From: Myxococcales bacterium
Lineage (GTDB): Bacteria; Myxococcota_A; UBA9042
NCBI GenBank assembly: GCA_947491025.1
Contig: CANLIC010000002.1
Location: 128,285-192,284 of the forward strand
Length of the DNA stretch: 64,000 bases
Direction of reading: 5' to 3'
In this document: piece by piece, positions 1-64,000 of the stretch
Layout: each line of letters begins with the position of its first letter
Position numbering within the stretch: position 1 is the first letter of the stretch
The notes under the pieces: generated by a model
The model's input: only the letters and a program-made list of their open reading frames with translations
Databases searched by the model: none
Told to the model about the DNA's origin: nothing
Position numbers and translations under genes: made by a program

Positions 1-1862
1 GAGCAGGTGTTGCCCGTGCCGGTGCAGCCGCGGAAGGCCTGCCGCTGCTGAAGCTGCTTGCCGTCGGCGCTGCACTGGTACTCGGTCGCCTTCACGGCGT
101 CGTCGCACTTGGTCTTGCCGGGCAGGATCTTGCCGGCCTTGGCGTCGCAGCAGACCCCGCTTGTGCACTTGCAAGCGATGGCGACGCTCCAGTCGGTGGT
201 GCTGGTGCTCGGCGAGCAAGCGAGGCAAGCGTCTGCCGGGTTCTTGATGCCCGAGGCCACGCAGGTGTTGCCGATCTTGCAGGAGCCAGCCTTCACGGTC
301 GCCTTGCACTGGCCGGTGGTGGCGTCGCACACGGCGGTCTCGCAGTCCGAAGGCGCCTTGCAGGTCTTGGCGGTGTTGCTGCAGGTGTTGTCGCCGTTGC
401 AAGAGTCGACGGTGCAGGCGTTGCCATCGTTGCACTCGGAGTCGAAGACGCAGCAGGCGGCCTTGGTCGCGTTCTGGCACTTGCCGGCGTCACAGGTGTC
501 GGTCGTGCAAGGGTTGCCGTCGTCGCAGCCCTTGGCGTCGGTGCAGGCCTTGCCGCCGCCCTCGGCCTTGCAGATCGGGGGCTTGTCCTTGGCCTCGAGG
601 GTGCACTTCTGGCCCTCACCGCAGGTCTGAATCGTCGACCACGAGGTCCACGATTGGAACTTGGCGTCCTTGCTGCAGGTGGCGGCGGCTACGCCATCGC
701 AGCCCTCGTAGGACTGGCGCTTCTGGGCGGCGGCGCCGTCGCACTGGTACTCGACGGCGAGCGCGACGCTGCCGCACGAGGCCCCGGCGGGCTTGACGCC
801 TTTGGCGGCCTGGTCACAGCAGACACCCTCGGTGCAGCAGTTGGCCTTGGGCGCGTAGGAGCAGGTGCCGGCCTTGGCGTCGCAGGTCCCGACCTTGCAG
901 TCCTCGCTCGAGGTGCAGTCGGCGTTGACCTTGCAGCAGTCGGCCTTGGGGGTGCCGACGCAGACGCCCTTGTCGTCGCAGGCATCCGCGCTGGTGCAGG
1001 CGCTGCCGTCGTCGCAAGCGGTGCCGGTCTTGGGTGCGAACGCCACGGTCGACTTGGCGGGATCGCAGCTCGAGCAGGTGTTATTGGCAGGCCCCTCGCC
1101 TTTGACGTAGCACTTGCCATCGACGGCGCAGCTGTTCGGCTTGACCTTGATCTCGCACTTGCCGTCCTTGCCGCAAGTGTCGTCGGTGCAGGCCAGGCCG
1201 TCGTCGCAGTCGGCGTCCTTGGTGCAGCAGTCGTCACCGACGCAGCCGCAGACCTTGGCGATGTCGGCGCAGCAGTCACCGAAGTTGGCGCAGCCGCTGT
1301 CGCACTGGCACGCGGCGCTGGCGCTGTACTTGCCGCAGCGACCGGCGCACGAGAGCGGATCGCCGCTGCCGCCGTCGGTGCCGTCGGTGCCGTCGGCGTT
1401 GGTGGCGTCGCCGGCGGTCTCGGACCCCGAGTCCGTGCTGGTGTCTGGGCTGCCAGCGTCCGTGCCGCCGATCGCGGTGTCCTCGGGACCGGCGTCGGTG
1501 CCGCCGATGGCGGTGTCCTCGGTGCCGGCATCGGTGCCGCCGATGGCGGTGTCCTCGGTGCCGGCGTCGGTGCCGCCGATGGCGGTATCGGCCGCGTCGG
1601 TGCCCGTCGACGTGTCTGCTGCGGTCTCGCTGCCGGTGTCCTGGGCCACGGCCGAATCCGGCTTGCCGGTGCTGTCGGCCTGCACGCCGTCCGCGATCTT
1701 GGTGTCCCCGAACTGCACGTCGCCGCCCGCACCGAGATCGCCCGTGGCGTCGGCCGATGCGGCGTTGTTGCTGCCGCTGGAGGGCTCATCGCCGCAGGCG
1801 CTTACAAAGAGCAACGCCACGAGCGCTGCGACTGGGGAGACCAGCTTGATCGAATGATTCAT
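1..1862 (-). CDS. Cys-rich secreted lipoprotein, N-terminal 620 codons only. The ORF runs off the left edge, so it is absent from the ORF track.
   Basis: Hand translation of the minus strand from the ATG at 1862, with GAAGGGG just upstream. It reads MNHSIKLVSPVAALVALLFVSAC (lipobox), then acidic DTAIGGTDAGTE repeats, then SCAGRCGKYSASAACQCDSGCANFGDCCADIAKVC, then many CDDGxxCTxDxC-type units. No stop occurs before position 1. Same architecture as 28458..30251. Confidence 0.75.
   Translation of the reverse strand, partial: MNHSIKLVSPVAALVALLFVSACGDEPSSGSNNAASADATGDLGAGGDVQFGDTKIADGVQADSTGKPDSAVAQDTGSETAADTSTGTDAADTAIGGTDAGTEDTAIGGTDAGTEDTAIGGTDAGPEDTAIGGTDAGSPDTSTDSGSETAGDATNADGTDGTDGGSGDPLSCAGRCGKYSASAACQCDSGCANFGDCCADIAKVCGCVGDDCCTKDADCDDGLACTDDTCGKDGKCEIKVKPNSCAVDGKCYVKGEGPANNTCSSCDPAKSTVAFAPKTGTACDDGSACTSADACDDKGVCVGTPKADCCKVNADCTSSEDCKVGTCDAKAGTCSYAPKANCCTEGVCCDQAAKGVKPAGASCGSVALAVEYQCDGAAAQKRQSYEGCDGVAAATCSKDAKFQSWTSWSTIQTCGEGQKCTLEAKDKPPICKAEGGGKACTDAKGCDDGNPCTTDTCDAGKCQNATKAACCVFDSECNDGNACTVDSCNGDNTCSNTAKTCKAPSDCETAVCDATTGQCKATVKAGSCKIGNTCVASGIKNPADACLACSPSTSTTDWSVAIACKCTSGVCCDAKAGKILPGKTKCDDAVKATEYQCSADGKQLQQRQAFRGCTGTGNTC
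1463..1600. repeat. 36-bp tandem repeat, about 3.8 copies, inside the linker of the 1..1862 gene
   Basis: The unit tgccgccgatggcggtgtcctcggtgccggcgtcgg occurs at 1463, 1499 and 1535, with a degenerate copy at 1571. It encodes (E)DTAIGGTDAGT repeats on the minus strand. Confidence 0.85.
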
Positions 1863-2052
1863 CGACGACCCCTTCTCAACTACGCGCAAATCCATCGGTC
1901 CTGACACGCGTCGCCGCGACGATGCGGCGGTCAGGGGCCGCGGGCGCGGGAGGTTACGGGCGCGCTGGCATTTTGTCGAGGACATTTTTCGGTGACGCCG
2001 ACGCGGCGCCTCGATTGCACCGATCGGAACCGTCCACCGCAGCAGTCGTCCC

Positions 2053-3234
2053 TCAGCCGCGGTGAGGGCCGCCGCTCTCGAGAAACGCGCTCAAGCCGGG
2101 CACGTGGGCCGCGGTCTGGCGGGCCAAGCGGCGCGCCATGGCGCGGGTCTCGGCGAAGGCGCGCTCGCTCGCCCAGAGCGACTCGTAGGGCAGATCGGCC
2201 AGGACGGGACCCTCAGGTCCGGGTGGCGCCGGGGCGGCGGAGGCGACCCCGGCTTGCAGCCGACGCAGCGTGCGCTCGACCAGCGCACGATCGAGGCCGG
2301 CACGCGCCGGCAATCCCATCGGCAGCACGGCCTCCACCAGCTCGATGGCGGCAGGTGCGGGGCACACGCCGCGTCGAACGGCGTCTTCCAACGAGCCGGC
2401 GAGGCCCGCGCCGTCGACGCGCCACGAGCCGACGAGGTCCTCGGCCACGGCCAGCACCTCGGTGGCGCCGCAGAGCTTGTCCCCGTAGAGGCTGGTGGCG
2501 ATCTGAAAGGCGTCAAAGGTCGGCACCACCCGCCCCAGGTAGCAGTCGTAGCGGGTGGGCGGCGAGCGGCTGTCGAGGTGGATGAACACGCGCTTGACGA
2601 CGTCTTCGCGCGGAAGATCGGCCAGCGCGCGCAAAATGGCGTCACGCTCATCGGGGTAGGCGTCGCAGCCGTCCAGCAGCGCGCGCAGACGGCTGGCGTC
2701 GACGCGGCGAGAGACGATGTCGGCGTAGAGGCAGTAGACCAGGGCGTCGACCTCGGCGTCGTCGCCAAAGCAGATCTCCGGCGCCGCCGCGCCTTCGGCC
2801 CGAAGCCAGGCGCGGGTCTGCAGATGCGCCAGCAGCTTGTAGGGTACCTGGGCCCGGATGCTGCGAAAGCGGCCGCGGGCGATGCGGGCCCCGAAGTCCT
2901 TGAGCTCAAGGCGATCGCAGCGGACACCGTGGAGCTGGAACATCGCCTCGATGCGCCCGCGCAGCACCGTCGGGCTGCCGCTGACGACGACAATGCGCGC
3001 GGCCCGGCGTCGCGACAGCGCGGTCATCAGCGTGCGCATGCCCGGCACCGGCAGCTTGGCCTGGGGTCGCTCGACGGCGGCGCGCCAGAGGCCGCGCAGC
3101 GAGCCAAAGTCGGTCTGGAGGTAGGTTTTGTCGAGATCCCAGCGGTAGACGACCTCGGTCGGCGGCGACGTTGGCGCCCCGGGGCTGGCTGTGGGCCCGG
3201 CTCCCCCCGGCTCGGGCGACGACTCAGGCGCCAT
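2053..3234 (-). CDS. HAD-superfamily phosphatase-like protein, possibly App1/DUF2183-like lipid phosphatase
   Basis: 393-aa ORF. It has a DxDxT motif (WDLDKTY), then VVSGSPTVLRGRIEAMF and FGDDAEVDALVY, which resemble App1-type SnSP and GDsGexDpeiY motifs. Its start overlaps the plsX stop by 11 nt. Confidence 0.6.
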   Translation of the reverse strand: MAPESSPEPGGAGPTASPGAPTSPPTEVVYRWDLDKTYLQTDFGSLRGLWRAAVERPQAKLPVPGMRTLMTALSRRRAARIVVVSGSPTVLRGRIEAMFQLHGVRCDRLELKDFGARIARGRFRSIRAQVPYKLLAHLQTRAWLRAEGAAAPEICFGDDAEVDALVYCLYADIVSRRVDASRLRALLDGCDAYPDERDAILRALADLPREDVVKRVFIHLDSRSPPTRYDCYLGRVVPTFDAFQIATSLYGDKLCGATEVLAVAEDLVGSWRVDGAGLAGSLEDAVRRGVCPAPAAIELVEAVLPMGLPARAGLDRALVERTLRRLQAGVASAAPAPPGPEGPVLADLPYESLWASERAFAETRAMARRLARQTAAHVPGLSAFLESGGPHRG

Positions 3235-4294
3235 CGCTGCCCCCTACCGCCGACCGAGGCCCAGCCAGGCGCAGCTCCGCCTCCAACTCCCGCACGAGGT
3301 CGGCATGAACACACTTGCCGGCGAGCTTGATGGCGTTGGTGATCGCTTCGACTCCGGCCTCGGGCGCGGCGACCAGCACCACGCCGTCGAGGCCGAGCAG
3401 TGGGGCGCCGCCGTATTCGCGGAACTCGGAGACCTTGCGGAGCTGCCCGACGCCGTCCGAGAGCAGGCGCAGGCCGACGCGCCAGGTCGTGCGCGCCTTC
3501 CAGGCGTAGCGTGCGGCCTCGACCGTCAGGTCGGTGATGCCTTCCAGCAGGCCGCGCACCGCTGCGCCGGTGAAGCCATCGACGACCACAACATCAGCCT
3601 GGCCGCGCGGGATGTCGATGGCCCTTACGCCGCCGATGAAGTTCAGGGCTCCGGTCGGCGCCCTCCGCAACGCGGCATGAGCGGCGACTACGGCGGAGGG
3701 CCCGGCGTCGGGGTCGGTGCTGGTCGAGAGCAGCGCCACCCGCGGCTGGCGGATGCCGGAGACGAGGCGGGCGTAGGTGCCGCCCATGACAGCGAAGCCA
3801 TGCAAGGCCTGGGCGCTGGCGGCGGCTCGGCCCGAGGTGTCGAGCAAGAGCGCCAATGGGTCGGCGTGGCCCGGCCGCGGCATGGTCGGCACCACCGCGG
3901 CCAGCGCCGGCGGTACGCCAGCGGCGAGCGCCCGTAGCCCTGCCTCCGCGCAGCGCAGCACCAGCTCGCCCGATGCCGCCGTGATGACCGCGTCGGCCTC
4001 CAGCGCCCGCACCAGCTCCATGGCGACCGGCAGCGCGACGCGCGCCGCGGCCTCCTGCGCCAGGTGGTCGCCGCTGCCTTTTCCCTGGCGCACGCCGGCG
4101 TCGACGATGCGCAGGCGCATGGGATCGTAGCTGTGGCGGCGCAGCTCAGCACCGAGACGCTCGCCGTCACCGACCAGCAGCAGGCGCGAGCGCCCATGCA
4201 GGGAGATGCCGGCGGCAGCTGCGACGAACGTCTCTGGGCCGTCGACGCCGCCCGACACCTCGACGGCAATGCGCGGCTCGCCACCCGCAACCAT
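3224..4294 (-). CDS. plsX: Phosphate acyltransferase PlsX
   Basis: 356 aa with typical PlsX blocks (GGAPLLGLDGVVLVA, NAIKLA). GGAGGGG lies upstream of the ATG at 4294. Confidence 0.85.
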   Translation of the reverse strand: MVAGGEPRIAVEVSGGVDGPETFVAAAAGISLHGRSRLLLVGDGERLGAELRRHSYDPMRLRIVDAGVRQGKGSGDHLAQEAAARVALPVAMELVRALEADAVITAASGELVLRCAEAGLRALAAGVPPALAAVVPTMPRPGHADPLALLLDTSGRAAASAQALHGFAVMGGTYARLVSGIRQPRVALLSTSTDPDAGPSAVVAAHAALRRAPTGALNFIGGVRAIDIPRGQADVVVVDGFTGAAVRGLLEGITDLTVEAARYAWKARTTWRVGLRLLSDGVGQLRKVSEFREYGGAPLLGLDGVVLVAAPEAGVEAITNAIKLAGKCVHADLVRELEAELRLAGPRSAVGGSDGA

Positions 4295-4336
4295 GGGCCC
4301 CTCCGGGTCGGATCATCGCCGTCGAGGCCGAGCCGG

Positions 4337-5584
4337 TCAATCCTGCGCGGCCCCTGCCCCGTCAGTCGGCGGCCGCAGGCGCACGCCGCTTTGGGCCACC
4401 GGCCACTGACCGAAGCGCATGTGGCGCAACATGATCGGCAGGGCGCCGTTGCGCATCGGCAAGCTCTCGAGCGGCTCCGCGCCGAAGGCCTCGAGAAAGG
4501 CCTCATGGCCGTCGACGATGTGCAGGTCGACGCCTTCGAAGGTGGCAAAGCGCTGCCCAAGCTCGCGGTAGAGCGCGACATTGTCGCCGCCGGCGAGCAG
4601 GCGCACACCGTAGGGCGGGTTGGTGATGACGACCGTGCCAGGAGGCGGCGCTTCCAGGCGCCGAGCGTCACCGCGCTCCACGCGGATGAGATCGGCGAGG
4701 CCGGATCGCTGCACCTGAATCTTGGCCGTCCGCACGGCGCCGCGATCGAAATCGAGCCCGAGCACATCGAGGCCCGCGGCGCCCGCCACGGCCTTCGCGG
4801 CGTGCGCCTGAGCGGACTCGCGCGCCTCATCGAGCAGCCGCCCAAAGAGAGGCCCGTGCCAGGGCCAACGCTCCACCGCGAAGTCGCGCCGGCGACCCGG
4901 TGCGATTCGTAGGTGATTCAGCACGGCCTCGATGAGCAAGGTGCCCGAGCCGCACATCGGATCGAGCAGCGGGCCGCCGCCGTCCCAGCCGGAGCCGAGG
5001 GCGATGGCGGCGGCGAGGTGCTCCTTCATCGGTGCTTCGGCTTCGGCGACGCGGTAACCCCGCTGGTGCAGCGGCTCACCGCAGAGATCGAGGGCGACGG
5101 TGGCGCGGTCGCCGGCAAAGCGGACGTGGACCGTCACGTCAGGATCGTCGAGATCGACGTTCGGACGCGCGCCATAGCGCTGGCGCAGGCGATCGCAGAT
5201 CGCGTCCTTTGCGCGCTGCGACGCAAAAACGTGATTGGCAATCGGCGGTCCCGACGACCGCCTGCCATGCGGCGCGTCAGGCGAGCCCGGCAAGGCCCCA
5301 CTGCAGCGCACGGCCAGCGTGTGGCGATCGTCGAGCCAATCAGGCCAGAACAGCCGTGCCAGGGACTCGTAGAAGGCGTCCGCGTCTGGGCACTCGATGT
5401 CGTCGAGGAGCAGCAGCAAGCGCGTCGCCACCCGCAGATGCACAAGGGCCTGCGCCGCCTGCGCGGGCTCCAGATCGAGCAGCACGCCGTCGCTGCGAAC
5501 CGCCAGGGGCTGAAAGCCGAGCCGGCGGCACTCGGTGGCGACAAAGCCGGCGGTGCCGGTGGCGGCGGTCGCGAGCAATTCCAT
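4337..5584 (-). CDS. THUMP-domain class I SAM-dependent RNA methyltransferase (RlmL/UPF0020-like)
   Basis: 415 aa. It has an N-terminal THUMP-like region, DPMCGSGTLLIEA (SAM motif I) and VITNPPYG (catalytic NPPY motif). Confidence 0.8.
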   Translation of the reverse strand: MELLATAATGTAGFVATECRRLGFQPLAVRSDGVLLDLEPAQAAQALVHLRVATRLLLLLDDIECPDADAFYESLARLFWPDWLDDRHTLAVRCSGALPGSPDAPHGRRSSGPPIANHVFASQRAKDAICDRLRQRYGARPNVDLDDPDVTVHVRFAGDRATVALDLCGEPLHQRGYRVAEAEAPMKEHLAAAIALGSGWDGGGPLLDPMCGSGTLLIEAVLNHLRIAPGRRRDFAVERWPWHGPLFGRLLDEARESAQAHAAKAVAGAAGLDVLGLDFDRGAVRTAKIQVQRSGLADLIRVERGDARRLEAPPPGTVVITNPPYGVRLLAGGDNVALYRELGQRFATFEGVDLHIVDGHEAFLEAFGAEPLESLPMRNGALPIMLRHMRFGQWPVAQSGVRLRPPTDGAGAAQD

Positions 5585-5656
5585 GGCGAGTATCTTCCCG
5601 TGCCGTGGCAGACCAGCGGCTCTGCTGCAGACGCGCTGGCCCTCTCGGCCGGCAGA

Positions 5657-8044
5657 TCAGGCGATGGCGGCCGGCGGCGAAGCGGGCGGCGGGCGCTCGG
5701 CCCAGGCCGAGGGCGGCGTCTCGAGGGCGTGCTCGAGCACCTCTTCGATGCGCGAGACGAACACGATCTCGAGGAGATCACGCGCGCTCTGGGGGATGTC
5801 GCGCAGGTCACGGCGGTTGCGCTCGGGCAAGATCACCTTCTTGATGCCGCCGCGTTGCGCAGCCAGCACCTTGTCCTTGATGCCGCCAACCGGCAGCACC
5901 AACCCGCGCAGCGTCGCCTCGCCCGTCATCGCGACGTCGCCGCGGACGCGGACGCCCGAGAGCAGCGAGACGAGGGCGGTGTACATGGTCACGCCGGCCG
6001 AGGGGCCATCCTTCGGGATGCCACCTGCAGGGAAGTGGACGTGGATGTCCTGCTCCTCAAAGGCGCTGCGCAAGATGCCGTAGCTGCTGGCGTTGGACTC
6101 GACGAGCGACAGGGCGATCTGCGCCGACTCCTTCATGACGTCGCCGAGCTGGCCGGTGAGGCGCATCTTGCCCTTGCCCGGCATGACCGTCGCCTCGATG
6201 AAGAGCAGGTCGCCGCCGGTCCGCGTCCAGGCCATGCCCGTCGCGACGCCGGGGCGCTCGGTGCGCTCGGCGACGTCGGGCAGAAAGCGCGGCGGGCCCA
6301 AGATCTCGTCGAGGTCGTCGTCGTTGACCACCTTCTGCGGGTACTCGGCCTTGACGACGCCGACAGCGACGCGCCGACAGACATCGGCGATGCGACGCTC
6401 GAGCGTGCGAACGCCGGCCTCGCGCGTGTAGCTCTGGATGACCTTCTCCATGATGTCGTTGGTCACCTGGCACTGCTCGGCGCTCAGCCCGTGCGCCTTG
6501 AGCTGCTTGGTCAGCAGGTGCGAGCGCGCGATGTTCATCTTCTCTTCGAAGGTGTAGCCCGAGAGTTCGATGAGCTCCATGCGATCCAGGAGCGGCGCCG
6601 GGATCGTGTCCGTCGTGTTGGCGGTGGCGATGAAGAGCACCTTCGACAGATCGTACGGCGTATCGAGGTAGTGATCGGTGAAGGTGTTGTTCTGCTCGGG
6701 GTCCAGCACCTCGAGCATGGCCGCGGTGGGATCGCCACGCCAGTCGTGGGTCAGCTTGTCGACCTCGTCGAGCATCATCACGGGGTTGGCCGAGCCCGCC
6801 TTCTTCAGCGACATGACGATCTTGCCGGGCATGGCGCCGATGTAGGTGCGGCGGTGGCCCCGAATCTCGGCCTCATCGCGCACGCCGCCGAGGCTGATGC
6901 GCTGGAACTTGCGACCGAGCGCCTCGGCCACCGACTGGCCGAGCGAGGTCTTGCCGACGCCGGGCGGTCCGACCAGGCACAGGATCGGGCCCCGCATGTC
7001 GTCTTTGAGCTTGGTGACGGCGAGGTACTCGATGATGCGCCGTTTGATGCGCTCGAGGCCCCAGTGCTTGGCGTCGAGGATCTCCTGGGCGTGATCGAGG
7101 TCGAGGTTGTCGGTCGTCGTGCGGCTCCACGGCAGATCGGCGAACCACTCGAGGTAGGTCCGCGCCACGGTGTACTCGGGGCTGCCCTGCTGGATCGTCC
7201 GCAGGCGCTTCAGCTCCTTGGCCGCGATCTTCTGCGCCTCCTCGGAGAGCCCGACCTTGTGCAGTCGCTCCTCGAGCTCGGCCAGCTCGTCGCCTTCGCC
7301 GCCTTCGAGATCGCCGAGCTCCTTCTGAATGGCCTTGAGCTGCTTGCGGAGCACGTACTCGCGCTGGCTCTTGTTCAGCTCGCCCTTGACCTCGCTGTTG
7401 ATGCGCTGGCTGATGCGCAAGATCTCGACCTGCTGCATCACCAGCTGCAGCGTCTTGTTCAGCATCTCGCCGACGTCGCCCGCCTCGAGCACCTCGACCT
7501 TCTCTTCGACCGAGACGCCGAGGTGGGTCAGGAGCAGGTAGACGAGGCGCGAGGGCTGCTCAAACTCTTCGTTCAAGTCCGATGCGTTGATCGGCAGCTC
7601 CGGGACCATGCCGAGCAGCTCTTGCGCTGCCTCGCGGACGCTGTGGACCAGGGCTTCGACCTTGGCCTCACTGCGCGACACCTCGGGCAGCAGCTCGATC
7701 TCACCCGTCAGGTAGGGCTCCTCAGACTCGAAGCGCTTGACGCGGAACCGGTCTACGCCGCGGATGACGACGTGAAACGTGTCCGGTCCGTTGCGCAGCA
7801 CCTTGATGAGCTGCCCTGTGCAGCCCGCCCAGTAGAGGTCGTCCGGCTTTGGGTTGTCGATCGACTTGTCGCGCTGCGCCACGACGCCGACGATAGCCGC
7901 CTTGCGGTCACCGATGCTCTCCAGCAGGCGAATCGACTTCCCCCTGCCGATGACGACCGGCATCACCGCGCCAGGAAAGAGCACCGCGTTGCGCAGGGCC
8001 AGGATGGGCATCGAGGGCAGCGCTTGGACCTTGGACTCGCTCAT
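5657..8044 (-). CDS. lon: ATP-dependent Lon protease
   Basis: GPPGVGKTSLGQS Walker A, a Lon N-terminal domain (LPILALRNAVLFPG) and a C-terminal protease domain (PKDGPSAGVTM). The start is moved to the ATG at 8044 (MSESKV), preceded by GGAGGAGG. The track start at 8188 adds an implausible extension. Confidence 0.95.
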   Translation of the reverse strand: MSESKVQALPSMPILALRNAVLFPGAVMPVVIGRGKSIRLLESIGDRKAAIVGVVAQRDKSIDNPKPDDLYWAGCTGQLIKVLRNGPDTFHVVIRGVDRFRVKRFESEEPYLTGEIELLPEVSRSEAKVEALVHSVREAAQELLGMVPELPINASDLNEEFEQPSRLVYLLLTHLGVSVEEKVEVLEAGDVGEMLNKTLQLVMQQVEILRISQRINSEVKGELNKSQREYVLRKQLKAIQKELGDLEGGEGDELAELEERLHKVGLSEEAQKIAAKELKRLRTIQQGSPEYTVARTYLEWFADLPWSRTTTDNLDLDHAQEILDAKHWGLERIKRRIIEYLAVTKLKDDMRGPILCLVGPPGVGKTSLGQSVAEALGRKFQRISLGGVRDEAEIRGHRRTYIGAMPGKIVMSLKKAGSANPVMMLDEVDKLTHDWRGDPTAAMLEVLDPEQNNTFTDHYLDTPYDLSKVLFIATANTTDTIPAPLLDRMELIELSGYTFEEKMNIARSHLLTKQLKAHGLSAEQCQVTNDIMEKVIQSYTREAGVRTLERRIADVCRRVAVGVVKAEYPQKVVNDDDLDEILGPPRFLPDVAERTERPGVATGMAWTRTGGDLLFIEATVMPGKGKMRLTGQLGDVMKESAQIALSLVESNASSYGILRSAFEEQDIHVHFPAGGIPKDGPSAGVTMYTALVSLLSGVRVRGDVAMTGEATLRGLVLPVGGIKDKVLAAQRGGIKKVILPERNRRDLRDIPQSARDLLEIVFVSRIEEVLEHALETPPSAWAERPPPASPPAAIA

Positions 8045-8243
8045 GGGGCCTCCTCCACCGCTCGCGGCAGCCAAGCCCGGCCTTGCTTGGCGTGTGATGT
8101 CTGGCCGGCACCCTGGGCTCCCAACGCTTGGTTGGGCCGTCGCCTCAGACGCTACAGAAGCACGCGCAAGGTGGGCAATCAAGGCCACGGGACCATGACA
8201 CGCGCGTCAGGCAGGCGATGGTGGAGCGCAGAGCCATGCGCCC

Positions 8244-10079
8244 TCAGCCCGGGCGCTGCGCCGAGGCTGCCGTCCAGGCGGGCCGGCACAGGCGCTGTCC
8301 CGCCTCCAGCGAGGTCGCTTCGCGCAGCCAGCGCACATCGTCGAGCACCGCCGCGGCGAGGCACGCGTCCTGCCAGGCGCCCTGAAGGCGGCCTTGCGCG
8401 ATCCGCATCCGCAACGCCTGACGGAGCTTCCGGGCCACAGCGCTCGGCGTCTCGCCTGGCGGGGCTTCTGCGACGCAAGCTCCGAGCAAGGCCGTGATCT
8501 CCAGAGAGTCCGCGACGTCCGTGGCCCCTGCCGTTCGCATCTGTACGGCCCGTTCGCGCAGCGCCGCGACGTTGACGGGTGTCCGGCTCAACAGTGTGAC
8601 ACGGGCCCGCATGTCCTCGGCCGCGGCGATAGCGATGGGCTCCCCAAGCTGACCCCACAGCGCAACGGCTTCCGTCAGCAGCTCAGCGCCGAGATCGAGG
8701 GCGCCGACCCACGTCGCCACCCAGCCGGCGATGGCCGTCGCCGCCGCATCCTCCCGCGGGCCGAGCGCCTTGCCGTCGCCGTGTCGCAACGTCATCGCGC
8801 GGTCGAGGACGCCGCGTTCACCGGCGAGCACGCTCATCTCAAGCTGCGCGAGATCCATCGCGAACTGCTCGGTCGCCGTCCGTTCTTCCCCCAGCGCCGT
8901 CGCCTCGGCAAGCGCGACGCGGGCCTCGGCGAGAGACAGGCCGTGCAGGGCGATCCGGGTCCGCAACCATGCCGCGCGCCGCACCAATCGCGGTCCATGC
9001 GGCGCGACATCCACGGTTTCCAACATCGCGCGTACGCCCTTGACGTCGCCGCGGGCGGTCATGACTTCGGCCAGGGCGAGGTGGACCTCGGCAGCGCCGC
9101 GGGCGTCGCCAACCGCCTGCAGCAGCTTGTACGCCTGCTCCATGCGGCTCCGGCCGGCTTCCAGGTGCCCGAGCCGGCACTGGATCGATGCGGCGTTCAC
9201 GGCGCAGGCGATGGCGTTAGGCAAGGTGCCCGCGGCCTGAAACGCCGCCTCGGCGGCCTCGAAATGGGCGAGGGCCTCCTCAGCCGGACCGGACTCGGCC
9301 AGCATCAGACCAAAGCCCAGGCGGCCACCGCCGATCAGCTGCGGATCCTGGAGCTCGGCGCCGATCTCCAACGTCCGATCGAACATCGTCGTCGCGCGAT
9401 CGCGCTCGCCGAGGTCGCGCGCCGCGTGACCGGAATTGAGGGCCGCCAGCGCCGCCAGCCGCGGCTGTCCCTCGCGCTCAGCGGCGGCGAAGGCTTCCGC
9501 GAAGATGCGCGCGGCCTCGTCGAGCCGTGCGCGTTGTCGATAGAGATCACCGATGCAGATCAGTGCGTTGATGGCGCCCAGCGGACTCCCGGCGGCGAGG
9601 AAGCCCTGGTGCGCAGCCTCGTAGTCGTCGTGGGCCTGGTCGAGATCGCCAAAGCGCTGCCGAATGCGGCCGAGGTTGCCGCGCGCCATCGCCACGAGAT
9701 CGGCGCGGTGCGCCTGGCCAGCGGCCACGGCGGCGCGCTCGTGCTGATCGAGGGCACCGTGCAGATCGCCGAGGGTCTCAGCGATGCTGCCGAGCTCGGT
9801 GCGCGCGGTCGCTGCCCAACCGTGCATGGCGGCCGGCTCGGCTTCTTCTGCGATCCACTCGTAGAGCTCGCGGGCGCCACCGACGTCGCTGCGACGTGCC
9901 CTGGCGACGGCCGCCATCCGAGCTGCGGCGCAGGCGCTCTGCAGGTCGCCCGCGTCGACGAAGACGTCGCGCGCACGCTCGGCAAGCCGACCAGCGACGT
10001 CGAGCTGCTGGGCCTGCAGCCGCTCGCGCGCGCTGGCGAGCAGCGATCGCGCGAGCCGGGCGTCGCTCGATGTCGCCAT
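8244..10079 (-). CDS. TPR-like repeat protein
   Basis: 611 aa, Ala/Leu-rich, with repeated helical hairpins of the form A..G....A...Y..A. It is the last gene of a tightly packed minus-strand operon. Confidence 0.6.
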   Translation of the reverse strand: MATSSDARLARSLLASARERLQAQQLDVAGRLAERARDVFVDAGDLQSACAAARMAAVARARRSDVGGARELYEWIAEEAEPAAMHGWAATARTELGSIAETLGDLHGALDQHERAAVAAGQAHRADLVAMARGNLGRIRQRFGDLDQAHDDYEAAHQGFLAAGSPLGAINALICIGDLYRQRARLDEAARIFAEAFAAAEREGQPRLAALAALNSGHAARDLGERDRATTMFDRTLEIGAELQDPQLIGGGRLGFGLMLAESGPAEEALAHFEAAEAAFQAAGTLPNAIACAVNAASIQCRLGHLEAGRSRMEQAYKLLQAVGDARGAAEVHLALAEVMTARGDVKGVRAMLETVDVAPHGPRLVRRAAWLRTRIALHGLSLAEARVALAEATALGEERTATEQFAMDLAQLEMSVLAGERGVLDRAMTLRHGDGKALGPREDAAATAIAGWVATWVGALDLGAELLTEAVALWGQLGEPIAIAAAEDMRARVTLLSRTPVNVAALRERAVQMRTAGATDVADSLEITALLGACVAEAPPGETPSAVARKLRQALRMRIAQGRLQGAWQDACLAAAVLDDVRWLREATSLEAGQRLCRPAWTAASAQRPG

Positions 10080-10082
10080 CGG

Positions 10083-10898
10083 CTACACCATCACGCTGCC
10101 ACAGGAGATGTCGATGCCCTGCCCTGTGATCGGGTCGCCACCTGGGCCGATCAGGAATTGCACGTAGGCCGCCACCTCTTCGGGCTTGATCATGCGGCGC
10201 AGCGGCTGCATCGACAGCTGCTCGGCCTGGACCTGCTGCAGCGTCTTGCCGCTGAGCTGAGCGATGCGGGCCATGCCCTCATGGGCCATCTGGGTGTCGA
10301 CCCAGCCCGGGTTGAGGGCGTTGACCCGGATGCCGCGCGACGCCAGCTCATGCGCCATCGAGCGGACGATGCCGAGGATGGCGTGCTTGCTCGCCACGTA
10401 GGCAGACGAGCGCGGCACGCCGAAGCGTCCGAGCACCGAGCCGATGAAGATGACGCGGCCGTTGTTCGGCATGTGCAGCGTCGCGAGCTGGGCCAGGAAG
10501 TAGTTGCCGGTCAAGTTCACATCGATGACCTTCCGAAAGCGGGCGCGGCCCTGGGCGCTGACGTCGTCGATGGGCGTATCGGCGTTGATGCCGGAGTTGC
10601 AGATCAACACGTCCACCGGGCCGAAGCGGGACTCGGCCGCCACGATCGCCTGGTCGATGGAGGCCTCATCAGCGAGATCGAGCCGCACCGCCTGGCAGCG
10701 CTCCTGGCCAATGTCGATGGCGACGCCCAGGGTGCGGTTGTAGGAGCGTGCGCCGAGCGTCAAGCGATGCGTGCCTTCACCGAGCAGACGGGCGATGGCC
10801 TCGCCGATGCCGCGTGACGCGCCGGCGATGAAGATGTGCTTGGGCCTGTTCTGCAGGGCATCCAGGAGCTGGGACTGGGGCAACTTGACGGTGTGCAT
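10083..10898 (-). CDS. Short-chain dehydrogenase/reductase (SDR)
   Basis: IAGASRGIGEAIA (TGxxxGxG-type motif), NSGI and YVASKHAILG (YxxxK). Start set at the ATG at 10898 (MHTVKL), after GGAGGAGAG. Confidence 0.85.
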   Translation of the reverse strand: MHTVKLPQSQLLDALQNRPKHIFIAGASRGIGEAIARLLGEGTHRLTLGARSYNRTLGVAIDIGQERCQAVRLDLADEASIDQAIVAAESRFGPVDVLICNSGINADTPIDDVSAQGRARFRKVIDVNLTGNYFLAQLATLHMPNNGRVIFIGSVLGRFGVPRSSAYVASKHAILGIVRSMAHELASRGIRVNALNPGWVDTQMAHEGMARIAQLSGKTLQQVQAEQLSMQPLRRMIKPEEVAAYVQFLIGPGGDPITGQGIDISCGSVMV

Positions 10899-10912
10899 CG
10901 CTCTCTCCTCCC

Positions 10913-11191
10913 TCAGCGCGCAGGGGGCGCCGGAGTGACTGTTGCGGCCCGGCGCAATGCCTGCCCGCTCTCGCCGTAGACGCTCTGCCAGACGGCGACG
11001 GTGATGGTCCCGATGAGCCAAGCCGCCACCAGCCCATACAGGCCGTACAGCGTCACTCGAAACACCCGATACGCTGGGGGTTTATGCTCGACGCGCGTGG
11101 CACGCGCCCGCAACGCAGCGTCGCCGAGCGTCGCCTCGGCATCGGTCTCGGACTCAGGCGATGGCGGCGTCAACTCCACGGCTTCGCTCAT
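10913..11191 (-). CDS. Small single-pass membrane protein, hypothetical
   Basis: 92 aa with one hydrophobic helix (LYGLYGLVAAWLIGTITVAVW). Its ATG overlaps the upstream stop (ATGA at 11188-11191). Confidence 0.5.
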   Translation of the reverse strand: MSEAVELTPPSPESETDAEATLGDAALRARATRVEHKPPAYRVFRVTLYGLYGLVAAWLIGTITVAVWQSVYGESGQALRRAATVTPAPPAR

Positions 11192-14100
11192 TTGCCGTGG
11201 GCTCCGAGGGCGTCACGCAGGGCGCCGCCGCTCAGGGCCTGGTAGACGTCGCACACGGTCGGAATCGGCACGCCGCAGCGCTTCTCGCTGGCCAGGCAGA
11301 CGAAATCGAGCTGCAGGCTCTGGCAGGTGCCGCTGCCGGAGGCGAGCTTGCCGGTGGCCGGATCGCAGGCGGGCGAGCAGAAGGGCGGCGGGCCGAGTGG
11401 GGCGTTGTAGGCGCCGTCCCCGCCTCGGTCGAGCAAGATCGCGTTGGCGATGGCGTAGGGCCGCACCGGATAGAAGTCGGGGAAGCGCACGGGCGCCGGG
11501 AACACCGCGCTGACGAGCGGGATGTTCGAAAACGCCATCGATGCCACCCGCGGCAGCTGCAGCTCGCCGAAGGGCACGTCGAGGCTGATGGGCCGCATCC
11601 AATGCCGCTTGCCGCGGCCCATCGCGACCACGGCCACCCAGCTATCCCGGCCGGCGGGCGCGTCGAGCTCGAACGCGCCGTCGAAGTCGACGATCGCCTT
11701 CGGGTCGACGTCCAGCGTCTTGCGGGCCGCCACTTCGCCGTTCACGTAGACCTCGATGAGGTCGATGCCGTACCAAGAAGCGGTCTGGACGCGCACCCGC
11801 AGCTGCACTTTGCCGTCGCCGCCGACCGCCGCGACCTCGCCGGGGCCCTTGCCGCCGACGCTGGCCTCGATCAGCGGCCCATAGGAGGTCACCGCGTGGC
11901 CGGCGCGCAGGTTGCGGGCGATTGCCGCCGGGTCGATGGTCAGCGGCGTATCGCCTGCGCTGCGGATGTAGTTGCGCGGCGTACCCGGCTCCAGCGAGCC
12001 GTCGTGGCTGTCCGAGCCGCCGCTGGCGGTCTTGACCAGACCGTACTCGAGCATCCGCATCCAATCGGCGAGCGCGCCATTCCGCTCTCCGCAGGGGCGA
12101 TCGACGTCGCCGGGGGCGATGACGTTCTCGATCGGCTGGCTCAGCTTCTTCGGATCGAAGCGGCAGAGCTTGGTCAAATCCTCGAGCATCACGGCGGCTG
12201 CGGCGGCGTCGGCTCCTTCGGACTTTTGCCACTTGGCCTTCTCGTCCGGCGTGCGCTGCAGCTCGACCAGCCAGGCCTGCTGCTCCTCAGGACGCCGCAC
12301 CAGCATCGCGGTGTTCACCGCCACCGCCAGCGCCCGCCGATGCCGCATCTTGCAGGTGGCGATCGGCTCGCTGTCGCTGCAGTCGGCGAGGCGGCCGGCG
12401 ACGTCGAGCGGAAGAAACTCGGGCGTCTCCTGCAGCTCAGGCAGCGCCGCCAGCTCGGGGCAGGCAGTGGCCAGGGCGGCGCGGGCTTTCGCCGGGTCCG
12501 TGGTTGCCAAGGCGGCGTCGCGGCCGGCGTTGTCGATGCGGGTCAAGCAGCGCTCGTAGACGTGGATCTCGCGCACCGTCGGCGTGTGGATGAGGTCGAA
12601 GCGCTTGCCGTTGAGGACCTCCAGCGTGTCGAAGTCGCAGGTCGTGGTACGGAACACCGCGGTGTCGACCGCGCGGCCCTCTTCCTTCTCGTTGCCGTCG
12701 CGCATCCGCGTCAGCGTGTAGGGGTTGAGGTCGATCTGATCGGCCCAACCGAGGAAGCCGTCGCGGGGATGGGCGACGATGGTCGTCGCGCGATCGCTCG
12801 CCGCCTCGAATCCACTGCGCTCGAACGCCATCGCCTGCACGAGATCGTCGCTCGGCATGCAGTACCAGTCGACGGAGCCGTGGCTCGGCACATCCAGCTC
12901 TTTGTACTTGAAGGGGAATCCGATATAGTGACCGACATCCAGCGTCGAGACCTCCACGCCGATCACCGACTTCAGCCAGTCGTCGAGGCCGAGGGACCGG
13001 ATGATGGGGCCGAAGTCGGTGACCACGTCGTGATCGGTCGCCGCGGCGTAGTCGACACCTTCTGCGACGATGGTGCGCACGCGCTGGTCGAGCGCCATGC
13101 CGGAGTCGAAGCTGGGCCGCTGGTGGAGGTGGAAGTCGCTGCTGATCCACCCCTTGCTGTCCACCTCGTGCACCAGCGCCGCCGAGATGGGGAGCTGCTG
13201 CCCTTCGATCAGCGTGACGTCCTCAAGCCGAAACAGGCTGTACTCCGGGCCGTGGGAGGCGATGACCCGGTAGCGCCCCGGCGCCAGCGGCACGTCGGCC
13301 TCGCCGTCGGAAGCGAACGCGATGGCCTCGACGCCGCTGCCGATGCGACCCTGGCCCGCGAACACGCGGCGGTTGGCGTCGCCCTCGACGACCTCGCCAG
13401 TCGCGGACAGCGCCTGGACGGTGATCTTGGCCGGCAACGCCTGCCCACTGGCGTCGGTGATGCGCACCCGCAGCCGGGAAGGCGTCGGCAGCGTCAGCGC
13501 CACCACCTTGCGCTCGTCGGCGCCGACGTGAACCCGTACCGGCTTGCCAAAGACGATCGCCTGGGCATCGCGCGGAACCAGCAAGTAGTCGCCGACGGGC
13601 AACACGCTGGCGTAGTCGCCGTCCTCGATCTCGTCGACGCCCGGATCCGCGTCGATGGCCGAGACCACACCCGGCGAACCATCGATGGCGCGGTTGGCGG
13701 CGGCGACCTCATCGATCGTGGCGAATTCTCGGCTCGGATCGGGGTCGCGCATGACGAAGACGGTGGCGTTTTCGGCGCCACCATAGGTCTGGCCCCAGAG
13801 GACGACGCCCTCAATGCGCCCGGTCGCCATGCCGCGGTGGCCATACATCACCGACAGCACATCGGCGGCGTCGCCTCGACCCACAGTCAAAAAGCGCTCG
13901 TACTCGAAGACCCGCTGCCGATCGCAGCTCTCGTCATCGCTGGCGTCCTGCTTGCAGTTCAAGGTCGCAGCGACGAAGGGTGTCGCCGTGGACGTGAACA
14001 CCGGCACCCCCACCTTCGGGTCTGGATCCGACGCATTGCGCTTGATGGTGTAGTAGGCGTAGCTGACGTCGCCGCCCACCGCTGCCACGTAGTCGAAGAC

Positions 14101-15123
14101 GAAGGGCTTGGCGAAGGTGTCGCGACCATCGAACCAGGCCGTCCAGGTCGACTCCTCCTGATCGAAGCCAAAGTTCGGCACGAACTGCTTGTTGTGCTTG
14201 CCAAAGAACAAGAAGTCACCGCCGCCGATGCCGCCGCTGCGCTCGGTCTTCTTGGTGACGGGCAGCGAGTCGCCGAGGATGACGTCGATGACGCCCTCGT
14301 TGCCCCGGGTGACCGCCAACGGCACAACGTCGGAGCAGGTGCAGGTGTCGCAGCCGGCGGCGTCGCGCTGGCGGGCGAGGCAGGGACCCGGGCAATCCAG
14401 CTCCGGGCAGGCGCAGCGACCGACGATGTCGGCGGCCGCGGCCTTGGTGCAGGTCCTTCCAGCGGCGCAAGGCTTCTTGTCGGTGCAAGCGTCGCCCTCG
14501 GCAGGCGGATCCTTGAGGATGACCCGGGTCACCATGCGGACGAACTGCTCGCCAGGCCGCACGATGTAGTCGGTCTGGAAGCGCACGTCGGTCTTGACGT
14601 CCTTGAAGCCGATGGCGTTCAGCACCTCGAGGTTGTCGCGCAGCGCATACAAGCTGTGCAACATCGCGTAGCCATTGCCCTCGACCCGAATCGCCGCCTC
14701 GGCGCCGTCCTTGCCGTCACGGACCACCGAGATCTCGCTGCCCGTCGGCGCCGGAACCAGCAGGTTGGCGAGCGGAAAGACCTCGGCGAAGCGGTCGCGC
14801 CCGTGGCCCTCGGGGTATCTGCCGTCGCGCCGGCGGATGTCGAGGTCGACCAGGCTGCCGCCGAAGAGCCCAGGGCCCCAGGAGCGGCCGGTGTCGAGGA
14901 TCACCGCCCGCACCTTGTCGTTCTCGAGGACAAAGTCGCCGACGTCGCCATAGGCGACGGGGCCACCGACCAGCTCGCTGCGGCTGACAGCCCGCCGCGC
15001 CGAGAGCAGGTTCGGCTCTTCTTGCGCACAGCCCGAAGCCGCAACAGCGCCGAGCAGAAACGCGCCGAGCGCGGCCCAAGGGGAGGCCGCATCGCGACGA
15101 GCGAGAGCGGTTTGGCGCGACAT
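11188..15123 (-). CDS. Large lipoprotein with a PHP/CehA-McbA-type metallohydrolase domain
   Basis: Start set at the ATG at 15123 (MSRQTALARR...FLLGAVAASGC lipobox). SSDFHLHQRPSFDS and ASGGSDSHDG match the N- and C-terminal PHP metal-binding motifs. There is a Cys-rich insert: CTDKKPCAAGRTCT...CACPELDCPGPC...CDTCTC. Confidence 0.7.
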   Translation of the reverse strand: MSRQTALARRDAASPWAALGAFLLGAVAASGCAQEEPNLLSARRAVSRSELVGGPVAYGDVGDFVLENDKVRAVILDTGRSWGPGLFGGSLVDLDIRRRDGRYPEGHGRDRFAEVFPLANLLVPAPTGSEISVVRDGKDGAEAAIRVEGNGYAMLHSLYALRDNLEVLNAIGFKDVKTDVRFQTDYIVRPGEQFVRMVTRVILKDPPAEGDACTDKKPCAAGRTCTKAAAADIVGRCACPELDCPGPCLARQRDAAGCDTCTCSDVVPLAVTRGNEGVIDVILGDSLPVTKKTERSGGIGGGDFLFFGKHNKQFVPNFGFDQEESTWTAWFDGRDTFAKPFVFDYVAAVGGDVSYAYYTIKRNASDPDPKVGVPVFTSTATPFVAATLNCKQDASDDESCDRQRVFEYERFLTVGRGDAADVLSVMYGHRGMATGRIEGVVLWGQTYGGAENATVFVMRDPDPSREFATIDEVAAANRAIDGSPGVVSAIDADPGVDEIEDGDYASVLPVGDYLLVPRDAQAIVFGKPVRVHVGADERKVVALTLPTPSRLRVRITDASGQALPAKITVQALSATGEVVEGDANRRVFAGQGRIGSGVEAIAFASDGEADVPLAPGRYRVIASHGPEYSLFRLEDVTLIEGQQLPISAALVHEVDSKGWISSDFHLHQRPSFDSGMALDQRVRTIVAEGVDYAAATDHDVVTDFGPIIRSLGLDDWLKSVIGVEVSTLDVGHYIGFPFKYKELDVPSHGSVDWYCMPSDDLVQAMAFERSGFEAASDRATTIVAHPRDGFLGWADQIDLNPYTLTRMRDGNEKEEGRAVDTAVFRTTTCDFDTLEVLNGKRFDLIHTPTVREIHVYERCLTRIDNAGRDAALATTDPAKARAALATACPELAALPELQETPEFLPLDVAGRLADCSDSEPIATCKMRHRRALAVAVNTAMLVRRPEEQQAWLVELQRTPDEKAKWQKSEGADAAAAAVMLEDLTKLCRFDPKKLSQPIENVIAPGDVDRPCGERNGALADWMRMLEYGLVKTASGGSDSHDGSLEPGTPRNYIRSAGDTPLTIDPAAIARNLRAGHAVTSYGPLIEASVGGKGPGEVAAVGGDGKVQLRVRVQTASWYGIDLIEVYVNGEVAARKTLDVDPKAIVDFDGAFELDAPAGRDSWVAVVAMGRGKRHWMRPISLDVPFGELQLPRVASMAFSNIPLVSAVFPAPVRFPDFYPVRPYAIANAILLDRGGDGAYNAPLGPPPFCSPACDPATGKLASGSGTCQSLQLDFVCLASEKRCGVPIPTVCDVYQALSGGALRDALGAHGK

Positions 15124-15131
15124 CGGCGACC

Positions 15132-16694
15132 TCAGTAGCGCGCGGCGATCTTCGCCAGCAGCGTGTCGTTGTCGAAGACGGCGCCGTGCATCTCGCGGCG
15201 GTGGTCGTACTGCAGCTGAAAGCGCGCGCTGTTGCCGAGGAAGTGCCACGTCAGGGCCGCCGACAGCCACATCTCGTCGTCGCTGTTGTCGAGGCCCTTG
15301 TTCGGGTCGATGAGCTCCGTCCGCACCGCGACGCCGAAGCGGTGGTAGGTGTAGCCCACCTCGGCGCTGATGGCCTGCCGCTTGATGCTCTCGGGCAGCG
15401 TGCTGCCGGTGGTCGGCTGGTCAACCGGCTTGGCCTCATCGGCGATCCACTCGACCAGCAGGTGGGCGCCGGCCATTTTCACATGCAGATCCCCGGACAT
15501 CGCCATCACAAACGCGCTGCCGGAGTCGTTGACGTAGCTGCCGCCGCCGAGCGAGAGGCGCAGCGGACCGCCGTCGAGGTCGGCCACCGCATCGCCAACC
15601 GCGCCGAGCGGCTGCACCTGCAAGCGCAACGCGCCCGAGAGGCCGTGAAAGCGGTTGCCGCGCAGGCCAGCCGGGCTCTCGGCGCCCTGGTAGAAGGAGG
15701 ACTGGCGGTCGAAGCCGTTGTAGACGCCGGCGCGCCACGACAAGCCCGCGAGATCGTAGTCGCCGCCAATGGTAACGCCGACCTGCCGGAAGGGCGCCAT
15801 CGCGTCCGCGGCGCGAGCGCGCTCGGAGAGTCCGGCATCGGCCGAGCTCAAGATGGCCGAGTAAGAGAAGGGCACGGTCGCGACGCCGAACCACATCTTG
15901 GCGAAGCGGTAGCGATCGTAGCTGAGGAAGGCATCGGTCAACGCGCCGCCGGTGCCAGCCTGCGCGCCGGCCTGGGCCGCTGCGAGATCGGTCACCAGCA
16001 CGTAATGCAGGTTCGAGCTCAAGTCGCCGCGGGCGCCGAGTCGGGCGCGCGGAATGGCGAATCCCGGGCGCTCAGCCAGGTCGCCGCGAACGCGCTGGTT
16101 GTCATCGCCGGTCACCAGCGCCGCACGCAGCTCGATGCGGGCAACCGGGCGGAAGGTGGCTTCGCCGTTCCGACACACCGGAGCCTTCACCTGCCGCTGC
16201 CCACAACGGCGCCCGGCCTTCGAGCCGCCGCAGCAGCCCGCCGCCGCGCCGCTGCGATCGCCATGACCCTTGCAGTCAGCGCCTGCGCCGCCGCCCTCCT
16301 TGTCGCAACAGTCGCCGCCACCGCTGGCCTTGCCGCAGTCCGCCTTGTGCGCAGCGTCCTTGCCGCAGCAGTCCTTGCCGCCGCCGTGCTTGCCGCAATC
16401 GGCTTTGTCGCCGCCGTGCTTGCCGCAATCGGCTTTGTCGCAGCCGTGCTTGCCGCAGTCGGCGCCGCCGCTTGGCTTGCTACCGCAGCAGTCCCCAGCC
16501 TTCTGAGCAGCGGGCGCTCCAGCCTCGGCATGTGCCGCCGCCGGCGCGGGGTCGCTCGATGGCGGCGTAGGCGGCGCAGCCTCGTTGGCCGGCGCGGCGG
16601 ACGGCGCGGGTTCGTCAGCAGCGGCGGCCATCGGCAACACCGACAAGCACACCGCCGCCAAGACAGTGGTCCAAAGGGAAACTCGCATCGACAT
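15132..16694 (-). CDS. Outer-membrane porin (OprO/P-like beta-barrel) with a Cys/His-rich N-terminal extension
   Basis: Start set at the ATG at 16694 (MSMRVSLWTTVLAAVCLSVLPMAAAA signal), after GAGGAGG. About 105 aa of (D/K)ADCGKHGG-type repeats are followed by alternating beta-strand-like sequence ending ...LLAKIAARY with an aromatic C-terminus. Confidence 0.65.
   Translation of the reverse strand: MSMRVSLWTTVLAAVCLSVLPMAAAADEPAPSAAPANEAAPPTPPSSDPAPAAAHAEAGAPAAQKAGDCCGSKPSGGADCGKHGCDKADCGKHGGDKADCGKHGGGKDCCGKDAAHKADCGKASGGGDCCDKEGGGAGADCKGHGDRSGAAAGCCGGSKAGRRCGQRQVKAPVCRNGEATFRPVARIELRAALVTGDDNQRVRGDLAERPGFAIPRARLGARGDLSSNLHYVLVTDLAAAQAGAQAGTGGALTDAFLSYDRYRFAKMWFGVATVPFSYSAILSSADAGLSERARAADAMAPFRQVGVTIGGDYDLAGLSWRAGVYNGFDRQSSFYQGAESPAGLRGNRFHGLSGALRLQVQPLGAVGDAVADLDGGPLRLSLGGGSYVNDSGSAFVMAMSGDLHVKMAGAHLLVEWIADEAKPVDQPTTGSTLPESIKRQAISAEVGYTYHRFGVAVRTELIDPNKGLDNSDDEMWLSAALTWHFLGNSARFQLQYDHRREMHGAVFDNDTLLAKIAARY
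16381..16470. repeat. 30-bp tandem repeat (2 exact copies plus 1 degenerate) inside the porin Cys/His region
   Basis: ccgccgtgcttgccgcaatcggctttgtcg occurs at 16381 and 16411. A variant lies at 16441. It encodes DKADCGKHGG on the minus strand. Confidence 0.8.
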
Positions 16695-16967
16695 GGCTCG
16701 GCCTCCTCGCGCCGCGAGCCTACCAGCGTCAACGCCGCGGGGCCAGCGCCCAGCGCGCCAAGGACGGGCTTCGGCGCTTGGCGCAGGACGCATCAACACC
16801 CAGGTCGCTGAGGCCTCCGGCGCCGCCAAACCCCGACCATCGCGCCGCGCCACGCGGTGACTCCGCTCTGCAGGGCCGACGTCGACGCAAGTGACCACCC
16901 TGCCGGAAGCGCCCGCCCTGTGGCACGCTGCCGCCGCGCCGCCGCGGGCGCACCGCAAGGAGCCGCT

Positions 16968-17615
16968 ATGTCCAGGTCAGCCCAAGACCCCGCTGGCAAG
17001 GCCAGTGGCGCCAAGGCGGAGCGCATCGCGGCCCAGCTCGCCGAGCTCTACCCTTCGCCGCCCATCCCGCTCCACCACCACGATCCCTTCAGCCTCTTGT
17101 GCGCCGTCGCGCTCTCGGCCCAGACCACCGACAAGAAGGTGAATGAGGTCACTCCAGCCCTCTTCGCCGCCGCCCCCACGCCAGCGGCCATGGCGGCGCT
17201 CGGCGCCGACAGGATCTTGCCCTACATCCGGCAGCTCGGCCTCGCGCCGACCAAGGCCAGGCACCTCGCGGCGCTGTCTGCGCTGTTGGTCGAGCGCCAC
17301 CATGGCGAGGTGCCCGCCAACTTCGACGCGCTCGAGGCCCTGCCCGGCGTCGGTCACAAGACCGCGTCAGTCGTCATGTCGCAGGCCTTCGGAATCCCCG
17401 CCTTCGCGGTCGACACCCACATCCACAGGCTGGCGGCGCGCTGGGGCCTCTCGGACGGACACAGCGTCGAACGGAGCGAGGCGGACCTCAAGTCGCTGTT
17501 TCCGGAGGCGTCCTGGAACGCCCTTCACTTGCAGATCATCTACTTCGGGCGCGAACACTGCCCGGCCCGTCGCCACGATCCGTCGCTTTGCCCGATCTGC
17601 AGCTGGGCGGGCTAG
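16968..17615 (+). CDS. nth: Endonuclease III
   Basis: HhH-GPD motifs (LPGVGHKTASVVM, VDTHIHRLA) and a C-terminal Fe-S Cys cluster (CxxxxxxCxxC). Start set at the ATG at 16968, after AAGGAG. Confidence 0.9.
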   Translation: MSRSAQDPAGKASGAKAERIAAQLAELYPSPPIPLHHHDPFSLLCAVALSAQTTDKKVNEVTPALFAAAPTPAAMAALGADRILPYIRQLGLAPTKARHLAALSALLVERHHGEVPANFDALEALPGVGHKTASVVMSQAFGIPAFAVDTHIHRLAARWGLSDGHSVERSEADLKSLFPEASWNALHLQIIYFGREHCPARRHDPSLCPICSWAG

Positions 17616-17642
17616 CCGCTTTCGTGGAGTTTGGCAGCCCAT

Positions 17643-17669
17643 CGCTGCGATCTTGACGGATCGACAGCG
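17643..17669. terminator. Candidate hairpin between convergent nth and fibre gene A
   Basis: CGCTGCGATC-ttgacg-GATCGACAGCG forms a 10-bp stem with a one-base bulge. There is no U-tract, so this is weak. Confidence 0.3.
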
Positions 17670-17720
17670 GAGTGCGAGGTGAGTCGGGGCCCAACTCAGC
17701 GGGCGCGGCAAGGCTTCAGA

Positions 17721-19781
17721 CTACTTGTAGTTGGCCTGGTACCACACTTCCATCTCAACCGTGCTCCAGTTGTACGACCCGCAGATGTCGTTTCGGCACG
17801 CGGTGGTGCCGTAGCCGCTCCAACCGTTGTCGCCGTCCACGACCTTGCGGCAGTCATAGTCGTGGCCGAGGTTGCAGTACCCGGTGGCCATGTCGTTGCT
17901 GTTGAAACAGAAGTCGTGCCCGCCGCCGAAGCAGGGCCCGTAGTTGGTGTGGTTGTAGATCGAGTAGCCGTGCGAGAACGTGTTCTGGTGGCCGTGGTAG
18001 AAGTTCTTCTTCACGTACTTGTGGCCATTGTCGAGGTTGAACAAGAACGAACCTTGGCAGTGGCGCGTGTACTCGTTGTAGTTGGCGGTCCACGGGCACG
18101 AGGCGTAGCCGCCGACACGGGCGCCTGTGTTCAGCTTGGCCACGACGACGGTCGGGCCCTTGTTGTTGCAGTTGTTGTGGAAGGCGCCAGCGCTCTTGCC
18201 CTCAGACCAGCGGTGGCAGAGCTTCCACTGCATCGCCGAGTTGCCGAACATCTCATTGATCATCCGACCGTCCGCGGCGGTGACGACCTTGGAGCCGAGG
18301 AACGGGTGCGCGAACGTGATCGGCATCCAGCCGTCGGGCGTGCACAGCTCGACGACACCGCCCTGGTAGCGCATGGTGCCGGCGTTGTTGCTGTCGCAGG
18401 TCACCGCCGATGGGCCAAGGCCAAGGCCAGCCCCCACCCACAGCGTACCGCCCGCGGTGCCGTGGCCATTCTCTTTGCCCCACGCCTTGCCGCCGACGTA
18501 GAGATCGCCGGCGAGATTGACCTTCTTGTTGCTCAGCGTCTTGATCTTGACGTGCCACTTGACGATGGTGCCGTCGACCTTGTTGGCCGGATCGCAGATG
18601 CCAGCGTTGCCCGGCGCCTGGACGATGCAGAACGCCGTGTCGAGGGCCTTGAGGTTCCACAGACCCTTGGGGTTGGCGCCGATCCACTTCAAGAGGTCGC
18701 CGCTCTTCGGCTTGTTCTGGCTGTTGAAGGTGACCTTGTAGTCCTTCTTGTCCTTCTCCCCACAAGGATCGCAGAGCACCCAGCCGGTCTTCTTGTCGTC
18801 GGGCGGAAGGACGGTGAGCGAGAGGGTCGAGAGGTCGGTGTTGGAGACTTCGACGTAGATCTCAAAGTCCTGCGTGGTGCCAATGTCCGGGAAGTCCAGC
18901 GTCGCGTTGGCCTCAGAGCCGGTGTTGTCCGGGATCTTGATGCCGGACTGGCCGACGATGACGTCGTCAAACTGGTTGCTCAGCAGGTTGTTCGAGATCT
19001 CGTTGAGGCCGTCCTTCGGCAGCGCCGCCGGGTCGAGCGACGCCACGCACTTCAGGCTGCCGTCGGCGTTGATGCCCTTGACCACCTCACCAGCGACCTT
19101 GCACTCGCCAGCCGGCGTCTTCAGGCCCGTCAGCTTGCTGCCGTCGCCGACGAACTCCGCCGCCGCCACCGTGCCCGAGAACGTGCCGTTCTTGGCCTTG
19201 AACGAGTTGCCGGCGAGGTCGACATCGCCGTCGAACTTCAGATCGCTGACGTTGACGCAGCCGCTGCACTCGACGTCAGCTGCCGCGCCACCCTTGGTCG
19301 CGGAGCCGGCATAGTTGAAGCCCACCTTCGCCGCCGCCACGCCACCGTTGGCGAGGTGGTCGGAGCCGATGCAACCCACGCAGCTCACCTTGCCGGCCTC
19401 GGTGGCCACCAGCGCCATCAGCGACCCGTGCAGGCGCTGCCGGGGCAGCTCGGGATCGCTAGCCACCTTCATACCGAGCCACTGCTCCTTGAGCGCCGCC
19501 ACCTTGGCGAGGTCGAGCGGCGTCGCGGAGCCGAGGGCGTGGCTGAAGCGGCCACCGGTCACCTTGACCTTCGCCGTCTCCGTCCACGTCGCAGTGCCGC
19601 CGCTGTTGGCTTCGTAGATGGCGAAGGCGACGTCATAGTCACCGTCCGCCGCCGCCGAGCCGCCGGAGCTGAGCAGGGCGCCGTCGATGAGGGAGGTGGT
19701 CGGCAGTGCGGCGAGGGCCGGCGCGGCCCAAAGAAGTGCCGCCATGAGGGTCGCCCGAAGGCCAGCGCTGAGGGTTCGCAT
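17721..19781 (-). CDS. Secreted fibre-like protein A: conserved stalk, P-domain-like module and TLDc-like C-terminal head
   Basis: Start set at the ATG at 19781 (MRTLSAGLRATLMAALLWAAPALA|ALPTTSL) after GGAG. It has CxGC motifs, FVGDGSKLTG and a proprotein-convertase P-domain-like block (IPDNTG...TDLSTLSLTVLPP...GLWNLKALD...GTIVKWHVKI). The C-terminus reads WKLCHRWSEGKSAGAFHNNCNNKGPTVVVAKL...GGYASCPW...GSFLFNL...GPCFGGGHDFCF. Confidence 0.8.
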   Translation of the reverse strand: MRTLSAGLRATLMAALLWAAPALAALPTTSLIDGALLSSGGSAAADGDYDVAFAIYEANSGGTATWTETAKVKVTGGRFSHALGSATPLDLAKVAALKEQWLGMKVASDPELPRQRLHGSLMALVATEAGKVSCVGCIGSDHLANGGVAAAKVGFNYAGSATKGGAAADVECSGCVNVSDLKFDGDVDLAGNSFKAKNGTFSGTVAAAEFVGDGSKLTGLKTPAGECKVAGEVVKGINADGSLKCVASLDPAALPKDGLNEISNNLLSNQFDDVIVGQSGIKIPDNTGSEANATLDFPDIGTTQDFEIYVEVSNTDLSTLSLTVLPPDDKKTGWVLCDPCGEKDKKDYKVTFNSQNKPKSGDLLKWIGANPKGLWNLKALDTAFCIVQAPGNAGICDPANKVDGTIVKWHVKIKTLSNKKVNLAGDLYVGGKAWGKENGHGTAGGTLWVGAGLGLGPSAVTCDSNNAGTMRYQGGVVELCTPDGWMPITFAHPFLGSKVVTAADGRMINEMFGNSAMQWKLCHRWSEGKSAGAFHNNCNNKGPTVVVAKLNTGARVGGYASCPWTANYNEYTRHCQGSFLFNLDNGHKYVKKNFYHGHQNTFSHGYSIYNHTNYGPCFGGGHDFCFNSNDMATGYCNLGHDYDCRKVVDGDNGWSGYGTTACRNDICGSYNWSTVEMEVWYQANYK

Positions 19782-19854
19782 GGTCCCAATCTCCAACTTG
19801 AGCCGGAGGTCCGCTCAAGTGCGTCCGCGGACTGCTGCGGCTCGCGAAGCTTCG

Positions 19855-21804
19855 CTACTTCGACAGCGGTCCGACGTAGTGAATCTGGTAGCGGCTGTGG
19901 TGCCCGTTCGCATTCCAGCTGTGGAACGGGTAAGGGTTGCAGCTGCCCGAGTAGTACTGAACGTAGAACGAGTCACCCGCCTTGAGCGGCCACACCTGGT
20001 CGACCTGAATGTGATGCCAGCTGGCGTCGTGGTTGTGCTCGTGAGTGTAGTAGCGGCTCGTGCCGTTGATGATGAGCTGCACGTGCTTGTGGCCGCAGCC
20101 ATGCGAGATGCCCCAGCTGTGGATGCGGTAGTAGCCAGAGATCTTCACCTTGACCGTCGCGCCGCCGTCGATCGTCAAGTAGTCCTGCGCGGTGTTCCAC
20201 TCGGTGGCATTGGTGCAGTAGTCGTACCAACCGGAGTGACCCGCCGGCTGGTTGGTACAACCGCCAGACCACATCACCGGCACCGAGGTTGCAGGGCGCC
20301 AGACGTAGCCAGCGACCTTGTCCGCGTTGTCGATGTTGGCGTCACAGACCTGCATGCCGAGCTTGGTGTCCCAACGAAGCGTGCCCACCGCGGCGGCGTC
20401 GCACGTCGGCTTGGCGTCCGCAAGCTTCACGTAGGCGTTGGCAATGTGGAGCTGGCCACCGGGATTGCCGTGGCCGTTGTCCTTGCCCCAGAGCTTGCCG
20501 GCGATGTAGACGTCACCGTTGAGGTTCACCTTCTTGCTCGACAAGGTCTTGATCTTGATGTGCCACTTCACGATGGATCCGTCGGTTTTCGCGGCGACAT
20601 CGCAGATCGCGGCGTTGCCCGGCGCCTGAACGAGGCAGAAGGCGGTGTCGAGGGCCTTGAGGTTCCAGACGCCCTTCGGGTTGGCGCCGATCCACTTCAG
20701 CAGATCGCCGCTGGCCGGCTTGTTCTGGCTGTTGAAGGTCACCTTGTAGGTCTTCTCGTCCTTCTTGCCGCAGGGGTCGCAGAGCTTCCAGCCGGTCTTC
20801 TTGTCGTCCGGCGGCAGCACGGTCAGCGCGAGCGTAGACAGGTCCGTGTTGGCCACCTCGACGTAGAGCTCGAAGTCCTGGCTGAGGCCGATGTCCGGGA
20901 AGTCCAGGGTTGCGTTGGCGTCGGCGCCCGTGTTGTCGGGGATCTTGACGCCAGCGGCGCCGGCGATGGTGTCCTCGAACTGGTTGCTCAACAGATCGTT
21001 CGAGATCTCGTTGAGGCCGTCCTTCGGCAGCGCCGCCGGGTCGAGCGACGCCACGCACTTGAGCGAGCCGTCGGCGTTGATGCCCTTGACCACCTCGCCA
21101 GCGACCTTGCACTCGCCGGCGGGTGTGGCGATGCCGGTGAGCTTGCTGCCGTCGCCGACGAACGCGGCCGCGGTGACGTTCTTGGCCGTCACATCGCCGC
21201 TGAAGGTGCCGTTCTTGGCCTTGAGCGAGTTGCCGCCGAGATCGACATCGCCGTCGAAGCTGAGCTCGGCGACGCCGACGCAGCCGGTGCAATCGAGGTC
21301 GGCCGCCGCGCCGCCCTTGGTCGCAGCGCCGGCGTAGTTGAAGCCCACCTTGGCGGCGGCGATGCTACCATTGGCGACGTGGTTCGAGCCCACGCAGCCG
21401 TCGCAGGTCACCGACAGCGCCGTGTTGGCGACGAGGCTGGTCAGCGCAGCGTGCACGGCCTGGCGGGGAAGCTCCGGGTCGTTGCCGACCTTGACGCCTA
21501 GGAAGTGCCCGGCCAGCGGCAGGAGCTTCGAGAGGTCGATGGGCTTCACGCTGCCGAGGGCGTGGGTGAAGCGGCCCCCGGCGACCTTGATCTTCGCCGT
21601 CTCCGACCAAGCAGCGTTGCCGCCCTGGATCTCCGCGTAGATCGCGAAGGTCACGTCGTAGTCGCCGTCCGCCGCCGGCGAGCCGCCGGTGGAGGTCAGG
21701 ACGCCGTCGACAAGGGAGGTCGTCGGCAGCGCTGCGAGGGCCATTGCCGGCGCCAACGTGAGCGCCAGGGTCAGCAGATGCATGATCGGACTTGAGCGTC
21801 GCAT
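19855..21804 (-). CDS. Secreted fibre-like protein B: conserved stalk, P-domain-like module and C1q/TNF-like C-terminal head
   Basis: Start set at the ATG at 21804 (MRRSSPIMHLLTLALTLAPAMALA|ALPTTSL) after GGAAGGAGA. The stalk is about 90% identical to C at nucleotide level by eye. The C-terminus reads ISGYYRIHSW...HVQLIINGTS...LKAGDSFYVQYY...SRYQIHYVG. Confidence 0.8.
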   Translation of the reverse strand: MRRSSPIMHLLTLALTLAPAMALAALPTTSLVDGVLTSTGGSPAADGDYDVTFAIYAEIQGGNAAWSETAKIKVAGGRFTHALGSVKPIDLSKLLPLAGHFLGVKVGNDPELPRQAVHAALTSLVANTALSVTCDGCVGSNHVANGSIAAAKVGFNYAGAATKGGAAADLDCTGCVGVAELSFDGDVDLGGNSLKAKNGTFSGDVTAKNVTAAAFVGDGSKLTGIATPAGECKVAGEVVKGINADGSLKCVASLDPAALPKDGLNEISNDLLSNQFEDTIAGAAGVKIPDNTGADANATLDFPDIGLSQDFELYVEVANTDLSTLALTVLPPDDKKTGWKLCDPCGKKDEKTYKVTFNSQNKPASGDLLKWIGANPKGVWNLKALDTAFCLVQAPGNAAICDVAAKTDGSIVKWHIKIKTLSSKKVNLNGDVYIAGKLWGKDNGHGNPGGQLHIANAYVKLADAKPTCDAAAVGTLRWDTKLGMQVCDANIDNADKVAGYVWRPATSVPVMWSGGCTNQPAGHSGWYDYCTNATEWNTAQDYLTIDGGATVKVKISGYYRIHSWGISHGCGHKHVQLIINGTSRYYTHEHNHDASWHHIQVDQVWPLKAGDSFYVQYYSGSCNPYPFHSWNANGHHSRYQIHYVGPLSK

Positions 21805-21842
21805 GAGAGTTCTCCTTCCTGCTTGGAATGTCGCGCTGCGGC

Positions 21843-23810
21843 TTAGAACGTGGGCGTCTTGTTCTCGTGCCAGCGTCCGGTGTACTCGATCTGCAGGCGG
21901 CTGTGCGCCGTGCCCGTGTCCCAGTGGTGCCAACGGTGTGGGTTGCAGCCGTCACCGTGGGCCTGGATCTGCACGACGTCACCAGCGCGGAGCGGCCATT
22001 GCAGGTCGGCGTAGTGGCTCGACCAGTTGTGGTTCTCGACGTCGTTGTTGTGGAAGTAGGCGCGCTGGGCCCCGTTGATGAATAGACGCAGATGCTTGCT
22101 GCCGCAACCATACTGGATCGTAAAGAAGTTGAAGCGATAGACGCCGCTCTTCTTGATGGTGACATTGCCTGCACCGGCGTCGCTGATGGTGAGATAGTCG
22201 TCGGCGGTGGTGTAGTCGACCCCGTCGAGGCAGTAGGCGGCCCAGCCGTTCTGACCTGCGGGGTGCGTCTTGCAGCCGCCCGACCACATGACCTTGCGCG
22301 GCACCGCGACGAACCATCCGTGGGTCAGCGTGCCGGCCTTGTCATACTGCTGGTCGCAGACCTGCATGCCGTAAACCGCGTCCCAGCGCATCGTGCCCAC
22401 GCCCTTGGCATCGCAGGTCGGGGTGTCGGACGCCAGCTTGATGTTGGCGTTGGCGATGTGCAGCGCGCCGCCATCGTTGCCGTGGCCGTTGTCCTTGCCC
22501 CAGAGCTTGCCGGCGATGTAAACGTCGCCGTTCAGGTTCACCTTCTTGCTCGACAGCGTCTTGATCCTGATGTGCCACTTGACGATCGAGCCGTCGGTCT
22601 TGGCGGCGACATCGCAGATGGCCGCGTTCCCGGGCGCCTGAACGAGGCAGAACGCGGTGTCGATCGCCTTGAGGTTCCAGGTGCCCTTCGGGTTGCCGCC
22701 GATCCACTTCAGCAGGTCGCCGCTCAAGGGCTTGTTTGCGCTATTGAAGGTCACCTTGTAGGCCTTCTCGTCCTTCTTGCCGCACGGATCGCAGAGCTTC
22801 CAGCCGGTCTTCTTGTCATCTGGCGGCAGAACGGTGAGCGCGAGCGTCGACAGGTCGGTGTTGGCGACCTCGACGTAGAGCTCGAAGTCCTGGCTGACGC
22901 CGATGTCCGGGAAGTCCATGGTCGCGTTGGCCTCTGCGCCCGTGTTGTCCGGAATCTTGACGCCGGCGGCACCCGCGATGGTGTCCTGGAACTGGTTGCT
23001 CAACAGATCGTTCGAGATCTCGTTGAGGCCGTCCTTCGGCAGTGCGCTCGGATCGAGCGCCGCGACGCACTTCAGCGAGCCATCGGCGTTGATGCCCTTG
23101 ACCACCTCCCCGGCGACCTTGCACTCGCCGGCCGGCGTGTTGATGCCGGTCAGCTTGCTGCCGTCGCCGACGAATGCGGCCGCCGTGACGTTCTTGGCCG
23201 TCACGTCGCCGCTGAAGGTGCCGTTCTTGGCCTTGAGCGAGTTGCCGCCGAGGTCGACGTCGCCGTCGAAGCTGAGCTCAGCGACCCCGACGCAGCCGGT
23301 GCAATCGAGGTCCGCGGCCGCGCCACCCTTGGTCGCGGCGCCCGCGTAGTTGAAGCCCACCTTGGCGGCGGCGATGCTGCCATTGGCGACGTGGTTCGAG
23401 CCCACGCAACCGTCGCAGGTCACCGAGAGCGCCGTGTTGGCGACGAGGCTGGTCAGCGCCGCGTGGATGGCCTGACGCGGTAGCTCCGGGTCGCTGCCGA
23501 CCTTGACGCTGAGGAAGTGGCCGTTGAGCGGCAGCAGCTTGCTGAGGTCAATAGGCTTGGCGCTGCCGAGCGCGTGCGTGAAGCGACCCCCGGCGACCTT
23601 TACCTTGGCCGTCTCGGACCAGGCGGCGTTGCCACCTTGGATCTCGCCGTAGATGGCGAAGGCCACGTCGTATTCGCCGTCCGCTGCCGGCGAGCCGCCG
23701 GTGGACGTTAGGACGCCGTCGACGAGCGAGGTCGTCGGCAGCGCCGCGCCCGCCGTCAGGGGCAGTCCCATTGCCGCCACCACGCTCACAAACCAGGTCT
23801 TGATACGCAT
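21843..23810 (-). CDS. Secreted fibre-like protein C: conserved stalk, P-domain-like module and a divergent C1q/TNF-like C-terminal head
   Basis: Start set at the ATG at 23810 (MRIKTWFVSVVAAMGLPLTAGA|ALPTTSL) after GGAGTGA. The C-terminus reads KSGVYRFNFF...HLRLFINGAQ...LRAGDVVQIQAHG...SRLQIEYTG. Confidence 0.8.
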   Translation of the reverse strand: MRIKTWFVSVVAAMGLPLTAGAALPTTSLVDGVLTSTGGSPAADGEYDVAFAIYGEIQGGNAAWSETAKVKVAGGRFTHALGSAKPIDLSKLLPLNGHFLSVKVGSDPELPRQAIHAALTSLVANTALSVTCDGCVGSNHVANGSIAAAKVGFNYAGAATKGGAAADLDCTGCVGVAELSFDGDVDLGGNSLKAKNGTFSGDVTAKNVTAAAFVGDGSKLTGINTPAGECKVAGEVVKGINADGSLKCVAALDPSALPKDGLNEISNDLLSNQFQDTIAGAAGVKIPDNTGAEANATMDFPDIGVSQDFELYVEVANTDLSTLALTVLPPDDKKTGWKLCDPCGKKDEKAYKVTFNSANKPLSGDLLKWIGGNPKGTWNLKAIDTAFCLVQAPGNAAICDVAAKTDGSIVKWHIRIKTLSSKKVNLNGDVYIAGKLWGKDNGHGNDGGALHIANANIKLASDTPTCDAKGVGTMRWDAVYGMQVCDQQYDKAGTLTHGWFVAVPRKVMWSGGCKTHPAGQNGWAAYCLDGVDYTTADDYLTISDAGAGNVTIKKSGVYRFNFFTIQYGCGSKHLRLFINGAQRAYFHNNDVENHNWSSHYADLQWPLRAGDVVQIQAHGDGCNPHRWHHWDTGTAHSRLQIEYTGRWHENKTPTF

Positions 23811-23899
23811 CGCGTCACTCCATGGAAGCCCAACGAACCGCTGGCTTCGCCTCTGTCCACTCGGGGTGCGAGCGACACCGCTCGTCCCGACCCTCTTGG

Positions 23900-23950
23900 G
23901 CGCTGCAGCTCTTCTGCAGCGCGAGTCCAGCAGCGACGACGCCGCTGGAC
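23900..23950 (-). terminator. Two perfect hairpins immediately downstream of the giant Cys-rich gene (candidate terminator or attenuator)
   Basis: GCGCTGCAG-ctctt-CTGCAGCGC lies at 23900-23922. GTCCAGC-(12 nt)-GCTGGAC lies at 23925-23950. They begin 9 nt after the TAG at 23959-23961. No U-tract follows. Confidence 0.35.
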
Positions 23951-23958
23951 TGCCACAC

Positions 23959-26900
23959 CTACTTGCCGAGCAGCGAAAGGACCCAGCCGAAGAAGCCGAA
24001 GTCCGCGCTGTTCTTAGCATCTTGCGGCGCTGGGGCCTTGCCCGCCACGTTGCTCATGCCGATCTGTGCCTGCATGCCGAACTTGTCGCCCTTGCTCGAG
24101 AGCGAGCCGTTGCCGTGCCGCGCCACGAACGCCGTCGGGGCGCAGCCCTCGTCGGTGATACCGTCGCAGTCGTTGTCCTTGCCGTCGCAGAGCTCCTCGG
24201 TCGGGCCCTTGTCGCCCTTGCAGACGCCCAAGGAGCCGTCGGCCTGGCAGAGCTTGACGCCGTCCTTGCACTCGCCCTTGCCGCGTGTCTTGGCGTCGTG
24301 GCTGTAGCAGGCATCCGAGAGGTTGGTGTTGACGACGTTGGCGCAGCCCTTGCTGGTGCTGCAGCTGTCCTCCGTGCAGACATTGCCGTCCTCGCAGGTC
24401 AGCGTCTTGCCCGCGATGCAAACCCACGCGCCGCTGGCGTTCTTGCCGCAGTTGTCGCCCGAGGTGCAGGCGTTGTCGTCGCTGCAGGACTGAATGAGCT
24501 CCTTGAAGCCGCACTTGCCGGTGGTCGTGTCGCAGCTATCGGAGGTGCACGGATTCTTGTCGTCGCAGGTGGTCTGCTTGCCCGCCACGCACTTGCCGGA
24601 CTGGCAGGCGTCGCCCGCGGTGCAGGCGTCGTCGTCGGCGTTGCAGTCCCCGCCCTGCGCGGTGTGGACGCAGCCCAGCTTGGGATCGCAGGAGTCGGCG
24701 GTGCAGGCATTCTTGTCGTCGCAGACCAAGAGCTTGCCGGGCTTGCAAGCGCCGGCGGCGCACGCGTCCTGCGTGGTGCACAGCGACTCATCTGCGTCAC
24801 AGGAGGCGCCGTCGGTTTTGAGCGTTGCGACGCACTTGCCGAGCTTCACGTCGCAGTCGGTCTTCTTGCAGAAGTTGTCCGAAGACGTGTCGCAAGCGAT
24901 CACGGTCACGGGGTTGATCTTGCACTGCTTGTCTTTGTCGCAGAAGAGCGTGCCGTTGCAAGCGTTGCCGTCTTCTTTGCCGGCGCAGTCGAGGTCCTTC
25001 TCGCAGCCGCAGGTGTTGGCGCCGCCCTTGCACTTGCCCTGGACGCAGGCGTCGTTCTGCGTGCAGCTGTTGCCGTCGTCGCAGGTCTTGCCGTCGAGGA
25101 CCTTGTTGAGGCAGCCGGACTTGCTGTCGCAGACGTCGAGCGTGCAGTCGTTGCCGTCGTCGCACTTGACCTTGTCGTTGAACGGCGCGCCCTTGCAGAT
25201 GCCGCCCTGGCAGGCGTCGAGCTCCGTGCAGGCGTCGTCGTCATTGCAGGGGCCCGACAGCGGCGTCGCGACACATCCGGCCTTGGGATCGCAGGCGTCC
25301 GACGTGCAGGTGCTCTTGTCGTCGCAGGTCAGGAGCGGACCGGGCTTGCAGATGCCGTCGGTGCAGGCGTCGGTGGTGGTGCAGACGTTGTCGTCGGCCT
25401 TGCACGGCGTGCCGTCCTTCTCTTTGCTGATGCCGCACTTGCCCGAGGTCGGGTTGCAGGCGTTCTGCTGGCAGGTTGAGTTCAGCGAGGTGTCGCAGTT
25501 GACGACGGTGCCGGGGTTGACCTTGCACTGGAAGGGCTGCGCGGACTTGTCGCAGTACAGCGTGCCGTTGCAGAGGTTGCCGTCTTCTTTGCTGGCGCAG
25601 TCGATGTCGGCGTTGCAGCCGCAGGTGTTGACGCCGGCAGCGCACTTGCCGTCCTTGCAGAAGTCATTCTTGGTGCAAGCGTTGCCGTCGTCGCAGATCG
25701 CGACATCGTCTGCGTTGTGGACGCAGCCCTTCTCGGCGTCGCAGACGTCGGTGGTGCAGGGGTTTCCGTCGTCGCACTTGACCTTGACGTCGATGGGCTG
25801 GCCGGCGCACTTACCCTTGGCGCAGCTGTCGCCGGCGGTGCAAGCGTTGCCATCCTCGCAGTTGGCGCCGTCGCCGACGGACGAGAAGATGCACCCCTTG
25901 ACCGCGTCGCACTGGTCGGTGGTGCAGGGATTCTTGTCATTGCAGTCCAGGTTCTTGCCACCCACGCAGGTGTAGAGCTTGGTGGTCGGTTCGACCCCGC
26001 AGGCGTCGTCGGTCGTGCAGAGGTTGGCGTCGTCGCACTTGTCGACGCGCGGCTTGTTGGCGCACTTGCCCGTCGCCTTCTCGCACAGATCGTCGGTGCA
26101 GAACTCCTTGTCGTCACAGTCCTTGCCCTTGCCGGGGACGCAGGTGCCGCTGGCGCAGACGTCGAGGACGGTGCAGGAGTCGCCGTCGGCGTCGCAGGGC
26201 GTGGTGTTCGGTTTGAACGAGCAGCCGTTCTTTGCGTCGCAGGCGTCGTCTGTGCAGGGGTTCTTGTCGTCGCAGCCAACGAGCGCGCCAGTCTGGCAGG
26301 TGCCGGCCTTGCACTGATCGTCCTTGGTGCACACCGAGCTATCCGAGTCGCAGGGCTTGCCGTCGGTCGCTTGGGTGATCGCGCACTTGCCGGTGGACGC
26401 GTTGCAGGCGTTCTGCTGGCACTCGCCGTTCAGGCTGGTGTCGCAGGCGACCACGGTGGTCGGCTTGACTTTGCACTGGAAGGGCTTGGCGCTGATGTCG
26501 CAGAAGAGCGTGCCGTTGCACAGGTTGCCGTCTTCCTTGGTCGCGCAGTCCTTGTCCGCCTCGCAGCCGCAGTTGTTGGGGCCTGAGATGCACTTGCCGT
26601 TCTGACAGGCGTCGTTGAGCGTGCAGACGTTGCCGTCGTCGCAGGGGCCGGCGATTTTGGGCGTGTGGACGCAGCCGGCCTTGGCCTCGCAGCTGTCGGT
26701 GGTGCAGGCGTCGTTGTCGTTGCAGCTTGCGGTGACATCGATCGCGATGCCGACGCACTTGCCGGCTTCGCAGTTGTCCTTCTGGGTGCAGGAGTCGGCG
26801 TCGTTGCAGGGGCCCGCGGCGGCCTTGTGGAGGCAGCCCGTCGCCGGATCGCAGCTGTCGGCGGTGCATGGGCTGCCGTCGTCGCAGTTCACCGCGCCGC

Positions 26901-28245
26901 CCTTGCAGGTCTCTTGGGCGCACAGCTCATTGGACGTGCAGGGGTTGCCGTCGTTGCAGGGCTGACCGTTCTTGTTGTTGTACGTGCACTTGCCGTCTGC
27001 CAGGTTGCACTTGCCGAGCATGCAGGTGTCGCCGGAGTCGCAGGCCTTGGCGCTGCCGGCGAGGCAGGTGCCGTCCTTGCACTGGTCGGCGACCGTGCAG
27101 GGGTTGTCGTCGGCGTTACAGGGATCGCCGCTGGCCGGCGCGGTCTGGCAGCCGAGCTTGGCGTCGCAACTGTCGTTGGTGCAGGGATTGGCGTCGTTGC
27201 AGGCCTTGGCCGCGCCAGCCTTGCACTTGCCGGCGTCGCAGCTGTCGTTCTCGGTGCAGATCGAGCCGTCGGCATCGCAGGGTGCGCCGGTGTTGGCGTT
27301 GTGCGTGCAGCCCTTGTCGCCACTACAGGCGTCGGTGGTACAGGGGTTTCCGTCGTCGCAGGTGCCGTCGTCGGTCTTGCCGTTGCAGTCGTTGTCGACG
27401 CCGTCGCAAGTCTCGGTGGAGGCCTTGGGGGCGTCGCAGGCGGTCAGGCCGCCACCGTCAGGGGCGCCAGGCGCGCCGGCAGGCAGACAGGTCCGGCTGC
27501 CAGCGCACGTGCCGCCGTTGCTGTGGGGCACGTGGCAGGTGGTGGTCGCGCCCGCGGCGATGGCGCCCGGCGAGCACGCGCAAACTTCATTCGGCGGCAT
27601 CACGCAGTACTTCGCGGACTTGCCGGTGATGTCGGTGGCGGTCTCGCAGAGGGCCCCTTGCGGGCAGTCGACGGTGCTGTTGCAGCTGTTGCCGCAGAAT
27701 GAACCGTCGTTGCCACGCTTGATGCACGCGGCGTTGAGGGCGCCGGCGGCGCCGCAGCTGTCGTTGGTCGTGCAAGGGGCGCAGTGGGTGGCGAATTTGG
27801 GGACGCAGACCTTGTCTACCGCGCTGCCCGTGCCCGCGATCTCGACGCAGGTCTCACCCTCAGGACAAGCGCCGTCGTCGCACTTCTGAGCGCAGACTTT
27901 GGTGGCCTTGCCGGCCTGGATGCAGTGGCCAGAGTAGCAGCCGTCGTCCGCCTTGCACTCGCAGCCGGGGCCGCCAGGGCAGGAAAGGGAGACCTCCGCG
28001 CCGTCCACGGCGGTGTCGCTTTCGACGGTGTCGACGCCGACGGTGTCACCCGCCACGTCGCTGCCTTCGCCGACATCGCCCGCCGTGACGTCGGTGCCGC
28101 CGGTGCTGGTTTCCTCGCCTTCCACCGTGGTGTCGCCGTCGCCGCAGCCGATGGCCAGGACTGCGAGAAATGTGAACGCAACGACCAGCCGAAGGGGCTG
28201 TGGCGCTGTGCACGCGCCAAGCTGCAAACGCAGGAAGTCGTTCAT
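23959..28245 (-). CDS. Giant Cys-rich repeat lipoprotein (1428 aa; CTDC-like CDDGNxCTxDxC repeats, two CDGxDNDC(D/N)G motifs)
   Basis: Lipobox FLAVLAIGC, then an acidic linker, then roughly 13% Cys by hand count. It has three super-repeats, each opening with CGC(E/N)xDxDCAxKEDGNxCNGTLxCD. Its C-terminus reads ELCDGKDNDCDGITDEGC...ADFGFFGWVLSLLGK. Confidence 0.85.
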   Translation of the reverse strand: MNDFLRLQLGACTAPQPLRLVVAFTFLAVLAIGCGDGDTTVEGEETSTGGTDVTAGDVGEGSDVAGDTVGVDTVESDTAVDGAEVSLSCPGGPGCECKADDGCYSGHCIQAGKATKVCAQKCDDGACPEGETCVEIAGTGSAVDKVCVPKFATHCAPCTTNDSCGAAGALNAACIKRGNDGSFCGNSCNSTVDCPQGALCETATDITGKSAKYCVMPPNEVCACSPGAIAAGATTTCHVPHSNGGTCAGSRTCLPAGAPGAPDGGGLTACDAPKASTETCDGVDNDCNGKTDDGTCDDGNPCTTDACSGDKGCTHNANTGAPCDADGSICTENDSCDAGKCKAGAAKACNDANPCTNDSCDAKLGCQTAPASGDPCNADDNPCTVADQCKDGTCLAGSAKACDSGDTCMLGKCNLADGKCTYNNKNGQPCNDGNPCTSNELCAQETCKGGAVNCDDGSPCTADSCDPATGCLHKAAAGPCNDADSCTQKDNCEAGKCVGIAIDVTASCNDNDACTTDSCEAKAGCVHTPKIAGPCDDGNVCTLNDACQNGKCISGPNNCGCEADKDCATKEDGNLCNGTLFCDISAKPFQCKVKPTTVVACDTSLNGECQQNACNASTGKCAITQATDGKPCDSDSSVCTKDDQCKAGTCQTGALVGCDDKNPCTDDACDAKNGCSFKPNTTPCDADGDSCTVLDVCASGTCVPGKGKDCDDKEFCTDDLCEKATGKCANKPRVDKCDDANLCTTDDACGVEPTTKLYTCVGGKNLDCNDKNPCTTDQCDAVKGCIFSSVGDGANCEDGNACTAGDSCAKGKCAGQPIDVKVKCDDGNPCTTDVCDAEKGCVHNADDVAICDDGNACTKNDFCKDGKCAAGVNTCGCNADIDCASKEDGNLCNGTLYCDKSAQPFQCKVNPGTVVNCDTSLNSTCQQNACNPTSGKCGISKEKDGTPCKADDNVCTTTDACTDGICKPGPLLTCDDKSTCTSDACDPKAGCVATPLSGPCNDDDACTELDACQGGICKGAPFNDKVKCDDGNDCTLDVCDSKSGCLNKVLDGKTCDDGNSCTQNDACVQGKCKGGANTCGCEKDLDCAGKEDGNACNGTLFCDKDKQCKINPVTVIACDTSSDNFCKKTDCDVKLGKCVATLKTDGASCDADESLCTTQDACAAGACKPGKLLVCDDKNACTADSCDPKLGCVHTAQGGDCNADDDACTAGDACQSGKCVAGKQTTCDDKNPCTSDSCDTTTGKCGFKELIQSCSDDNACTSGDNCGKNASGAWVCIAGKTLTCEDGNVCTEDSCSTSKGCANVVNTNLSDACYSHDAKTRGKGECKDGVKLCQADGSLGVCKGDKGPTEELCDGKDNDCDGITDEGCAPTAFVARHGNGSLSSKGDKFGMQAQIGMSNVAGKAPAPQDAKNSADFGFFGWVLSLLGK

Positions 28246-28318
28246 GTTCCCCCCTCAGAGCCGTGGTCACGCGCGTTGGGGCGAGCGCTAGCGTGCGATG
28301 TGCGCCTGTGGCGGGGCT

Positions 28319-28387
28319 TCCCACCGCAGTCGCTTTTGGTCTCCCACCGCAGGACGGATCATGCCCATCCCCCAGGATCGCCGTCAA
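28319..28387 (-). promoter_or_regulatory. Candidate promoter plus an 11-nt direct repeat upstream of the giant Cys-rich gene
   Basis: The minus strand has TTGACG (28387-28382), an 18-nt spacer and CATGAT (28363-28358). It also has two perfect copies of CTGCGGTGGGA (plus-strand TCCCACCGCAG at 28319-28329 and 28342-28352), spaced 23 nt start to start. Confidence 0.3.
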
Positions 28388-28457
28388 GAGCCGCCGCCGC
28401 AGTGGGTGCATGGGTGGGCGGGTCGGTTGAGCGCCGTAGGGCGTCCTGCGTGGGAAT

Positions 28458-30251
28458 CTACTTGCACACTGGCGATGAGACGCCCGTGGTGTGGCAGGTC
28501 TTGCCGACCTCGCAGAGGACGTTCGACATGGCCTCCCAGGGGCCGTAGCCCTTCACGGAGGAGCTGCACTTGCTCTCGTGGTCGCCGGTGCAGCCGTAGC
28601 CGACCTTGCGGACATGGCCCTGATTGTCTTCGCACTTGTACTCGACACTCTTGCTGTCGGAGTAGCAGAGAGTGCCCTTGGGTAGCATCTCTTGGGCGCC
28701 GACATCGCAACAGACGCCCTTGCTGCAGCACAGCGGGTTGGGGGCGATGGCGCAGGTGCCGTCACCTTTGCAGACAGCCTTCTGGCAAGGGCCTGGCTGG
28801 ACCTGGGTGGCGCACTCCGCGTCTGCCTTGCAGCAGAAGGCCGTGGTCGCTTTGCCCTGGCAGACCAGCTGGCTCGTGCACGCGTCCTCCTTGGTGCAGT
28901 TGTTGCTGTCGTCGCAGGCCTTGCCGATGTTGGCCTTCCACTGGGTCGGTGTCGCAGGATCGCAGACCTCGCAGCCGCCGGAGTTGGGCTTGCTGGCGCC
29001 CTTGGCGACACAGGCCCCGGCGATGAGGCAGGTGTCTGCAGCGACGGTGAAGGCTGAGGTCGACTTCTCGGGCTGGCAGGTGGCGCAGGCTCCGGCCGGA
29101 CTGACCGCACCCTTGTCGTAGCAGGCGCCGTCGACCGCGCAGGTTCCGGGCTTGCCGCTCCAGGCGGTCTGGCTCTGCGCCGCGTCGCAGACCTGGCAGG
29201 ACCCTGCCTGGCCGCTGGAACCGGTCGCGATGCAGGCGCCATCGATGTGGCACTGGCCGCTGAGGATCGTCCAGGCGTCCTTGCTGCTCTGGGGCTGGCA
29301 GGTCCGGCATTCCTGATCCGCCGCGCTGGCCTTGGCGCCCGCGGCGATGCACTCGCCGTCGATGAAGCATTTGTTGGGTTCTGGGCTCCACGCCTTGGGC
29401 TCGACGTCTGGCTTGCAGCGCTGGCAGCCACCCGTACCTGGCTTGGCGTCGCCGGCCTTCCAGCAACCACCGTCGATGTGGCAGCTCGACGCGGAGAGCT
29501 TGTGCTGGCAGGCGCCGCCTTTGGGATCGCAGCTGTCGATGGTGCAGTCGACGCCATCGTCGCAGGGCTTGGGCTGGATGCTGCAGGTGCCGTCGATGCA
29601 CTTGGCGAAAGCGCAGACGCCGTCGCCGCCGGCACACGCAGCGTCGGAGGTGCAGCAACCGGCGAAAGGCAGGTTCATGCAGAGCTTCTGCGCCCCCTTC
29701 TGCTGGCAGCTGTCGGTGGTGCACGGGTCTCCATCGTCGCAGTCTGCGCTCGCCTGGCAGGCGCATGCGCCGAGGTAGCCGCCGTCGCCGCCGCAACAAG
29801 CGTCGCTGCTGCCGAGGCAGCCGTGGTGGCAGTGGCAGGCGTTGTCCTCGAGAAAGAGGCCGCAGGAACCGGCACAATCGACGATCGGCGGGGGCGGGCC
29901 AGCGTCGGCAGCGCCGGTATCACCAGCGGCTGTATCTGGCGCTGGCCTGGCGTCGGGGTCGGTGTCGGGATCGGCGCTGGCGTCGCTCTCGCCCTTGGCC
30001 TCTGCGGGGTCGGCGACGTCTGCGCCGGTTGGGTCGGTCGCCCCATCAGCGTCGTCGGTGCCAAAGGTAAAGCCCCCGCTGTCGGCGTCCTGCGTGCTGG
30101 GAAGCCCCAGGGCTTCGTCCTTGTCGCTTGCGTCCTCATCGGCGCCGCAGCCGGACGCGACCGCGAGCCAAAGAAGCAGCGGCGCGAGGCGTCGAGACCT
30201 GCCCCAGTCGGGCACCACCGCCGTCTGGCTGTTCACCGGAATTGTCCGCAT
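28458..30251 (-). CDS. Cys-rich secreted lipoprotein (597 aa), paralog of the 1..1862 gene
   Basis: Start set at the ATG at 30251 (MRTIPVNS...LLLWLAVASGC lipobox). The track start at 30962 adds 237 implausible Arg-rich residues. It has an acidic linker, then DCAGSCGLFLEDNACHCHHGCLGSSDACC, CTDC-like units, five repeats of about 38 aa (CxIDGxC...CxxCxP...W) and a C-terminal GVCCD...EYKC...GCTG module. Confidence 0.8.
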   Translation of the reverse strand: MRTIPVNSQTAVVPDWGRSRRLAPLLLWLAVASGCGADEDASDKDEALGLPSTQDADSGGFTFGTDDADGATDPTGADVADPAEAKGESDASADPDTDPDARPAPDTAAGDTGAADAGPPPPIVDCAGSCGLFLEDNACHCHHGCLGSSDACCGGDGGYLGACACQASADCDDGDPCTTDSCQQKGAQKLCMNLPFAGCCTSDAACAGGDGVCAFAKCIDGTCSIQPKPCDDGVDCTIDSCDPKGGACQHKLSASSCHIDGGCWKAGDAKPGTGGCQRCKPDVEPKAWSPEPNKCFIDGECIAAGAKASAADQECRTCQPQSSKDAWTILSGQCHIDGACIATGSSGQAGSCQVCDAAQSQTAWSGKPGTCAVDGACYDKGAVSPAGACATCQPEKSTSAFTVAADTCLIAGACVAKGASKPNSGGCEVCDPATPTQWKANIGKACDDSNNCTKEDACTSQLVCQGKATTAFCCKADAECATQVQPGPCQKAVCKGDGTCAIAPNPLCCSKGVCCDVGAQEMLPKGTLCYSDSKSVEYKCEDNQGHVRKVGYGCTGDHESKCSSSVKGYGPWEAMSNVLCEVGKTCHTTGVSSPVCK

Positions 30252-30287
30252 GCTCGCCTCTAGCCCCGCGCGGGGCGATCGCGGGCA

Positions 30288-31691
30288 GTGTACGACCGCT
30301 GGCGCCCGCGTCCAGGGAAGGGGAGGCGCGACGTGGCGGGGTGGGGATTGTCGGTCCCGGGTGCTTCGAAGGCGGGCCGGCGGTCTCCGTTGGCGGCAGC
30401 GTGGGCAGTCGCGTTGGGGCTCCTGTGGGCGCCTATGCCGGCCGAGGGCCACCTGATCGATGAAGTCGCGGAGTCGCTCTACTGCGACCTGCAGACGGCC
30501 GATCGCCGCGAGTGGCGCATGACGTGGTTCCTGGACGCGGGTCGCGTCGCGGCCACCTTCGACGCTTTGGCGGCGGCGGGCCAGTCTGGCGATCGTTCGG
30601 CCGCGACCTTTGCCGCACGACTGGCGGAGGGCTTCGCGATGCCCGGCTGCGAGGTGGCCCCTCTGGAACCAGCGGAGGTGCCGCTCGTCGATAGGCCTCA
30701 GATGCGGGCATTTGCCTTGCGCGCCCGCTGTGAAGGGCCCCTCGAGACGTTGGTGCTGCAGCGCGTCGCGTACGATCGTGTTCGGACCCGCGCCACGCTC
30801 TACGTCAGCCTGCGGGTGGGCGGCGAACCGGACCGCCGCCTGCTGCTGCCGCCGCGACTTGCTGCGCTCGAGGTCCCGCTGCGAACCGGCGTGGCGGAGA
30901 GCGATCGCAGAGGAGCAGCCCAAAGGGGCCACAACCAACGTCTGGAGCGGCACGGAGACCACGACGACGATGAGGAGTCCACCGCCATGCCGGGCTTGCG
31001 GCCCGGCGATCCGGTCGACACTGCGCGGCTACCGGCGGCAGGTCAGTCCGCGCCGCTCTGGCGTAGGTTGCCGCCGTGGCCACTTCTGCTGGCCTGGGCC
31101 GAGATGGGGGCGCTGCACATGGCCGGCGGCGTCGACCACCTGTTGATGCTGGTCGCCTTGGCGTTGGCAGCTCGGCGGATCGGGGCGCTGCTGTGGGCGG
31201 TTGCGGGCTTCTCAGCGGGTCACATGGTCACAATGGCGTGGGCAATTGCGGCGGCCTGGCCGCCCTTGCCGCTTGTCGAGGCGGCCATCGGGGCGACGCT
31301 CGTCTGCGCGGGCCTGGTCGCGGCGCGGTCACGGCCAGCCGAGGTTGCGGGGATTGCCGCCCTGTCGGACGAGGCCGGGGCGGCGGATCAAGGCGGCGCG
31401 TGGGTCGGGGCGACGCTGGCCCTCGGTTGCGGCCTCATCCATGGCGCGGCGTTCGGCGCCGAGCTGCGCCACGCGGTCGGCACCGGCGACGGACTGCTCG
31501 CGCCGGTCCTGGCGTTCGCCGTCGGGCTCGACGTGGTGCAGATGCTCGCCGCCGGAGCGGCTTTCGCGCTGCTCTGGGTGACGCGGCGACGGCTGCCGAC
31601 CCTTCACGAGCGCCTGCGCCGCGGACTTGGCCTCGCGGTCGCGGCCGCCGGCTTGGCGCTGGCGCTTCGGGCGTTGCTGGATGTCCCATAG
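30288..31691 (+). CDS. HupE/UreJ-like membrane protein with a long N-terminal periplasmic domain
   Basis: The signal-like segment AAWAVALGLLWAPMPAEG is followed by His (HLIDE). The C-terminal half reads GALHMAGGVDHLLMLVALALA plus 5-6 hydrophobic helices, matching the HxxxGxDHllFll signature. The exact start is uncertain. Confidence 0.6.
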   Translation: MYDRWRPRPGKGRRDVAGWGLSVPGASKAGRRSPLAAAWAVALGLLWAPMPAEGHLIDEVAESLYCDLQTADRREWRMTWFLDAGRVAATFDALAAAGQSGDRSAATFAARLAEGFAMPGCEVAPLEPAEVPLVDRPQMRAFALRARCEGPLETLVLQRVAYDRVRTRATLYVSLRVGGEPDRRLLLPPRLAALEVPLRTGVAESDRRGAAQRGHNQRLERHGDHDDDEESTAMPGLRPGDPVDTARLPAAGQSAPLWRRLPPWPLLLAWAEMGALHMAGGVDHLLMLVALALAARRIGALLWAVAGFSAGHMVTMAWAIAAAWPPLPLVEAAIGATLVCAGLVAARSRPAEVAGIAALSDEAGAADQGGAWVGATLALGCGLIHGAAFGAELRHAVGTGDGLLAPVLAFAVGLDVVQMLAAGAAFALLWVTRRRLPTLHERLRRGLGLAVAAAGLALALRALLDVP

Positions 31692-31748
31692 CGCACCCTG
31701 GGGCGGGCGCGCCGGCTCGGGCGCGCAGGCGGTGGGCGCGGCGTCCAG

Positions 31749-34409
31749 CTAGCCGGCGGCCGGACGCTCTCCGAGCACGACCTGCAGACGCAGCGTGCCT
31801 TCGCCAACGCTGACCCAGCCCTCGCCTTCGGCGTCGGTGGTGTCGAGGCGCTCGACGGCCTGGGCGCGGGCGGCGGCCATCCAGTCGCCGTGGATGCGCG
31901 CGATGCGGGCGGCTTGCTCGGCGTCACTGGCGACACGCAGCAGGGCGACCGGCGTGCCGAGGCCGACGCGGGCCGCGGTCTTGGCCTGGCGGACGGCGCC
32001 GACGAGGTCGACCAGGAGCGCGCCATCGGCGAGCGCGTCGGGGTCGACGCGGCCATCGAAGACATCGATCGCGCCGGTCGCTTCGTCCTTGGGCCAGGCG
32101 GCGACATGGATGCTGAGGGGCGAGCCGTCGCCGAGGATCGGCTTGAGGCCGCGCTGGTAGAGCTCCTCGGTCAAGAAGGGCAAGAAGGGCGCGAAAAGCC
32201 GCAGCAGCGCCCACGAGCCGACGAGGACCGTCCGCTGCGCTGCTTCGACCTCGGCAGCCGACCAGGTGTCGCCGGCGCGCAGACGATCCTTCACGATCTC
32301 GAGGTAGTTGTCGCACCAGTCGCGCCAGAAGAAGCCCTCGACGGCCCGCACCGCGCGGCTGTACTCGTAGGCGCTGAGGGCATCGGTGGCGGCTTCGACC
32401 GTCTCGATGAGGCGGCTGCGAATCCAGCGATCGGCAGCAGTTGGAGCCTCGTCTTGGCCGGGATCGATGCGGAAGCCCTGCAGGCCATCGAGTGCGAACT
32501 TGCTCGCGTTCCACAGCTTGGTCAGCAGGCGCTTGCCGCCTTTGACGTCCTCTTCGAGGTAGCGGAGGTCGTTTCCAAGCGTTGCGCCGGCCGCCCAGTA
32601 GCGAAGGGCATCCGCGGAGTACTTGGAGATGACCTCAGCCGGATCGACGAAGTTGCCGAGGCGTTTCGACATCTTCTTGCCCTGCTTGTCGAGGCCCCAG
32701 CCCGAGATCATCACGTCGCGCCAGGGCAACGCGTCGTTGTGGAAGTGGCCCTTGGCTAGGGTGTAGAAGAGCCACGTGCGAATGATCTCAAATGCCTGCA
32801 CGCGCACCGTCATCGGCAGGAGCTCGGGCCGCGGCTGCGCGTCGGCGTCGTCGTGGAGTGGCGGGCGCTCCCAGAATGCCCAGTTGGCGTTGATGAGCGG
32901 CGTCAGCGAGGACGTCATCCAGGTGTCCATCACGTCTTCTTCCGGCCGCAGGACCACACCTTCGGGGACCTGGGCGCGAACGGATGGCGGCGGCGCGTCC
33001 ATCAGCGGGTCCAGCGGCAGATCCGCGACGTCGGGCAGCACCGGGGCGCCGGTGTCTTCGCGGTACCACACGGGGAACGGAACGCCATAGAAGCGCTGCC
33101 GGCTGATGTTCCAGTCCCACTTAAGGCCCTCCACCCAGGCCTCGAAGCGGTCGCGCATGAACTCGGGGTACCAGCGCAGCTCGCGGCCACGCTGAAGGAA
33201 CGCCTCGCGGTGGTCGAGCAACCGGACGAACCACTGCGGGACAACCTGGATCTCGATCGGGGTGCCGCTGCGCTCGGAGACGGCAGCGCGGCTGACGTTG
33301 TCGTTGACGCATAGCAGGTGCCCCTCACGCTCGAGGAGATCGCGCGCCGCCTGCCGCGCCTCGGGCAACTTGGCGCCCTTGGCCAGCACGTGCACCCGCT
33401 TTCCGTGCAATTCCGGCAGGTCTGGCGTGTCCATGCTGCCGTCGGCGGCGACGATGAGGCGCGTCTCAAGGCTGTGGGCGCGCCACTTCTGAATGTCCTC
33501 TTGATCGCCGAACGTGCACACCATCATCAGGCCGGTGCCGAAGCTGGGATCGACGGCCGGGTCGCGGATCAGGCGGACGGTCCGGTGGGCAGCGCGGCTG
33601 CCATCGGTGCGCAGGTCGGTCAGCGGCACCAGGAAGCGGGCGTCCGCCGGCAGGCGGGTATCGTCTGGGTGGCAAGCGATGGCGACGCAAGCCGGCACCA
33701 GCTCGGGCCGCGTGGTGTCGATGATCGCAGGCTCGCCCCCATCGGCGCCGTCGAAACGCAGCCGGTGCAGGGGCCGGGACTCCTCGGGGCCGGGCTCGAC
33801 GTCGGTCTGGGCCAGCGCGGTCTGCATCCGCGGGTCCCAGAGGATGGGCTCGGCTCGGCGTTCGATCAGACCCATCCGCGCGAGCTCGACAAAGCTGCGC
33901 TGGGCATGAACCGTGGCGCGCGGCGCGATGGTCGAATACGTCATCCGCCAGTCGACCGAGAGGCCGAGCGAGCGCCAGAGCTCCTCGTAGACCTTGGCGC
34001 CCTTGCGGGTCTCTTCGAGGCAGAGCGCGATGAACTCAGCGCGCGTGCAGTTGCCCTTGTGCTTGCCGTGGACCTTCTCGACGTAGCGCTCGGTGGGCAA
34101 CCCGTTGTCGTCAAAGCCCATCGGGTAAAAGACGGCCCGGCCGCGCATGCGCTGGAAGCGGACCACGAACTCGGCCTGCGAATAGCTCATGGCGTGGCCG
34201 ACGTGCAGGTGGGCGGCCGAAACGTAGGGCGGCGGGGTGTCGACCGAGAACGTTCGGCCCGCGCGCGCGGCCGGACTCTCGCTGTCGTAGCGGTAGATGC
34301 CCCACTCGGCCCAGGCATCGGCCCAGCGCGCCTCTGCCGCGATGTGGTCGTAATTTTTGGACAGTTCGCCACCGGTCGGCGGGGCTACGGGCTGCGAGTC
34401 GGCGGACAT
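31749..34409 (-). CDS. valS: Valine--tRNA ligase (short, actinobacterial/archaeal-like type)
   Basis: 886 aa with PPPYVSAAHLHVGHA (HIGH region), GFDDNGLPTERYVEK and GKKMSKRLGN (KMSKS). GTAGGAGAG lies upstream of the ATG. Confidence 0.8.
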   Translation of the reverse strand: MSADSQPVAPPTGGELSKNYDHIAAEARWADAWAEWGIYRYDSESPAARAGRTFSVDTPPPYVSAAHLHVGHAMSYSQAEFVVRFQRMRGRAVFYPMGFDDNGLPTERYVEKVHGKHKGNCTRAEFIALCLEETRKGAKVYEELWRSLGLSVDWRMTYSTIAPRATVHAQRSFVELARMGLIERRAEPILWDPRMQTALAQTDVEPGPEESRPLHRLRFDGADGGEPAIIDTTRPELVPACVAIACHPDDTRLPADARFLVPLTDLRTDGSRAAHRTVRLIRDPAVDPSFGTGLMMVCTFGDQEDIQKWRAHSLETRLIVAADGSMDTPDLPELHGKRVHVLAKGAKLPEARQAARDLLEREGHLLCVNDNVSRAAVSERSGTPIEIQVVPQWFVRLLDHREAFLQRGRELRWYPEFMRDRFEAWVEGLKWDWNISRQRFYGVPFPVWYREDTGAPVLPDVADLPLDPLMDAPPPSVRAQVPEGVVLRPEEDVMDTWMTSSLTPLINANWAFWERPPLHDDADAQPRPELLPMTVRVQAFEIIRTWLFYTLAKGHFHNDALPWRDVMISGWGLDKQGKKMSKRLGNFVDPAEVISKYSADALRYWAAGATLGNDLRYLEEDVKGGKRLLTKLWNASKFALDGLQGFRIDPGQDEAPTAADRWIRSRLIETVEAATDALSAYEYSRAVRAVEGFFWRDWCDNYLEIVKDRLRAGDTWSAAEVEAAQRTVLVGSWALLRLFAPFLPFLTEELYQRGLKPILGDGSPLSIHVAAWPKDEATGAIDVFDGRVDPDALADGALLVDLVGAVRQAKTAARVGLGTPVALLRVASDAEQAARIARIHGDWMAAARAQAVERLDTTDAEGEGWVSVGEGTLRLQVVLGERPAAG

Positions 34410-34483
34410 CGGCTCTCCTACAGGGGCTCCGGCCAGCGCGCCGCCGGTTCAAAAACGGACGCAGCCAAGTGGGAATGGTGGGC

Positions 34484-36385
34484 TTAGCGAAGCAAAAAGA
34501 TGGCGGCGATGGCGCCAGCCGCGATGACGACCATCGCGCCGATGCCCAGCCAGAGGCCAAGGCGCCTGTCCTTGCTCGGGGGCATGGCGTCAGCGTCCGC
34601 TGCCGGCTGCGAAGCGTCGGCGTCGGCCTTGAGCTGTGCGGCGACGCGGGCGGCCAGCTCAGCCTGATCGTTCGCGCTGACGGTGATGGTCGCGGCCGAG
34701 GCGGCGTGGCGACGCTCCTCTTCGAAGTCCGCCTCGGGTCGGGTGACTCGCATGTCCTCGGCCGGTGACCGCGTCAAACGGCTGACTGACCGTGCGCCAG
34801 GAGCGCTGCCGCCAGGCGGCGGCGGAGGCACACCCGGGCGCGCAGCCGAGGCACCAGGCGGCGGTCCGGCAGGACGTGGCTGGGCGGGCGGGTGACCCGC
34901 CGGTGGTGGCCCAGGGCGGACGGGTACCGGCGGCGGGCCGGAGCTGGGTGCCGCGGCCCTTGGCGGCGAAGCCGGGGGCGGGCGGGCGCCGGGCGCGCTG
35001 ACCGAGGGCCCAGGGGCTGTGGCGGGGAGTGGCGGCGGCGGCGGCGCGGGCAAGCCGGCGGCGCGGGCAGCCTCGATGCGGGCGGCCTGCTCCCGAACCA
35101 GAGCCGCGACACCGTGGCCGATCACAGTGCGGCCACCGCTGTCTTCCTCTGGCGGAGGCGGCGCCGCCTCCTGCGCCGCGGGTTCCCAAGCACCCGGGAG
35201 ATCGCTCGGCACTTGCGCAACGGAAGCCTCGGGGCGGGGCTTTGCGGCGACCGGCGGCGCGACGAGGCTCCGCGCCAGCTTGACGACGGGCGATGGCTCC
35301 GCGGCGACCGGACGCGGCGGGTTCGGGCGCGGCGGGGTCGCGGCGGTCGGTGCTTGCACGGGCGGCGACGAAGAGGCCACGCCGACGGCTGGGACTTCAT
35401 CGGGCGGGCGGGCGGCCATCAGCTGGGCCAACATGTCGCCTGTGAGGCGGAACGTCATGTCGGGATCGAGGGTTGCCGCGTCGACGACAGACATCTCCGT
35501 CGTGGCCGGCCGCGTGTCGATCTCCCGGGCCTCGGCCATGCAGCGCTCAAGCTGGCGCTCGACCTCTTCAGCCGATGCGGGACGATCGCTCTCTTTCTTG
35601 GCCAGCATCGACTCGACGAGGTCGGCGAGTCCGGCCGGCAGCTTTCTGCCGTCGAAGTCGACGCGCTTGGCGGTGCTGCGCACGTGATGCAGCAGGATGT
35701 CGATGACCGAGTCGCCGTCGAAGGGGGGCTCGCCCAGCAGCGACTCGTAGAGCACGGCGCCGAGGGCGTAGATGTCGGTCTGAGCCGACACGTCACGTCC
35801 CTCGACCTGCTCGGGCGCCATATAATGCGGCGTGCCGAAGACCGAGCCTGCCCGCGTCAGCGCCGCGGTCACCATGTTGGTCGGTAGCTTGGCGATCGAA
35901 AAATCGAGGATCTTGACGAGATCGCCGCCATTCTCGCCGGGAAGCACGAAGAGGTTCTCTGGCTTGATATCGCGGTGGATGATGCGATGGGCGTGGGCGC
36001 AGGAGAGGCCGCTGGCCGCCTGGCGCGCGATGTCGATCGACCGCGACAGGCCGAGGGGTCCGAGCTCGTCCATCAAGTCGGACAGCTCGGTGCCGTTGAG
36101 CACTTCCATCACGATGTAGACCATGCCGTCGGACTCACCGACGTCGTGCATGGTGATGATGTTGGGGTGGTGCAGCTGGCCTGCCGCTCGCGCCTCGCGG
36201 ACCAAGCGCTTGGCCGCGACGGGGTCTTTGGCGACGTCGGTGCGCAAGACCTTGATGGCGACGGTGCGGCCGAGGGTGTGGTCGGTGGCCCGGTAGACGA
36301 CGGCCATGCCGCCCTTACCGAGGCGGCCGACGACCTCATAGCGCCCCCCAATGACGCGCCCGACCTGGCTCTGGCTGCCGCCCAT
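34484..36385 (-). CDS. Ser/Thr protein kinase with a Pro-rich linker and C-terminal membrane anchor
   Basis: [11 protein letters not shown]...[21 protein letters not shown] and APEQ motifs. The C-terminal helix is [24 protein letters not shown]. The ATG at 36385 is preferred. The track uses a TTG at 36403. Confidence 0.9.
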
Positions 36386-36496
36386 GGAAGAATCCGCCGC
36401 CAAGCCACACCTCCAGCGCCGGGAGTGTAGCCCTTCGGCGATCGAGGGGCAACCGCGGTTCAGCGGCGCGTTCCCGTGATCCGAGGCGGGGGCCCA

Positions 36497-36524
36497 TTGA
36501 CCGGCACGGCGATGCGCGTATCAT
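36497..36524 (+). promoter_or_regulatory. Sigma70-like promoter candidate upstream of rpoZ
   Basis: TTGACC (36497-36502), a 16-nt spacer and TATCAT (36519-36524), about 140 nt before the rpoZ ATG. Confidence 0.3.
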
Positions 36525-36666
36525 ACGAGCCCCCGGTGCACCGGTCGGCGGCGTCATCGCTGACGCACACGACGCACGGGCCGGGTGCGGACCGCGAACA
36601 AAGTCGCGGAATTTCACCGCTCCCAACTTCGGCCCCTGGCGGGGCAACGACGACGAGAGGCCTCCG

Positions 36667-36891
36667 ATGGCTCGCATCACGATCGAAGACTGCCTGGACA
36701 ACGTGCCGAACCGCTTCGGCCTCGTGCTGCTCGCTTCGAAGCGGGCGCGCCAGCTGCGCGAGAAAGCGACGGCGACCATCGAGAGCAAGAACAAGGAGTG
36801 CGTCACCGCGCTGCGCGAGGCTGCCCATGGCAAGCTCCGCTTCCGCGACACCGGCACCCCGATGGTCTCGATGGTCAACCACGACGAGTAG
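36667..36891 (+). CDS. rpoZ: RNA polymerase omega subunit
   Basis: [30 protein letters not shown] is the canonical RpoZ N-terminus. Confidence 0.9.
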
Positions 36892-36923
36892 CGCAGGCCC
36901 GCGCGACGGCCACGGCAGCCCCC

Positions 36924-37637
36924 CTAAGGGGGTGGCACGACAGACCCTGAAGGGGGCGGCTGGCAGCCGTGCCGCTGGAGTCCTGCGCGCGCGGCGAGCA
37001 CACGCTCGACGTACCAAAGGCTCGGTGGCGGAGTCTGGGCGCGGTAGGACGCGATGACGCGGCCTGGACCGGTGTTGTACGACGCCAGCGCGTAGTGGAC
37101 GTCGCCGCCAAATCGCTGCATGAGCTTGGCGAGGAAGGCTGCGGCAGCCGAGAAAGCGCAGGGCGGATCGTCCGGATCATCACAGCCGAAGCCGCGCGAG
37201 GTCGCGGGCATGAGCTGCATCGGGCCGCGGGCGCCTGCGGTTGAACGCGCGCTGGCGACGAAGCCGCTCTCGACCCAGGCGACGGCCAGAAGCAGCAGCG
37301 GCTCGACGCCGTGGCGCTCGCCGGCGCTGGTCGCAAGCGCGGACCAGGCGGTACAGGTCGCCGCGCGCTCGGCGTCGATCCGCGGCAGTCGGGCGCGGAC
37401 CTCAGCCCTGGCTGCGGGCGCCTCGGCGCTCTCGACGGCGCTGGCGCCGGGCTCGAGATCATCGAGGCCGGCTGGCGGGGGTGCTTCTGGTGGGTCGTGG
37501 CGCACAGGGGCGCCACCGCATGCCGAGATCAGCAGCGCGAACAGCCAGATGAGCAACGGCCGGGGCGTCACCCGTGCTGGGATCTGGGCGTCGGCGGGCC
37601 GGGGGTGGTCGGTGGCCGGGCCAGGCGGTGGCGGCAT
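36924..37637 (-). CDS. Lytic transglycosylase (SLT domain) lipoprotein
   Basis: AWVESGF...ARGPMQLMPATS...ASYNTGPG motifs and the lipobox LLISAC. Start set at the ATG at 37637. The upstream part of track ORF 36924..38240 is antisense to the HEAT gene. Confidence 0.8.
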   Translation of the reverse strand: MPPPPGPATDHPRPADAQIPARVTPRPLLIWLFALLISACGGAPVRHDPPEAPPPAGLDDLEPGASAVESAEAPAARAEVRARLPRIDAERAATCTAWSALATSAGERHGVEPLLLLAVAWVESGFVASARSTAGARGPMQLMPATSRGFGCDDPDDPPCAFSAAAAFLAKLMQRFGGDVHYALASYNTGPGRVIASYRAQTPPPSLWYVERVLAARAGLQRHGCQPPPSGSVVPPP

Positions 37638-37769
37638 GAGCGTACGGTAGCAGGGCCGCGCGCGTCCGCAACCCAGCGTTCGGTCGGGCACCGTGGACAG
37701 CCAGACGCTGCCTGCTATCCTGCGGGCCCGCCGCTGTCTGGAGCGGCGTGGCAGCGGGAGGACGCAGCG

Positions 37770-38492
37770 ATGGGCCTGTTCGACGCCCTGTTCGGCAACA
37801 GGGATCCTGGCAAGCAGATCGACAAGGCGCGCAAGCGTTTGACCGATCGCTATCGCCAGACCTACGAGCGCTACGAGGCGATGGACGAGCTCAGCCGGCT
37901 CGGCACCGCGGAGGCGCTCACGGCGCTCCTGCAGCGCTTCACCATCCGGGTCGACGGGCCGACGGTGGACGAGGAAGAGAAGACCTACTGCTACGAGCTG
38001 TTGCGCAAGGCCGGCGACGCCGCGCTGGAGCCCATTGAGGCCTTCGTCCAGAAGTCGACGGCGGTTTACTTTCCGCTTCGGGCGCTGCGCGACATCACGG
38101 GCGACGACCGGGCGGTCGACGTCTTGCTCAAGGCGATGAATGACTGTGATCCCGGCTACCACGAGGGGCTGGAGCGGATGCGAGAGATCGTCAGCAATCT
38201 GCGAGACTTTCAGCATCCGCGGGTCCGCGACGCCCTCCACACACTGCTCGACTCGCGCTCGGACGAGATTCGCTTCTTTGCCCTCGACGGTCTGTCGAGC
38301 TATCCGGGGCCCGAGGTGATCGAGGCTTTCGCCAAGCGCATCGCGGAGGACGAGTCGCAGCGGGTGCGAGCGTTCGCCGCAGAGATCGCGGTGCAGCAGG
38401 GCCTGGACCTCAGCCCCTTCGCAGAGACGGTGCGCGCGGGGCTTGGCCCCCAGTACCGGCTGGGCGATGATGGCCTTGTCGTACGCGGCTGA
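37770..38492 (+). CDS. HEAT-repeat protein
   Basis: 240 aa from MGLFDALFG (GGGAGG upstream). It has repeated helical units such as AEALTALLQ, AVDVLLKAMND and EIRFFALDGLSS. Confidence 0.55.
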   Translation: MGLFDALFGNRDPGKQIDKARKRLTDRYRQTYERYEAMDELSRLGTAEALTALLQRFTIRVDGPTVDEEEKTYCYELLRKAGDAALEPIEAFVQKSTAVYFPLRALRDITGDDRAVDVLLKAMNDCDPGYHEGLERMREIVSNLRDFQHPRVRDALHTLLDSRSDEIRFFALDGLSSYPGPEVIEAFAKRIAEDESQRVRAFAAEIAVQQGLDLSPFAETVRAGLGPQYRLGDDGLVVRG

Positions 38493-38757
38493 ATGACGCG
38501 CTACGACAGGCGATGAGACGGGGGGACGGTCTGCGAGAACGACGCCGCTCGCGACCTGAGGGCGCTAGGCCCACGAAACAATGGACGAGCAGCGCGACCG
38601 AGGATGAGAATCCACCTTCGCGTCTCTAGCGGCAGAGGTCCCAAGACGCGCGGCAGAAGGCCGCGTGGTTGGAACGAACATCGAGTGCTCGCTGGCCCTT
38701 CTGGGCGCACGGCGGGTGTCGTTCGCGAGCCCCTGCGTGGGCGCCAGAGAGGAAACC

Positions 38758-39237
38758 ATGTCGACTGCACCGATGACGCCGCGAGGCCACGCCCGTCTGC
38801 ACGAGATGCTGCGCCACCTGCGAGAGGTCGAGCGGCCGCAAAACGTCCGCGACATCGAAGAGGCGCGGGCCCACGGCGATCTCCGCGAGAACGCCGAATA
38901 CCACGCCGCCAAGGACCGTCAGGGCCACATCGACGGCCAGATGAAGCACTTGGAGTCGTTGATCTCGACCGCGCAGGTGATCGACCCGGCGACCCTCTCG
39001 GGCGACCGCGTCATCTTTGGTGCAACGGTCGAGGTCTTGGACGTCGACGACGAGAGCGCGGAGCCGATGACCTACCAGATCGTCGGCGAGCACGAGAGCG
39101 ACCTGACGAAGGGCCTCATCAGCTACGCCTCACCGATCGCCAAGGCCTTGATTGGAAAGGTGGTCGGCGACGAGGTGGCGGTGCACACCCCGCGTGGACG
39201 GCGCACCGTGGTGATCGAGGCGGTGCGCTTCCAGTGA
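38758..39237 (+). CDS. greA: Transcription elongation factor GreA
   Basis: MTPRGHARLHEML...GDLRENAEYHAAKDRQ...SYASPIAKALIGK. Start set at the ATG at 38758, after GAGAGGAA. Confidence 0.9.
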   Translation: MSTAPMTPRGHARLHEMLRHLREVERPQNVRDIEEARAHGDLRENAEYHAAKDRQGHIDGQMKHLESLISTAQVIDPATLSGDRVIFGATVEVLDVDDESAEPMTYQIVGEHESDLTKGLISYASPIAKALIGKVVGDEVAVHTPRGRRTVVIEAVRFQ

Positions 39238-39722
39238 GCGCAGGGCCCGGGAAGGCTGCGGGCGAGGGCGTCGAAGTCGAACTGCCGGATGCCGCTGCGA
39301 CGATCGCCCTCGGCGTCGCCATCGCCGGCGCGCTGGCTGACGGCGACGTCTTGCTCCTGCGCGGCGAGCTCGGCGCTGGCAAAACGACGCTCATGAGCGG
39401 TGTCGCCGCTGGGCTCGGGTGCGACGCGACGGCGATTCGCAGCCCGACGTTTGCGCTCGTCGACGAACACGCGCGCGGCGATGGTGGCGTCCTGCTCCAC
39501 GCCGACCTCTACCGCGTCGATGCCGATGGCTTGCACAGCCTTGGCCTCGTCGAGGAGCTTGGCCGCCCCGGCATCATCGCTGCGCTCGAGTGGCCAGCGC
39601 TGGTGGAGCCGTTGCTCAGCAGCCTTGCGGTTAGCGAGGTCGAACTTCGCGCCGAAAAGGGAGGCGGACGACGCGCACATGTCGTCCTGCCTCCGGGCCG
39701 TCGGCTGATTCTGCGGCGCTAA
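39234..39722 (+). CDS. tsaE: tRNA t6A biosynthesis ATPase TsaE
   Basis: LRGELGAGKTTL, IRSPTFALV and HADLYRV motifs. The GTG start overlaps the greA stop (GTGA). Confidence 0.8.
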   Translation: MSAGPGKAAGEGVEVELPDAAATIALGVAIAGALADGDVLLLRGELGAGKTTLMSGVAAGLGCDATAIRSPTFALVDEHARGDGGVLLHADLYRVDADGLHSLGLVEELGRPGIIAALEWPALVEPLLSSLAVSEVELRAEKGGGRRAHVVLPPGRRLILRR

Positions 39723-39725
39723 TCC

Positions 39726-40487
39726 CTACTTGCCGGCCGGCGCTGCGACGCCATCGCCCTCGACCTTGACGTCGGGGTTCTCCTGCTGGACGAAGCGCCA
39801 GAAGGTGCCGAGGAAGCGCTTGGTCAGCTTGTCCTTGCGCGGCACATTGCGGTCGTCCTGGCTGATGAGCTTCTGCAGGCGCTTGTTGAGGTTCGCCAGC
39901 GCCTGGTGGCTCTTCTCGATTTGCACAAAGAGCGGATCGCTCTGCAGTTCGCCCTCTTCGACCTTCTTGCCCATGGCCTGGAATTGCCGCTCGAGCGCTT
40001 TGGCTACCAGCAGCTCTTGCTCGGCAGGAGCCTCGGCGGCGACGGCTTGTTGCAGCTCGGCGCGGGTCTCTTGGATCAGGGTCGCGAAGGCCTCGACATA
40101 CTTGGTCGCCGCGAAATCAGTCAACTTCTCGGCGTACTCGGTGATGATCGCCGAAACCATCTCCCGGATCAGCCGTGGCACCTCGGAGCTGACCTGGTCG
40201 CCGACGTAGATGGCGAGCGCAGGCGCCTCGCGCTGGACGGTCTCGACGGCTGCCCGCTTCATCGAGGGAATGTAGGCCTCGACAAGACCGGCGGCGGTCA
40301 GGGCGAGGTTGTCGGGGCGGCTCCAATAGGTCGCCTGGGCGCTGATCCACAGCGAGTAGAGGATGACGAGAAGGACGGCGAGGCCGCCGAAGATGAGGCC
40401 GTTGCGGCGTTCGCGGTGCAGGCGCGTGACCTCGCCTTCGAGGTGGGCGCGCAGCACGGTCGCGGCGGCGTGGGTGGTGTCAGTCAT
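39726..40487 (-). CDS. Single-pass membrane protein with a long helical ectodomain, hypothetical
   Basis: 253 aa with one TM helix (LIFGGLAVLLVILYSLWI), then helical or coiled sequence. Third-position GC is high. Confidence 0.6.
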   Translation of the reverse strand: MTDTTHAAATVLRAHLEGEVTRLHRERRNGLIFGGLAVLLVILYSLWISAQATYWSRPDNLALTAAGLVEAYIPSMKRAAVETVQREAPALAIYVGDQVSSEVPRLIREMVSAIITEYAEKLTDFAATKYVEAFATLIQETRAELQQAVAAEAPAEQELLVAKALERQFQAMGKKVEEGELQSDPLFVQIEKSHQALANLNKRLQKLISQDDRNVPRKDKLTKRFLGTFWRFVQQENPDVKVEGDGVAAPAGK

Positions 40488-40553
40488 TGCAGAGCTCCTT
40501 GAGTGGTTGGTGTGCGTCGCAGCGCCAGCGACGAATCGCGGCGCGTGGGCGGC

Positions 40554-41378
40554 TCACTTCTTGGCCGGGGCCGGGGCACCGCTCTTGCCGGCGGGCTCCT
40601 CGGCGGGTGCTTCGAAGAGGTCGCTGTCGCCGCCTTCGCCTTGCAGCGCCTCGTCGAGGATCTCCAGCCACAGGGCAAGGATCTGGTCCGGCGTGATCTT
40701 GGTCTGCGATTTGACCTCGCCGCGCTCTTGGGCCGCGGCAGCGTCGACCTTGACAGCGCGGTTCTGCGCCAGGACGAAGCCGTTGAGGGTGGTCTTGATG
40801 TTCTCGAGATCCTTGATGTGTCGCGCAAAGGTGCCGGTCAGCGTGCGGGAGGCCCAGATCGCCACGCCACCCTGGAACGCCTTCATCAACGCCTCGACCT
40901 TGGCCGGGTCCTTGCGGAGCTCTGGGAAGGCCTCGTAGATCTTCTCCGCCGCCGAGGCATTGGCGGTCTCGATCTTGCGCTGGAGCTGCTTCTCCAAGGT
41001 CTGCGGCAACGCCTCGCCGAGCTGGCCGACCTCGGAGTCGAGGCGCGAAGCCAGGCGGTCGAAGGCCTTGTCGAGCTGGCTCGCGAAGGCCTCGCTGACA
41101 ACCGGCGCCACCTGCTCACCGACCTCCATGGCCGCTTTCTGGACCTTGGGCAGCACCCGCGCCGCCTGCTTCTCGAACGCGCCGCCGAGGTCCTCGGCGC
41201 GAATCTCCGAGAAGGTCGAGCGGATGTGCAGGACGGTGATGGTGATGATGATCAGCACGGCAATGGGCACAGCGTAGCGCACGATGCGGATGTGGCGCTG
41301 CAGCGCGAGGTGTTGGTCGCGCAGCGCGTCATCGCTGATGCCTGCGATGGCGGGCATTCCTTTCAGCCAGTCGATCAT
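40554..41378 (-). CDS. Single-pass membrane protein with a long helical ectodomain, hypothetical
   Basis: 274 aa with one TM helix (YAVPIAVLIIITITVL). Its architecture is similar to the downstream gene. Confidence 0.6.
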   Translation of the reverse strand: MIDWLKGMPAIAGISDDALRDQHLALQRHIRIVRYAVPIAVLIIITITVLHIRSTFSEIRAEDLGGAFEKQAARVLPKVQKAAMEVGEQVAPVVSEAFASQLDKAFDRLASRLDSEVGQLGEALPQTLEKQLQRKIETANASAAEKIYEAFPELRKDPAKVEALMKAFQGGVAIWASRTLTGTFARHIKDLENIKTTLNGFVLAQNRAVKVDAAAAQERGEVKSQTKITPDQILALWLEILDEALQGEGGDSDLFEAPAEEPAGKSGAPAPAKK

Positions 41379-41475
41379 GGCCCCTCCAGGTCAGGCGAAG
41401 CGGGGCCGAGCGAGGCGCCAGGCGGGCCTGACGCGTCACGACGCTTCGCAGTGAGTGTCTCTCCTAGCAGCGTTG

Positions 41476-41498
41476 GAGTGTCCGACGATCGGACACTC
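41476..41498. promoter_or_regulatory. Perfect 10-bp inverted repeat in a divergent promoter region (candidate operator)
   Basis: GAGTGTCCGA-cga-TCGGACACTC. A further GAGTGTC half-site lies about 20 nt upstream. It sits between the 40554..41378 (-) and 41625..42821 (+) genes. Confidence 0.35.
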
Positions 41499-41624
41499 AC
41501 CTTCATGTCGCTTCAAGATACAGCAGGTGATACAGCGCTGGCAATCGGGGGCCACGCGGCATCAGGACAGCGTCTCGCTCCAAGGTCCCGAGGGTGCTAG
41601 GATGCGGGCCTGCGAGGCGCAGGC

Positions 41625-42821
41625 ATGAGGGGCGTTGGTATGGACCGCAGCAAGATTGTCCAGAGGATCAAGCACCTGACGCAAGGGGCGGCCAGATCGC
41701 GGGCCCAACGTGGCGCCTTCGCCGCGCTGAGCGTGGCGGCAGGCGTGGCGGCGGTCTGGCTGGTCGGCGCGGGATGGCCGAGAGTGGCGCTTGCGAGCAG
41801 CGACGACCCACCCAGCTCCAACGAAGCGCCGCCCCCACCTGGGGACGTCCCCCCGCCGCCAGAAGCCGCGCCAGCGCCGGGCCGTCGCGATCCCGCGCCA
41901 GAGCCTCCACCACGGCGGACCTACCGCTGCCCAGTCGATGGCGCTGAGGCGGCGGCCAAGGGCGCTGACGGCCGCGACACGACACGCCGCGACTCCGACC
42001 TTGAGATGCCGACCCGCGCCTACTCCAACCTCGTCGTGGTCTGCCCGAGCTGCGGCTATGCAGCCTGGGCCGGCGAATTCGAGCGAATGCCACCGCCGGA
42101 AGTGGCCGACTACGCGCGTAGCACGCTCAAGCGGTCTGCGCGCTCGGCCGGCACCGACGCCGCCGCCGCCTACCAACACCTGATGAACGTATTGCACGTG
42201 CGCCGCGCCGACTTCACCGAACAGATCGCCGCTGCGCTCTACTTTACGTACGTGCTGAAGCGGCAGCGCCCCTATGGCGGCCTCGATCCGGCGCTCGAGC
42301 GCAAAATCGTCGCAGCGCGCAAGCGCACCGTGGGCCTGCTCAACCGCGCGTTGCGCGACGCGCCGCCCAAGCTCCTCCACGCCCGCCTGGAGTGGACCTA
42401 CCTCGTCGGCGAGTTGACGCGCCTCGGCGGCGACACGCAATCGGCGGCGACCGCGCTGCGCGGCGTCTGCGAGCAGCAACGCGAGGCCGGCTTCACCATG
42501 GGGCGGCTGGCCTGCGAGATGGCACAGCGGGCCGAGCGCGGCGAGAGCTGGGAAGACTTCCGCGACGGCGTCTTCGACGTCCGCGGCATCGAGGCCGCCG
42601 AACGGGACGCGACGCGTCGGCGGGCAGAGGTAGAGAAAGAGCGCGCGGAGGCGGAGCGGGCCAAGGCCGAGGCCGACAAGGCGCGCGCCGAAGCCGACCG
42701 CCAGCGCTCCCCGGCCGCAAAGAGTGGCAGCTCCAAGGGGACGGCGCACGCACAGCTGCCCAACCAGCCGTCCAGCACCGACGATCCCTACGCGCCGCCG
42801 CTGCCTCCAGTCGCTCGCTAG
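41625..42821 (+). CDS. DUF2225-like zinc-ribbon protein with an N-terminal anchor or signal and C-terminal coiled coil
   Basis: YRCPVDG...DSDLEMP...VVVCPSCGYAAWAGEFE matches the split CxxC...CPxCgyA pattern of DUF2225. The hydrophobic segment is AFAALSVAAGVAAVWLV. It also has EKERAEAERAKAEADKARAEADRQR. Confidence 0.6.
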   Translation: MRGVGMDRSKIVQRIKHLTQGAARSRAQRGAFAALSVAAGVAAVWLVGAGWPRVALASSDDPPSSNEAPPPPGDVPPPPEAAPAPGRRDPAPEPPPRRTYRCPVDGAEAAAKGADGRDTTRRDSDLEMPTRAYSNLVVVCPSCGYAAWAGEFERMPPPEVADYARSTLKRSARSAGTDAAAAYQHLMNVLHVRRADFTEQIAAALYFTYVLKRQRPYGGLDPALERKIVAARKRTVGLLNRALRDAPPKLLHARLEWTYLVGELTRLGGDTQSAATALRGVCEQQREAGFTMGRLACEMAQRAERGESWEDFRDGVFDVRGIEAAERDATRRRAEVEKERAEAERAKAEADKARAEADRQRSPAAKSGSSKGTAHAQLPNQPSSTDDPYAPPLPPVAR

Positions 42822-42996
42822 CGGCCGACCGCAGCGTGTGGCAGGGGCCGCCGGGCTGCGGCGATCGAGAGGGCGTGGCCATCTGGCGTTTTGACCGGCG
42901 CTGGTCTAGAGTACCGCAGCGGCGTTTCCGGCCCTGGCATCGCCCTGGCGCTGGGCAAACAGCGCGGGAGCCCGGCCCGCCGCGCGCCATCGGAGG

Positions 42997-43902
42997 GTGA
43001 TCGAGATGGGATGGCCCCGGCCGAACGACCCAATGGACCCCCGGCCTGCGCCATCGCGGCGACTCGCCTGCGATCGCACCTCGTCGCGGCGCGGCGTCGC
43101 CCACGCGTCGTTGTGGCTGGGTGCATGCCTGCTGCTGTCACGCGGCGTTGCGGCGGCCCCCACGGCACCCGCCGCGCCAGAGGCGGGCGAGGCCACGCCC
43201 GAGACCGGCGGCGACGCTGGCGGCGCCACGCCGAGTCCTGGCAGCGCGCCTGAAGAGCCGGGCAGCCGCGAAAAGCGGAACCGCCTCTCGGACGCGCTTG
43301 CGAGGCAGGGCGAGGCCGACCTGCAGCGCTCGGTGCGGGTTTTTCAGCAGCGTTATCTGCTCAAGGGTGGTCGTGTGGAGGTGCTGGCCGGCGGCTCGGC
43401 ATCGCTCGGCGACCCGATGATGGGGCACCTGAGCGTCGACGCGGGCCTGCTGGTCCATCTCAACGAGCACTGGGCTGTCGGCCTCTCGGGCAGCAAGCCC
43501 TTCGGCAGCGAGAACGAGACCTTCTTGTCGATTCAGCGCGACTTCGGCCTCTTCCCTGAGCGCTCGCTGCTGCAGGCCACGGGCTTTGCCGAGGTACAGT
43601 TCTCGCCCATTTTCGGCAAGTTCTCGAGCTTCGGCGTTGCGGTGGTGCAGATGGATATCTACGGCGTGCTCGGCGCCGGCGGGGTACGGACCACGGCAAC
43701 AGCCTCGATCAAGCCGGCCGGCCAGATCGGCGTCGGCATGCGGCTGCACCTGTTGCGGGCGCTGACCCTGTCGTTTGAGGTTCGCGATACGCTGATGATG
43801 GAGAGCTTCCAGGCCGGCGACCGGTTCATGCAGCACGTCTTCGGCGGCGCCAAGCTCGGCTTCTGGATCCCACCGACGGTCGAGTACCGCTACCAGCGTT
43901 GA
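42997..43902 (+). CDS. Outer-membrane beta-barrel domain protein (myxobacterial type)
   Basis: A signal-like segment is followed by an acidic/Pro linker. Alternating beta-strand sequence follows (YLLKGGRVEVLAGG...VQFSPIFGKFS...LTLSFEVRD). The start is uncertain (GTG 42997, ATG 43006 or 43033). Confidence 0.6.
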   Translation: MIEMGWPRPNDPMDPRPAPSRRLACDRTSSRRGVAHASLWLGACLLLSRGVAAAPTAPAAPEAGEATPETGGDAGGATPSPGSAPEEPGSREKRNRLSDALARQGEADLQRSVRVFQQRYLLKGGRVEVLAGGSASLGDPMMGHLSVDAGLLVHLNEHWAVGLSGSKPFGSENETFLSIQRDFGLFPERSLLQATGFAEVQFSPIFGKFSSFGVAVVQMDIYGVLGAGGVRTTATASIKPAGQIGVGMRLHLLRALTLSFEVRDTLMMESFQAGDRFMQHVFGGAKLGFWIPPTVEYRYQR

Positions 43903-44705
43903 CGGAGGCTCACTTGCATCGCTTGCTCGAAGCTCTGCGCCTGTGTCAGCCCTCGCCCCGGGCGTTGCTGACGGTTTCCCGCGGCGTCGGCCGTCTCGCC
44001 GTGACGGTGGCGGCCCTCGCGTGCACGCTGCTGCCGCTCCTGACGACCTTGGCGCCGCAGACGGCCAGGGCCGACGACGTGCTCGCCGGCAGCCGCGCTG
44101 TGCGCCGGGCCCTGCTGGTCCGCGAATCGCGCCACGAGGTGGCGGGCATCCTGGGCGGCACCATCGGCGATCCCTACGTCCGCAACATCCTCCCGGGCGC
44201 GCGCTACGATTTCCACCTCTTCGACTGGCTTAGCTTCGGCGGCCGGCTGCAGGTGGGCCTGCCGTTGACGACGGCGACCTATGAAGAGGTCGACACCAAA
44301 GTCACCCGCACCAACGACACGTTCGTCATGGAGGCTTCGAGCATGCGGATGATGGCGCTCGGCCACGTGTCGGTATCGCCCCTGGTCGGCAAGCTGATGT
44401 GGCTCAACGGAAAGAGCGTCCACTTCGACGTTCACGTGGACATGATCGGCGGCCTCGCGATCACCGGCAGCACCGGCGAGGCGCTGAGCAGCGGCGGCGG
44501 ACTGGCGGTCGGCGCGGGCGGCGGCTTCCGCCTCTTCCTCTCCGAGCTCATTGCGCTTACTGCCAATCTCGAGGCGCTGACCACCGATCGCGCGCTGTCG
44601 GTGAACCGCGACAGCAAAGAGTCGGGCAAGAAGATGCGCTTCAACCTGATGACCAGCGTCGGCGTCAGCTTCTTCATGCCGCCAAAGCTGCGCCGAGGCG
44701 ACTAG
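43899..44705 (+). CDS. Outer-membrane beta-barrel domain protein, paralog of the preceding gene
   Basis: It has the same pattern (HEVAGILGG...VSVSPLVGKLMW...LTANLEAL). The TTG start overlaps the upstream stop (TTGA). Confidence 0.55.
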   Translation: MTEAHLHRLLEALRLCQPSPRALLTVSRGVGRLAVTVAALACTLLPLLTTLAPQTARADDVLAGSRAVRRALLVRESRHEVAGILGGTIGDPYVRNILPGARYDFHLFDWLSFGGRLQVGLPLTTATYEEVDTKVTRTNDTFVMEASSMRMMALGHVSVSPLVGKLMWLNGKSVHFDVHVDMIGGLAITGSTGEALSSGGGLAVGAGGGFRLFLSELIALTANLEALTTDRALSVNRDSKESGKKMRFNLMTSVGVSFFMPPKLRRGD

Positions 44706-44912
44706 CCGAAAGCCCGAGGACGGGCCACTTGAGCGTTGCTTTGGGGTGGGCCAGCGCTTGGGTCTGAGCGCTCGAAGGTGAGGCGGTGGTGCGCTCGCCT
44801 TGAGCCGCCCTCCAAAATTCCGCCCGGGCGGCGCTAGCGACAAGCTCTGCTCGCACCCTGTGGCTGCCGGCCCACCCTCGCAAGACCTCGCCAACGCGCG
44901 AGATGCGCGGCG

Positions 44913-45629
44913 TCAGTCGTCCCGCTCTTGCAGCACGTCGCGGCCGAGACCGCGCAAGAACCACGCATACTTGGACTCTGCGCTTGGCGCGAACTGGACG
45001 CCTTGCGCCTCCAGCCAGGCCTCCAGGGCCGGGCGCACCAGCGCAGCGTCTTGGTCCTCCAGCTCCAGCTCGAAGCGCTCTTCGCCGCCCGGTCCGAGAC
45101 TGCGGTCGAGCTCGAGGCTAAGCACTGCCCCGGGTGGCGCCGTGGCGTCGAGGGCGGCGCGTGGCACGTCGAAGCACAGCCGTTCGTTGGTGATGGCGCC
45201 TAGCAGATGCAGCGTCGCCGGCGCCTTTTGCAAAGTTTCCAAGGCGAGCGCGATGGGCCTCAGCGCGGTGGGCCATTCCGCCGGACGCAGGGTGGTCGGC
45301 GTTCGCGCTTGCCAGGCCTCGGCGAGCGGCATTGGCAACGCCAGCTCCAGCTCCTCGACTTGCATCAGGCCGTCGTGCAGCCGGGGTCGGTGCTTCAACG
45401 TCAGCTGCGCGCCCCCGGTCTCGAGCCGCAGCCGGAGCATGGCGCGCGCGGCACGCAGGTCGAGTCCTGCGGTGTCGAAGTAGAGGTTGCGCTGGGCGAG
45501 GTGCCGAGGCTCTCCGACGAGCGCATGGAGAGCGGCGGCGAGCGCCGCATGATCGAGCGCAGAGTCCAGCTCGAGCTTCAGCTCGACCTCGACGTGGGCG
45601 GTCGGCGGAAGCTGCGCGTTGGGGCTCAT
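44913..45629 (-). CDS. CYTH-domain (triphosphate tunnel metalloenzyme) protein
   Basis: The N-terminal HVEVELKLEL (ExExK signature) is followed by alternating beta-strands with R/K/E. The start overlaps the mgtE stop (ATGA). Confidence 0.75.
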   Translation of the reverse strand: MSPNAQLPPTAHVEVELKLELDSALDHAALAAALHALVGEPRHLAQRNLYFDTAGLDLRAARAMLRLRLETGGAQLTLKHRPRLHDGLMQVEELELALPMPLAEAWQARTPTTLRPAEWPTALRPIALALETLQKAPATLHLLGAITNERLCFDVPRAALDATAPPGAVLSLELDRSLGPGGEERFELELEDQDAALVRPALEAWLEAQGVQFAPSAESKYAWFLRGLGRDVLQERDD

Positions 45630-46969
45630 ACCAAGATCCAGGACGCGAGGCTGAGATAGATGACGATGCCGATGAGGTCGACGAGGCTGGCGATGAAGGG
45701 CGTCGACGAAACGGCCGGATCGAGGCCGATGCGCTCAAGAAAGATGGGCAGCATGGAGCCGACCACCGTGCCGAGCGTAACGACCGCGACAAGGGTCAGA
45801 CCGACGGTGATGGCAATGGCGCCGCCGTCGCCCCAAAGCAGCGCCCGCAGCGCGCCGATCGTCGCGAGGAGCAGGCCGAGGGTGACGCCCATCGCGAGCT
45901 CGCGCGACAGGACGCGGCTGGCCTGCGACAGGTTGACCTCGCCGACGGCCAGGGCCCGGATGATGAGCGTTGCCGACTGCGAGCCGGAGTTGCCGCCCGA
46001 GCTGATGATCAGGGGCAGAAACGAGACCAGGACGGTCGCGCGCTGGATGACGTCGTCGAACCAGGTGATGGCGTCGCCGGTGAAGAGTTCGCCGACAAAG
46101 AGCGCCACCAGCCACGGCGCGCGCTTGCGGACGAAGGTCACGAAGTCGGTGCCGAAATACGAGTCTTCAAGCGGCCGAACCGCGCCCATCTTGTGAATGT
46201 CTTCGGTTACTTCTTCCGCGAGCGCGTCGGAGAGGTCGTCGACCGTGACCAGACCGAGCAGGCGGTGCTGGTCGTCGATCACGGGCAGCGCGATGAGGTC
46301 GTAGTGTTGGATAAGCCGCGCGGTGTCCTCCGCGGCCATCGCCGGTTGCACCGCCTTCACTTCTTCGCGCATCACCTCGGCGACGGCGGCGTCTGGGCGC
46401 GCAAAGATCAACTCACGCAAGCTGACGACGCCCATGAGCTCACGTGAAGGTCCGAGGACATAGACGTAGTAGACCGTCTCGGCGTCGTCGCCGTGGGTGC
46501 GGACCTGGCCGATGACTTGATCGACCGTCATCGTCGCCGGCACCGCCAGAACGTCGGTCGACATCAGCGAGCCGACGGTACCGTCCTCCCATTGACGGAG
46601 CAGACGGACGTCGGCGACCTCCTCAGGGTCCATCCGGGCGAGCAGCGCGTCGGCGTCGGCGTCAGGTAGCTCGGCGACGAAGTCGGCGCGGTCGTCCGAC
46701 GGCATCTCGTGGACAAGCGGGGCGGCGCGCTCGGGGCCGAGGCGGCGATACAGCTCCACCTGCAGGTCGGGTTCAACCGAGGCGAGCACCTCGGCGCCCT
46801 GCTCCGGGTCGAGCGCGAGCAGCATCTGGACGGCCAGCTCGATCGGCGCGCGCTCGATGAGGTCCGCGAAGTCCTCGGTGTGGAGCTCTTCGAAGAGCTC
46901 GGCGACGGCCTCGCGATCGCGGGCGAAGGCCTCGTCGAGGTCGGGCAGGATCAGCTGCGACAGGCGCAT
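45626..46969 (-). CDS. mgtE: Magnesium transporter MgtE
   Basis: It has an N-domain, tandem CBS domains and a C-terminal MgtE membrane domain (PLIISSGGNSGSQSATLIIRALA). Confidence 0.9.
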   Translation of the reverse strand: MRLSQLILPDLDEAFARDREAVAELFEELHTEDFADLIERAPIELAVQMLLALDPEQGAEVLASVEPDLQVELYRRLGPERAAPLVHEMPSDDRADFVAELPDADADALLARMDPEEVADVRLLRQWEDGTVGSLMSTDVLAVPATMTVDQVIGQVRTHGDDAETVYYVYVLGPSRELMGVVSLRELIFARPDAAVAEVMREEVKAVQPAMAAEDTARLIQHYDLIALPVIDDQHRLLGLVTVDDLSDALAEEVTEDIHKMGAVRPLEDSYFGTDFVTFVRKRAPWLVALFVGELFTGDAITWFDDVIQRATVLVSFLPLIISSGGNSGSQSATLIIRALAVGEVNLSQASRVLSRELAMGVTLGLLLATIGALRALLWGDGGAIAITVGLTLVAVVTLGTVVGSMLPIFLERIGLDPAVSSTPFIASLVDLIGIVIYLSLASWILV

Positions 46970-47079
46970 GGTCGGGCTCCTGGCAGAGAAGGCGGAAGTC
47001 GGGCTGCGCCATGGCGCCGCGGGTGGTGCGGAGGGACGTTACGATGAGGCCTGAGGGGCCGGGTGGGGCCGGGGCGCCG

Positions 47080-47826
47080 CTAGGCTCGGCCGGTACCGCG
47101 CAGGAACATGTAACGAATGGGATCCAGCTCATCGCCGTGCGGATAGGTAGGGCCGAGCCCCTCTTCGGCGCGCATGTCGCCGACCGTCGCCGTGGAAGCT
47201 CCCGCTTTGTTGTGCCGCCACGCCTGCTTGGCGCCGTGCTGCTCCGCCTCCCAGCCTTCGTGGAGATCGAGCATTTCGTCGAGGTCGGCTGGCGTCTGCG
47301 CGGCAAGGCTGAGCAGCACCTGGCCGGCGCAGACCGCGTCTGGTTCCGCGCGGTGGGCTTCCTCGAGCGCGATGCCGAGCCGCTGCGCCACCAGGCCCAG
47401 CTTCATCTTGCCTTGGCCCTTGTGCTGCACCTTGGCCAAGACCAGCGGATCGACAAAGACCGCGCCCTCAGGCAACGCACGCCCGCAGCGCGCAAGCTCG
47501 TACAAGAGGAACGCGCGATCGAAGGGCACGTTGTAGGCGCAGAGCAGGCGACCCTGCAGCTGCTGCAAGAAGGCGTCGGCGATGTCGGCGAAGCGGGGTT
47601 TGCCCTCGACATCGGCTGGGCGAAAGCCACACAACGCCTGCACGTCTTCGGGGATGGAGCGCTCGGGATCGACGACAGCGCTCCAGCGGCCCGAGATCTC
47701 GCCGTCGTCGAAGTGGACGACCGCGACCTCCAGCAGACGGTGGCCCAGGTGCGCTTCGAGGCCCGTGGTCTCGGTGTCGATCACCGCGATGGGTCCGCGC
47801 GCCCAGTGGCCCGGCGGCAGGGTCAT
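47080..47826 (-). CDS. DEDDh 3'-5' exonuclease (DnaQ/epsilon-like)
   Basis: AVIDTETTGL (Exo I), AYNVPFDRAFL (Exo II) and HRAEPDA (Exo III). Confidence 0.8.
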   Translation of the reverse strand: MTLPPGHWARGPIAVIDTETTGLEAHLGHRLLEVAVVHFDDGEISGRWSAVVDPERSIPEDVQALCGFRPADVEGKPRFADIADAFLQQLQGRLLCAYNVPFDRAFLLYELARCGRALPEGAVFVDPLVLAKVQHKGQGKMKLGLVAQRLGIALEEAHRAEPDAVCAGQVLLSLAAQTPADLDEMLDLHEGWEAEQHGAKQAWRHNKAGASTATVGDMRAEEGLGPTYPHGDELDPIRYMFLRGTGRA

Positions 47827-48704
47827 GCCGCGCGCTCCGGCAGAGTCAGGACACCCTGCCCCATCTGCACCGCGTCGCCGAGACCGACGTGGAGCTGCAC
47901 GTCGTCGCGCTCGAAGACCATCACGACGGTGGAGCCCATCTCGAAAACGCCGAATTCCTCGCCCCGACGGAGCGAGAGCGGGTCGTCTGGGCGCTGGCAG
48001 CCGCTGGCGGGCTGGCCATCGTTGGCGGCGAGGTCGGTGAAGACCACCTTCATGTGGCCGACGAAGGTGGCGCCGACCATGATCATCGCAGCGCGGCCGA
48101 ACTCGGTGTCGAAGTGCGCGATAAAGCGCTCATTTTTGGAGAAGAGCCCCGGCACGTGGCGGAGGCCGAGACCGTTGACCGGGTAGAGAGCGCCGGGCAC
48201 GTAGCGCCAGTGGGTGAGGGTACCGTTCCAGGGCGTGTGGACGCGGTGGTAGTTGAAGGGTGCCAAGTAGACCACGGCGTAGCTGCCGTAGCGGTAGGGA
48301 TCGGCTTCGTCGCGGTCGCCGAGCAGCGCATCGAGGCTGTAGTCGACGCCCTTGGCTTGCACGAGCCGGCCGACACCGAGCGGGCCGAACGCGGAGAGGC
48401 GGCCATCGGCGGGCGAGGGCAGCAGGCGTGGATCGGTCTCGATCGCACGAGCGCCCGGCTTGAGGGTCCGGGTAAAGAAGTCCTGGAAGGTCGTATAGTC
48501 CGCGACCGGACGCGACGCTTCATCGAGGGCGACCGGGTAGGCGCGGGAGAAGGCGCGGATGGCGGCGCCGACGACGGGCTTGGGCGCCCGCCAGGTCACG
48601 ACCCGGTGCATCACCTGCGACACCCGAGGATCGCTGACGAGATCGAGCCAACGCGGCGGGGTCGTACCGCCACCGGCGCTGGGTTCTTGGCGCTCGGCGC
48701 TCAT
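47823..48704 (-). CDS. psd: Phosphatidylserine decarboxylase
   Basis: YHRVHTP and FEMGSTVV (the self-cleavage GST site). The ATG at 48704 is preferred because it forms an ATGA overlap with the pfkB-family stop. The track uses a TTG at 48725. Confidence 0.9.
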   Translation of the reverse strand: MSAERQEPSAGGGTTPPRWLDLVSDPRVSQVMHRVVTWRAPKPVVGAAIRAFSRAYPVALDEASRPVADYTTFQDFFTRTLKPGARAIETDPRLLPSPADGRLSAFGPLGVGRLVQAKGVDYSLDALLGDRDEADPYRYGSYAVVYLAPFNYHRVHTPWNGTLTHWRYVPGALYPVNGLGLRHVPGLFSKNERFIAHFDTEFGRAAMIMVGATFVGHMKVVFTDLAANDGQPASGCQRPDDPLSLRRGEEFGVFEMGSTVVMVFERDDVQLHVGLGDAVQMGQGVLTLPERAA

Positions 48705-49633
48705 TCGGACCCTCCTGCCTGCCAATTCACTGCGAGGTCGGACACCACGCCGCGAATGCGCTGGTGACGCTCGACGAGGGTGGCCTGCGTCAGCCGCTCG
48801 AGGCCGTCGACGCTAAAGTCCTCGACCGTGCACGAGGCGACGAGGGTGCCGACGACCATGGCCTCGGCCAGGGTGTCGGTGTCGAATCGGCCGCGGCGCG
48901 CCAGCCAGCCGACAAAACCGCCCGCGAACGAGTCGCCGGCGCCCGTCGGATCCGTGACCTCGCGCAGGGGCACGGCGGGTACCTGAAGCGACCGCTCAGC
49001 GGTAAACAGCCACGCGCCATGCTCGCCACGCTTGATCACCACCGCGCGCGGCCCCATGGCGCGAATCGCCTCGGCCGCCTGCAGCATGTTGCCCGAGCCG
49101 CTGAGGGCGAAGGCCTCTTCGTCGTTGAGCAGCAGCAGGTCTACCCGCGGCATGACCGCCATCAGAGGCTCGCGCTCGCCATTGATCCAGAAGTTCATCG
49201 TGTCGAGGGCGACAAACGCCGGCTTGCGCATGGCGTCGAGCACCTGGCCCTGCAGGCGCGGGTGAATGTTGGCGAGGAAGACGACCTCGGCGTTGCGCAG
49301 CGCTTCCGGGATGACCGGTCGGAAACTCGCGAACACGTTGAGCTCCGTAAAGAGCGTCTCGCGGGTCTCGAAGTAGCGCGAATAGCGGCCGCCCCAGCGA
49401 AAGGTCTCGCCGGGCCGTGTCTCGACGCCCTCGAGGCCCACACCGCGCTTGCGGAGGCGCTCGAGATCGCGCGGGTCAAAGTCTTCGCCGACCACCGCCA
49501 CGATGTCCGTCCGCGCAAAGTGCGACGACGCCATCGAGAAGAAGGTGGCTGAGCCGCCGAGCGCGCGATCCCGCTTGCCGGCCCAAGTCTCCACCGAGTC
49601 GTAGGCCATGGACCCGACCACCAGCACGTGCAT
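48701..49633 (-). CDS. PfkB-family carbohydrate/nucleoside kinase
   Basis: GGSATFFS and VTDPTGAGDSFAGGF (PfkB signature 2). Confidence 0.85.
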   Translation of the reverse strand: MHVLVVGSMAYDSVETWAGKRDRALGGSATFFSMASSHFARTDIVAVVGEDFDPRDLERLRKRGVGLEGVETRPGETFRWGGRYSRYFETRETLFTELNVFASFRPVIPEALRNAEVVFLANIHPRLQGQVLDAMRKPAFVALDTMNFWINGEREPLMAVMPRVDLLLLNDEEAFALSGSGNMLQAAEAIRAMGPRAVVIKRGEHGAWLFTAERSLQVPAVPLREVTDPTGAGDSFAGGFVGWLARRGRFDTDTLAEAMVVGTLVASCTVEDFSVDGLERLTQATLVERHQRIRGVVSDLAVNWQAGGSE

Positions 49634-50514
49634 CAGAGGGCTCCCTGGCGGCGCGCTTGCACCGCATCGAGAAAGAGGGCGAGCCGCGCGCGGGCTTCAG
49701 CCGGAATGGCCTCCGGCGCGGTCATGATGGCGAAGTCGAGGGCCCTGTGGCTTGGACAGGGCGCCGTTGGCGGCGCGTCAGCCAGCGCCTCGATGACGGC
49801 CTTGGCCTTGGCGACATTGGCGCGCATCACCGCGACGACCGCCTCGACCGAGACGTCGTCGTGGCCGGTGTGCCAGCAATCGAAGTCCGTCACCAGGGCC
49901 ATCGTGCAGTAGGCCAGCTCAGCCTCGCGCGCCAGGCGGGCCTCGGGCAGGTTGGTCATGCCGATGACGGCCACGTTGGGCCAGGTACGGTAGAGCGTCG
50001 ACTCGGCGCGGGTGCTGAACTGCGGCCCCTCGATGCAGACGTAGGCACCGCCAAGTCGCAGCTCGACGCCGGCGCGGGCTGCGGCGGCTTGCACCGCGGC
50101 GCGCGTGCGGGCGCTGGTCGGCTCGGCGAACTGCACATGGGCGACGACGCCGCCTTCGAAGAAGGTGCGCGGCCGGGACACCGTGCGATCGATGAAGGAG
50201 TCGACCAGCACCAAGGTCCCCGGCGGTAGATCTTCGCGCATCGAGCCGACCGCAGAGACGCTGACGACGTCGGTGGCGCCGAGCGATCGCAGCGCCCAGA
50301 TGTTGGCGCGGTAGTTGATCTCAGACGGGTTGAAGCGGTGGCCGCGGCCGTGGCGCGGCAAGAACAGCATGCGGGTGCCGTTGCGGACCCCCTCGACGAT
50401 GGCGTCTGAGGGCGCACCGAAGGGCGTCTCGATGCGATGTTCCTGAACGTCATCCAGGCCTTCGACGGCATACAGGCCGCTACCGCCGATGACCGCGATC
50501 ACCGCTCCAGACAT
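49633..50514 (-). CDS. mtnP: S-methyl-5'-thioadenosine phosphorylase
   Basis: VIGGSGLY, ETPFGAPS, FLPRHGRGH, INYRANIWAL, CIEGPQFSTRAES and TDFDCW. Confidence 0.9.
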   Translation of the reverse strand: MSGAVIAVIGGSGLYAVEGLDDVQEHRIETPFGAPSDAIVEGVRNGTRMLFLPRHGRGHRFNPSEINYRANIWALRSLGATDVVSVSAVGSMREDLPPGTLVLVDSFIDRTVSRPRTFFEGGVVAHVQFAEPTSARTRAAVQAAAARAGVELRLGGAYVCIEGPQFSTRAESTLYRTWPNVAVIGMTNLPEARLAREAELAYCTMALVTDFDCWHTGHDDVSVEAVVAVMRANVAKAKAVIEALADAPPTAPCPSHRALDFAIMTAPEAIPAEARARLALFLDAVQARRQGAL

Positions 50515-50616
50515 CGTGGCCTCCGTGGGGGCAAGCTCGTTGGGGTCGAAGGTGAGGGGGCCGGTGGCGGGGCTGCGCCGGGCGATTCGAGGCGGCGGCA
50601 GCGCTGGCCGTGCCGA

Positions 50617-51075
50617 CTAGGGGCGGCTCATCGCCGTCGGGGCGGCCTCCTCCGAGGGCCCCTCCTGGCCACCTGCGCGCAGGCGGTCGGCGACGTAGCG
50701 GTCGATGTGGTCCTGATCTTCGGGCGACAGATCGATGAACGCGATGGCGAGGCCGGTGCTGAAGCCGCGCAGCCGGCGCGTTCCGACGACCTCGCCGCGG
50801 ACGGCGATCGACGACTCGGCGTCGGGCAACTCGAACTCGAGCTCGATGTACTGGCGATCGAGGGCGCTGCGCAGCGAGTACGAGTGGCTTTCCAGGAAAA
50901 TGCCGGTGGCCGAGAGGTTCAACGCCGGGTGGACGAACATGCGATCGCCGTCGACTTCGCGGACGAAGAGCTCAACCTCGACGCGTTGCGCGCTGCGGCG
51001 ATCCTCTTCATCGGTCGTCGCGGCGGCTACCGCCTGTTCGGCCAAGGCGGCCGCTGCCGGCAAAATCTCGGTCAT
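50617..51075 (-). CDS. PilZ-domain protein
   Basis: RRSAQRVEV...NLSATGIFLE matches the RxxxR...(D/N)xSxxG c-di-GMP-binding motifs. Confidence 0.75.
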   Translation of the reverse strand: MTEILPAAAALAEQAVAAATTDEEDRRSAQRVEVELFVREVDGDRMFVHPALNLSATGIFLESHSYSLRSALDRQYIELEFELPDAESSIAVRGEVVGTRRLRGFSTGLAIAFIDLSPEDQDHIDRYVADRLRAGGQEGPSEEAAPTAMSRP

Positions 51076-51316
51076 CGAGGGCCTCCTAGGCGGCCGGTCG
51101 GGGCCGCAGGGAGCGGGTTCCGCGCTGGCGAGGCCGGGCGGTAGGGGCAGGGAGGGTAGGGATGAATCGGGGCGGGGTCAATGGGCACGGCAGGGGGGCT
51201 TGCGTTGGCCGCGCGTTGGTCTTAGAGTCCCCGTCGCCTTCCGGGGGAACGCCCCACAGGAAGGCTGGCGCGGACCTGAGCGGTCGGCGCAGCGCGGCCC
51301 GGAGACGGGCGACCTC

Positions 51317-51389
<73 letters not shown>

Positions 51390-51562
51390 CCGAGTTCAAA
51401 AACATCTGAAGTTCTGGCTGGTTCGCGGATTCCGCGGCGTGATCGCTGCTGACGTATTCGCCGCTGGCGTGGTCTTCGTCGCCCCTGCCTGCCTGGCAGC
51501 CGACGACCGTCGGCGTTGCCGGAGGCTTCACGCGCCGTCGAAGCCTGCCGCGTCCGCGCGCA

Positions 51563-52933
51563 TTAGCGGTCGCGACGGCCTGGCGTCGAGGGCAGCGCGG
51601 TTCGCTTCGGAAGCGTCGGCGGAGCCTTGCGGTACTGTTGCCAGGTGGCCGGTGCCGGCCCTGGGCCTGCCTCGACGCTGCCGCGGCGCAGGGCCATCCA
51701 GAGGAAGGTAGCGGCGATGATCGCCGTGATGCCGATCACGATCAAATCGACGGCGCGGTTGCGTCGACCGGTAGGAGCCCGCAGCGCCTGCGCCCGCTGG
51801 CGATCGAGTTCCTGCAGCGCCGTCCGCAGCTTGGCCTCAGCGAGGGCGTCGCCAAGCTCAGGCCTCGCTACCGATGACGGCTGGCCACCGTCGCTGCGCT
51901 GCGGGACAGAGCCGGCGTCGGCTGCGACCGAAGCGAATGACGTGATGCCCACCGCGCTGGGCCGCGACTGCCGCTGCTTGCGAAAGCGGGAGACGAATGC
52001 GGTCGTTCCGGCCCACGCCGCGAGCGGGATGATCGGCGATCCCATCTCCCACGGACCGCCGCCGCGCACGATGGAGACCCGCGCCACGCCGTCGTCGCCG
52101 AGTCGTGTCGCGATCGCTTCCCGTAGGGCGGCGAGGGCGCCGGCGCGGCCGAGCGGATGCGGCGAGAGAGCGGCGAGCAGCGGAGGCGCCAGCAAGGGCG
52201 CGCAGCCGCGGACCTCAGCGACGACGTCGGCTGGAGGCCCTTCCTCCATCGCAAACCGCTGCAGGTCGGCCGCAGCCTCGGGGAAGACGGGCCGGCCGAT
52301 GAGCAGCGAGACGCCGATGGCCCCGAGCGCAAAGACGTCGGAGGGGGGACCCGGCGAGCGGCCGCTGGCGACCTCCGGTGCGACGACGCCGGGCTCGTCG
52401 TAGAGGAGCGCGTACGACTGGCCATCGGCGCCGCCGATGTCGAAGCCGCCAGCCTCGATGAGGCTGGGCAGACCGGCGCCGAGGAGACGCAGCGCCGCGA
52501 CGCCGTCGCTGCCGGGCGGGGCGAGAAAGAGCCGCCGGGTCGAGAGGCAACCCAGCACGAGCTCGCGGCCATGCGCCAGCACCAGCGCAGCGGCGAGATC
52601 GTGGAGCAGCGCGGCGACCATGGCCTCCGGCATCGCTCCGTGGCGCGCCGCGACCTCGTCGAGCTGGCTGCCGTCGGGGGCCTGCCAGCACAAGCGGACG
52701 CTCCGGCCGTCGGCGGCGGCGCTGGCGTGGACCAGCGGGATCAGCGACGGGTGGCGGGCGCGCTGGCAGCGACTCGCCATCGCCAATGCCGCATCTGCGC
52801 CCTCGCGGCCGCCAGGGATGTCGAGCTCGTGCACGTCCTCCGAGCCGCGCGGCCCTTGCCCTTCACTGACCGACTGACGGCCCCAAGGCGTCACCCGCAC
52901 CAGGAAGTCGCTGGCCGGCGGTGACTGCCTCAT
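51563..52933 (-). CDS. Membrane-anchored protein-kinase-like protein with degenerate catalytic motifs (pseudokinase candidate)
   Basis: Start set at the ATG at 52933 (MRQSPPASDF), which overlaps the aldolase stop (ATGA). It has a kinase-like C-lobe (VVAPEV...PSDVFALGAIGVSLLIG). However, HRDxK is replaced by HGRELVLGCLS and DFG by LLGAGL. The C-terminal TM helix is LIVIGITAIIAATFLWMAL. Confidence 0.65.
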   Translation of the reverse strand: MRQSPPASDFLVRVTPWGRQSVSEGQGPRGSEDVHELDIPGGREGADAALAMASRCQRARHPSLIPLVHASAAADGRSVRLCWQAPDGSQLDEVAARHGAMPEAMVAALLHDLAAALVLAHGRELVLGCLSTRRLFLAPPGSDGVAALRLLGAGLPSLIEAGGFDIGGADGQSYALLYDEPGVVAPEVASGRSPGPPSDVFALGAIGVSLLIGRPVFPEAAADLQRFAMEEGPPADVVAEVRGCAPLLAPPLLAALSPHPLGRAGALAALREAIATRLGDDGVARVSIVRGGGPWEMGSPIIPLAAWAGTTAFVSRFRKQRQSRPSAVGITSFASVAADAGSVPQRSDGGQPSSVARPELGDALAEAKLRTALQELDRQRAQALRAPTGRRNRAVDLIVIGITAIIAATFLWMALRRGSVEAGPGPAPATWQQYRKAPPTLPKRTALPSTPGRRDR

Positions 52934-53805
52934 TCGGCAGCCTTGCGAAGTGCCGCCAAGACGGCCTCGACGAGCGCGGCCTCGACGTTGGCGGCCTCGC
53001 TGGAGGCTGTCGGCGCGAGTGCTGTCCCAGATCGCATCGTCGGTGCGTCCACCACCGCAGCGCCGCGACGCGCCCCGGCGGGCTCGAGCGGTGGACAGCC
53101 GACTGCGCCAGGTTCCGCGGGCGGACGGCCGGCGATGCGGTGCAGGTGGGCGACCTCGGCCGGGGCGATCGGTCTCGGCGCGCCGATGGCGTGTGCCATC
53201 CAAGCGATCTTGGCGCTGTGTTCCAGCGCGTCGAGGCGGAGCACGGCCTCATCGAGGGTGGCGCCGACGGTGACGCTGCCGTGGCGCGGCATCAGGACCA
53301 CGTCGTAGCAACGCAGGTACGCCTGCAACACCTGACCGACCTCGGCGGTGGTCGGCGTGGTGTAGGGCGCGGTCGCGGGGAGCCCAAAGGCAAATACCAC
53401 CTCGGAGACATAGATCTGCGAGAGCGGTACGCCAGCGAGCTCGAGCGCGACCGCGGCCGGCGGGTGGGCGTGGATAACCGCACCGATCTCCTCGCGCGCC
53501 GCGTACGCGGCGAGGTGCAGCACCAGCTCGGAGGAGGGCTTGCGGCCGCGGGCAGCTTCAAGCGTGCGCCCCTGCAGGTCGACGATCACGAGATCGTCGG
53601 GGTGGAGATGGCCCTTGTGACAGGCCGAAGGCGTGGTGAGAACCCGCCGTGCGTCGAGTCGGATGCTGAGGTTGCCATCGCCGGCGCCGCCAAGCCCGCG
53701 CTGCCAGATCTCGCGGGCCGCCTCGCAGATCGCGGCCCGAGCGGCGCCTTCGTCAAGGCGCTCCCGCGGCACTCCGGGCTTGCCGGCTCGGTGAGCGTTC
53801 CCCAT
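52930..53805 (-). CDS. Class II aldolase/adducin-family protein
   Basis: GDGNLSIR, SSELVLHLAAY, AVIHAHPP and LMPRHGSVTVG. Start set at the ATG at 53805. Confidence 0.8.
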   Translation of the reverse strand: MGNAHRAGKPGVPRERLDEGAARAAICEAAREIWQRGLGGAGDGNLSIRLDARRVLTTPSACHKGHLHPDDLVIVDLQGRTLEAARGRKPSSELVLHLAAYAAREEIGAVIHAHPPAAVALELAGVPLSQIYVSEVVFAFGLPATAPYTTPTTAEVGQVLQAYLRCYDVVLMPRHGSVTVGATLDEAVLRLDALEHSAKIAWMAHAIGAPRPIAPAEVAHLHRIAGRPPAEPGAVGCPPLEPAGARRGAAVVDAPTMRSGTALAPTASSEAANVEAALVEAVLAALRKAAE

Positions 53806-53815
53806 GGCGCGAGCC

Positions 53816-54256
53816 TCAACGGGCGCGGTCGACGACGCGCCGCTGGCCGGTGAACGAAAAAGCGTCGATGCGCCAGACCCGCTCCTCAAGCACCAGCCTG
53901 AGGTCGTAGGTGCTCTTGGTCGCCTGATCGCTGTCGCGCCTCAGGGTCAGCCATGCGACGGTGCCTGAGGGCTCGACTTCGATGCCCTCGATGCGTTCGG
54001 TGACGAGAAAGTAGAAGGGGTGGCTGCGGGTGGTTCGCGGATCGCGGCCGCGGGCGAGCCCAGCGAGCCCGGCGATGACCGGCCGCGACTTGTCGGTGAA
54101 CGCCGCCAAGAACGCCTGCTCATCGCCCAAACGGGCGGCGGCGACGGCGGAGAGGAAAGCCTTATCGACCGGCGGGACATAGAAGTAGCGCAGGTACGCC
54201 CAGCCGAGCGCGCCGATGACCAGCACCAAGAAGAAGCCGAGCAGCGCCTTCTTCAC
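53816..54256 (-). CDS. Small N-terminally anchored protein, hypothetical
   Basis: MKKALLGFFLVLVIGALGWAYL anchor. It is distantly similar to the next gene (AFLAAF.. versus AFLALC.., ..RVWRIDAF versus ..GQWRLDLI). Confidence 0.55.
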   Translation of the reverse strand: MKKALLGFFLVLVIGALGWAYLRYFYVPPVDKAFLSAVAAARLGDEQAFLAAFTDKSRPVIAGLAGLARGRDPRTTRSHPFYFLVTERIEGIEVEPSGTVAWLTLRRDSDQATKSTYDLRLVLEERVWRIDAFSFTGQRRVVDRAR

Positions 54257-54341
54257 GCACCCCTCCTGCGGCCCAGACGGGCGGACGGCGCGCCGAGGCG
54301 AACCGTCTGCAAAGGCGCCGCCGGGCGCAGGCGACGACGGA

Positions 54342-54839
54342 TCATCGTGGCACCGGGCGAATCGCCGCGAGGAGCGTGTCCGACTCGATGAGGTCCAAGC
54401 GCCACTGACCCCGCACGAGGCGCAGGGGCACCCGCGACGTGGTGTTGGCGAGGCGCACCTCCACCATGGCGACTGGCCCCGACTCGATCACCTCGGCGAT
54501 GTCTCCTTTGGGCAACAGAGCTGGGCTCGGCCGACCGTCGCGCAGGAGCTTCCAGACCCGGCCCGACTCCTTCTGAACCTTTGTGCCGTTGCGCAAAAGC
54601 GCTGCGGTCTTCGGTTCGCAGAGCGCCAGAAAAGCGTCGTCGTCCTGGGTCGATAGCGCAATCCGGGCCGCCTCGACCACCTCCGCGGGCTCATCGCGGC
54701 AGGCGCTGAGCAGACCGACGATCGCCAGATGGGCCAGCGCTGCCCACCGCGCGACGGGCCGGCGCGAAGGCGCGATCTTGGCGCGTGGCGCGGGTGGAGC
54801 AGGAAGGGGACCTTGCGGCAAGCGACGGAGACGGCCCAT
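54342..54839 (-). CDS. Small lipoprotein, hypothetical
   Basis: Start set at the ATG at 54839. The lipobox is AIVGLLSAC. The rest of track ORF 54342..55397 is a Pro/Arg-rich artefact. Confidence 0.5.
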   Translation of the reverse strand: MGRLRRLPQGPLPAPPAPRAKIAPSRRPVARWAALAHLAIVGLLSACRDEPAEVVEAARIALSTQDDDAFLALCEPKTAALLRNGTKVQKESGRVWKLLRDGRPSPALLPKGDIAEVIESGPVAMVEVRLANTTSRVPLRLVRGQWRLDLIESDTLLAAIRPVPR

Positions 54840-55011
54840 GGCGGCCAAACACCATGGCGCGGGCCCGACGTCAAGTCTGTGCACCGGGACCGCCCTGCCA
54901 TCCTTCCGTTGCGGTGTCGCCCACGGGGTGCTACGCCTCGGACCACAGAAGTGGCGGCGCGGCGTAGGCGGCACGGGGCCGCGGCCGTTCGCCGACGGCG
55001 CGGGTGCGATC

Positions 55012-55968
55012 ATGGAGCTCCGACTGCAGGCGTCCGGCGGGCGGCAGATCGACGAAGACGCGGTGCTGTTCGGCGTTGGAGCGCCTCCGTCGCGGTCCAT
55101 CGGTCGACAGGAGCGCTCAGGCGCGCGTGACGTGGTGGGCGCCAGCGGCGTCGACGGCGGGCGCTCCGGAGGCGGCGAGAGCGACCTCGGCAGTGGTGGC
55201 GACGTGGCCGGCGAAGGTGGCAGGCCCGGCGCACTGCGACGGCGGACCCGACAAGGCGCGGCGCTCGTCGGCGCCGGCGACGACGGAACGCGGGCCAAGG
55301 CCCCGGCGCTGGGTGGCCCACGATTTGTCGCCATCGCCGGCAACATGGGCGCGGGCAAGTCGACGCTGACCGGTTTTTTGGCCAGTCGCTTCAGCATCCA
55401 GCCCTTTTACGAGCCGAACGACGCCAACCCGTACCTGGCCGACTTCTATACGGACATGGCTCGCTATGCGTTCCACAGCCAGATCTACTTTCTCTCCGCG
55501 AAGTTCCGCGCGCACCTACAGCTCCGCGCCCTGATGGAGCGCCACCCCGGCGTCGTCTATGCCCAGGACCGCACGATCTACGAGGACGCCGAGATCTTCG
55601 CCGCGACCTTGGCGCGCTCGGGCACGATGTCGGAGCGCGACTTCGCCACCTACCAGGCGATGTACCTCGCCATCCGCGATTCGCTGCCCCGCCCAGACGT
55701 GCTGATCTACCTGCGCTGCAGCGTGAAGGGCGTCCGCCGGCGCATCATGAAGCGGGGCAGGCCCGAAGAGCGCGAGGTCGCCGACGGCTACCTGCGCGCG
55801 CTGCACGAGGCGTATGAGACCTGGTTCGAGCGTTACGACCTCGGCCCAAAGCTCGTCGTCGAGACAGAGCGCCTCGACTACCTGCGCGACATCGTCGATC
55901 AGCTGGCCCTGCAAACGCGCCTGGAGCAGATCCTCGGCGTCGTTGCGCAGCAACGACCCGATCCGTAG
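55012..55968 (+). CDS. Deoxynucleoside kinase
   Basis: IAGNMGAGKSTL P-loop, ERTIYED-like RTIYEDAEIF and the DRY-like region LIYLRCS. The start is uncertain: ATG 55012 gives about 100 low-complexity residues, and in-frame GTGs at 55132 and 55204 are alternatives. Confidence 0.7.
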   Translation: MELRLQASGGRQIDEDAVLFGVGAPPSRSIGRQERSGARDVVGASGVDGGRSGGGESDLGSGGDVAGEGGRPGALRRRTRQGAALVGAGDDGTRAKAPALGGPRFVAIAGNMGAGKSTLTGFLASRFSIQPFYEPNDANPYLADFYTDMARYAFHSQIYFLSAKFRAHLQLRALMERHPGVVYAQDRTIYEDAEIFAATLARSGTMSERDFATYQAMYLAIRDSLPRPDVLIYLRCSVKGVRRRIMKRGRPEEREVADGYLRALHEAYETWFERYDLGPKLVVETERLDYLRDIVDQLALQTRLEQILGVVAQQRPDP

Positions 55969-56004
55969 ACTGCTGGCGCCGCGGCACCCTACCGTCCTGC
56001 GGCG

Positions 56005-57939
56005 ATGGCCGCTGCGCGGCACGACGGAGGCCTTGGCGGGATGGACGAGGCGCAAGTTGTGACCCGGACAGGCGCGGTCGACCGCTCGCCGGCGGGCGGC
56101 GGAAGCAGTGCGACCGGCGGCGGAGGCGCGGCCATCGGCGCGCGCGGCGGCCCATCGTATGCGCCGTCTGTGCTCAAGCTGCCGAATCGGCTGACGCTGC
56201 CGGCGCGCCCGCAGCTGCTCGCCGCGCTCACGCAGCGCACCTTCGACCTCCTCGTCATTGGCGGCGGCATCACCGGTGCCGGCATCGCGCGCGACGCCGC
56301 GCTACGGGGCCTCGACGTTGCGCTGGTCGACCGCGGCGACTTCGCCTGTGGCACCTCTTCGCGCAGCAGCAAGCTCATCCACGGCGGGCTCCGCTACCTG
56401 GAGCAGGGCGATGTCGGCTTGGTGTTTGAGGCCGTGCGCGAGCGGCAGCGGCTGCTCGAGCTGGCGCCCCACCTCGCGGTGCCACAGAGCTTTGTGGTGC
56501 CGGTGTTCAAGGACAGCCGCTACGGCGTGCTGATGCTCGACCTGGGCCTGACGATCTACGACACCTTGGCCGCCTTCTCCGGTGTGCTGCGCCACAAGGC
56601 GCTCCGTCGGGACGGCCTGTTGGCGTGCGAGCCCTTGCTGCACCCCGAGGTGCGCGGCGGCGTCCGCTACTTCGACGCCCAGACCGACGACGCCCGGCTC
56701 GTGATGGCCAACATCCGCGGCGCCCACGAGGCCGGCGCGGTTTGCCTTTCGCGCGTCGAGTTTCTGCGGCCGGAGTTCGCGCAGGGCAAGGTCGCTGGGG
56801 CGGTGATGCGCGATGTCCTCGCTAGCGGCGAGTCGGCGGCGGGTGAGCTCCGCGTCAATGCGCGGGTTCTGGTGCTGGCGGCCGGGCCCTTCAGCGACGA
56901 GGTGCGGGCACGCCTGCACGGCGCCGACGGTCTGAGCTCAAAGCCGCGCCCGATGATCAAGCCCTCCAAGGGCGTCCACATCGTGGTGCCACGGGCGCGG
57001 CTGCCGCTGTCCGAGGCAGTGGCGATGACCGCCGCCGATGGCCGCATGGTGTTCGCCCTGCGCTGGCCGACCGTGTCCGTGATCGGCACCACCGACACCC
57101 CCTACGGGGCCGATCTCGGGAGCCCGCGGACGTCTACCGCGGACGCCGACTACCTGCTGGCGACGGCCAATGCCACGCTGCAGGCCCGCGGAGGACCGCT
57201 CCAGCGCGAGGACATCGTCGCGACTTGGGCCGGCATCCGACCACTGGCCATCGGCACCCGGGACGATGGTGGCGGCACCTACCGGACCTCGCGCGAGCAC
57301 GTCATCGAGGCCGACCGCGCCGGCATTGTCACCATTGCCGGCGGCAAGCTCACCACCTATCGACGCATGGCGGCGCAGGCCATCGACGCCGCGCTGCCGC
57401 TCTTGCCGGCCGAGCGCCGCTCGCGCGCCCTGCCCTGCACGACGGGGGAGCGGAGGCTGCCGGGCGCGGAGGGACTTGCGCCGGGCCGAGGCGGCATCGA
57501 GGCAATGGCGGCGCAGGTCGTCAGCGAGATCGGGCTGCCCGAGGCGCTGGCATCGCATCTGGCCCACAACTACGGCAGCGACGCCCTCGCTATCGCCGAG
57601 TATGCCCACAACGAGCCGGGCTCAGAGCGGCCAGTGATCTCGGGCGCGCCCACCCGATGGGCCGAGCTCGATTGGGTGATGGACAGCGAGATGCCGAGCG
57701 ATCTCGTGGATCTCCTCGTCCGCCGATGCACGCTCTACTACAGCGTCGGTGAGCGCATTCTCGAGGTTGCGCCAGCGCTCGCCGACCGCTTCTGCCAGCG
57801 CCTGGGCCTGCCGCCGGAGCGCGCGGTAGACCTGGTCGCCGGGTTGCAGCGACACGTCGAGGAGGGCCGGCTGGCGGACCCCAAGCTGGACTTCGGGCCA
57901 CAGCCTGCTGTCCGCGCCGGAGCCCACGATGTCGCTTGA
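56005..57939 (+). CDS. glpD: FAD-dependent glycerol-3-phosphate dehydrogenase
   Basis: DLLVIGGGITGAGIARDAALRG, GTSSRSSKLIHGGLRYL and the typical GlpD C-terminal domain. Confidence 0.9.
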   Translation: MAAARHDGGLGGMDEAQVVTRTGAVDRSPAGGGSSATGGGGAAIGARGGPSYAPSVLKLPNRLTLPARPQLLAALTQRTFDLLVIGGGITGAGIARDAALRGLDVALVDRGDFACGTSSRSSKLIHGGLRYLEQGDVGLVFEAVRERQRLLELAPHLAVPQSFVVPVFKDSRYGVLMLDLGLTIYDTLAAFSGVLRHKALRRDGLLACEPLLHPEVRGGVRYFDAQTDDARLVMANIRGAHEAGAVCLSRVEFLRPEFAQGKVAGAVMRDVLASGESAAGELRVNARVLVLAAGPFSDEVRARLHGADGLSSKPRPMIKPSKGVHIVVPRARLPLSEAVAMTAADGRMVFALRWPTVSVIGTTDTPYGADLGSPRTSTADADYLLATANATLQARGGPLQREDIVATWAGIRPLAIGTRDDGGGTYRTSREHVIEADRAGIVTIAGGKLTTYRRMAAQAIDAALPLLPAERRSRALPCTTGERRLPGAEGLAPGRGGIEAMAAQVVSEIGLPEALASHLAHNYGSDALAIAEYAHNEPGSERPVISGAPTRWAELDWVMDSEMPSDLVDLLVRRCTLYYSVGERILEVAPALADRFCQRLGLPPERAVDLVAGLQRHVEEGRLADPKLDFGPQPAVRAGAHDVA

Positions 57940-58819
57940 AGCGCTCGCTGGCACGGCGGGCTCCGCCGCTGACCTCTCCGTCGCCGACCCCACCTCCGGC
58001 CCTGGCGGGCTCGACCTCATCGCGCTGGTCACGGCGACGCGAGCCGTCGTCGAGGAAGCCGTCGCGCTGGTCCGCGCGATGCTCGAGCGGCCGGTGGACA
58101 ACTGGGCCAAGGCGGATCGCTCGCCGGTGACGGACGTCGACCTAGCCGTGGACCGGTTCTTGCGCCCACGTCTGGAAGCCCTCTTTCCGGCGGCGTGGCT
58201 CTCGGAAGAGACGATCGATGAGCCGGGCCGCTTGCAGGTGGACCGGGTGTGGGTGGTTGACCCGATCGACGGCACGCGCAGCCTGATCGAAGGCAGCGGC
58301 CAATTCTGCATCTCGGTGGCGCTGGTCGAGTGCGGCCTGCCTGTGCTGGGGGTGGTCGCCAACCCGAGCAGCGGCGAGCGCTTCTATGGCTGCCGGGGTG
58401 CAGGCGCCTTCGACGGCGCGGGACAGCGGCTACAGGTCTCGCAGCCGGCCCCTGGCGCGCGGCTCCGCCTGCTGGTGTCGGCGACGGAGCTTCGGCGCGG
58501 CCTCTGGCACGACATCGGCGGCGAGTTCGAGATCGCGGCCCGCTCCAGCCTCGCCTACAAGCTGGCGCTGGTGGCCTCCGGCGACGTCGACGCGACGCTG
58601 ACGCCCTGGCCGCGATCGGAGTGGGACGCCGCGGCTGGCCACCTTTTGGTCGAGCTCGCCGGTGGCGACGCCTGCGACATCGGCGGCCAGCCGCTGCGCT
58701 ACAACCGGCCGGCGCCCATTTTCGATGGCATCGCGGCGGGTGGCCGCGCGACGATGGCGCGTGTCGCGGACCTGCGGCGGGAGTTGCTCCGCCGTCGGGA
58801 GAAGCGGCGCGGCACCTAG
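57929..58819 (+). CDS. Inositol monophosphatase/CysQ-family phosphatase
   Basis: LSEET, WVVDPIDGT and WDAAAG motifs. It overlaps the glpD end by 11 nt. Confidence 0.85.
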   Translation: MSLEALAGTAGSAADLSVADPTSGPGGLDLIALVTATRAVVEEAVALVRAMLERPVDNWAKADRSPVTDVDLAVDRFLRPRLEALFPAAWLSEETIDEPGRLQVDRVWVVDPIDGTRSLIEGSGQFCISVALVECGLPVLGVVANPSSGERFYGCRGAGAFDGAGQRLQVSQPAPGARLRLLVSATELRRGLWHDIGGEFEIAARSSLAYKLALVASGDVDATLTPWPRSEWDAAAGHLLVELAGGDACDIGGQPLRYNRPAPIFDGIAAGGRATMARVADLRRELLRRREKRRGT

Positions 58820-58974
58820 GGTTGACCCCGCCCAACACCGGCGCGACAGTGGACCGGTCGCGGTGGCGGCCGGCGCAAGCGCCCCATGCCACACACCCGT
58901 CATGGGCCCTCAGCCTCGCCAGCGCCGCCTACGGGCGCTTCGCGGTCGGGGCCAGGGGCCAAGAGCGCCGCGCT

Positions 58975-59271
58975 ATGGAGTCAGCAGGGATGCAGCGTGC
59001 AGCCAGCGGCAGGCCCTCCAAGGCCAGGTGCGACGCGGCAGATCGGCGGCACGCCGGGCCGTGGCGCGCCGGGTGGACGGCGGCGTGGGCACTTGGCCTC
59101 GCGTCGATGCTCGCGGGCTGCAATCGGCCGTGCGACCAACTGGCACAGCGCCTCTGTGAGCGCTCTGGCAGCGATGAGGCCTGTGAAGCCTGGAAGGAGC
59201 GGATCGGCCGCGTACAGCAGGCGAGCTGTGAGGCCGGCTTGCGGGCGCTGGATCAAGAGGCGCTGCGCTGA
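58975..59271 (+). CDS. Small Cys-containing lipoprotein, hypothetical
   Basis: The sequence ...AAWALGLASMLAGC (lipobox) is followed by 49 aa: CNRPCDQLAQRLCERSGSDEACEAWKERIGRVQQASCEAGL... The stop overlaps the next ATG (TGATG). The start is uncertain. Confidence 0.4.
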   Translation: MESAGMQRAASGRPSKARCDAADRRHAGPWRAGWTAAWALGLASMLAGCNRPCDQLAQRLCERSGSDEACEAWKERIGRVQQASCEAGLRALDQEALR

Positions 59272-61136
59272 TGCAACCGCTCGAAAAGCTGCGCGAGTGG
59301 CTGCCTTTGCCTGGACCGCGGCCGCTGTGGTGGGCCGTGTCGCTGGTCGCTTGCATGCTGCCCTTCGTCGCTCAGCTGCAGTCGGAACGAGGGCCGGGGC
59401 CGGACTCCGCCTACGGCGCGCTGCGCATGGAGATCCGCCTCGGAAGCCTTGAGGCGCTCAAGCCCGCGATCGGCGGCGACTCGGCTTCCCTCATGGGCCG
59501 GCGAGAGCAGGCGACGGATGAACCAGCCCCACGGGTCCCGCCGGACGCCCACACGGCCACAGACGCGCCAGGGGCTCCGACGGCGCTGACCCTCGCGGCG
59601 CTGCCGACCCCAACCACTGCCGCCGAGACCGGCGCCCTTGCCCTGCTGCCCGGCGCGCCGACGGCGCTCGCGCTGGCGGACACGCAGAGGGCGCTCGCGA
59701 TCCCCGGCGCCCCGACCGACCACGACCTGGCGTTGGCCGAAGCGCCGCTTGCGGGCGCGGTGACGCTGGCGGCGGCGCCGACTGCCCTCCATGCCGCAGC
59801 GACGACAACGGATGACAGCAACGGTCCGACCATGCGGGCAACCCGCGGCGCCGACCGCATCGACGCCGCCCTGATGGAGGCGACCTTGGCGCAGCTGCGC
59901 CAGTGGCACGACCGCGCGCTGCGGCTGGAAGAAGCGAGCCCGAGCCTCGGCAGGTTGGCGCGGGGCGAGGTGATCGCTGCCGCCGTGGCGCGAAGCGCGC
60001 CGCAGCTCGCGGCCGCATTCGCCAGCGTCGGCAGCGCAGACGCGCTGGACGAAGACGCTCGCGCCGCCCTCGCCGCCTGTGGCCGCGCCGCGCCGCCAGC
60101 CGCGCTCGCCCTCGAGGACGCCATAGGGCGCGCCCGCCGCGAGCGCTTCGGCCACGCCTGGAGCAACGTGGTGCGCGAGCGCGTCCGGGCGCGTCTCGGC
60201 CAGTTGGCGGGCGATGCGCCGTTGTCGCGCTCCGCCCATGAACGGCTCTTTGAGCTCGAGCGGACGGTGCTCCTGCCCATCACGACGCTCTCGGCGATGG
60301 GCTCGCTGGCGCTCATGGTCGGCATCGCCGCGTGGGCGTGGCTGTTGACCTTCGGCCTGATGGCGCGGCGCCGCGGAGGGAGCTTCTGGATGGCCATCAC
60401 CGCGCGACTCGGTGCCGGCCTGCCGATTCCGCCCTGGCCGCGAGATCCGCTGTTGCCCTGGCTCGGCGTCGGCACGTGGCTCGCCGGCACGCTGCTCGCC
60501 GGCCTGCTGATGGCGTTGCTACCGTCTGCCCGCGATGGTGGCGGCCTGGCGATGTTGTTCCAGGGGCTCGCCGGGGTGTTGGTGGCGTGGGCCCTGGTCT
60601 CGGCCTTTGCCCGCGCGGCATCGCCCGCTGAAGCCGCCGGGCTCTTGGGCGACGACGAAGTGGGCGGGGCTTGGAGAGGCAGCACCTCTGCATTGTTGGG
60701 CTATTGCCTGCTGCTGCCGGTCCTCGGCGTGGCGGCGCTCCTGCAGCTTCAGCTGCCTGGCGGGCCCGAGGCGGATGGAAACGCTTCGCTGCATCCGGTC
60801 GCCAATCTGCTGCTCGAGGACGGCAGCGGGCTGCAGGTCGCTGCGCTTGGGCTCGCCGTCATCGTCGCTGCGCCGATCGGTGAGGAGTTGGTCTTCCGGG
60901 CCTTTTTTTCCCGCGTCCTGCGCGGCCTGTATGGCGTGCGCGTCGCCCTTTTCGTCAGCACGGCGGCGTTCGCTGCGCTGCACTTGGCCCCGCAGCTGCT
61001 GTTGCCGTACGTGGTGCTCGGGCTCGCGTTCGGATTGGCGCTCGAGATCACCGGCAACCTGTGGACCTGCATCTTCTTGCACGCGCTCTGGAACGGCTCG
61101 GTCTTCGCGGCGCTGGTGCTGGTCTCGCGGCTCTGA
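59271..61136 (+). CDS. CPBP-family (CAAX/Abi) intramembrane glutamic protease with a long N-terminal extension
   Basis: The C-terminus has PIGEELVFRAFF, FAALHL and FLHALWN motifs within multiple TM helices. The N-terminal portion of about 330 aa is Ala/Pro-rich, with GAPTAL(T/A)LA repeats. Confidence 0.75.
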   Translation: MQPLEKLREWLPLPGPRPLWWAVSLVACMLPFVAQLQSERGPGPDSAYGALRMEIRLGSLEALKPAIGGDSASLMGRREQATDEPAPRVPPDAHTATDAPGAPTALTLAALPTPTTAAETGALALLPGAPTALALADTQRALAIPGAPTDHDLALAEAPLAGAVTLAAAPTALHAAATTTDDSNGPTMRATRGADRIDAALMEATLAQLRQWHDRALRLEEASPSLGRLARGEVIAAAVARSAPQLAAAFASVGSADALDEDARAALAACGRAAPPAALALEDAIGRARRERFGHAWSNVVRERVRARLGQLAGDAPLSRSAHERLFELERTVLLPITTLSAMGSLALMVGIAAWAWLLTFGLMARRRGGSFWMAITARLGAGLPIPPWPRDPLLPWLGVGTWLAGTLLAGLLMALLPSARDGGGLAMLFQGLAGVLVAWALVSAFARAASPAEAAGLLGDDEVGGAWRGSTSALLGYCLLLPVLGVAALLQLQLPGGPEADGNASLHPVANLLLEDGSGLQVAALGLAVIVAAPIGEELVFRAFFSRVLRGLYGVRVALFVSTAAFAALHLAPQLLLPYVVLGLAFGLALEITGNLWTCIFLHALWNGSVFAALVLVSRL

Positions 61137-61147
61137 GCGCGAGCCAG

Positions 61148-61681
61148 GTGAGCGCCACCAATCGAGAGGGCGGGGCGGGAGGGCCGGGGGTGGCGCAGTG
61201 GACCGTTGACGAGGCGCACCAGCGGCTGCAGTCCGGGCTCGCGCCGCTGGTCGACCTGCGAAGTGCCGAGGAGCGACAGAGCGGCGGCGCGCCCCACGCC
61301 CTGCCCTTGCCCATGGTCGAGTTCGACCTCCTGGGGCGCCAGCGCCCCGTGCCCGGCTTCGGCGCAGCGTTGGCAGCGCTGGCCAAGGCAGCGAAGGCCC
61401 CGCCGATGTTGATCTGCGCGCAGGGCCTGCGGTCGCGGCAAGCCGCGGCGTGGCTGGCGTTGCAGGGCATCGCCTGCGACGAGGTCCCGGGCGGATTCGA
61501 GGGTGCCGAGCCCGAGTTAGGCCTCCCGCCCCCTCTCCGTCTCGGCTGGCGCGCTGCCGGCCTGCCCTGGGTGAGCGGGGCGAGCGGCGGGGCCCGTCGC
61601 GGCAGGGACGACGGGGGCGATGGCGCCCGAAGCGCCCAAGCGACTCCAGGGGAGTCCGACGGGGGCGCCGGCGGCGTGTGA
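61148..61681 (+). CDS. Rhodanese-domain protein
   Basis: LVDLRSAEE...MLICAQGLRSRQAAAWL...VPGGFEG contains the active-site loop CxxGxRS. The start is uncertain (GTG 61148 or 61190). Confidence 0.6.
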   Translation: MSATNREGGAGGPGVAQWTVDEAHQRLQSGLAPLVDLRSAEERQSGGAPHALPLPMVEFDLLGRQRPVPGFGAALAALAKAAKAPPMLICAQGLRSRQAAAWLALQGIACDEVPGGFEGAEPELGLPPPLRLGWRAAGLPWVSGASGGARRGRDDGGDGARSAQATPGESDGGAGGV

Positions 61682-61803
61682 GAGGGGCGCGGACACCCCG
61701 AATGCCCCGCCGCGGCGCCAATGTCGTGGCGCTGTGCCGCAAAGGATGCTAACGTCGTCGGCCCGTCGGCGTTGCCATACCCGCGCGCCAAGGAGGACCC
61801 TTC

Positions 61804-64000
61804 ATGCAGTCCGCGCCCCAGCTCTCCTCCGCGTCCTCGCAGGCCCCCCTCGCCGCTGCGTGGCGGCTCACGTGGACCGACCGGGCGCGCATCGCGCTGG
61901 CGCTGTCGGTCACCGCGGCTGCGTTGGCCTGCAGCGAGGACACCGCCGGCAAGAACGGTGCGAAGGCTCCCAAGACCTACGGCTTGCCGTCTGGGGTGCT
62001 GAACACCCTGAATCAGCTCGACACCAGCCTCTCCACGGCCGATGTCGCGGCGGGCGAGACGGTCATCGTCGGCTGTGTCGGCCAACCGGGCGTGGTACCG
62101 ATCCCCGAGCCGGAGTACGCGGTGACCCGTGCCGATGGCGGAGCTGCTGAGGGCGTGGCGATCGCGGGCGACAAGCTGACGGTCACGCGCGCCGGCAGCT
62201 ACCTCGTCGGGTGCACACTGCACGGCGGCAAGGTCAAAGACGACTCGCCAGCGACGCTGCTGGTGCGGCCTGGCCAGGCCATTCAGGTATCGGCCAAGGT
62301 CGACCCGACCAAGATTGGCGCCGGCGCCAAGTCGACCATCCTGTGCTCGGGCAAGGATTCGCACGGCAACGAGATCGCGTCGGACACCGAGGGCTGGAGC
62401 GCGACCATCGAGCCGTCGGACGCGGGCGTGGTCAGCGGGCTTGAGGTCGAGGGACGCAAGGTCGGGACCGCCAAGGTCTTCTGCGAGCTGGCTGCAGCCG
62501 CCGAGGCCGAGTCGACCCCCGCGTCGCTTGAGGTCATCGCCGGTGCGCCGGCCAAGACCCTGGCGACGGTCACCCCTGCGAAGTTCGTCGCCGGCGACGC
62601 GGCGGGCGCTGAGGTCAGCTGCGCCGTCACCGACGCCTACGGCAACCCGGTGAGCGCTGGCGAAGTGACGGTCGGCGTGCCGGCCGGGCTGACCTTGGCC
62701 GGCAAGAAGGTGACGTCCGACAAGTCCGGCAAGTACGAGATCGCCTGCGATGTCGCGGGCCTGAAGGTCGAGAAGACGCCCGGCAAGCTGCAAGTGACCC
62801 CAGCGGACCCGATCGAGTGGCAGCTCGAGGCCAAGACCATCAAGCCGGTCTACGCCGCTGGCGATATCATCGTGTTGGTTGGCCGCGGCAAGGACAAGTT
62901 CGGAAATGAAATCATCAATATGGCCACTCAAGCGCCGGCGACGTATGATCCGGCGGACCAGGTCATTGAGAACAAGAGCGATGGTGTGACCAAGAGCTAC
63001 AAGCTCAAGGGTGACGGCAACTTCACCTTTACCACGACGCTCTCGAACGAGGTGTTCGGCGAGCTCGCCAAGACGCTCGGCCCGCGCACCTTCAAGCTCA
63101 AGGCCGACTCGACCGGGCCGATGGTCCTCATCACCGAGCCCAAGCGCGCCGCGACGCTAGACGGCCCGGCCAAGGTGAAGGTCAAGGGCATGGTGGTGGA
63201 CGAGCTCTCAGCCGTGAAGTCGTTCGTCGTCGGCAATCAGCCGGTCAAGGTCGAGAGCGACGGCAGCTTCTCCTTTGAGATCGAGAGCGTGCAGGGCATG
63301 AACCCCCTGATCTGGAAGGCACTCGACGAGTGGAGCAACGAGTCCTTCGGCGTGCAAACCTGGTACTACTCGACGGTCTGGCTCCCAGCGGCGGCGACTC
63401 CGGTCGAGAACGCGATGGTCAAGGACGGCATCGGCGTGTGGATGTCGCAGACGATCCTCGACTCGGGCAAGCACGACCACAAGGCGCCCAAGGACATCGC
63501 CACCGTCGCCGAGATCATCCTCGGCACGCTCGACTTCGGCGCCTTGCTCGCCGGCGCGGGCGGCGGCTCCAATGGCTACTTCTTGCCGATTAACACCCAG
63601 GTGGTCGCCACCAAGGTGACCGGCGGCGCCAAGATCGCCAACGTCAAGATGGGCGACAAAGCCTTTAACGGCGGGTATCCCCAGGTGAGCATGACCGTCA
63701 TCGACGGCGGCGTGCACCTGGTGGCCAAGATTCACAAGTTCAGCGCTGATGTGGTGCTGGAGGTGACGCTCGACACGCCGCCGCTGCCCAAGTCCAACGC
63801 CAACCAGACCGCGACCATGACCGCCAAGAGCATCGAGATCTCGATGGACCTGATGCTGGCGCTGGATCCGGCGACCGGCAAGGTCAAGAGCGAGGCCAAG
63901 TCGGTCGATCTCAACCTCGTCGACCTGGACATCCAGCTCTCTGGCGTCCTCGGCTTCCTCACCAACTGGCTGCTCAAGGCCATGGGACCGCTCCTGGAGA
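61804..64000 (+). CDS. Ig-like (Big-type) repeat lipoprotein, partial. It runs off the right edge, so it is absent from the ORF track.
   Basis: Hand translation from the ATG at 61804, after AAGGAGG. It reads MQSAPQLSS...IALALSVTAAALAC (lipobox), then repeated units of about 90 aa such as VSAKVDPTKIGAGAKSTILCSGKDSHGNEI... and VSCAVTDAYGNPVSAGEVTV... No stop occurs to position 64000. Confidence 0.7.
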   Translation, partial: MQSAPQLSSASSQAPLAAAWRLTWTDRARIALALSVTAAALACSEDTAGKNGAKAPKTYGLPSGVLNTLNQLDTSLSTADVAAGETVIVGCVGQPGVVPIPEPEYAVTRADGGAAEGVAIAGDKLTVTRAGSYLVGCTLHGGKVKDDSPATLLVRPGQAIQVSAKVDPTKIGAGAKSTILCSGKDSHGNEIASDTEGWSATIEPSDAGVVSGLEVEGRKVGTAKVFCELAAAAEAESTPASLEVIAGAPAKTLATVTPAKFVAGDAAGAEVSCAVTDAYGNPVSAGEVTVGVPAGLTLAGKKVTSDKSGKYEIACDVAGLKVEKTPGKLQVTPADPIEWQLEAKTIKPVYAAGDIIVLVGRGKDKFGNEIINMATQAPATYDPADQVIENKSDGVTKSYKLKGDGNFTFTTTLSNEVFGELAKTLGPRTFKLKADSTGPMVLITEPKRAATLDGPAKVKVKGMVVDELSAVKSFVVGNQPVKVESDGSFSFEIESVQGMNPLIWKALDEWSNESFGVQTWYYSTVWLPAAATPVENAMVKDGIGVWMSQTILDSGKHDHKAPKDIATVAEIILGTLDFGALLAGAGGGSNGYFLPINTQVVATKVTGGAKIANVKMGDKAFNGGYPQVSMTVIDGGVHLVAKIHKFSADVVLEVTLDTPPLPKSNANQTATMTAKSIEISMDLMLALDPATGKVKSEAKSVDLNLVDLDIQLSGVLGFLTNWLLKAMGPLLE

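Follow-up and report, generated by a model that had tools for sequence, protein, structure and literature searches.

Three co-directional tandem paralogs, g1, g2 and g3, lie on the minus strand of the window (the whole 64,000-nucleotide stretch of DNA that was analysed) and encode exported modular proteins in which a conserved stalk carries exchangeable C-terminal heads. On balance, we consider it rather probable that these are binding proteins, probably trimeric, with alternative specificities, drawn from a recombining family in which one body bears many heads. The features are listed below, all on the minus strand.

21843..23810, minus strand: g1, exported modular protein of 655 aa with conserved stalk and C1q-like head, first of the triplet (ORF translation, alignment)
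19855..21804, minus strand: g2, exported modular protein of 649 aa with conserved stalk and C1q-like head (ORF, alignment, AF2 model)
17721..19781, minus strand: g3, exported modular protein of 686 aa with conserved stalk and TLDc head (ORF, alignment, Pfam TLD)
21733..21804, minus strand: Sec-type signal peptide of g2 (aa 1-24, A-L-A/A site); g1 23745-23810, g3 19710-19781; n-h-c layout and A-x-A read directly from the sequence
21451..21732, minus strand: N-terminal beta-rich domain of g2 (aa 25-118); g1 23463-23744, g3 19428-19709; AF2 pLDDT ~93-97, all-beta
21019..21450, minus strand: conserved Cys-containing segment of g2 (aa 119-262); g1 23031-23462, g3 19011-19427; helix, two CxGCV motifs, FVGDGSKLTG, disulphide hairpin, ISNxLLSNQF
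20530..21018, minus strand: P-domain-like beta-sandwich of g2 (aa 263-425); g1 22542-23030, g3 18522-19010; pLDDT ~94-98, PDB matches
20290..20529, minus strand: pre-neck and neck of g2 (aa 426-505; TCDxxxxGTLRW...C); g1 22305-22541, g3 18291-18521; paralog identity falls here
19858..20289, minus strand: gC1q-like head of g2 (aa 506-649); Foldseek against PDB
21846..22304, minus strand: gC1q-like head of g1 (aa 503-655); similarity to the g2 head, weak Pfam and PHROG matches
17724..18293, minus strand: TLDc head of g3 (aa 497-686); Pfam PF07534
23959..28245, minus strand: Cys-rich repeat (Dicty_CTDC) protein upstream of the triplet, 1428 aa, with apparent lipobox LAIGC (Pfam Dicty_CTDC, E 1.2e-44)

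As a sequence-only reading of this DNA had claimed, the three genes form a tandem triplet with spacers of 38 bp and 73 bp, which contain GGAG-type ribosome-binding sites, and the signal peptides differ (g1, MRIKTWFVSVVAAMGLPLTAGA; g2, MRRSSPIMHLLTLALTLAPAMALA; g3, MRTLSAGLRATLMAALLWAAPALA), whereas the alignment placed the same mature N-terminus, ALPTTSL(V/I)DG, after the A-x-A site of each protein. The TLDc-bearing protein that this reading had called A is g3, the most downstream gene of the three. Independent gene calls on a near-identical public assembly gave the same three products (655, 649 and 686 aa), and the triplet proteins are recorded on contigs from several assemblies. The locus is chromosomal and syntenic in other MAGs; in one of these the syntenic locus holds two genes (C1q-type and TLDc) against three in the window.

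The stalk comprises ~450 residues and is 94% identical between g1 and g2 and ~76% identical between g3 and either of them. The two CxGC(V/I) motifs, the FVGDGSKLTG motif and the neck pattern TCDxxxxGT(M/L)R(Y/W)...C, all noted in the sequence-only reading, were seen in the three-protein alignment. The N-terminal beta-rich domain matched no Pfam, NCBIfam or PHROG model, and a profile search with it retrieved 31,743 representative proteins at E<=1e-3, of which 8,265 reached E<=1e-10. The best PDB structural matches of the stalk sandwich (aa 263-425) were the P-domains of Kex2, furin and Aeromonas ASP (E 2.6e-6 over ~160 columns), and Pfam P_proprotein matched 19 of 62 family members below threshold, which bears out the proposed P-domain-like fold; since the triplet proteins, unlike proprotein convertases, have no subtilisin catalytic domain, the sandwich serves as a stalk module. 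The neck was modelled as a small beta unit (pLDDT ~88), and in related proteins Pfam COLFI/Fibrinogen_C N-terminal matches fall at its position.

In the AF2 monomer model of g2 (pLDDT 82 overall), the stalk appears as two compact beta-sandwiches with a highly conserved, low-confidence segment of ~100 residues between them. Family-wide conservation peaks at aa 132-230 of this region (entropy 0.91 bits), where monomer pLDDT nevertheless falls to its minimum of ~52, behavior that would be expected of intertwined fibre segments; the corresponding part of g3 (aa 125-235) gave a weak PHROG tail-fibre match (E 0.024). Neither a coiled coil nor a beta-helix or collagen repeat was found in the stalk, and a stalk variant elsewhere in the family bears TGSYNDL-type fibre repeats. 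The model thus describes a stalk of two globular sandwiches and a conserved segment without an assigned fold, so that of the conserved shaft proposed earlier the conservation stands and the classical fibrous shaft does not. Because two of the three stalk parts are compact globular domains, monomeric in proteases, and fibrous repeats are absent, 'fibre' may be the wrong picture.

Beyond the neck the proteins diverge. The g2 head superposed on gC1q domains (E ~1e-8, TMt 0.83-0.85) in a Foldseek search against PDB that matched C1QL1/3, Cbln1, C1q and collagen VIII/X NC1 (E 1e-8 to 1e-6, TMt up to 0.85, rmsd 2.2-2.6 A), while for g1 aa 541-620 the Pfam models C1q (E 0.06) and BclA_C (E 0.051) were both sub-threshold and PHROG 7551 matched the head at E 3.4e-5. 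In g3, aa 498-680 matched Pfam TLD (PF07534) at E 1.4e-14, with 54.9 bits against a cut-off of 24.5. Both the C1q/TNF-like and the TLDc assignments of the sequence-only reading therefore held, and its view that the two C1q-like heads differ strongly was correct as to their divergence (47% identity); since they remain alignable, however, they represent one head type that has diverged, not two unrelated domains. The g3 head could not be aligned with either.

In animal C1q, C1QL, cerebellins and Bacillus BclA, as here, a C-terminal globular head follows an N-terminal stalk. The triplet's C1q-like head differs in an extra N-terminal Cys pair (WSGGC...YC) and in sequence similarity that falls under the Pfam C1q threshold, and no collagen-like Gly-X-Y stalk is present, which restricts the suggested analogy with BclA to the head fold. 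The g3 head is related to TLDc proteins (eukaryotic OXR1/NCOA7 and bacterial PEP-CTERM-anchored TLD proteins) and resembles the NCBIfam model PEP_CTERM_TLD_A (NF038124; E 5.8e-21, under that model's cut-off); unlike NF038124 proteins, g3 has no PEP-CTERM anchor and its domain is fused behind the family stalk. To our knowledge, TLDc domains have not been described as trimeric or lectin tips, nor has a function been established for them in bacteria.

Comparison with related loci indicates that the triplet belongs to a large, previously undescribed multigene family of uncultured Myxococcota. A first protein search returned 340 homologs, and 419 relatives were found in GTDB species-representative genomes; the best 80 of these 419 loci came from 11 MAGs, three of which gave at least 10 loci each. 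At least 11 head types are borne by the same stalk, including C1q-like, TLDc, COLFI/Fibrinogen_C-like, CTHRC1_C (E 1.4e-39) and DUF4215 heads, a phage tail Collar head in one relative (phrog_523, E 4e-41) and at least five clusters without a Pfam match. Other MAGs also combine this stalk with TLDc heads orthologous to that of g3 (53-68% identity).

Stalk and head identities are incongruent for the window genes themselves. The g1 and g2 stalks are far closer than their heads, whereas the g2 head shares 91% identity with that of P0002, a protein of another MAG, at a stalk identity of 71%; the g1 head is 74% identical to that of P0266, which rides on a divergent stalk. Among the three triplet proteins, the contrast between stalk and head identity is far beyond chance. 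The g2-type head is under strong purifying selection (dN 0.05, pS 0.47). Synonymous-site comparisons are near saturation and confounded by a GC3 of ~0.9; for the window triplet a head swap is not cleanly separable from an old duplication followed by fast head divergence. Elsewhere in the family, head exchange by recombination appears directly visible. In one locus (L085), tandem copies share 100% nucleotide identity over at least 840 bp of the stalk; this identity ends abruptly just past the P-domain, and the heads beyond that breakpoint are unrelated (C1q-like and Collar). In another (L002), a tandem pair is 100% identical in nucleotide sequence for the first ~120 codons (98/100 in the upstream region), identity then falls off along the stalk, and the two copies end in unrelated heads. 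These sharp junctions come from related metagenomic contigs, in which repeat-induced assembly error is conceivable. The modularity for which related loci were the key test was found in one stalk with many heads and in these junctions.

Many of the head types are domains that trimerise or network animal collagens (PMC7058181), and the top Foldseek list included collagen VIII/X NC1 trimers. Rather than mediating recognition, the family could accordingly consist of matrix, coat or nap proteins that self-assemble into a surface layer, a spore coat or an extracellular matrix, its heads (C1q/NC1-like, CTHRC1_C, COLFI-like and possibly collagen-IV-NC1-like) seeding oligomers or networks as such domains do in animal collagens and in BclA of Bacillus. 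The many paralogs per genome and the co-encoded, very large Cys-rich repeat surface proteins fit this explanation, but the stalk is without collagen or other polymer-forming repeats, and the turnover of heads and the presence of Collar and TLDc heads are more in keeping with a repertoire of binders than with a structural lattice; we regard this explanation as unlikely. That one head is under strong purifying selection in different genomes is compatible with both the matrix and the binding readings.

Myxobacteria employ polymorphic toxin systems (SitA, outer-membrane exchange), and the signature of polymorphic toxins is a constant N-terminus, a hypervariable C-terminus and recombination where the two meet; on this reading the N-terminal body would serve secretion or delivery, and the variable C-terminus would be cargo directed against competitor or prey cells. 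However, the 38-bp and 73-bp spacers leave no room for immunity genes, and every identified head is a binding or assembly fold, with no nuclease, deaminase or pore former among them, so that an effector role is very doubtful. An Ntox21 match in a single relative (E 0.042) was weak and was judged not credible.

That these are tail fibres of a phage, prophage or extracellular contractile injection system (eCIS) is largely refuted: such proteins share a conserved attachment end with exchangeable tips (C1q, Collar), shaft/tip recombination junctions and tandem multi-fibre loci, C1q-tipped modular fibres being catalogued for eCIS with multi-fibre loci enriched in Myxococcota (PMC12923769), and BFVD structural matches to phage tail and collagen-repeat proteins and the one Collar head point the same way, but each triplet protein has its own Sec signal peptide, the chromosomal locus lies among housekeeping genes only, with no sheath, tube, baseplate, capsid or terminase gene in the 64-kb window, and no family relatives were found in IMG/VR or INPHARED (50,697 phage records).

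The nearest described concept for the binding proteins is the mosaic adhesive trimer (MAT) fibre superfamily of Bdellovibrio (Caulton et al. 2024; PMC10769870); the sequence-only reading had likened the proteins to chimeric fibres of Bdellovibrio but could name no described family with this domain combination. In both, by layout, a Sec signal peptide is followed directly by a conserved beta-rich N-domain, many paralogs occur per genome and C-terminal tips vary, including TNF/C1q-like folds; tip swapping has been proposed for MATs, whose hosts are predatory bacteria (PMC10769870). In contrast to MATs (~1000 aa), the triplet proteins measure 650-690 aa and lack both an S74 domain and a long beta-helix or coiled-coil shaft, their body having instead a P-domain-like sandwich together with the conserved segment that bears the CxGC motifs, and the TLDc, CTHRC1_C and COLFI/fibrinogen-like heads of their family are not listed for MATs. 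In one relative, P0265, a neck and C1q head as in g1 and g2 directly follow the canonical 'NVGIGTTAPASALHV' motif, which is the MAT/S74 capping-loop consensus (PMC10769870).

Each protein would be exported via Sec; its invariant N-terminal body would serve assembly and attachment, and a neck would link this body to the exchangeable C-terminal head that binds the ligand. Trimerisation is probable by analogy with the head folds, as C1q/TNF, CTHRC1_C, COLFI and Collar are trimer-forming tips in known contexts (PMC7058181, PMC10769870). An extracellular location and a role in adhesion, which the sequence-only reading also put forward, are likewise inferred. No outer-membrane export route or anchor was identified for the triplet proteins, which may therefore be periplasmic. 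The body may find its docking site on a cell-surface protein, for which the Cys-rich repeat lipoprotein encoded alongside is a candidate partner or anchor: a Dicty_CTDC relative lies immediately upstream of a family member, on the same strand, in ~12 of 82 related loci and across at least two paralogous cassette types. The head would set the binding target. With recombination where body meets head, and with bodies kept alike within a genome by homogenisation, one chassis would come to carry a repertoire of specificities, and by the same logic as phage receptor-binding proteins and Bdellovibrio MAT fibres this may allow the bacterium to engage varied targets, such as prey surfaces and glycans.

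The window is high in GC (65-73%), and on its minus strand three tandem genes, named g1, g2 and g3 in order of transcription, encode proteins composed of a conserved N-terminal stalk, a neck and a C-terminal head:

23810-21843, minus strand: g1, 655 aa
21804-19855, minus strand: g2, 649 aa
19781-17721, minus strand: g3, 686 aa

The stop-to-start spacers measure 38 bp (g1-g2) and 73 bp (g2-g3), a GGAG-like ribosome-binding site precedes the starts of g2 and g3, and a scan of the triplet locus for promoters and terminators gave nothing above shuffles. As predicted from their sequences, the proteins carry Sec-type signal peptides, which are mutually unrelated and each end in A-x-A, followed by ALPTTSL(V/I)DG. 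Over the stalk (about 420-430 residues after the mature N-terminus), g1 and g2 are 94% identical and g3 is about 76% identical to either. Similarity among the three drops at residues ~445-455, and over the C-terminal 150-190 residues g1 and g2 are 47% identical and g3 is unalignable. Two CxGC(V/I) motifs, FVGDGSKLTG and TCDxxxxGT(M/L)R(W/Y)...C were found in every one of the three proteins. The sequence-only reading had described a tandem triplet with these motifs, with signal peptides and with a common mature N-terminus, all of which were confirmed in the sequence and by alignment. The near-identical public MAG assembly GCA_947503025.1 has this triplet too, with three identical gene calls, and the triplet proteins are also carried by contigs of 285 kb and 290 kb; the triplet is therefore no assembly accident.

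The stalk was examined with an AlphaFold2 monomer model of g2 built from 120 homologs (mean pLDDT 82, about 90 in the head). The model places an all-beta N-domain of about 95 residues after the signal peptide (aa 30-115, pLDDT about 95), a low-confidence stretch at about aa 132-230 with a small disulphide hairpin past aa 230, and a beta-sandwich at aa 263-425 (pLDDT about 96). The sandwich is nearest in the PDB to the P-domains of Kex2, furin and Aeromonas ASP (E 2.6e-6, ~160 columns), and Pfam P_proprotein gave consistent sub-threshold matches in 19 of 62 family members. Residues 132-230 of g2 (window 21115-21411, minus strand), with the two CxGC motifs, are conserved more strongly than any other part of the family (mean column entropy 0.91 bits), yet their monomer pLDDT is the lowest (about 52); we read their fold as one that may depend on oligomerisation or on a partner. 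The stalk matches no Pfam, NCBIfam or PHROG model, and a Pfam scan found no protease domain (including peptidase S8), collagen repeat or Peptidase_S74 in any member. Compact sandwiches make up two of the stalk's three parts, nothing resembling a long shaft was seen among the g1-g3 proteins, and 'fibre' is not established as a word for them. As a separate observation, the N-domain (g2 aa 25-118, window 21451-21732) belongs to a domain family that is very large and uncurated and likewise has no Pfam, NCBIfam or PHROG model: at E<=1e-3 its 112-position profile matched 31,743 representative proteins, 8,265 of them at E<=1e-10, the best 150 matches listed all being in-family. Sequence searches of the PDB returned marginal NEAT-domain matches (E 0.002-0.05), which we judged uninformative.

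The head of g3 matches Pfam TLD (PF07534; E 1.4e-14, 54.9 bits where the cut-off is 24.5, over positions 6-167 of the 170 in the model); TLDc is not known to have a binding role in bacteria. The g1 head gave sub-threshold Pfam matches to C1q and BclA_C; for C1q (PF00386) it scored 14 bits against a gathering cut-off of 23.7, g2 had no match, and one relative reached E 2.9e-5. When the g2 head model was searched with Foldseek, it superimposed on gC1q structures (E 1e-8 to 1e-6, TMt 0.83-0.85, rmsd 2.2-2.6 A), with C1QL1/3, cerebellin, C1q, the NC1 domains of collagen VIII/X, adiponectin and TNF ligands among the structures matched, confirming at the level of the predicted model a ten-strand jelly-roll of the gC1q fold. 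The g1 head was assigned to this fold via its 47% identity to the g2 head. In PHROG, phrog_7551 matches the g1 head, all other matches to window proteins being weak (E 0.02-0.5).

With g2 as query, a search of protein sequences retrieved 340 homologs; the stalk is common to all of the best 120. Scanning one genome per GTDB species yielded 419 encoded relatives. The best 80 loci are spread over 11 MAGs, whose labels read Myxococcales, Myxococcota or Deltaproteobacteria; three of these MAGs supply at least 10 of the 80 each, which sets a minimum for the number of paralogs in a genome. The copies are mostly dispersed, about one-fifth of the loci having two copies within 10 kb. Several MAG records with many copies of the family, whose other MAGs are labelled Myxococcota, are entitled 'uncultured Enterobacteriaceae bacterium' (L004, L005, L008, L012, L016, L021, L033, L034, L057 and others), labels that are probably a submission artefact or mislabelling. 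When the C-terminal tails were clustered and compared with Pfam, at least 11 head types could be distinguished on one stalk, as listed here.

Head types of the family
C1q-like: the type of g1 and g2
TLDc: the type of g3
COLFI/Fibrinogen_C-like: 23 of 62 members
CTHRC1_C: E 1.4e-39 in one scan, best 2.5e-45
DUF4215: Cys-rich repeats
Phage tail Collar: Pfam E 4e-14, phrog_523 E 4e-41
Without Pfam match: at least five clusters, 150-390 residues

CTHRC1_C is itself a C1q-like fold (PMC7058181). The proteins thus present one constant body with a large repertoire of alternative heads of binding or assembly folds. The sequence-only reading had anticipated both a P-domain-like sandwich with TLDc and C1q/TNF heads, assignments that we judge correct (TLDc over the Pfam threshold, the g2 model on gC1q, the sandwich nearest P-domains), and a stalk kept while heads turn over in related loci, which the spread of head types on a single stalk strongly bears out. 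Separately, a 249-aa protein (P0267; L086 7264-8013, Logan SRR12897917), whose gene adjoins a Phage_lysozyme gene and one for a Peptidase_C14 protein, has a transmembrane helix, a collar-like helix 'TVSAAQMNQNFD' and the same C1q-like head; this head is therefore also found outside the family chassis.

Recombination has occurred at the junction between body and head. The soil scaffold L085 (ENA BUCK21-1 scaffold_11091, 3-3388) carries two family genes in tandem, whose DNA is 100% identical over at least 840 bp, up to a sharp breakpoint directly past the P-domain ('...SSKKIQIKG'), after which one gene continues into the neck and a C1q-like head 74% identical to that of g1, and the other into a phage tail Collar domain. 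Both L085 copies are broken in reading frame at the same place, beside a C5 run (CACCCCCG); a sequencing error, slippage or a pseudogenising indel common to both may account for this. In a second tandem pair, P0002 and P0023 of locus L002 (GCA_964586155.1, 9900-14723), the DNA of the first ~120 codons is 100% identical, as are 98 of 100 positions of the upstream 100 bp; signal peptides and N-domains are identical. This agreement at the 5' end indicates a recent gene conversion taking in the promoter region. Identity then decays along the stalk, and of the unrelated heads one is C1q-like and the other a four-repeat domain matching no named type. Stalk and head relationships also conflict elsewhere: g1 and g2 are 94% identical in the stalk and 47% in the head, whereas g2 and P0002, from another MAG, are 91% identical in the head and only 71% in the stalk. 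The syntenic locus of MAG HK-STAS-MYXO-50 has two genes (C1q-type and TLDc) in place of the three in the window, with the same flanks (ValRS, HupE-like, Dicty_CTDC proteins and HhH-GPD). By Nei-Gojobori counts, g1 and g2 differ at pS 0.30 in the stalk and 0.51 in the head, which agrees with a stalk younger than the head, and the g2-type head is under strong purifying selection (dN 0.05 at pS 0.47). Since synonymous sites are near saturation (GC3 about 0.9), dating the g1/g2 head against the stalk by dS is unreliable, and the case for recombination therefore rests on the DNA-identical tracts in L085 and L002.

The window is ordinary chromosome, encoding Lon, SDR, TPR and porin-like proteins, an HhH-GPD glycosylase, a class-I aminoacyl-tRNA synthetase, a Ser/Thr kinase, MgtE, a dNK-domain protein, a glycerol-3-phosphate oxidase-like protein and a tRNA-Ala, and no phage or contractile-injection-system genes were found within its 64 kb. 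The tRNA-Ala(ggc) at 51317-51391 was confirmed by both ARAGORN and Rfam; a second ARAGORN call, tRNA-Ala(cgc) at 2359-2431 on the minus strand, has no Rfam support, lies inside an APP1_cat-domain ORF and is probably a false positive. At 11188-15270 (minus strand) lies a gene for a 1360-aa protein with no Pfam match and, near its C-terminus, a CehA/McbA-family metallohydrolase domain (NCBIfam E 6.5e-33); it is kept in the syntenic locus L084. Upstream of g1 by 148 bp, on the same strand (23959-28245, minus), is the gene for a 1428-aa Dicty_CTDC Cys-rich repeat protein with an apparent lipobox, LAIGC. Relatives of this protein are encoded directly upstream of a family member, on the same strand, in about 12 of the 82 fetched loci (L001, L003, L007, L010, L016, L018, L027, L030, L046, L047, L057), which represent at least two paralogous cassette types. 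A second Dicty_CTDC-type protein of ~950 aa is encoded 3' of the family gene in four loci, and L085 likewise ends in a Dicty_CTDC-type Cys-rich protein. No sorting-signal model of NCBIfam matched the neighbouring Cys-rich proteins. As an association, this recurrent adjacency suggests that the Dicty_CTDC protein is a functional partner of the family and possibly its anchor.

Among known systems, the mosaic adhesive trimer (MAT) fibres of Bdellovibrio offer the closest comparison. They have a conserved beta-rich N-terminal domain (~130 aa), homologous among MATs, directly after the signal peptide, and a homotrimeric intertwined shaft with either an S74 domain (in the S74 subgroup) or the capping-loop motif V-G-G/N-pi-x-x-P-x-x-x-L (PMC10769870). 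Like MAT tips, the heads of the family (at least 11 types, TNF/C1q-like ones included) vary across paralogs and fold independently. The putative counterpart of the MAT N-domain is the all-beta domain of ~95 aa that the model places after the signal peptide. Toward a homotrimeric shaft, the trimer-type heads and the strongly conserved segment of low monomer pLDDT are indirect hints. A Pfam scan gave no Peptidase_S74 match in the family. Where the capping-loop motif was sought, before the neck, g1 and g2 have a degenerate 'GHGNPGGQLHI'. The fragment P0265 has the MAT/S74 capping-loop motif 'NVGIGTTAPASALHV', the counterpart in Bd2133 being 'NLGLGTAAPTSALH', directly before the same neck and C1q head; its N-terminal 74 residues, used as query, retrieved one 97-aa fragment only. 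Metagenome contigs scanned with the Bd2740 start-codon primer gave no match, and those scanned with the Bd1334 primer gave one random non-coding match (L083). Formal MAT membership of the family hinges on N-domain homology.

The fibres of extracellular contractile injection systems (eCIS) are also modular recognition proteins with varied tips (PMC12923769). In L085, part of the Cys segment of the stalk is replaced by repeats of the type 'TGSYNDLKDLP/TGSYADLTNQP', and this stretch (aa 147-232) has matches at E 1e-9 to PHROG families of unknown function. Such repeats are a tail-fibre hallmark, and together with the P0265 motif and the P0267 collar-like helix they point toward tail-fibre-like proteins. 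Phage and eCIS fibres are encoded in a structural operon, with a baseplate-attachment N-domain and no Sec signal, whereas g1-g3 have housekeeping surroundings and Sec signals. We rejected a phage or eCIS origin, as the window has no structural genes and no relatives of the family were found in IMG/VR or, by tblastn, among the 50,697 phage records of INPHARED. Proprotein convertases (kexin/furin) combine a subtilisin-like catalytic domain with a P-domain, whereas the family has the P-domain-like fold without peptidase S8. BclA-type proteins have a Gly-X-Y collagen-like stalk, in contrast to g1-g3, which show neither collagen repeats in sequence nor a Collagen Pfam match. A polymorphic toxin was dismissed, with spacers of 38 and 73 bp where an immunity gene would be due and heads of binding-type folds.

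Modular recognition proteins with swappable tips would be a mechanism of a known kind. The invariant N-terminal body would display the protein, and the heads may bind differing targets. Phage receptor-binding proteins have a constant body and target-binding tips, and the MAT and eCIS fibres also work by a constant body with varied tips (PMC10769870, PMC12923769). The proteins are probably exported and trimeric, because C1q/TNF, CTHRC1_C, COLFI and Collar domains form trimeric tips wherever studied (PMC7058181, PMC10769870; partly general knowledge). What is new is the chassis, of N-domain, conserved Cys segment and P-domain, as is, in uncultured Myxococcota, the head set (C1q-like, CTHRC1_C, COLFI/fibrinogen-like, TLDc, Collar and several unknowns); in the literature searched, neither was found described. 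We consider it rather unlikely that the family is an as yet undescribed, lineage-specific Myxococcota system of surface recognition in which the chassis sits on the co-encoded Cys-rich lipoprotein and a head library is shuffled cassette-like, serving as a combinatorial pattern-recognition repertoire for prey or kin, and that it is also a bacterial reservoir or the source of 'metazoan' domains. The heads in that reading (C1q, fibrinogen/COLFI-like, CTHRC1, TLDc) otherwise mark proteins of animal innate immunity and matrix. The head set is unusual, its C1q-like, CTHRC1_C, COLFI/fibrinogen-like and TLDc domains being familiar chiefly from animals.

If the family members are surface recognition proteins with swappable tips, they would give uncultured predatory Myxococcota a MAT-like or phage-like repertoire of one chassis with many tips, and their heads are candidate glycan- or cell-binding modules. 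The abundance of animal-type domains on one bacterial chassis bears on the origin of these domains and on their movement between proteins, and the sharp junctions between stalk and head provide a concrete, testable case of cassette exchange in a chromosomal multigene family.

What the first reader, a model, noticed from the sequence alone, without database searches (positions are those of the whole stretch)
17721..30251. Five-gene island encoding only secreted, Cys-rich or fibre proteins: candidate cell-surface recognition module
Five genes lie on one strand from 30251 down to 17721. In order they are a 597-aa Cys-rich lipoprotein, a 1428-aa Cys-rich lipoprotein and the three fibre paralogs. 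They are bracketed by housekeeping genes (nth; a HupE-like gene and valS). Every product has a signal peptide or lipobox. None has a recognisable enzyme, transporter or regulator domain. Two perfect hairpins after the giant gene (23900-23950) suggest at least two transcription units, the lipoprotein genes and the C-B-A fibre operon. A paralog of the 597-aa protein sits at the left window edge (1..1862), so the family extends beyond this island. The combination of giant disulfide-rich surface scaffolds and interchangeable lectin-like tips suggests a dedicated surface adhesion or recognition apparatus. This linkage is inference from co-location only.
Basis: inference. Interest (0 to 1): 0.7.

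Follow-up and report, generated by a model that had tools for sequence, protein, structure and literature searches.

The report
Swappable-head surface fibres with lipoprotein partner
An uncultured myxobacterium carries three secreted fibre proteins that share one stalk but have different binding heads, next to a giant cysteine-rich lipoprotein that accompanies such fibre genes at several unrelated places in related genomes; it resembles the prey-recognition fibres of Bdellovibrio and offers a candidate for their unknown cell-surface partner.

Summary
Five co-directional genes lie between nth and a HupE-like gene plus valS. They encode two Cys-rich lipoproteins (S, 597 aa; G, 1428 aa with 13 Dicty_CTDC repeats) and three paralogous secreted fibres (C, B, A).

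Each fibre has a Sec signal peptide, a ~100-aa beta-rich N-domain, a Cys-containing stalk that does not fold as a monomer, a furin/Kex2-type P-domain and a variable head. The head is C1q/TNF-like in B and C and TLDc in A.

The fibres belong to an unnamed family of about 300 clusters at 50% identity. It occurs in Myxococcota metagenome-assembled genomes (MAGs), at 15 or more loci in the best-sampled ones. The heads are swapped among C1q-like, COLFI/fibrinogen-like, CTHRC1_C, TLDc, laminin-G and unknown types.

It sits within 0-165 bp of fibre genes, on the same strand, in three unrelated genomic contexts. S is confined to one context, and about three quarters of fibre loci have no such neighbour.

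Best reading: a fibre repertoire like the Bdellovibrio mosaic adhesive trimers (MAT), with G as a partner and possibly the anchor. Surface exposure, trimerisation and ligands are untested. This is a new variant of a known kind.

The parts
28458..30251 (-). S: 597-aa Cys-rich predicted lipoprotein. It has lipobox VASG|C, an acidic Asp/Gly/Thr/Pro-rich linker, a somatomedin-B-like Cys module, two weak CTDC repeats, five ~38-aa 'C-x-[IV]-[DA]-G-x-C' repeats and a Cys-rich C-terminal domain shared with the left-edge paralogue.
   Evidence: (Dicty_CTDC 26.7 bits, cut-off 27). Orthologues occur only in the valS...nth context.
28358..28387 (-). The only sigma-70-like promoter match in 17000-31000 (TTGACG, 18-nt spacer, CATGAT). 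It lies in the 212-bp S-G spacer, about 110 nt upstream of the G start codon.
   Evidence: 1 site found, 0.5 expected. This is a consensus match only.
23959..28245 (-). G: 1428-aa predicted lipoprotein with 13% Cys. It has lipobox LAIG|C, an acidic linker, 13 Dicty_CTDC matches organised in three ~200-320-aa super-repeats (starting at residues 559, 875 and 1079), and two MopE-like CDGxDNDC motifs (residues 280 and 1353).
   Evidence: (Dicty_CTDC 150 bits, 13 stretches).
23962..24141 (-). Conserved C-terminal tail of G (last ~60 aa): C-APT-x-F-x-AR-x-GN ... FGF[FY]xW[LVI]xxLLGK-COOH. It defines the fibre-linked subfamily of CTDC lipoproteins.
   Evidence: It is present in 19 non-duplicate G-like genes, all within 165 bp of a fibre gene. 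It is absent from G-like genes that lie further away in the same fetched flanks.
23861..23951 (-). Three stem-loops in the 148-bp G-C spacer (23951-23924, 23922-23900, 23890-23861). None is followed by a U-tract.
   Evidence: z = -3.77. Hairpin 1 is kept through compensatory changes in the closest relative L006. They are absent where the spacer is 14-43 bp.
21843..23810 (-). Fibre C (655 aa). Residues 1-22 are the signal peptide, 25-120 the N-domain, 122-215 a stalk with two CxGC motifs, 230-250 a disulfide hairpin, 270-420 the P-domain, and 470-650 the C1q/TNF-like head (nt 21846-22403).
   Evidence: pLDDT above 85 for the N-domain, P-domain and most of the head, with dips to 71-79; below 50 for the stalk; C1QL1/C1QL3, target TM 0.8, E = 4e-8; Kex2/furin P-domain, E = 1.6e-6.
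19855..21804 (-). Fibre B (649 aa). It has the same architecture as C. The stalk is 88-100% identical to C. The head is C1q-like but only 45% identical to that of C.
   Evidence: head against head, E = 1e-50, 45% identity.
17721..19781 (-). Fibre A (686 aa). It has the same base and stalk (54-89% identical to C) and a TLDc head (residues 498-680, nt 17742-18290).
   Evidence: TLD, 1.4e-14, 54.9 bits; PEP_CTERM_TLD_A, below cut-off.
3..1862 (-). Paralogue of S (lipobox FVSA|C), cut off by the window edge. It has no fibre neighbour.
   Evidence: (E = 1e-22).

Best explanation
The locus encodes part of a repertoire of secreted modular recognition fibres, together with a cell-envelope lipoprotein that works with them.

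Shown:
- A, B and C are Sec-exported proteins built as N-domain, Cys-containing stalk, P-domain beta-sandwich, neck and exchangeable globular head. The head is a C1q/TNF jelly roll in B and C and TLDc in A.
- They belong to a large family in uncultured Myxococcota in which one conserved base carries at least ten different head types, at many paralogous loci per genome.
- G is the prototype of a CTDC-repeat lipoprotein subfamily marked by a conserved C-terminal tail. That subfamily is repeatedly encoded directly beside fibre genes, on the same strand, at unrelated chromosomal sites.

Inferred:
- The fibres are trimers. The C1q, COLFI and CTHRC1 heads found in the family are all trimer-forming heads of collagen-like proteins in animals, and the stalk does not fold as a monomer.
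- The fibres stand on the cell surface with the conserved N-domain proximal and the head distal.
- They bind varied ligands, probably glycans, on other cells or particles, as the mosaic adhesive trimer (MAT) fibres of Bdellovibrio do on prey.
- G is tethered to the outer membrane by its lipid. It acts as the disulfide-stiffened partner of the fibres, most simply as the dock or scaffold that holds the shared N-domain. This would also serve the many fibre paralogues encoded elsewhere.
- S is a locus-specific Cys-rich lipoprotein with no demonstrated tie to the fibres.
For: - Architecture: the three paralogues share about 455 N-terminal residues and diverge abruptly after that.
- AF2 models: confident N-domain, P-domain and head; stalk pLDDT below 50.
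- Folds: the head matches gC1q domains (target TM 0.8, probability 1.0). The middle domain matches Kex2/furin P-domains (E = 1.6e-6), and Pfam P_proprotein hits 47 of 68 family representatives.
- Pfam finds TLDc in A.
- Family: 368 hits in the 90% clusters, all unnamed MAG proteins. 300 clusters at 50% identity reach E <= 1e-30. 417 relatives occur in GTDB species genomes, and the best 80 come from 10 MAGs, with 15 loci each in two of them.
- Head catalogue: C1q-like, COLFI/Fibrinogen_C, CTHRC1_C (9e-41), TLDc, TIG plus Laminin_G_3, DUF4215 and unknown types.
- Stalk against head: B and C are about 94% identical over residues 24-440 but 45% identical in the head.
- N-domain: hhalign probability 92.8%, E = 4e-7 over 121 columns to the N-domain family that follows the signal peptide in Bacteroidota proteins.
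- G linkage: 23 of 34 G-like genes in the fetched flanks lie within 170 bp of a fibre gene, 22 of them on the same strand. All tail-bearing ones do.
- Three unrelated flanking contexts, and no other recurrent neighbour family.
- Reciprocal scan from the tail: a fibre gene directly downstream in L090, L093, L094 and L095.
- G-to-fibre gaps of 14-95 bp in relatives imply co-transcription.
- MAT precedent: conserved N-domain, variable heads including TNF-like ones, many paralogues, surface display, unknown anchor (PMC10769870).
Against: - There is no experimental or localisation evidence. Every function here is inferred from sequence, predicted fold and gene order.
- Trimerisation was not modelled.
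- Homology of the N-domain to Bdellovibrio MAT N-domains was not tested directly, because no Bdellovibrio sequence was available. The link runs through a Bacteroidota family that I retrieved with a probe sequence written from memory.
- MAT stalks are long beta-prisms or beta-helices. These fibres are short (about 650 aa) and contain a P-domain that was not described for MATs.
- About three quarters of the fibre loci lack a tail-bearing G-like neighbour.
- One orthologous locus keeps G with no fibre. Context II has two G-like genes for one fibre. The stoichiometry and the direction of dependence are therefore unclear.
- Orthologous synteny inflates the raw adjacency counts. The number of independent contexts is only 3-5.
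- Nothing shows how a Sec-exported fibre would cross the outer membrane.
- Whether this lineage is predatory is unknown.
Confidence: 0.55

Rival explanations
1. G-like lipoproteins and fibres are functionally coupled, but G is not the anchor. G could instead be one of three things.
(a) The ligand or counter-receptor on sibling cells that the fibre heads bind. That would make a social or kin-adhesion pair, comparable in logic to TraA, whose stalk is also made of Cys-rich repeats.
(b) A matrix or coat scaffold laid down together with the fibres.
(c) An assembly or export helper.
For: - The same linkage evidence applies as for the best explanation.
- Context II has two G-like genes around one fibre.
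- One locus has G and no fibre.
- These last two fit a free-standing surface scaffold better than a 1:1 dock.
- Myxobacterial TraA uses Cys-rich repeats in a surface recognition receptor (PMC6372800 and PMC3325183, listed).
Against: - Heads vary greatly while the G tail and the fibre N-domain are the conserved elements. A conserved-to-conserved contact is therefore the more economical reading.
- No PA14 domain, MYXO-CTERM or TraA/TraB-like signatures were found by Pfam or NCBIfam.
- Nothing tested here separates options (a) to (c).
Confidence: 0.2
2. The co-location has no functional meaning. Cys-rich CTDC lipoproteins and fibres are simply two expanded families of secreted proteins in these genomes. 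They have been inherited side by side at a few loci.
For: - Both families are expanded. G-like genes also occur 0.5-7.5 kb from fibres with no fixed arrangement.
- Most fibres have no such neighbour.
- S is linked only by orthologous synteny.
- Many of the adjacency counts are orthologues of one another.
Against: - The tail-bearing subfamily is always directly adjacent and co-directional. This holds in three contexts with unrelated flanking genes.
- Tail-less G-like genes in the same sampled windows are scattered.
- The reciprocal search from the tail again lands next to fibre genes.
- Gaps of 14-95 bp indicate operons.
Confidence: 0.12
3. The fibres target eukaryotes rather than bacteria. Heads of the C1q, fibrillar-collagen C-propeptide, fibrinogen, CTHRC1 and TLDc types mimic animal extracellular-matrix or innate-immunity modules. 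They would mediate attachment to protists, animals or their matrices.
For: - The head catalogue is dominated by domains known mainly from metazoan collagen-like proteins.
- Tail fibres of extracellular contractile injection systems (eCIS) with C1q heads have been read as molecular mimicry of eukaryotic immune and adhesion proteins used to adhere to host cells (PMC12923769).
Against: - The MAGs come from activated sludge, surface water and marine metagenomes rather than from host tissue (record titles).
- TNF/C1q-like heads in Bdellovibrio MATs bind bacterial glycans (PMC10769870).
- These domains share a trimer-compatible geometry, which alone could explain why they were recruited.
Confidence: 0.1
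4. The fibre genes are tail fibres of a prophage, a tailocin or an extracellular contractile injection system.
For: - Weak structural resemblance to phage receptor-binding proteins. The best BFVD match is a 612-aa phage 'Proprotein convertase, P' protein (E = 1.6e-8). Host-specificity J and tail-fibre entries follow.
- C1q heads occur on eCIS fibres, and Myxococcota are enriched in multi-fibre eCIS loci (PMC12923769).
Against: - Every fibre has a cleavable Sec signal peptide, which cytoplasmically assembled tail fibres lack.
- No sheath, tube, baseplate, capsid or integrase genes were seen. The genes nearest the island and the three Pfam-annotated related loci (L003-L005) are housekeeping or envelope genes.
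- PHROGs gave no structural match: nothing for A, G or S, and one family of unknown function on the C head.
- The locus sits between nth and valS in relatives down to 50% fibre identity.
Confidence: 0.03

Closest known systems
Mosaic adhesive trimer (MAT) fibres of Bdellovibrio bacteriovorus (Caulton et al. 2024, PMC10769870)
   Same: - A signal peptide is followed at once by a conserved beta-rich N-domain that has no PDB homologue.
- The C-terminal heads are variable, fold independently and include TNF/C1q-like jelly rolls.
- There are many paralogues per genome (21 in Bdellovibrio HD100; 15 or more loci here).
- One end is conserved and the other diversified.
- The cell-side partner is unknown.
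- That paper already lists one MAT from a 'Myxococcales bacterium'.
   Different: - The proteins are short (about 550-950 aa, against MATs of 626-627 aa up to more than 1,000 aa).
- The stalk has two CxGC motifs and a disulfide hairpin, then a furin-type P-domain, which was not reported in MATs.
- No member seen here has an S74 chaperone-protease domain.
- The head set is different: COLFI/fibrinogen, CTHRC1_C and TLDc.
- A Cys-rich lipoprotein is genetically linked.
- N-domain homology to Bdellovibrio MATs was not tested directly.
Tail fibres of extracellular contractile injection systems and phage receptor-binding proteins with eukaryote-like heads (PMC12923769)
   Same: Modular fibres in which a conserved attachment end carries exchangeable receptor-binding domains, including C1q. 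Loci with several fibre genes are common in Myxococcota.
   Different: Those fibres have baseplate-attachment domains, no signal peptide, and lie inside contractile-system operons. The fibres here are Sec substrates in a housekeeping neighbourhood.
Animal collagen-like defence and matrix proteins (C1q/C1QL/cerebellin, ficolins, fibrillar procollagens, CTHRC1)
   Same: The C-terminal globular heads are of the same Pfam or fold classes. The C head superposes on C1QL1/C1QL3 with target TM 0.8 and 21-25% identity. In animals these heads sit at the end of a trimeric stalk.
   Different: There are no Gly-X-Y collagen repeats. The stalk is a different, bacterial module. The direction and age of any transfer were not examined.
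TraA/TraB outer-membrane-exchange receptor of Myxococcus
   Same: A myxobacterial surface recognition protein with a polymorphic recognition domain on a stalk of Cys-rich repeats.
   Different: TraA is a single polypeptide with a PA14-like head and a MYXO-CTERM tag. G has no head domain, a lipobox at the N-terminus and a different C-terminal tail. NCBIfam and Pfam found no TraA-type signatures.
Dictyostelium CTDC-repeat extracellular matrix proteins (Pfam PF00526)
   Same: G matches the repeat model 13 times (150 bits).
   Different: G is a bacterial lipoprotein with a specific C-terminal tail and a conserved operon partner. No function is transferable from the eukaryotic proteins.

Membership tests
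MAT (mosaic adhesive trimer) fibre superfamily | A Sec signal peptide immediately followed by a conserved beta-rich N-terminal domain of ~100-130 aa | tested here: met
   The signal peptides were read from the translations. Residues 25-120 are predicted as an all-beta domain with pLDDT about 87-95. This domain is conserved across the family.
MAT (mosaic adhesive trimer) fibre superfamily | The N-domain is homologous to that of the 21 Bdellovibrio MATs | not testable with these tools
   No Bdellovibrio MAT sequence could be retrieved, and PDB entries cover only the tips. Indirect evidence: hhalign probability 92.8%, E = 4e-7 to a Bacteroidota post-signal-peptide N-domain family. The MAT paper lists Bacteroidota (FCB-group) and Myxococcales MATs. 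That the two N-domains are the same rests on my recollection.
MAT (mosaic adhesive trimer) fibre superfamily | Trimeric intertwined beta-prism or beta-helix stalk | not testable with these tools
   Only monomer AF2 was available. Stalk residues 122-215 have pLDDT below 50, which is compatible with an obligate oligomer but is no proof. Heads of the C1q, COLFI and CTHRC1 classes are trimeric in animals (established knowledge).
MAT (mosaic adhesive trimer) fibre superfamily | Conserved base with exchangeable, independently folding C-terminal heads, and many paralogues per genome | tested here: met
   There is a sharp break at about residue 455. The 68 complete fibres fall into 11 head classes, with Pfam classes. 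Two MAGs have 15 loci each among the best 80 hits.
MAT (mosaic adhesive trimer) fibre superfamily | Displayed on the cell surface and involved in contact with prey | not testable with these tools
   This requires localisation and predation assays in an organism that has not been cultured.
C1q/TNF superfamily head (fibres B and C) | Ten-stranded jelly-roll fold of gC1q | tested here: met
   Foldseek against the PDB finds C1QL1/C1QL3, C1QTNF5, cerebellin, collagen VIII NC1 and C1q heads, with target TM 0.70-0.81 and probability 1.0. By sequence the match is sub-threshold: Pfam C1q scores 14 bits against a 23.7-bit cut-off. A related head scores 19.3 bits.
TLDc domain (fibre A head) | Match to Pfam PF07534 above the gathering score | tested here: met
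   54.9 bits against a cut-off of 24.5, covering residues 498-680. The NCBIfam PEP_CTERM_TLD_A model scores 75 bits, below its cut-off of 100, and no PEP-CTERM tag is present.
Dicty_CTDC repeat proteins | Repeated match to PF00526 above the gathering score | tested here: met
   G scores 150.2 bits over 13 stretches. S scores 26.7 bits against a 27-bit cut-off, so it is marginal and not formally a member.
Bacterial lipoproteins (G and S) | Signal peptide ending in a lipobox [LVI][ASTVI][GAS]C | tested here: met
   LAIG|C in G and VASG|C in S, read from the sequence. The lipobox is conserved in most G-like homologues. No dedicated predictor was available, and lipidation and final location are untested.
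eCIS or phage tail fibres | No signal peptide, a baseplate-attachment N-domain, and a position inside a sheath/tube/baseplate operon | tested here: not met
   Signal peptides are present. No contractile-system or phage genes were seen among the genes nearest the island or in the three Pfam-annotated related loci L003-L005. PHROGs gave no structural hit.
TraA-type myxobacterial recognition receptor | PA14-like variable domain, Cys-rich repeats and a MYXO-CTERM sorting tag | tested here: not met
   Pfam and NCBIfam found no PA14, MYXO-CTERM or myxo cysteine-repeat models in G or S at E <= 0.1.

The most novel reading that the evidence does not exclude
The tail-bearing CTDC lipoprotein (G) is the cell-surface dock for the conserved N-domain of this whole class of mosaic fibres. 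Its C-terminal ~60-aa tail would be the docking element. If so, this locus identifies the kind of anchor that the Bdellovibrio MAT study left open: a lipid-tethered, disulfide-stiffened mast carrying interchangeable trimeric recognition heads. It would also show that uncultured Myxococcota run a repertoire of 15-20 or more heads built from domains otherwise known as the heads of animal collagen-like defence and matrix proteins.
Probability: 0.25. Interest if true: 0.8.

Novelty: new variant of a known kind. Interest (0 to 1): 0.6.

Why it matters
Mosaic fibres with exchangeable heads were recently shown to be how Bdellovibrio recognises prey. How such fibres are held on the cell is still unknown, and their diversity outside Bdellovibrio is barely charted.

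This locus opens a large, unnamed fibre family in uncultured Myxococcota. It has about 300 clusters at 50% identity and 15 or more loci in the best-sampled genomes.

The heads are C1q-like, fibrillar-collagen or fibrinogen-like, CTHRC1-like, TLDc and others. These classes are mostly known as the trimeric heads of animal innate-immunity and matrix proteins. That bears on where these recognition modules came from and on why they travel together.

The analysis also singles out one conserved genetic partner, a giant disulfide-rich lipoprotein with a diagnostic C-terminal tail. This gives a concrete, testable candidate for the fibre's partner on the cell.

If the partner idea is wrong, the finding is still a clean catalogue entry, a new MAT-like subfamily, but no more than that.

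Tried and rejected
- Sequence searches of the PDB with C, A and the family profile found nothing useful. The best match was a NEAT-like 'conserved domain protein' at E = 0.05, which I treated as chance.
- PHROGs gave no structural match: nothing for A, G or S, and one family of unknown function on the C head at E = 3.4e-5.
- NCBIfam has no model for B, C, G or S.
- The search with the last 120 aa of G in the 5.8-billion-protein index returned only 2 hits, because short queries share too few words.
- The first alignment of 19 tails was too diverse for the metagenome scan. A subset of 10 worked.
- Looking up protein C itself found no record. Protein A did: ENA assembly ERZ27280196, contig k141_63851.
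- The Pfam scan of 136 representatives exceeded the residue limit and was repeated with 68.
- The first flank clustering merged nearly all loci, because shadow ORFs inside fibre genes were counted as flanking genes. It was redone with those masked.
- The terminator scan found no more sites than in shuffles, and none at the G-C hairpins.
- Rfam and tRNA scans found nothing inside the island.
- Recent horizontal acquisition was considered and rejected, because GC3 stays high and the locus is conserved in divergent relatives.
- Metal handling with the neighbouring HupE-like gene, via the MopE-like motifs of G, was considered and rejected. HupE is absent from contexts II and III.
- The porin-like gene and the 1360-aa gene beyond nth were considered as partners. 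They recur only in the orthologous context.

Full report
**What is in the sequence**

The window is about 69% G+C. Between 17721 and 30251 there are five minus-strand genes with the third-position G+C expected of real genes (GC3 0.83-0.91). I fixed their starts from signal sequences that are conserved in homologues.

- S: 28458-30251, 597 aa, 10.9% Cys.
- G: 23959-28245, 1428 aa, 13.0% Cys.
- C: 21843-23810, 655 aa.
- B: 19855-21804, 649 aa.
- A: 17721-19781, 686 aa.

Endonuclease III (nth) lies at 16857-17615 (+). A HupE/UreJ-type gene lies inside 30288-31691 (+). valS lies at 31749-34409 (-).

G and S carry lipoboxes (LAIG|C and VASG|C), each followed by an acidic low-complexity linker. A, B and C have classical signal peptides ending in AxA. 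After cleavage they begin with A-[LV]-P-x-T, whose proline is invariant across the family.

The G-C spacer is 148 bp and holds three stem-loops (23951-23924, 23922-23900, 23890-23861). It folds at -79.9 kcal/mol, z = -3.77 against shuffles. None of the stem-loops is followed by a U-tract. A consensus terminator scan finds no more sites in the region than in shuffled sequence.

The left-edge gene (start 1862, lipobox FVSA|C) is a genuine paralogue of S (E = 1e-22).

**The fibres**

A, B and C share their first ~455 residues and then diverge abruptly.

An AlphaFold2 model of C built on 54 homologues gives these regions:
- a confident beta-rich N-domain (residues 25-120);
- a segment that does not fold as a monomer (122-215, pLDDT below 50), containing two CxGC motifs;
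- a small disulfide hairpin;
- a confident beta-sandwich (270-420);
- a mostly confident C-terminal globular domain (470-650).

Foldseek places the C-terminal domain among gC1q/TNF jelly rolls. The matches include C1QL1/C1QL3, C1QTNF5, cerebellin, collagen VIII NC1 and C1q itself, with target TM-scores up to 0.81, E = 4e-8 and 21-25% identity. Pfam sees this only below threshold.

A second model, restricted to residues 24-440, matches the P-domains of Kex2 and furin for the beta-sandwich (E = 1.6e-6). Pfam P_proprotein is found in 47 of 68 family representatives. The N-domain found no convincing PDB counterpart.

The head of A is a TLDc domain (54.9 bits against a cut-off of 24.5). The head of B has the same fold class as that of C but is only 45% identical (E = 1e-50). 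The B and C stalks are 88-100% identical per 50-residue window. This contrast indicates either homogenisation of the stalk or rapid divergence or replacement of the head.

**The family**

C has 368 significant relatives in the 90%-identity protein index. Every one comes from metagenomes or MAGs and is labelled hypothetical. The labels include 'Myxococcales bacterium' and 'Deltaproteobacteria bacterium'. One of these MAGs, HK-STAS-MYXO-50, comes from a study whose MAG names carry the phylum assignment Myxococcota.

An exhaustive HMMER search of 1.84 billion representatives used residues 24-440 as the query. It gave 300 clusters at E <= 1e-30 and 5281 at E <= 1e-3.

In GTDB species genomes, 417 stretches encode relatives. 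The best 80 come from only ten MAGs, with 15 loci each in two of them. This is a heavily expanded paralogous family.

Heads are exchanged on a constant base. Among 68 complete fibres in the fetched loci I found 11 head classes:
- C1q-like (25);
- COLFI/fibrinogen-C-like (14);
- TLDc;
- CTHRC1_C (9e-41);
- TIG plus laminin-G;
- several with no Pfam match.

Over 68 representatives of the wider family, COLFI hits 29, Fibrinogen_C 20, DUF4215 7, CTHRC1_C 2 and TLD 2. C1q, COLFI and CTHRC1_C are C-terminal heads of trimeric collagen-like proteins in animals, and fibrinogen-C heads are carried the same way in ficolins (established knowledge). Together with the stalk that will not fold alone, this is my reason for inferring a trimer. 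It was not modelled.

**Relation to known fibres**

The closest described system is the mosaic adhesive trimer (MAT) family of Bdellovibrio (PMC10769870). Its features are:
- a signal peptide followed by a conserved ~130-aa beta-rich N-domain without PDB homologues;
- a trimeric stalk;
- variable heads, including TNF-like domains and a C-type lectin fold;
- 21 paralogues;
- surface display;
- an unknown cell-side binding partner.

The supplement of that paper already lists one MAT from a 'Myxococcales bacterium'.

I could not obtain Bdellovibrio sequences, so N-domain homology could not be tested directly. As a substitute I wrote, from memory, the N-domain typical of Bacteroidota tail-fibre-like proteins. 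I used it only as a probe and retrieved 1063 real proteins, up to 82% identical to the probe. I aligned 24 of them. The comparison with the family profile gave hhalign probability 92.8%, E = 4e-7, over 121 columns running from the signal peptide to the end of the N-domain. This shows that the N-domain belongs to a widespread post-signal-peptide fibre domain. That it is the MAT N-domain is still my inference.

The differences from MATs are real. These proteins are short. They contain a P-domain. None seen has an S74 domain. The head set is different.

Tail fibres of extracellular contractile injection systems (eCIS) also carry C1q heads (PMC12923769). However, those lack signal peptides and sit in contractile-system operons. 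I saw neither feature here. The BFVD search gave only weak resemblance to phage receptor-binding proteins.

**Is the lipoprotein-fibre linkage real?**

*Starting from fibres.* I fetched 85 loci and called ORFs. I marked fibre genes with a family HMM and marked G-like and S-like genes with phmmer plus Cys content.
- Of 34 non-duplicate G-like genes in those flanks, 23 lie within 170 bp of a fibre gene, 22 of them on the same strand. The rest are scattered 0.5-7.6 kb away.
- The adjacent ones share a conserved ~60-aa C-terminal tail that the scattered ones lack: C-APT-x-F-x-AR-x-GN ... FGF[YF]xW[LVI]xxLLGK-COOH.
- I masked fibre and Cys-rich genes and clustered loci by their remaining flanking genes. 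The tail-bearing pairs then fall into three unrelated contexts.
  - Context I: valS-HupE-S-G-fibres-nth (this window, L002, L005 and others).
  - Context II: FAD synthase/shikimate dehydrogenase - G1 - fibre - G2 - pseudouridine synthase/MopE-like protein (L003, L012, L019, L021, L035, L065).
  - Context III: L026 and L046.
- No other gene family recurs beside fibres across contexts.
- G-to-fibre gaps in relatives are 14-95 bp, which implies co-transcription.

*Starting from the tail.* I scanned metagenome contigs with the tail alignment. The scan gave ten loci, two of them duplicates of loci already held and a third (L096) a copy of L095. Of the six new, informative loci:
- four have a fibre gene directly downstream (L090, L093, L094, L095);
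- one is context I with G followed at once by nth and no fibre (L092);
- one is a weak relative without a fibre in 2.9 kb (L097).

*Limits.*
- Orthology inflates the raw counts, so the independent units are 3-5 contexts, not 23 genes.
- About three quarters of the 82 distinct fibre loci have no tail-bearing G-like neighbour, and roughly half have no Cys-rich ORF at all in the flank held.
- Fibre copy number at context I ranges from 0 to 3.
- S occurs only in context I, and its paralogue at the window edge has no fibre beside it. S is therefore not shown to belong with the fibres.

**Mechanism**

*Shown:* export signals, domain architecture, head exchange, family expansion and the G-fibre gene linkage.

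*Inferred:* the fibres are trimers that project from the cell, with the conserved N-domain at the base and a variable binding head at the tip. G is tethered by its lipid and stiffened by about 90 potential disulfides. It is their partner.

The most economical version is that the conserved G tail, or G as a whole, holds the conserved fibre N-domain. A few G-like masts could then serve many fibre paralogues, including the solo ones.

Other roles for G are equally compatible with gene order. It could be a counter-receptor on sibling cells, a co-deposited matrix or an assembly helper. The ligands are unknown. Bacterial surface glycans are the precedent from Bdellovibrio. Eukaryotic targets cannot be excluded, given the head types.

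**Transcription units**

The hairpins are real. Hairpin 1 is retained through compensatory substitutions in the closest relative. A single sigma-70-like match lies in the S-G spacer. More distant orthologous loci have no room for such structures, and there is no U-tract. I therefore cannot tell whether the hairpins terminate, attenuate or stabilise transcripts.

**Verdict**

The finding is real and better than chance. It is not a foreign island and not a fixed five-gene machine. It is one locus of a large, undescribed MAT-like fibre family, with a specific Cys-rich lipoprotein partner. I rate it a new variant of a known kind, with moderate-to-high interest.

Noticed in passing
Fibre loci L001-L085; window 17721-23810: The heads on this bacterial fibre family are largely domains known as C-terminal heads of animal collagen-like proteins: C1q-like, fibrillar-collagen COLFI, fibrinogen-C and CTHRC1_C (9e-41). 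TLDc and laminin-G also occur. Whether this reflects inter-kingdom transfer, and in which direction, was not examined.
   Followed up: partly
window 19855-23810 (genes B and C): The tandem paralogues B and C are 88-100% identical in protein sequence along the stalk, but only about 45% identical in the head, with a sharp break near residue 455. This suggests gene conversion of the stalk or replacement or diversification of the head.
   Followed up: partly
L092:1873-6962: A metagenome contig carries the orthologous locus with a 1439-aa tail-bearing G followed immediately by nth. There is no fibre gene at all. Fibre copy number at this locus therefore ranges from 0 to 3 among relatives.
   Followed up: yes
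L003, L012, L019, L021, L035 (for example L003:6109-14943): A second conserved locus type has one fibre gene sandwiched between two tail-bearing CTDC lipoprotein genes (about 1230-1760 aa and about 950-975 aa). A 1600-1900-aa Cys-rich MopE-like gene lies on the opposite strand next to them.
   Followed up: partly
Proteins P0121-P0240: The Bacteroidota N-domain family retrieved with the probe appears mostly as very short proteins (130-190 aa). Some lie on contigs of 0.2-1 Mb, so they are not all fragments. N-domain-only proteins may exist. One hit also carries collagen repeats (PF01391).
   Followed up: no
window 61753-63999 (+): A large secreted-type protein runs off the right edge of the window. 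It has Big_1/invasin-D3 and glucodextranase-B-like Ig domains and may be another surface adhesin.
   Followed up: no
window 11188-16958 (-): A phosphate-porin-like outer-membrane protein (608 aa) and a 1360-aa protein with a weak CarboxypepD_reg match lie just beyond nth. They are conserved there in context-I relatives only.
   Followed up: partly
window 18000-26000: G+C drops to about 0.65 across the fibre genes and G, against about 0.70 elsewhere. GC3 stays at 0.88-0.91. The dip therefore reflects amino-acid composition (Lys, Asn, Thr, Cys) rather than foreign origin.
   Followed up: yes
window 2359-2431 (-): ARAGORN calls a tRNA-Ala (CGC) that Rfam's gathering-threshold scan does not report. 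It overlaps a high-GC3 ORF at 2053-3243.
   Followed up: no
Record titles of L007, L047, L065 and others: Several MAGs that carry this Myxococcota-type fibre family are titled 'uncultured Enterobacteriaceae bacterium' in their third-party (TPA) assembly records. This looks like a placeholder or mislabel.
   Followed up: no

What the first reader, a model, noticed from the sequence alone, without database searches (positions are those of the whole stretch)
19855..23810. Mosaic junction between paralogs B and C: about 90% DNA identity in the stalk falls away at the neck
I aligned B and C by eye. From the signal-peptide cleavage site to ...GKLWGKDNGHGN they are about 90% identical at DNA level and more so at protein level. 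This covers B 20460-21730 and C 22470-23740. Many of the differences are synonymous. Downstream, through the neck and head (B 19855-20450, C 21843-22465), similarity drops to roughly one third at protein level, although the fold type appears the same. Such a discontinuity is expected if heads are exchanged by recombination at the conserved stalk. It would also arise if the heads are under diversifying selection while the stalk is homogenised by gene conversion. Paralog A shares the stalk at lower identity and has an unrelated head. This implies at least two independent head replacements.
Basis: seen in the sequence. Interest (0 to 1): 0.6.

Follow-up and report, generated by a model that had tools for sequence, protein, structure and literature searches.

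The report
Swapped heads on a conserved scaffold
Two neighbouring genes for secreted proteins in an uncultured myxobacterium share a nearly identical 420-residue front part but carry anciently diverged binding heads, and comparison with related genomes shows that recombination at one fixed junction made this mosaic, here and repeatedly across a large, unnamed gene family.

Summary
B (19855-21804, minus) and C (21843-23810, minus) are about 90% identical in DNA and 95% in protein from the signal-peptide cleavage site to ...GKLWGKDNGHGN. Identity then breaks at B 20466 / C 22478 (max chi-square 225; 1000 permutations gave at most 17).

The break is a recombination junction, not differential decay.
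- The scaffold tree joins B and C with the B orthologue of a sister species.
- The head tree joins B's head with its orthologues in two congeners (88-92% identity) and C's head with heads from two other genera (62-71%).
- Each data set rejects the other's grouping (AU p = 3.5e-8 and 1.8e-27).

Orthologous heads are under purifying selection (omega 0.08-0.19), so diversifying selection is not supported.

Four other tandem pairs break within about 10 residues of the same junction (genomes G000, G013, G024, G001); A/B in G000 and G017 break there too. The genes belong to an unnamed family with 25 copies in this genome and about 19-44 matches in most genomes of the same taxonomic family. Each member has a signal peptide, a conserved scaffold and a variable head (C1q/TNF-like, TLDc, fibrinogen/COLFI-like or Cys-rich). 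It is a new variant of the constant-anchor, swappable-tip design known from phage tail fibres and Bdellovibrio MAT fibres.

The parts
21843..23810 (-). Gene C (655 aa): signal peptide, scaffold, neck and C1q/TNF-like head of the 'C lineage'
   Evidence: ORF and start. Weak Pfam C1q/BclA_C hits. Its head clusters with heads from two other genera at 100/100 support.
22476..23744 (-). C scaffold (residues 23-445), 95% aa / ~90% nt identical to the B scaffold
21846..22475 (-). C neck (22347-22475) plus head (21846-22346). 42-47% aa identity to B. 71% to the head of G019_C342 in another genus, whose adjoining scaffold is only 34% identical.
19855..21804 (-). Gene B (649 aa): signal peptide (21733-21804), scaffold, neck and C1q/TNF-like head of the 'B lineage'
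   Evidence: AF2 model. Foldseek matches to Cbln1, C1qA, EDA-A1 and CD40L with TMt 0.55-0.67, prob 1.0.
20464..21732 (-). B scaffold (residues 25-447). N-terminal beta-sandwich at ~21448-21732, low-confidence Gly/Cys-rich segment, P-domain-like beta-sandwich at ~20533-20985.
   Evidence: Weak Pfam P_proprotein hits in paralogues.
19858..20463 (-). B neck (20335-20463, motif C-x6-G-x-[LM]-R-W...C) plus head (19858-20334). 88-92% identical to heads in two congeners.
   Evidence: Site patterns in neck and head group B with G002_B, not with C.
20464..20468 (-). B side of the mosaic breakpoint (max chi-square at 20466, just after ...GKLWGKDNGHGN)
22476..22480 (-). C side of the mosaic breakpoint (max chi-square at 22478)
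21805..21842 (-). 38-nt C-B spacer with GGAAGGAG before the B start. There is no room for another gene, so co-transcription is likely (inferred).
17721..19781 (-). Gene A (686 aa): same scaffold at 76-77% aa identity (about 18459-19709), with a TLDc head (about 17742-18290)
   Evidence: Orthologues with TLDc heads sit at the same position in G002 and G017.
23959..28245 (-). Context, not part of the mosaic: a 1428-aa Cys-rich protein immediately upstream of C. It stays next to the family locus in four other genomes.
   Evidence: G002 85%, G017 66%, G013 62%; G014 46%

Best explanation
A, B and C are tandem members of a large, unnamed family of Sec-secreted modular proteins in an uncultured Myxococcota lineage. 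Each member has a constant N-terminal scaffold of about 420 residues: a beta-sandwich, a Cys/Gly-rich segment and a P-domain-like beta-sandwich. A short Cys-bridged neck follows, then an interchangeable C-terminal head that is probably ligand-binding. B and C carry C1q/TNF-like heads, A carries TLDc, and other members carry fibrinogen/COLFI-like or Cys-rich heads.

The B/C discontinuity is a recombination junction. The C scaffold derives from the B-lineage scaffold at about the time this species split from its sister species. The C head belongs to a head lineage that separated from the B head before the genera of this taxonomic family diverged.

The conserved scaffold DNA serves as the homology for two processes. 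One is gene conversion between neighbouring copies. The other is unequal or double crossover, which moves, duplicates or deletes the unit 'head - spacer - next signal peptide'.

What is shown: the breakpoint, the incongruent histories, purifying selection on heads, and recurrence of the junction. What is inferred: the molecular route (conversion of an old resident C, or a new head joined to a duplicated B scaffold), trimer formation, and a role in surface or prey recognition.
For: 1. Breakpoint. Chi-square is 225 against at most 17 in permutations, at B 20466 / C 22478.

2. Scaffold tree. (B,C) has 98/84 support and (B,C,G002_B) has 100/100. G001_B groups with its tandem neighbour G001_x.

3. 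Head tree. (B,G001_B,G002_B) has 100/100 and (C,G019_C342,G014_C61) has 100/100. The AU test on head data rejects a B+C clade (p = 3.5e-8). The AU test on scaffold data rejects the head-tree clade (B,G001_B,G002_B) (p = 1.8e-27).

4. Identities. B vs G001_B is 71% in the scaffold and 92% in the head. C vs G019_C342 is 71% in the head and 34% in the adjoining scaffold.

5. Three-way site patterns for B, C and G002_B. The scaffold is star-like (75/57/56). The neck (30/5/8) and head (150/24/25) group B with G002_B. The switch falls at the junction.

6. Synteny. G002 and G017 have nth-A-B-Cys-rich with no C. G013 and G007 have a single B-type gene at this locus.

7. Recurrence. Tandem pairs in G013 (scaffold nt mismatch 0.6%, head 54%), G024, G001 and a second pair in G000 all break at B-residue 436-455. 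A/B in G000 (446) and G017 (449) break there too.

8. Ongoing conversion. G001_B and G001_x share ~560 nt of 100% identity running from -180 to +380.

9. Selection. Head orthologues have omega 0.08-0.19.

10. Family size. There are 25 full copies in this genome and about 19-44 matches in most genomes of the same taxonomic family. 306 representatives at 50% clustering match at E <= 1e-30, and in the listed full-length matches the scaffold starts just after the signal peptide.

11. Folds. One search gives Kex2/furin P domain and C1q/TNF. Pfam gives TLDc, COLFI/Fibrinogen_C and DUF4215 heads.
Against: The direction of the event is unresolved. Scaffold data do not significantly reject (B,G002_B) with C outside (AU p = 0.073).

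The synonymous-site test is weak because GC3 = 0.91 brings sites near saturation. Four-fold sites differ at 0.317 in the scaffold and 0.467 in the head (p = 0.06).

All genomes compared are metagenome-assembled. The two closest relatives of the C head sit on truncated contigs.

Function, oligomeric state and cellular location are untested. The AF2 monomer model is only moderate (mean pLDDT 72.4, pTM 0.44).
Confidence: 0.85

Rival explanations
1. Simple tandem duplication of one gene with no later exchange. The scaffold stayed similar under strong constraint, and the two heads diverged fast, possibly under diversifying selection.
For: B-C head omega is 0.58-0.62 against 0.09 in the scaffold. 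The two heads share a fold type. Four-fold synonymous differences in scaffold and head differ only marginally (p = 0.06).
Against: Head data reject B and C as sisters (AU p = 3.5e-8). The C head is 62-71% identical to heads of other genera, whose scaffolds are 34-43% identical. B-head orthologues are conserved, with omega 0.08-0.19. In G013 a tandem pair shows 0.6% scaffold mismatch against 54% head mismatch, which divergence alone cannot produce.
Confidence: 0.04
2. Assembly artefact. The metagenome assembler mis-joined or collapsed repeated scaffold sequences, creating an apparent chimera.
For: The family is highly repetitive, and several relatives end at contig edges inside these genes. The 100%-identical tract in G001 is the kind of signal a collapsed repeat could give.
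Against: B and C differ at about 10% of scaffold positions spread along the whole length, and their longest exact match is 54 nt. They lie on a 285-kb contig. The same junction is seen in independent assemblies from different studies. G002 carries a collinear B orthologue at ~88% nt identity in both scaffold and head.
Confidence: 0.04
3. Sub-hypothesis on direction (a). The ancestor of this species and G002 already had C and B in tandem with homogenised scaffolds. G002 then lost 'C head - spacer - B signal peptide' by unequal crossover between the two scaffolds.
For: The G002_B signal peptide is most like C's (alignment score 46, others at most 38). B's is most like that of the outgroup G017_B (31). 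In the signal-peptide region C-G002_B shared sites number 14, against 9 and 5 for the other pairings. The three scaffolds are star-like. G002 has no C between B and the Cys-rich gene.
Against: Signal peptides are short and compositionally biased. The upstream intergenic DNA aligns poorly. G017, G013 and G007 also lack C at this site, and no C-type head was found in G001 or G002 (G002 is only 58% complete).
Confidence: 0.4
4. Sub-hypothesis on direction (b). C is new in this lineage. A duplicated or converted B-type scaffold received a C-type head from a lost paralogue or from another member of the same taxonomic family. The route would be transfer plus double crossover in the flanking scaffolds.
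For: C is absent from the syntenic site in all five other genomes examined. The nearest C-type heads are in other genera (69-71% and 57-62% identity). There is no second C-type head in this genome.
Against: This does not explain why the G002_B signal peptide resembles C's. The 62-71% identity to other genera is in the range of vertically inherited heads such as A vs G017_A (62-65%), so transfer is not required.
Confidence: 0.4

Closest known systems
Bdellovibrio bacteriovorus MAT (mosaic adhesive trimer) fibre superfamily (Caulton et al. 2024, PMC10769870)
   Same: Both are multi-copy families in a (probable) predator lineage. Both have an invariant N-terminal part and diverse C-terminal tips, including TNF/C1q-like folds. 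The MAT authors themselves propose 'tip swapping'.
   Different: No sequence match was found between B and the solved MAT tips. No S74 protease/chaperone domain was found. The scaffold here contains a P-domain-like beta-sandwich rather than a long beta-prism shaft. Homology of the N-terminal domains was not tested. Here recombination is demonstrated by comparative phylogeny, whereas for MAT it was only suggested.
Phage and tailocin tail fibres / receptor-binding proteins with a conserved N-terminal anchor and recombining C-terminal tips (e.g. localized recombination in syringacins, Baltrus et al. 2019, cited in PMC12923769)
   Same: A conserved 5' part provides homology and the 3' binding domain is exchanged, giving a sharp identity break at a domain boundary. 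BFVD fold hits are mostly phage tail and receptor-binding proteins, some carrying P-domain or TNF-like modules.
   Different: These proteins have Sec signal peptides. They are dispersed at 25 copies per genome, lie in no phage or tailocin context, and give no PHROG match for the scaffold.
eCIS tail fibres with eBAP anchor domains and swapped receptor-binding domains, including C1q (PMC12923769)
   Same: Same constant-anchor, variable-RBD logic. C1q domains are used as tips, and multi-fibre loci are enriched in Myxococcota.
   Different: No eCIS locus is adjacent. The proteins are exported by Sec, which eCIS fibres are not. No relation to eBAP domains was tested.
Polymorphic toxin loci (Rhs, CdiA) with C-terminal cassette displacement
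   Same: A conserved N-terminal body with a sharply demarcated variable C-terminus exchanged by homologous recombination.
   Different: The heads here have lectin or adhesin-type folds, not toxin folds. No immunity gene follows, because the spacers are only 38 and 73 nt.

Membership tests
Bdellovibrio MAT fibre superfamily | Diverse C-terminal adhesive tips on a conserved N-terminal part, with many paralogues per genome | tested here: met
   25 paralogues with TLDc, C1q-like, COLFI/fibrinogen-like, DUF4215 or unassigned heads
Bdellovibrio MAT fibre superfamily | N-terminal domain homologous to the MAT N-terminal domain | not tested
   No MAT N-terminal sequence or structure was on hand. The region-restricted homologue search did not reach Bdellovibrio.
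Bdellovibrio MAT fibre superfamily | Intertwined homotrimeric beta-prism shaft | not testable with these tools
   Only a monomer AF2 model is available. Residues 100-210 have pLDDT below 50.
Bdellovibrio MAT fibre superfamily | S74 autoproteolytic chaperone domain (S74 subfamily only) | tested here: not met
   No Peptidase_S74 hit in 23 of the 25 family members scanned
C1q/TNF-like jelly-roll domain (heads of B and C) | Fold similarity to solved C1q/TNF domains | tested here: met
   B model against Cbln1, C1qA, EDA-A1, CD40L and Cbln4: prob 1.0, TMt 0.55-0.67. The model's confidence in the head is moderate.
C1q/TNF-like jelly-roll domain (heads of B and C) | Pfam C1q (PF00386) at gathering score | tested here: not met
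   C scores 14.0 bits against a cut-off of 23.7. B has no hit. This is a fold-level relative only.
TLDc domain (head of A) | Pfam PF07534 at gathering score | tested here: met
   54.9 bits against a cut-off of 24.5, residues 498-680. NCBIfam PEP_CTERM_TLD_A scores 75 bits, below its cut-off of 100.
Proprotein-convertase P domain (in the scaffold) | P-domain beta-sandwich fold | tested here: met
   Foldseek to Kex2 and furin P domains: prob 1.0, 156-166 columns, rmsd 4-5 A. Pfam PF01483 scores sit at or just below the cut-off in paralogues (17.5-21.1 against 21). There is no subtilisin domain, so this is not a convertase.
Phage / eCIS tail fibre | Encoded in a tail or baseplate gene cluster and not Sec-exported | tested here: not met
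   All 25 copies have N-terminal signal peptides. Neighbours are nth, a porin-like gene and a Cys-rich protein. No PHROG hit for the scaffold.
Polymorphic toxin (Rhs/CdiA type) | C-terminal toxin domain followed by a cognate immunity gene | tested here: not met
   Heads have lectin-like folds. The spacers of 38 and 73 nt leave no room for an ORF.

The most novel reading that the evidence does not exclude
The family may be the prey- or surface-recognition repertoire of an uncultured, possibly predatory Myxococcota lineage. It would be an independent or very distant counterpart of Bdellovibrio MAT fibres. In this reading the conserved scaffold DNA has a second role as a built-in recombination handle: head cassettes are shuffled, duplicated and deleted among roughly 19-44 loci per genome and between species. 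That would amount to a genome-wide combinatorial system for diversifying binding specificity.
Probability: 0.3. Interest if true: 0.75.

Novelty: new variant of a known kind. Interest (0 to 1): 0.58.

Why it matters
The constant-anchor, swappable-tip design with recombination at the joint is well known for phage tail fibres. It was recently proposed for Bdellovibrio MAT fibres.

This locus adds a comparative demonstration for a different protein family. That family is unnamed, and database entries call it only 'hypothetical protein' or name it after the head domain. It is expanded to dozens of copies per genome throughout an uncultured Myxococcota family.

The locus provides:
- dated examples of scaffold conversion and head exchange;
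- a defined junction, just after the last scaffold strand and before a Cys-bridged neck;
- a catalogue of animal-like lectin folds (C1q/TNF, fibrinogen/COLFI-like, TLDc) used as bacterial extracellular tips.

If these proteins mediate prey or surface recognition, the junction would be a natural site for domain-swap experiments in laboratory expression systems. Head repertoires could also serve as markers of ecological specialisation in these uncultured bacteria.

Tried and rejected
1. Synonymous-site dating of scaffold against head. GC3 is 0.91 and four-fold sites are close to saturation even between congeners (0.32-0.47). The B-C contrast is only p = 0.06. I dropped this as the decisive test and used tree incongruence instead.

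2. Diversifying selection. The high B-C head omega (0.6) disappears among true head orthologues (0.08-0.19). Rejected.

4. Sequence search of B against PDB. Only a spurious hit at E = 0.69.

5. PHROGs. No match for the scaffold.

6. Region-restricted homologue search with the N-terminal domain, meant to reach named Bdellovibrio proteins. It returned only the same uncultured lineage.

7. Alignment of upstream intergenic DNA of C, B and G002_B to prove positional orthology. It was too diverged to be conclusive. The signal-peptide comparison is only suggestive.

8. Search for silent or orphan B/C-type head cassettes elsewhere in the genome. None were found, only other head types on other genes.

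9. Promoter and terminator scan. Nothing above background.

10. Synteny of the G014 relative of the C head. It lies next to another family member and a Cys-rich homologue, but in a different order, so it says nothing about ancestry.


Full report
**What is there.** Three minus-strand genes lie head to tail: A (17721-19781, 686 aa), B (19855-21804, 649 aa) and C (21843-23810, 655 aa). Each begins with a Sec-type signal peptide ending in ...A-x-A, followed by AALPTTS. The C-B spacer is 38 nt with a GGAAGGAG ribosome-binding site, and the B-A spacer is 73 nt. The window is G000:C2:128285-192284 of a 4.46-Mb, 62-contig, 83%-complete metagenome-assembled genome of about 69% G+C. Record titles of its relatives place it among uncultured Myxococcota / 'Myxococcales'.

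**Check of the observation.**
- A codon-based alignment gives B-C nucleotide identity of 0.83-0.97 from the cleavage site to ...GKLWGKDNGHGN (B 20464-21732, C 22476-23744).
- Identity is 0.70-0.77 over the next ~35 codons and 0.50-0.69 to the end.
- The maximum chi-square change point is at B 20466 / C 22478. Mismatch is 9.8% to the left and 39.1% to the right. Chi-square is 225, whereas 1000 permutations never exceeded 17.2.
- Protein identity is 95% in the scaffold, 65% in the neck and 42-47% in the head.
- A shares the scaffold at 76-77% and has a TLDc head (PF07534, 54.9 bits).

**What the parts are.** I built an AlphaFold2 model of mature B from a 53-sequence family alignment (mean pLDDT 72.4). 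It shows:
- a confident N-terminal beta-sandwich (residues 1-95);
- a poorly modelled Gly/Cys-rich segment (about 100-210);
- a confident beta-sandwich (about 250-400);
- a low-confidence linker (409-440);
- a beta-rich C-terminal domain.

Foldseek against the PDB matches the middle sandwich to the P domains of Kex2 and furin (prob 1.0, about 160 columns). It matches the C-terminal domain to C1q/TNF-family jelly rolls such as Cbln1, C1qA, EDA-A1 and CD40L (TMt 0.55-0.67). Pfam gives sub-threshold C1q/BclA_C hits for C and near-threshold P_proprotein hits in paralogues. The 'stalk' is therefore better described as a multi-domain scaffold. 'Neck' and 'head' remain apt terms.

**A large family.**
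- The scaffold occurs in 25 full-length genes of this genome. All have a signal peptide, and total lengths run from 457 to 831 aa.
- Heads include TLDc, the N-terminal part of COLFI/fibrinogen_C, DUF4215 Cys-rich repeats, C1q-like domains and several with no Pfam match.
- Scaffolds that are 65-77% identical carry heads with no detectable similarity.
- Most genomes of the same GTDB family have about 19-44 matches. Most other families of the class have 0-6.
- A full HMMER scan of 1.84 billion cluster representatives finds 306 at E <= 1e-30. In the listed full-length matches the scaffold begins about 20-55 residues into the protein, that is, just after a signal peptide.
- Where database entries have names, they say 'hypothetical protein' or name only the head domain.

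**Is the break a recombination junction?** Comparative data say yes.
- *Orthologues.* In the sister species G002, B's orthologue is about 88% identical in DNA in both scaffold and head (92% / 90% protein). In congener G001, the gene carrying the B head (92% identical) has a scaffold only 71% identical to B's.
- *Nearest relatives of the C head.* They are not B-type heads. They are heads from two other genera, G019_C342 (71%) and G014_C61 (62%). Their adjoining scaffold parts are only 34-43% identical to C's.
- *Scaffold tree.* It gives (B,C) 98/84 and (B,C,G002_B) 100/100, and puts G001_B with its tandem neighbour G001_x.
- *Head tree.* It gives (B,G001_B,G002_B) 100/100 and (C,G019,G014) 100/100.
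- *AU tests.* Head data reject B+C (p = 3.5e-8). Scaffold data reject (B,G001_B,G002_B) (p = 1.8e-27). Scaffold data also disfavour joining A with its syntenic, head-orthologous G017_A (p = 0.011).
- *Site patterns among B, C and G002_B.* They are star-like in the scaffold (75/57/56). They switch at the junction to B+G002_B in the neck (30/5/8) and head (150/24/25). The intermediate identity of the neck therefore reflects constraint on a conserved Cys-bridged motif, not partial conversion.

**Selection.** Among true orthologues of the B head, omega is 0.08-0.19. The scaffold of B vs G002_B gives 0.10. Heads are conserved once in place. The B-C head omega of about 0.6 is an artefact of ancient divergence with saturated synonymous sites, since GC3 is 0.91. 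For the same reason the four-fold-site contrast (0.317 against 0.467, p = 0.06) is only weakly informative. The diversifying-selection alternative is not supported.

**Recurrence and mechanism.**
- The same junction recurs in other tandem pairs. Change points fall at B-residue 436 (G013_C82a/b), 448 (G024_a/b), 445 (G001_B/x), 455 (the second tandem pair in this genome, on contig 24), 446 (A/B) and 449 (G017 A/B).
- In G013 the two scaffolds differ at 0.6% of nucleotides and the heads at 54%. Divergence after duplication cannot produce this.
- In G001 the two neighbours share about 560 nt of 100% identity, from 180 nt upstream of the start to +380. A second identical patch follows, then 75-85% identity, then unrelated heads. 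This looks like a recent conversion tract, with the caveat that it comes from a metagenome assembly.
- In a tandem array each 'head - spacer - signal peptide' unit is flanked by directly repeated scaffold DNA. Conversion, unequal crossover and double crossover with foreign DNA are all expected outcomes. That step is inference.

**Synteny and direction.**
- This genome has nth, A, B, C, then a 1428-aa Cys-rich gene.
- G002 has A, B and the Cys-rich gene (85% identical) with no C.
- G017, in another genus, has nth, A, a B-position gene and the Cys-rich gene.
- G013 and G007 have one B-type gene at this site.
- No C-type head was found in G001 (93% complete) or G002 (58% complete).
- The G002_B signal peptide is closest to C's. 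B's is closest to that of G017's B-position gene.

This pattern fits an ancestral C-B pair from which G002 lost 'C head - spacer - B signal peptide' by unequal crossover. The signal is weak, and the upstream DNA is too diverged to settle it. The alternative is a C-type head newly joined to a duplicated or converted B scaffold in this lineage, and it is about equally likely. The scaffold trichotomy of B, C and G002_B is unresolved (AU p = 0.073).

**Artefact check.** B and C differ throughout the scaffold, and their longest exact match is 54 nt. They lie inside a 285-kb contig. The mosaic junction is seen in independent assemblies from different projects.

**Comparison with known systems.** The logic matches four known systems: phage and tailocin tail fibres, eCIS fibres with eBAP anchors and swapped receptor-binding domains including C1q (PMC12923769), Bdellovibrio MAT fibres, and polymorphic toxins.
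- *MAT fibres.* The MAT authors found TNF-like and other tips on an invariant N-terminal domain and suggested 'tip swapping' (PMC10769870). Membership of MAT is not established. There is no sequence match to solved MAT tips and no S74 domain, the scaffold architecture differs, and N-terminal homology is untested.
- *Tail fibres.* These proteins are not phage or eCIS fibres. They carry signal peptides, have no tail-gene context and give no PHROG hit.
- *Polymorphic toxins.* They are not toxin loci, because there is no toxin fold and no room for an immunity gene.

**Verdict.** The recombination reading is supported by formal tests, and the diversifying-selection option is not. The finding is a well-documented instance of a known evolutionary design in a new, uncharacterised and strongly expanded protein family of uncultured Myxococcota. 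I classify it as a new variant of a known kind, of moderate to good interest.

Noticed in passing
L063 (G001:C1:66000-84000), minus strand, genes at about 8305-10227 and 6681-7985: Two tandem family genes in a congener share a ~560-nt tract of 100% identity covering the 5' untranslated region, the signal peptide and the first ~125 codons. A second identical patch follows, while their heads are unrelated. This is either a very recent conversion tract or a collapsed repeat in the assembly.
   Followed up: partly
window 23959-28245 (-): A 1428-aa Cys-rich repeat protein lies next to the family locus in G002 (85%), G017 (66%), G013 (62%) and G014 (46%, different gene order). This suggests a functional link between it and the scaffold-head proteins.
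   Followed up: partly
G000 contig C8:3114-7859: Three tandem genes carry TLDc-type domains (38-42% identical to the TLDc head of family member C13_27954) but lack the family scaffold. The same head types are therefore also used on other protein bodies.
   Followed up: no
G000 contig C27:33247-34620 (L018): One family member (457 aa) ends right after the neck motif and has no head. It may be a headless scaffold or the remnant of a head deletion.
   Followed up: no
L113-L115 (other phyla, e.g. a Lewinellaceae MAG): The first ~100-130 residues of the scaffold (the N-terminal beta-sandwich, motif ...GGxPxxDGDYDVTFxLYD...WSE...) occur at the N-terminus of very different long fibre-like proteins in other phyla. 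One has a C-terminus that, by eye, resembles a phage tail-collar domain (not scanned). This domain is a widespread anchor-type module.
   Followed up: partly
window 19782-19854: The B-A spacer contains an inverted repeat (CTTGAGC...GCTCAAG) with no T-run. It could be a terminator or a processing hairpin between B and A.
   Followed up: no
G017 (L064) and G001:C5 (L065): The gene at the B position in genus g7 (G017_B) carries a head whose closest relative is G001_C5, on a different contig of congener G001 (98/95 support). It is not the B head. Head type at this syntenic site therefore differs between genera.
   Followed up: partly
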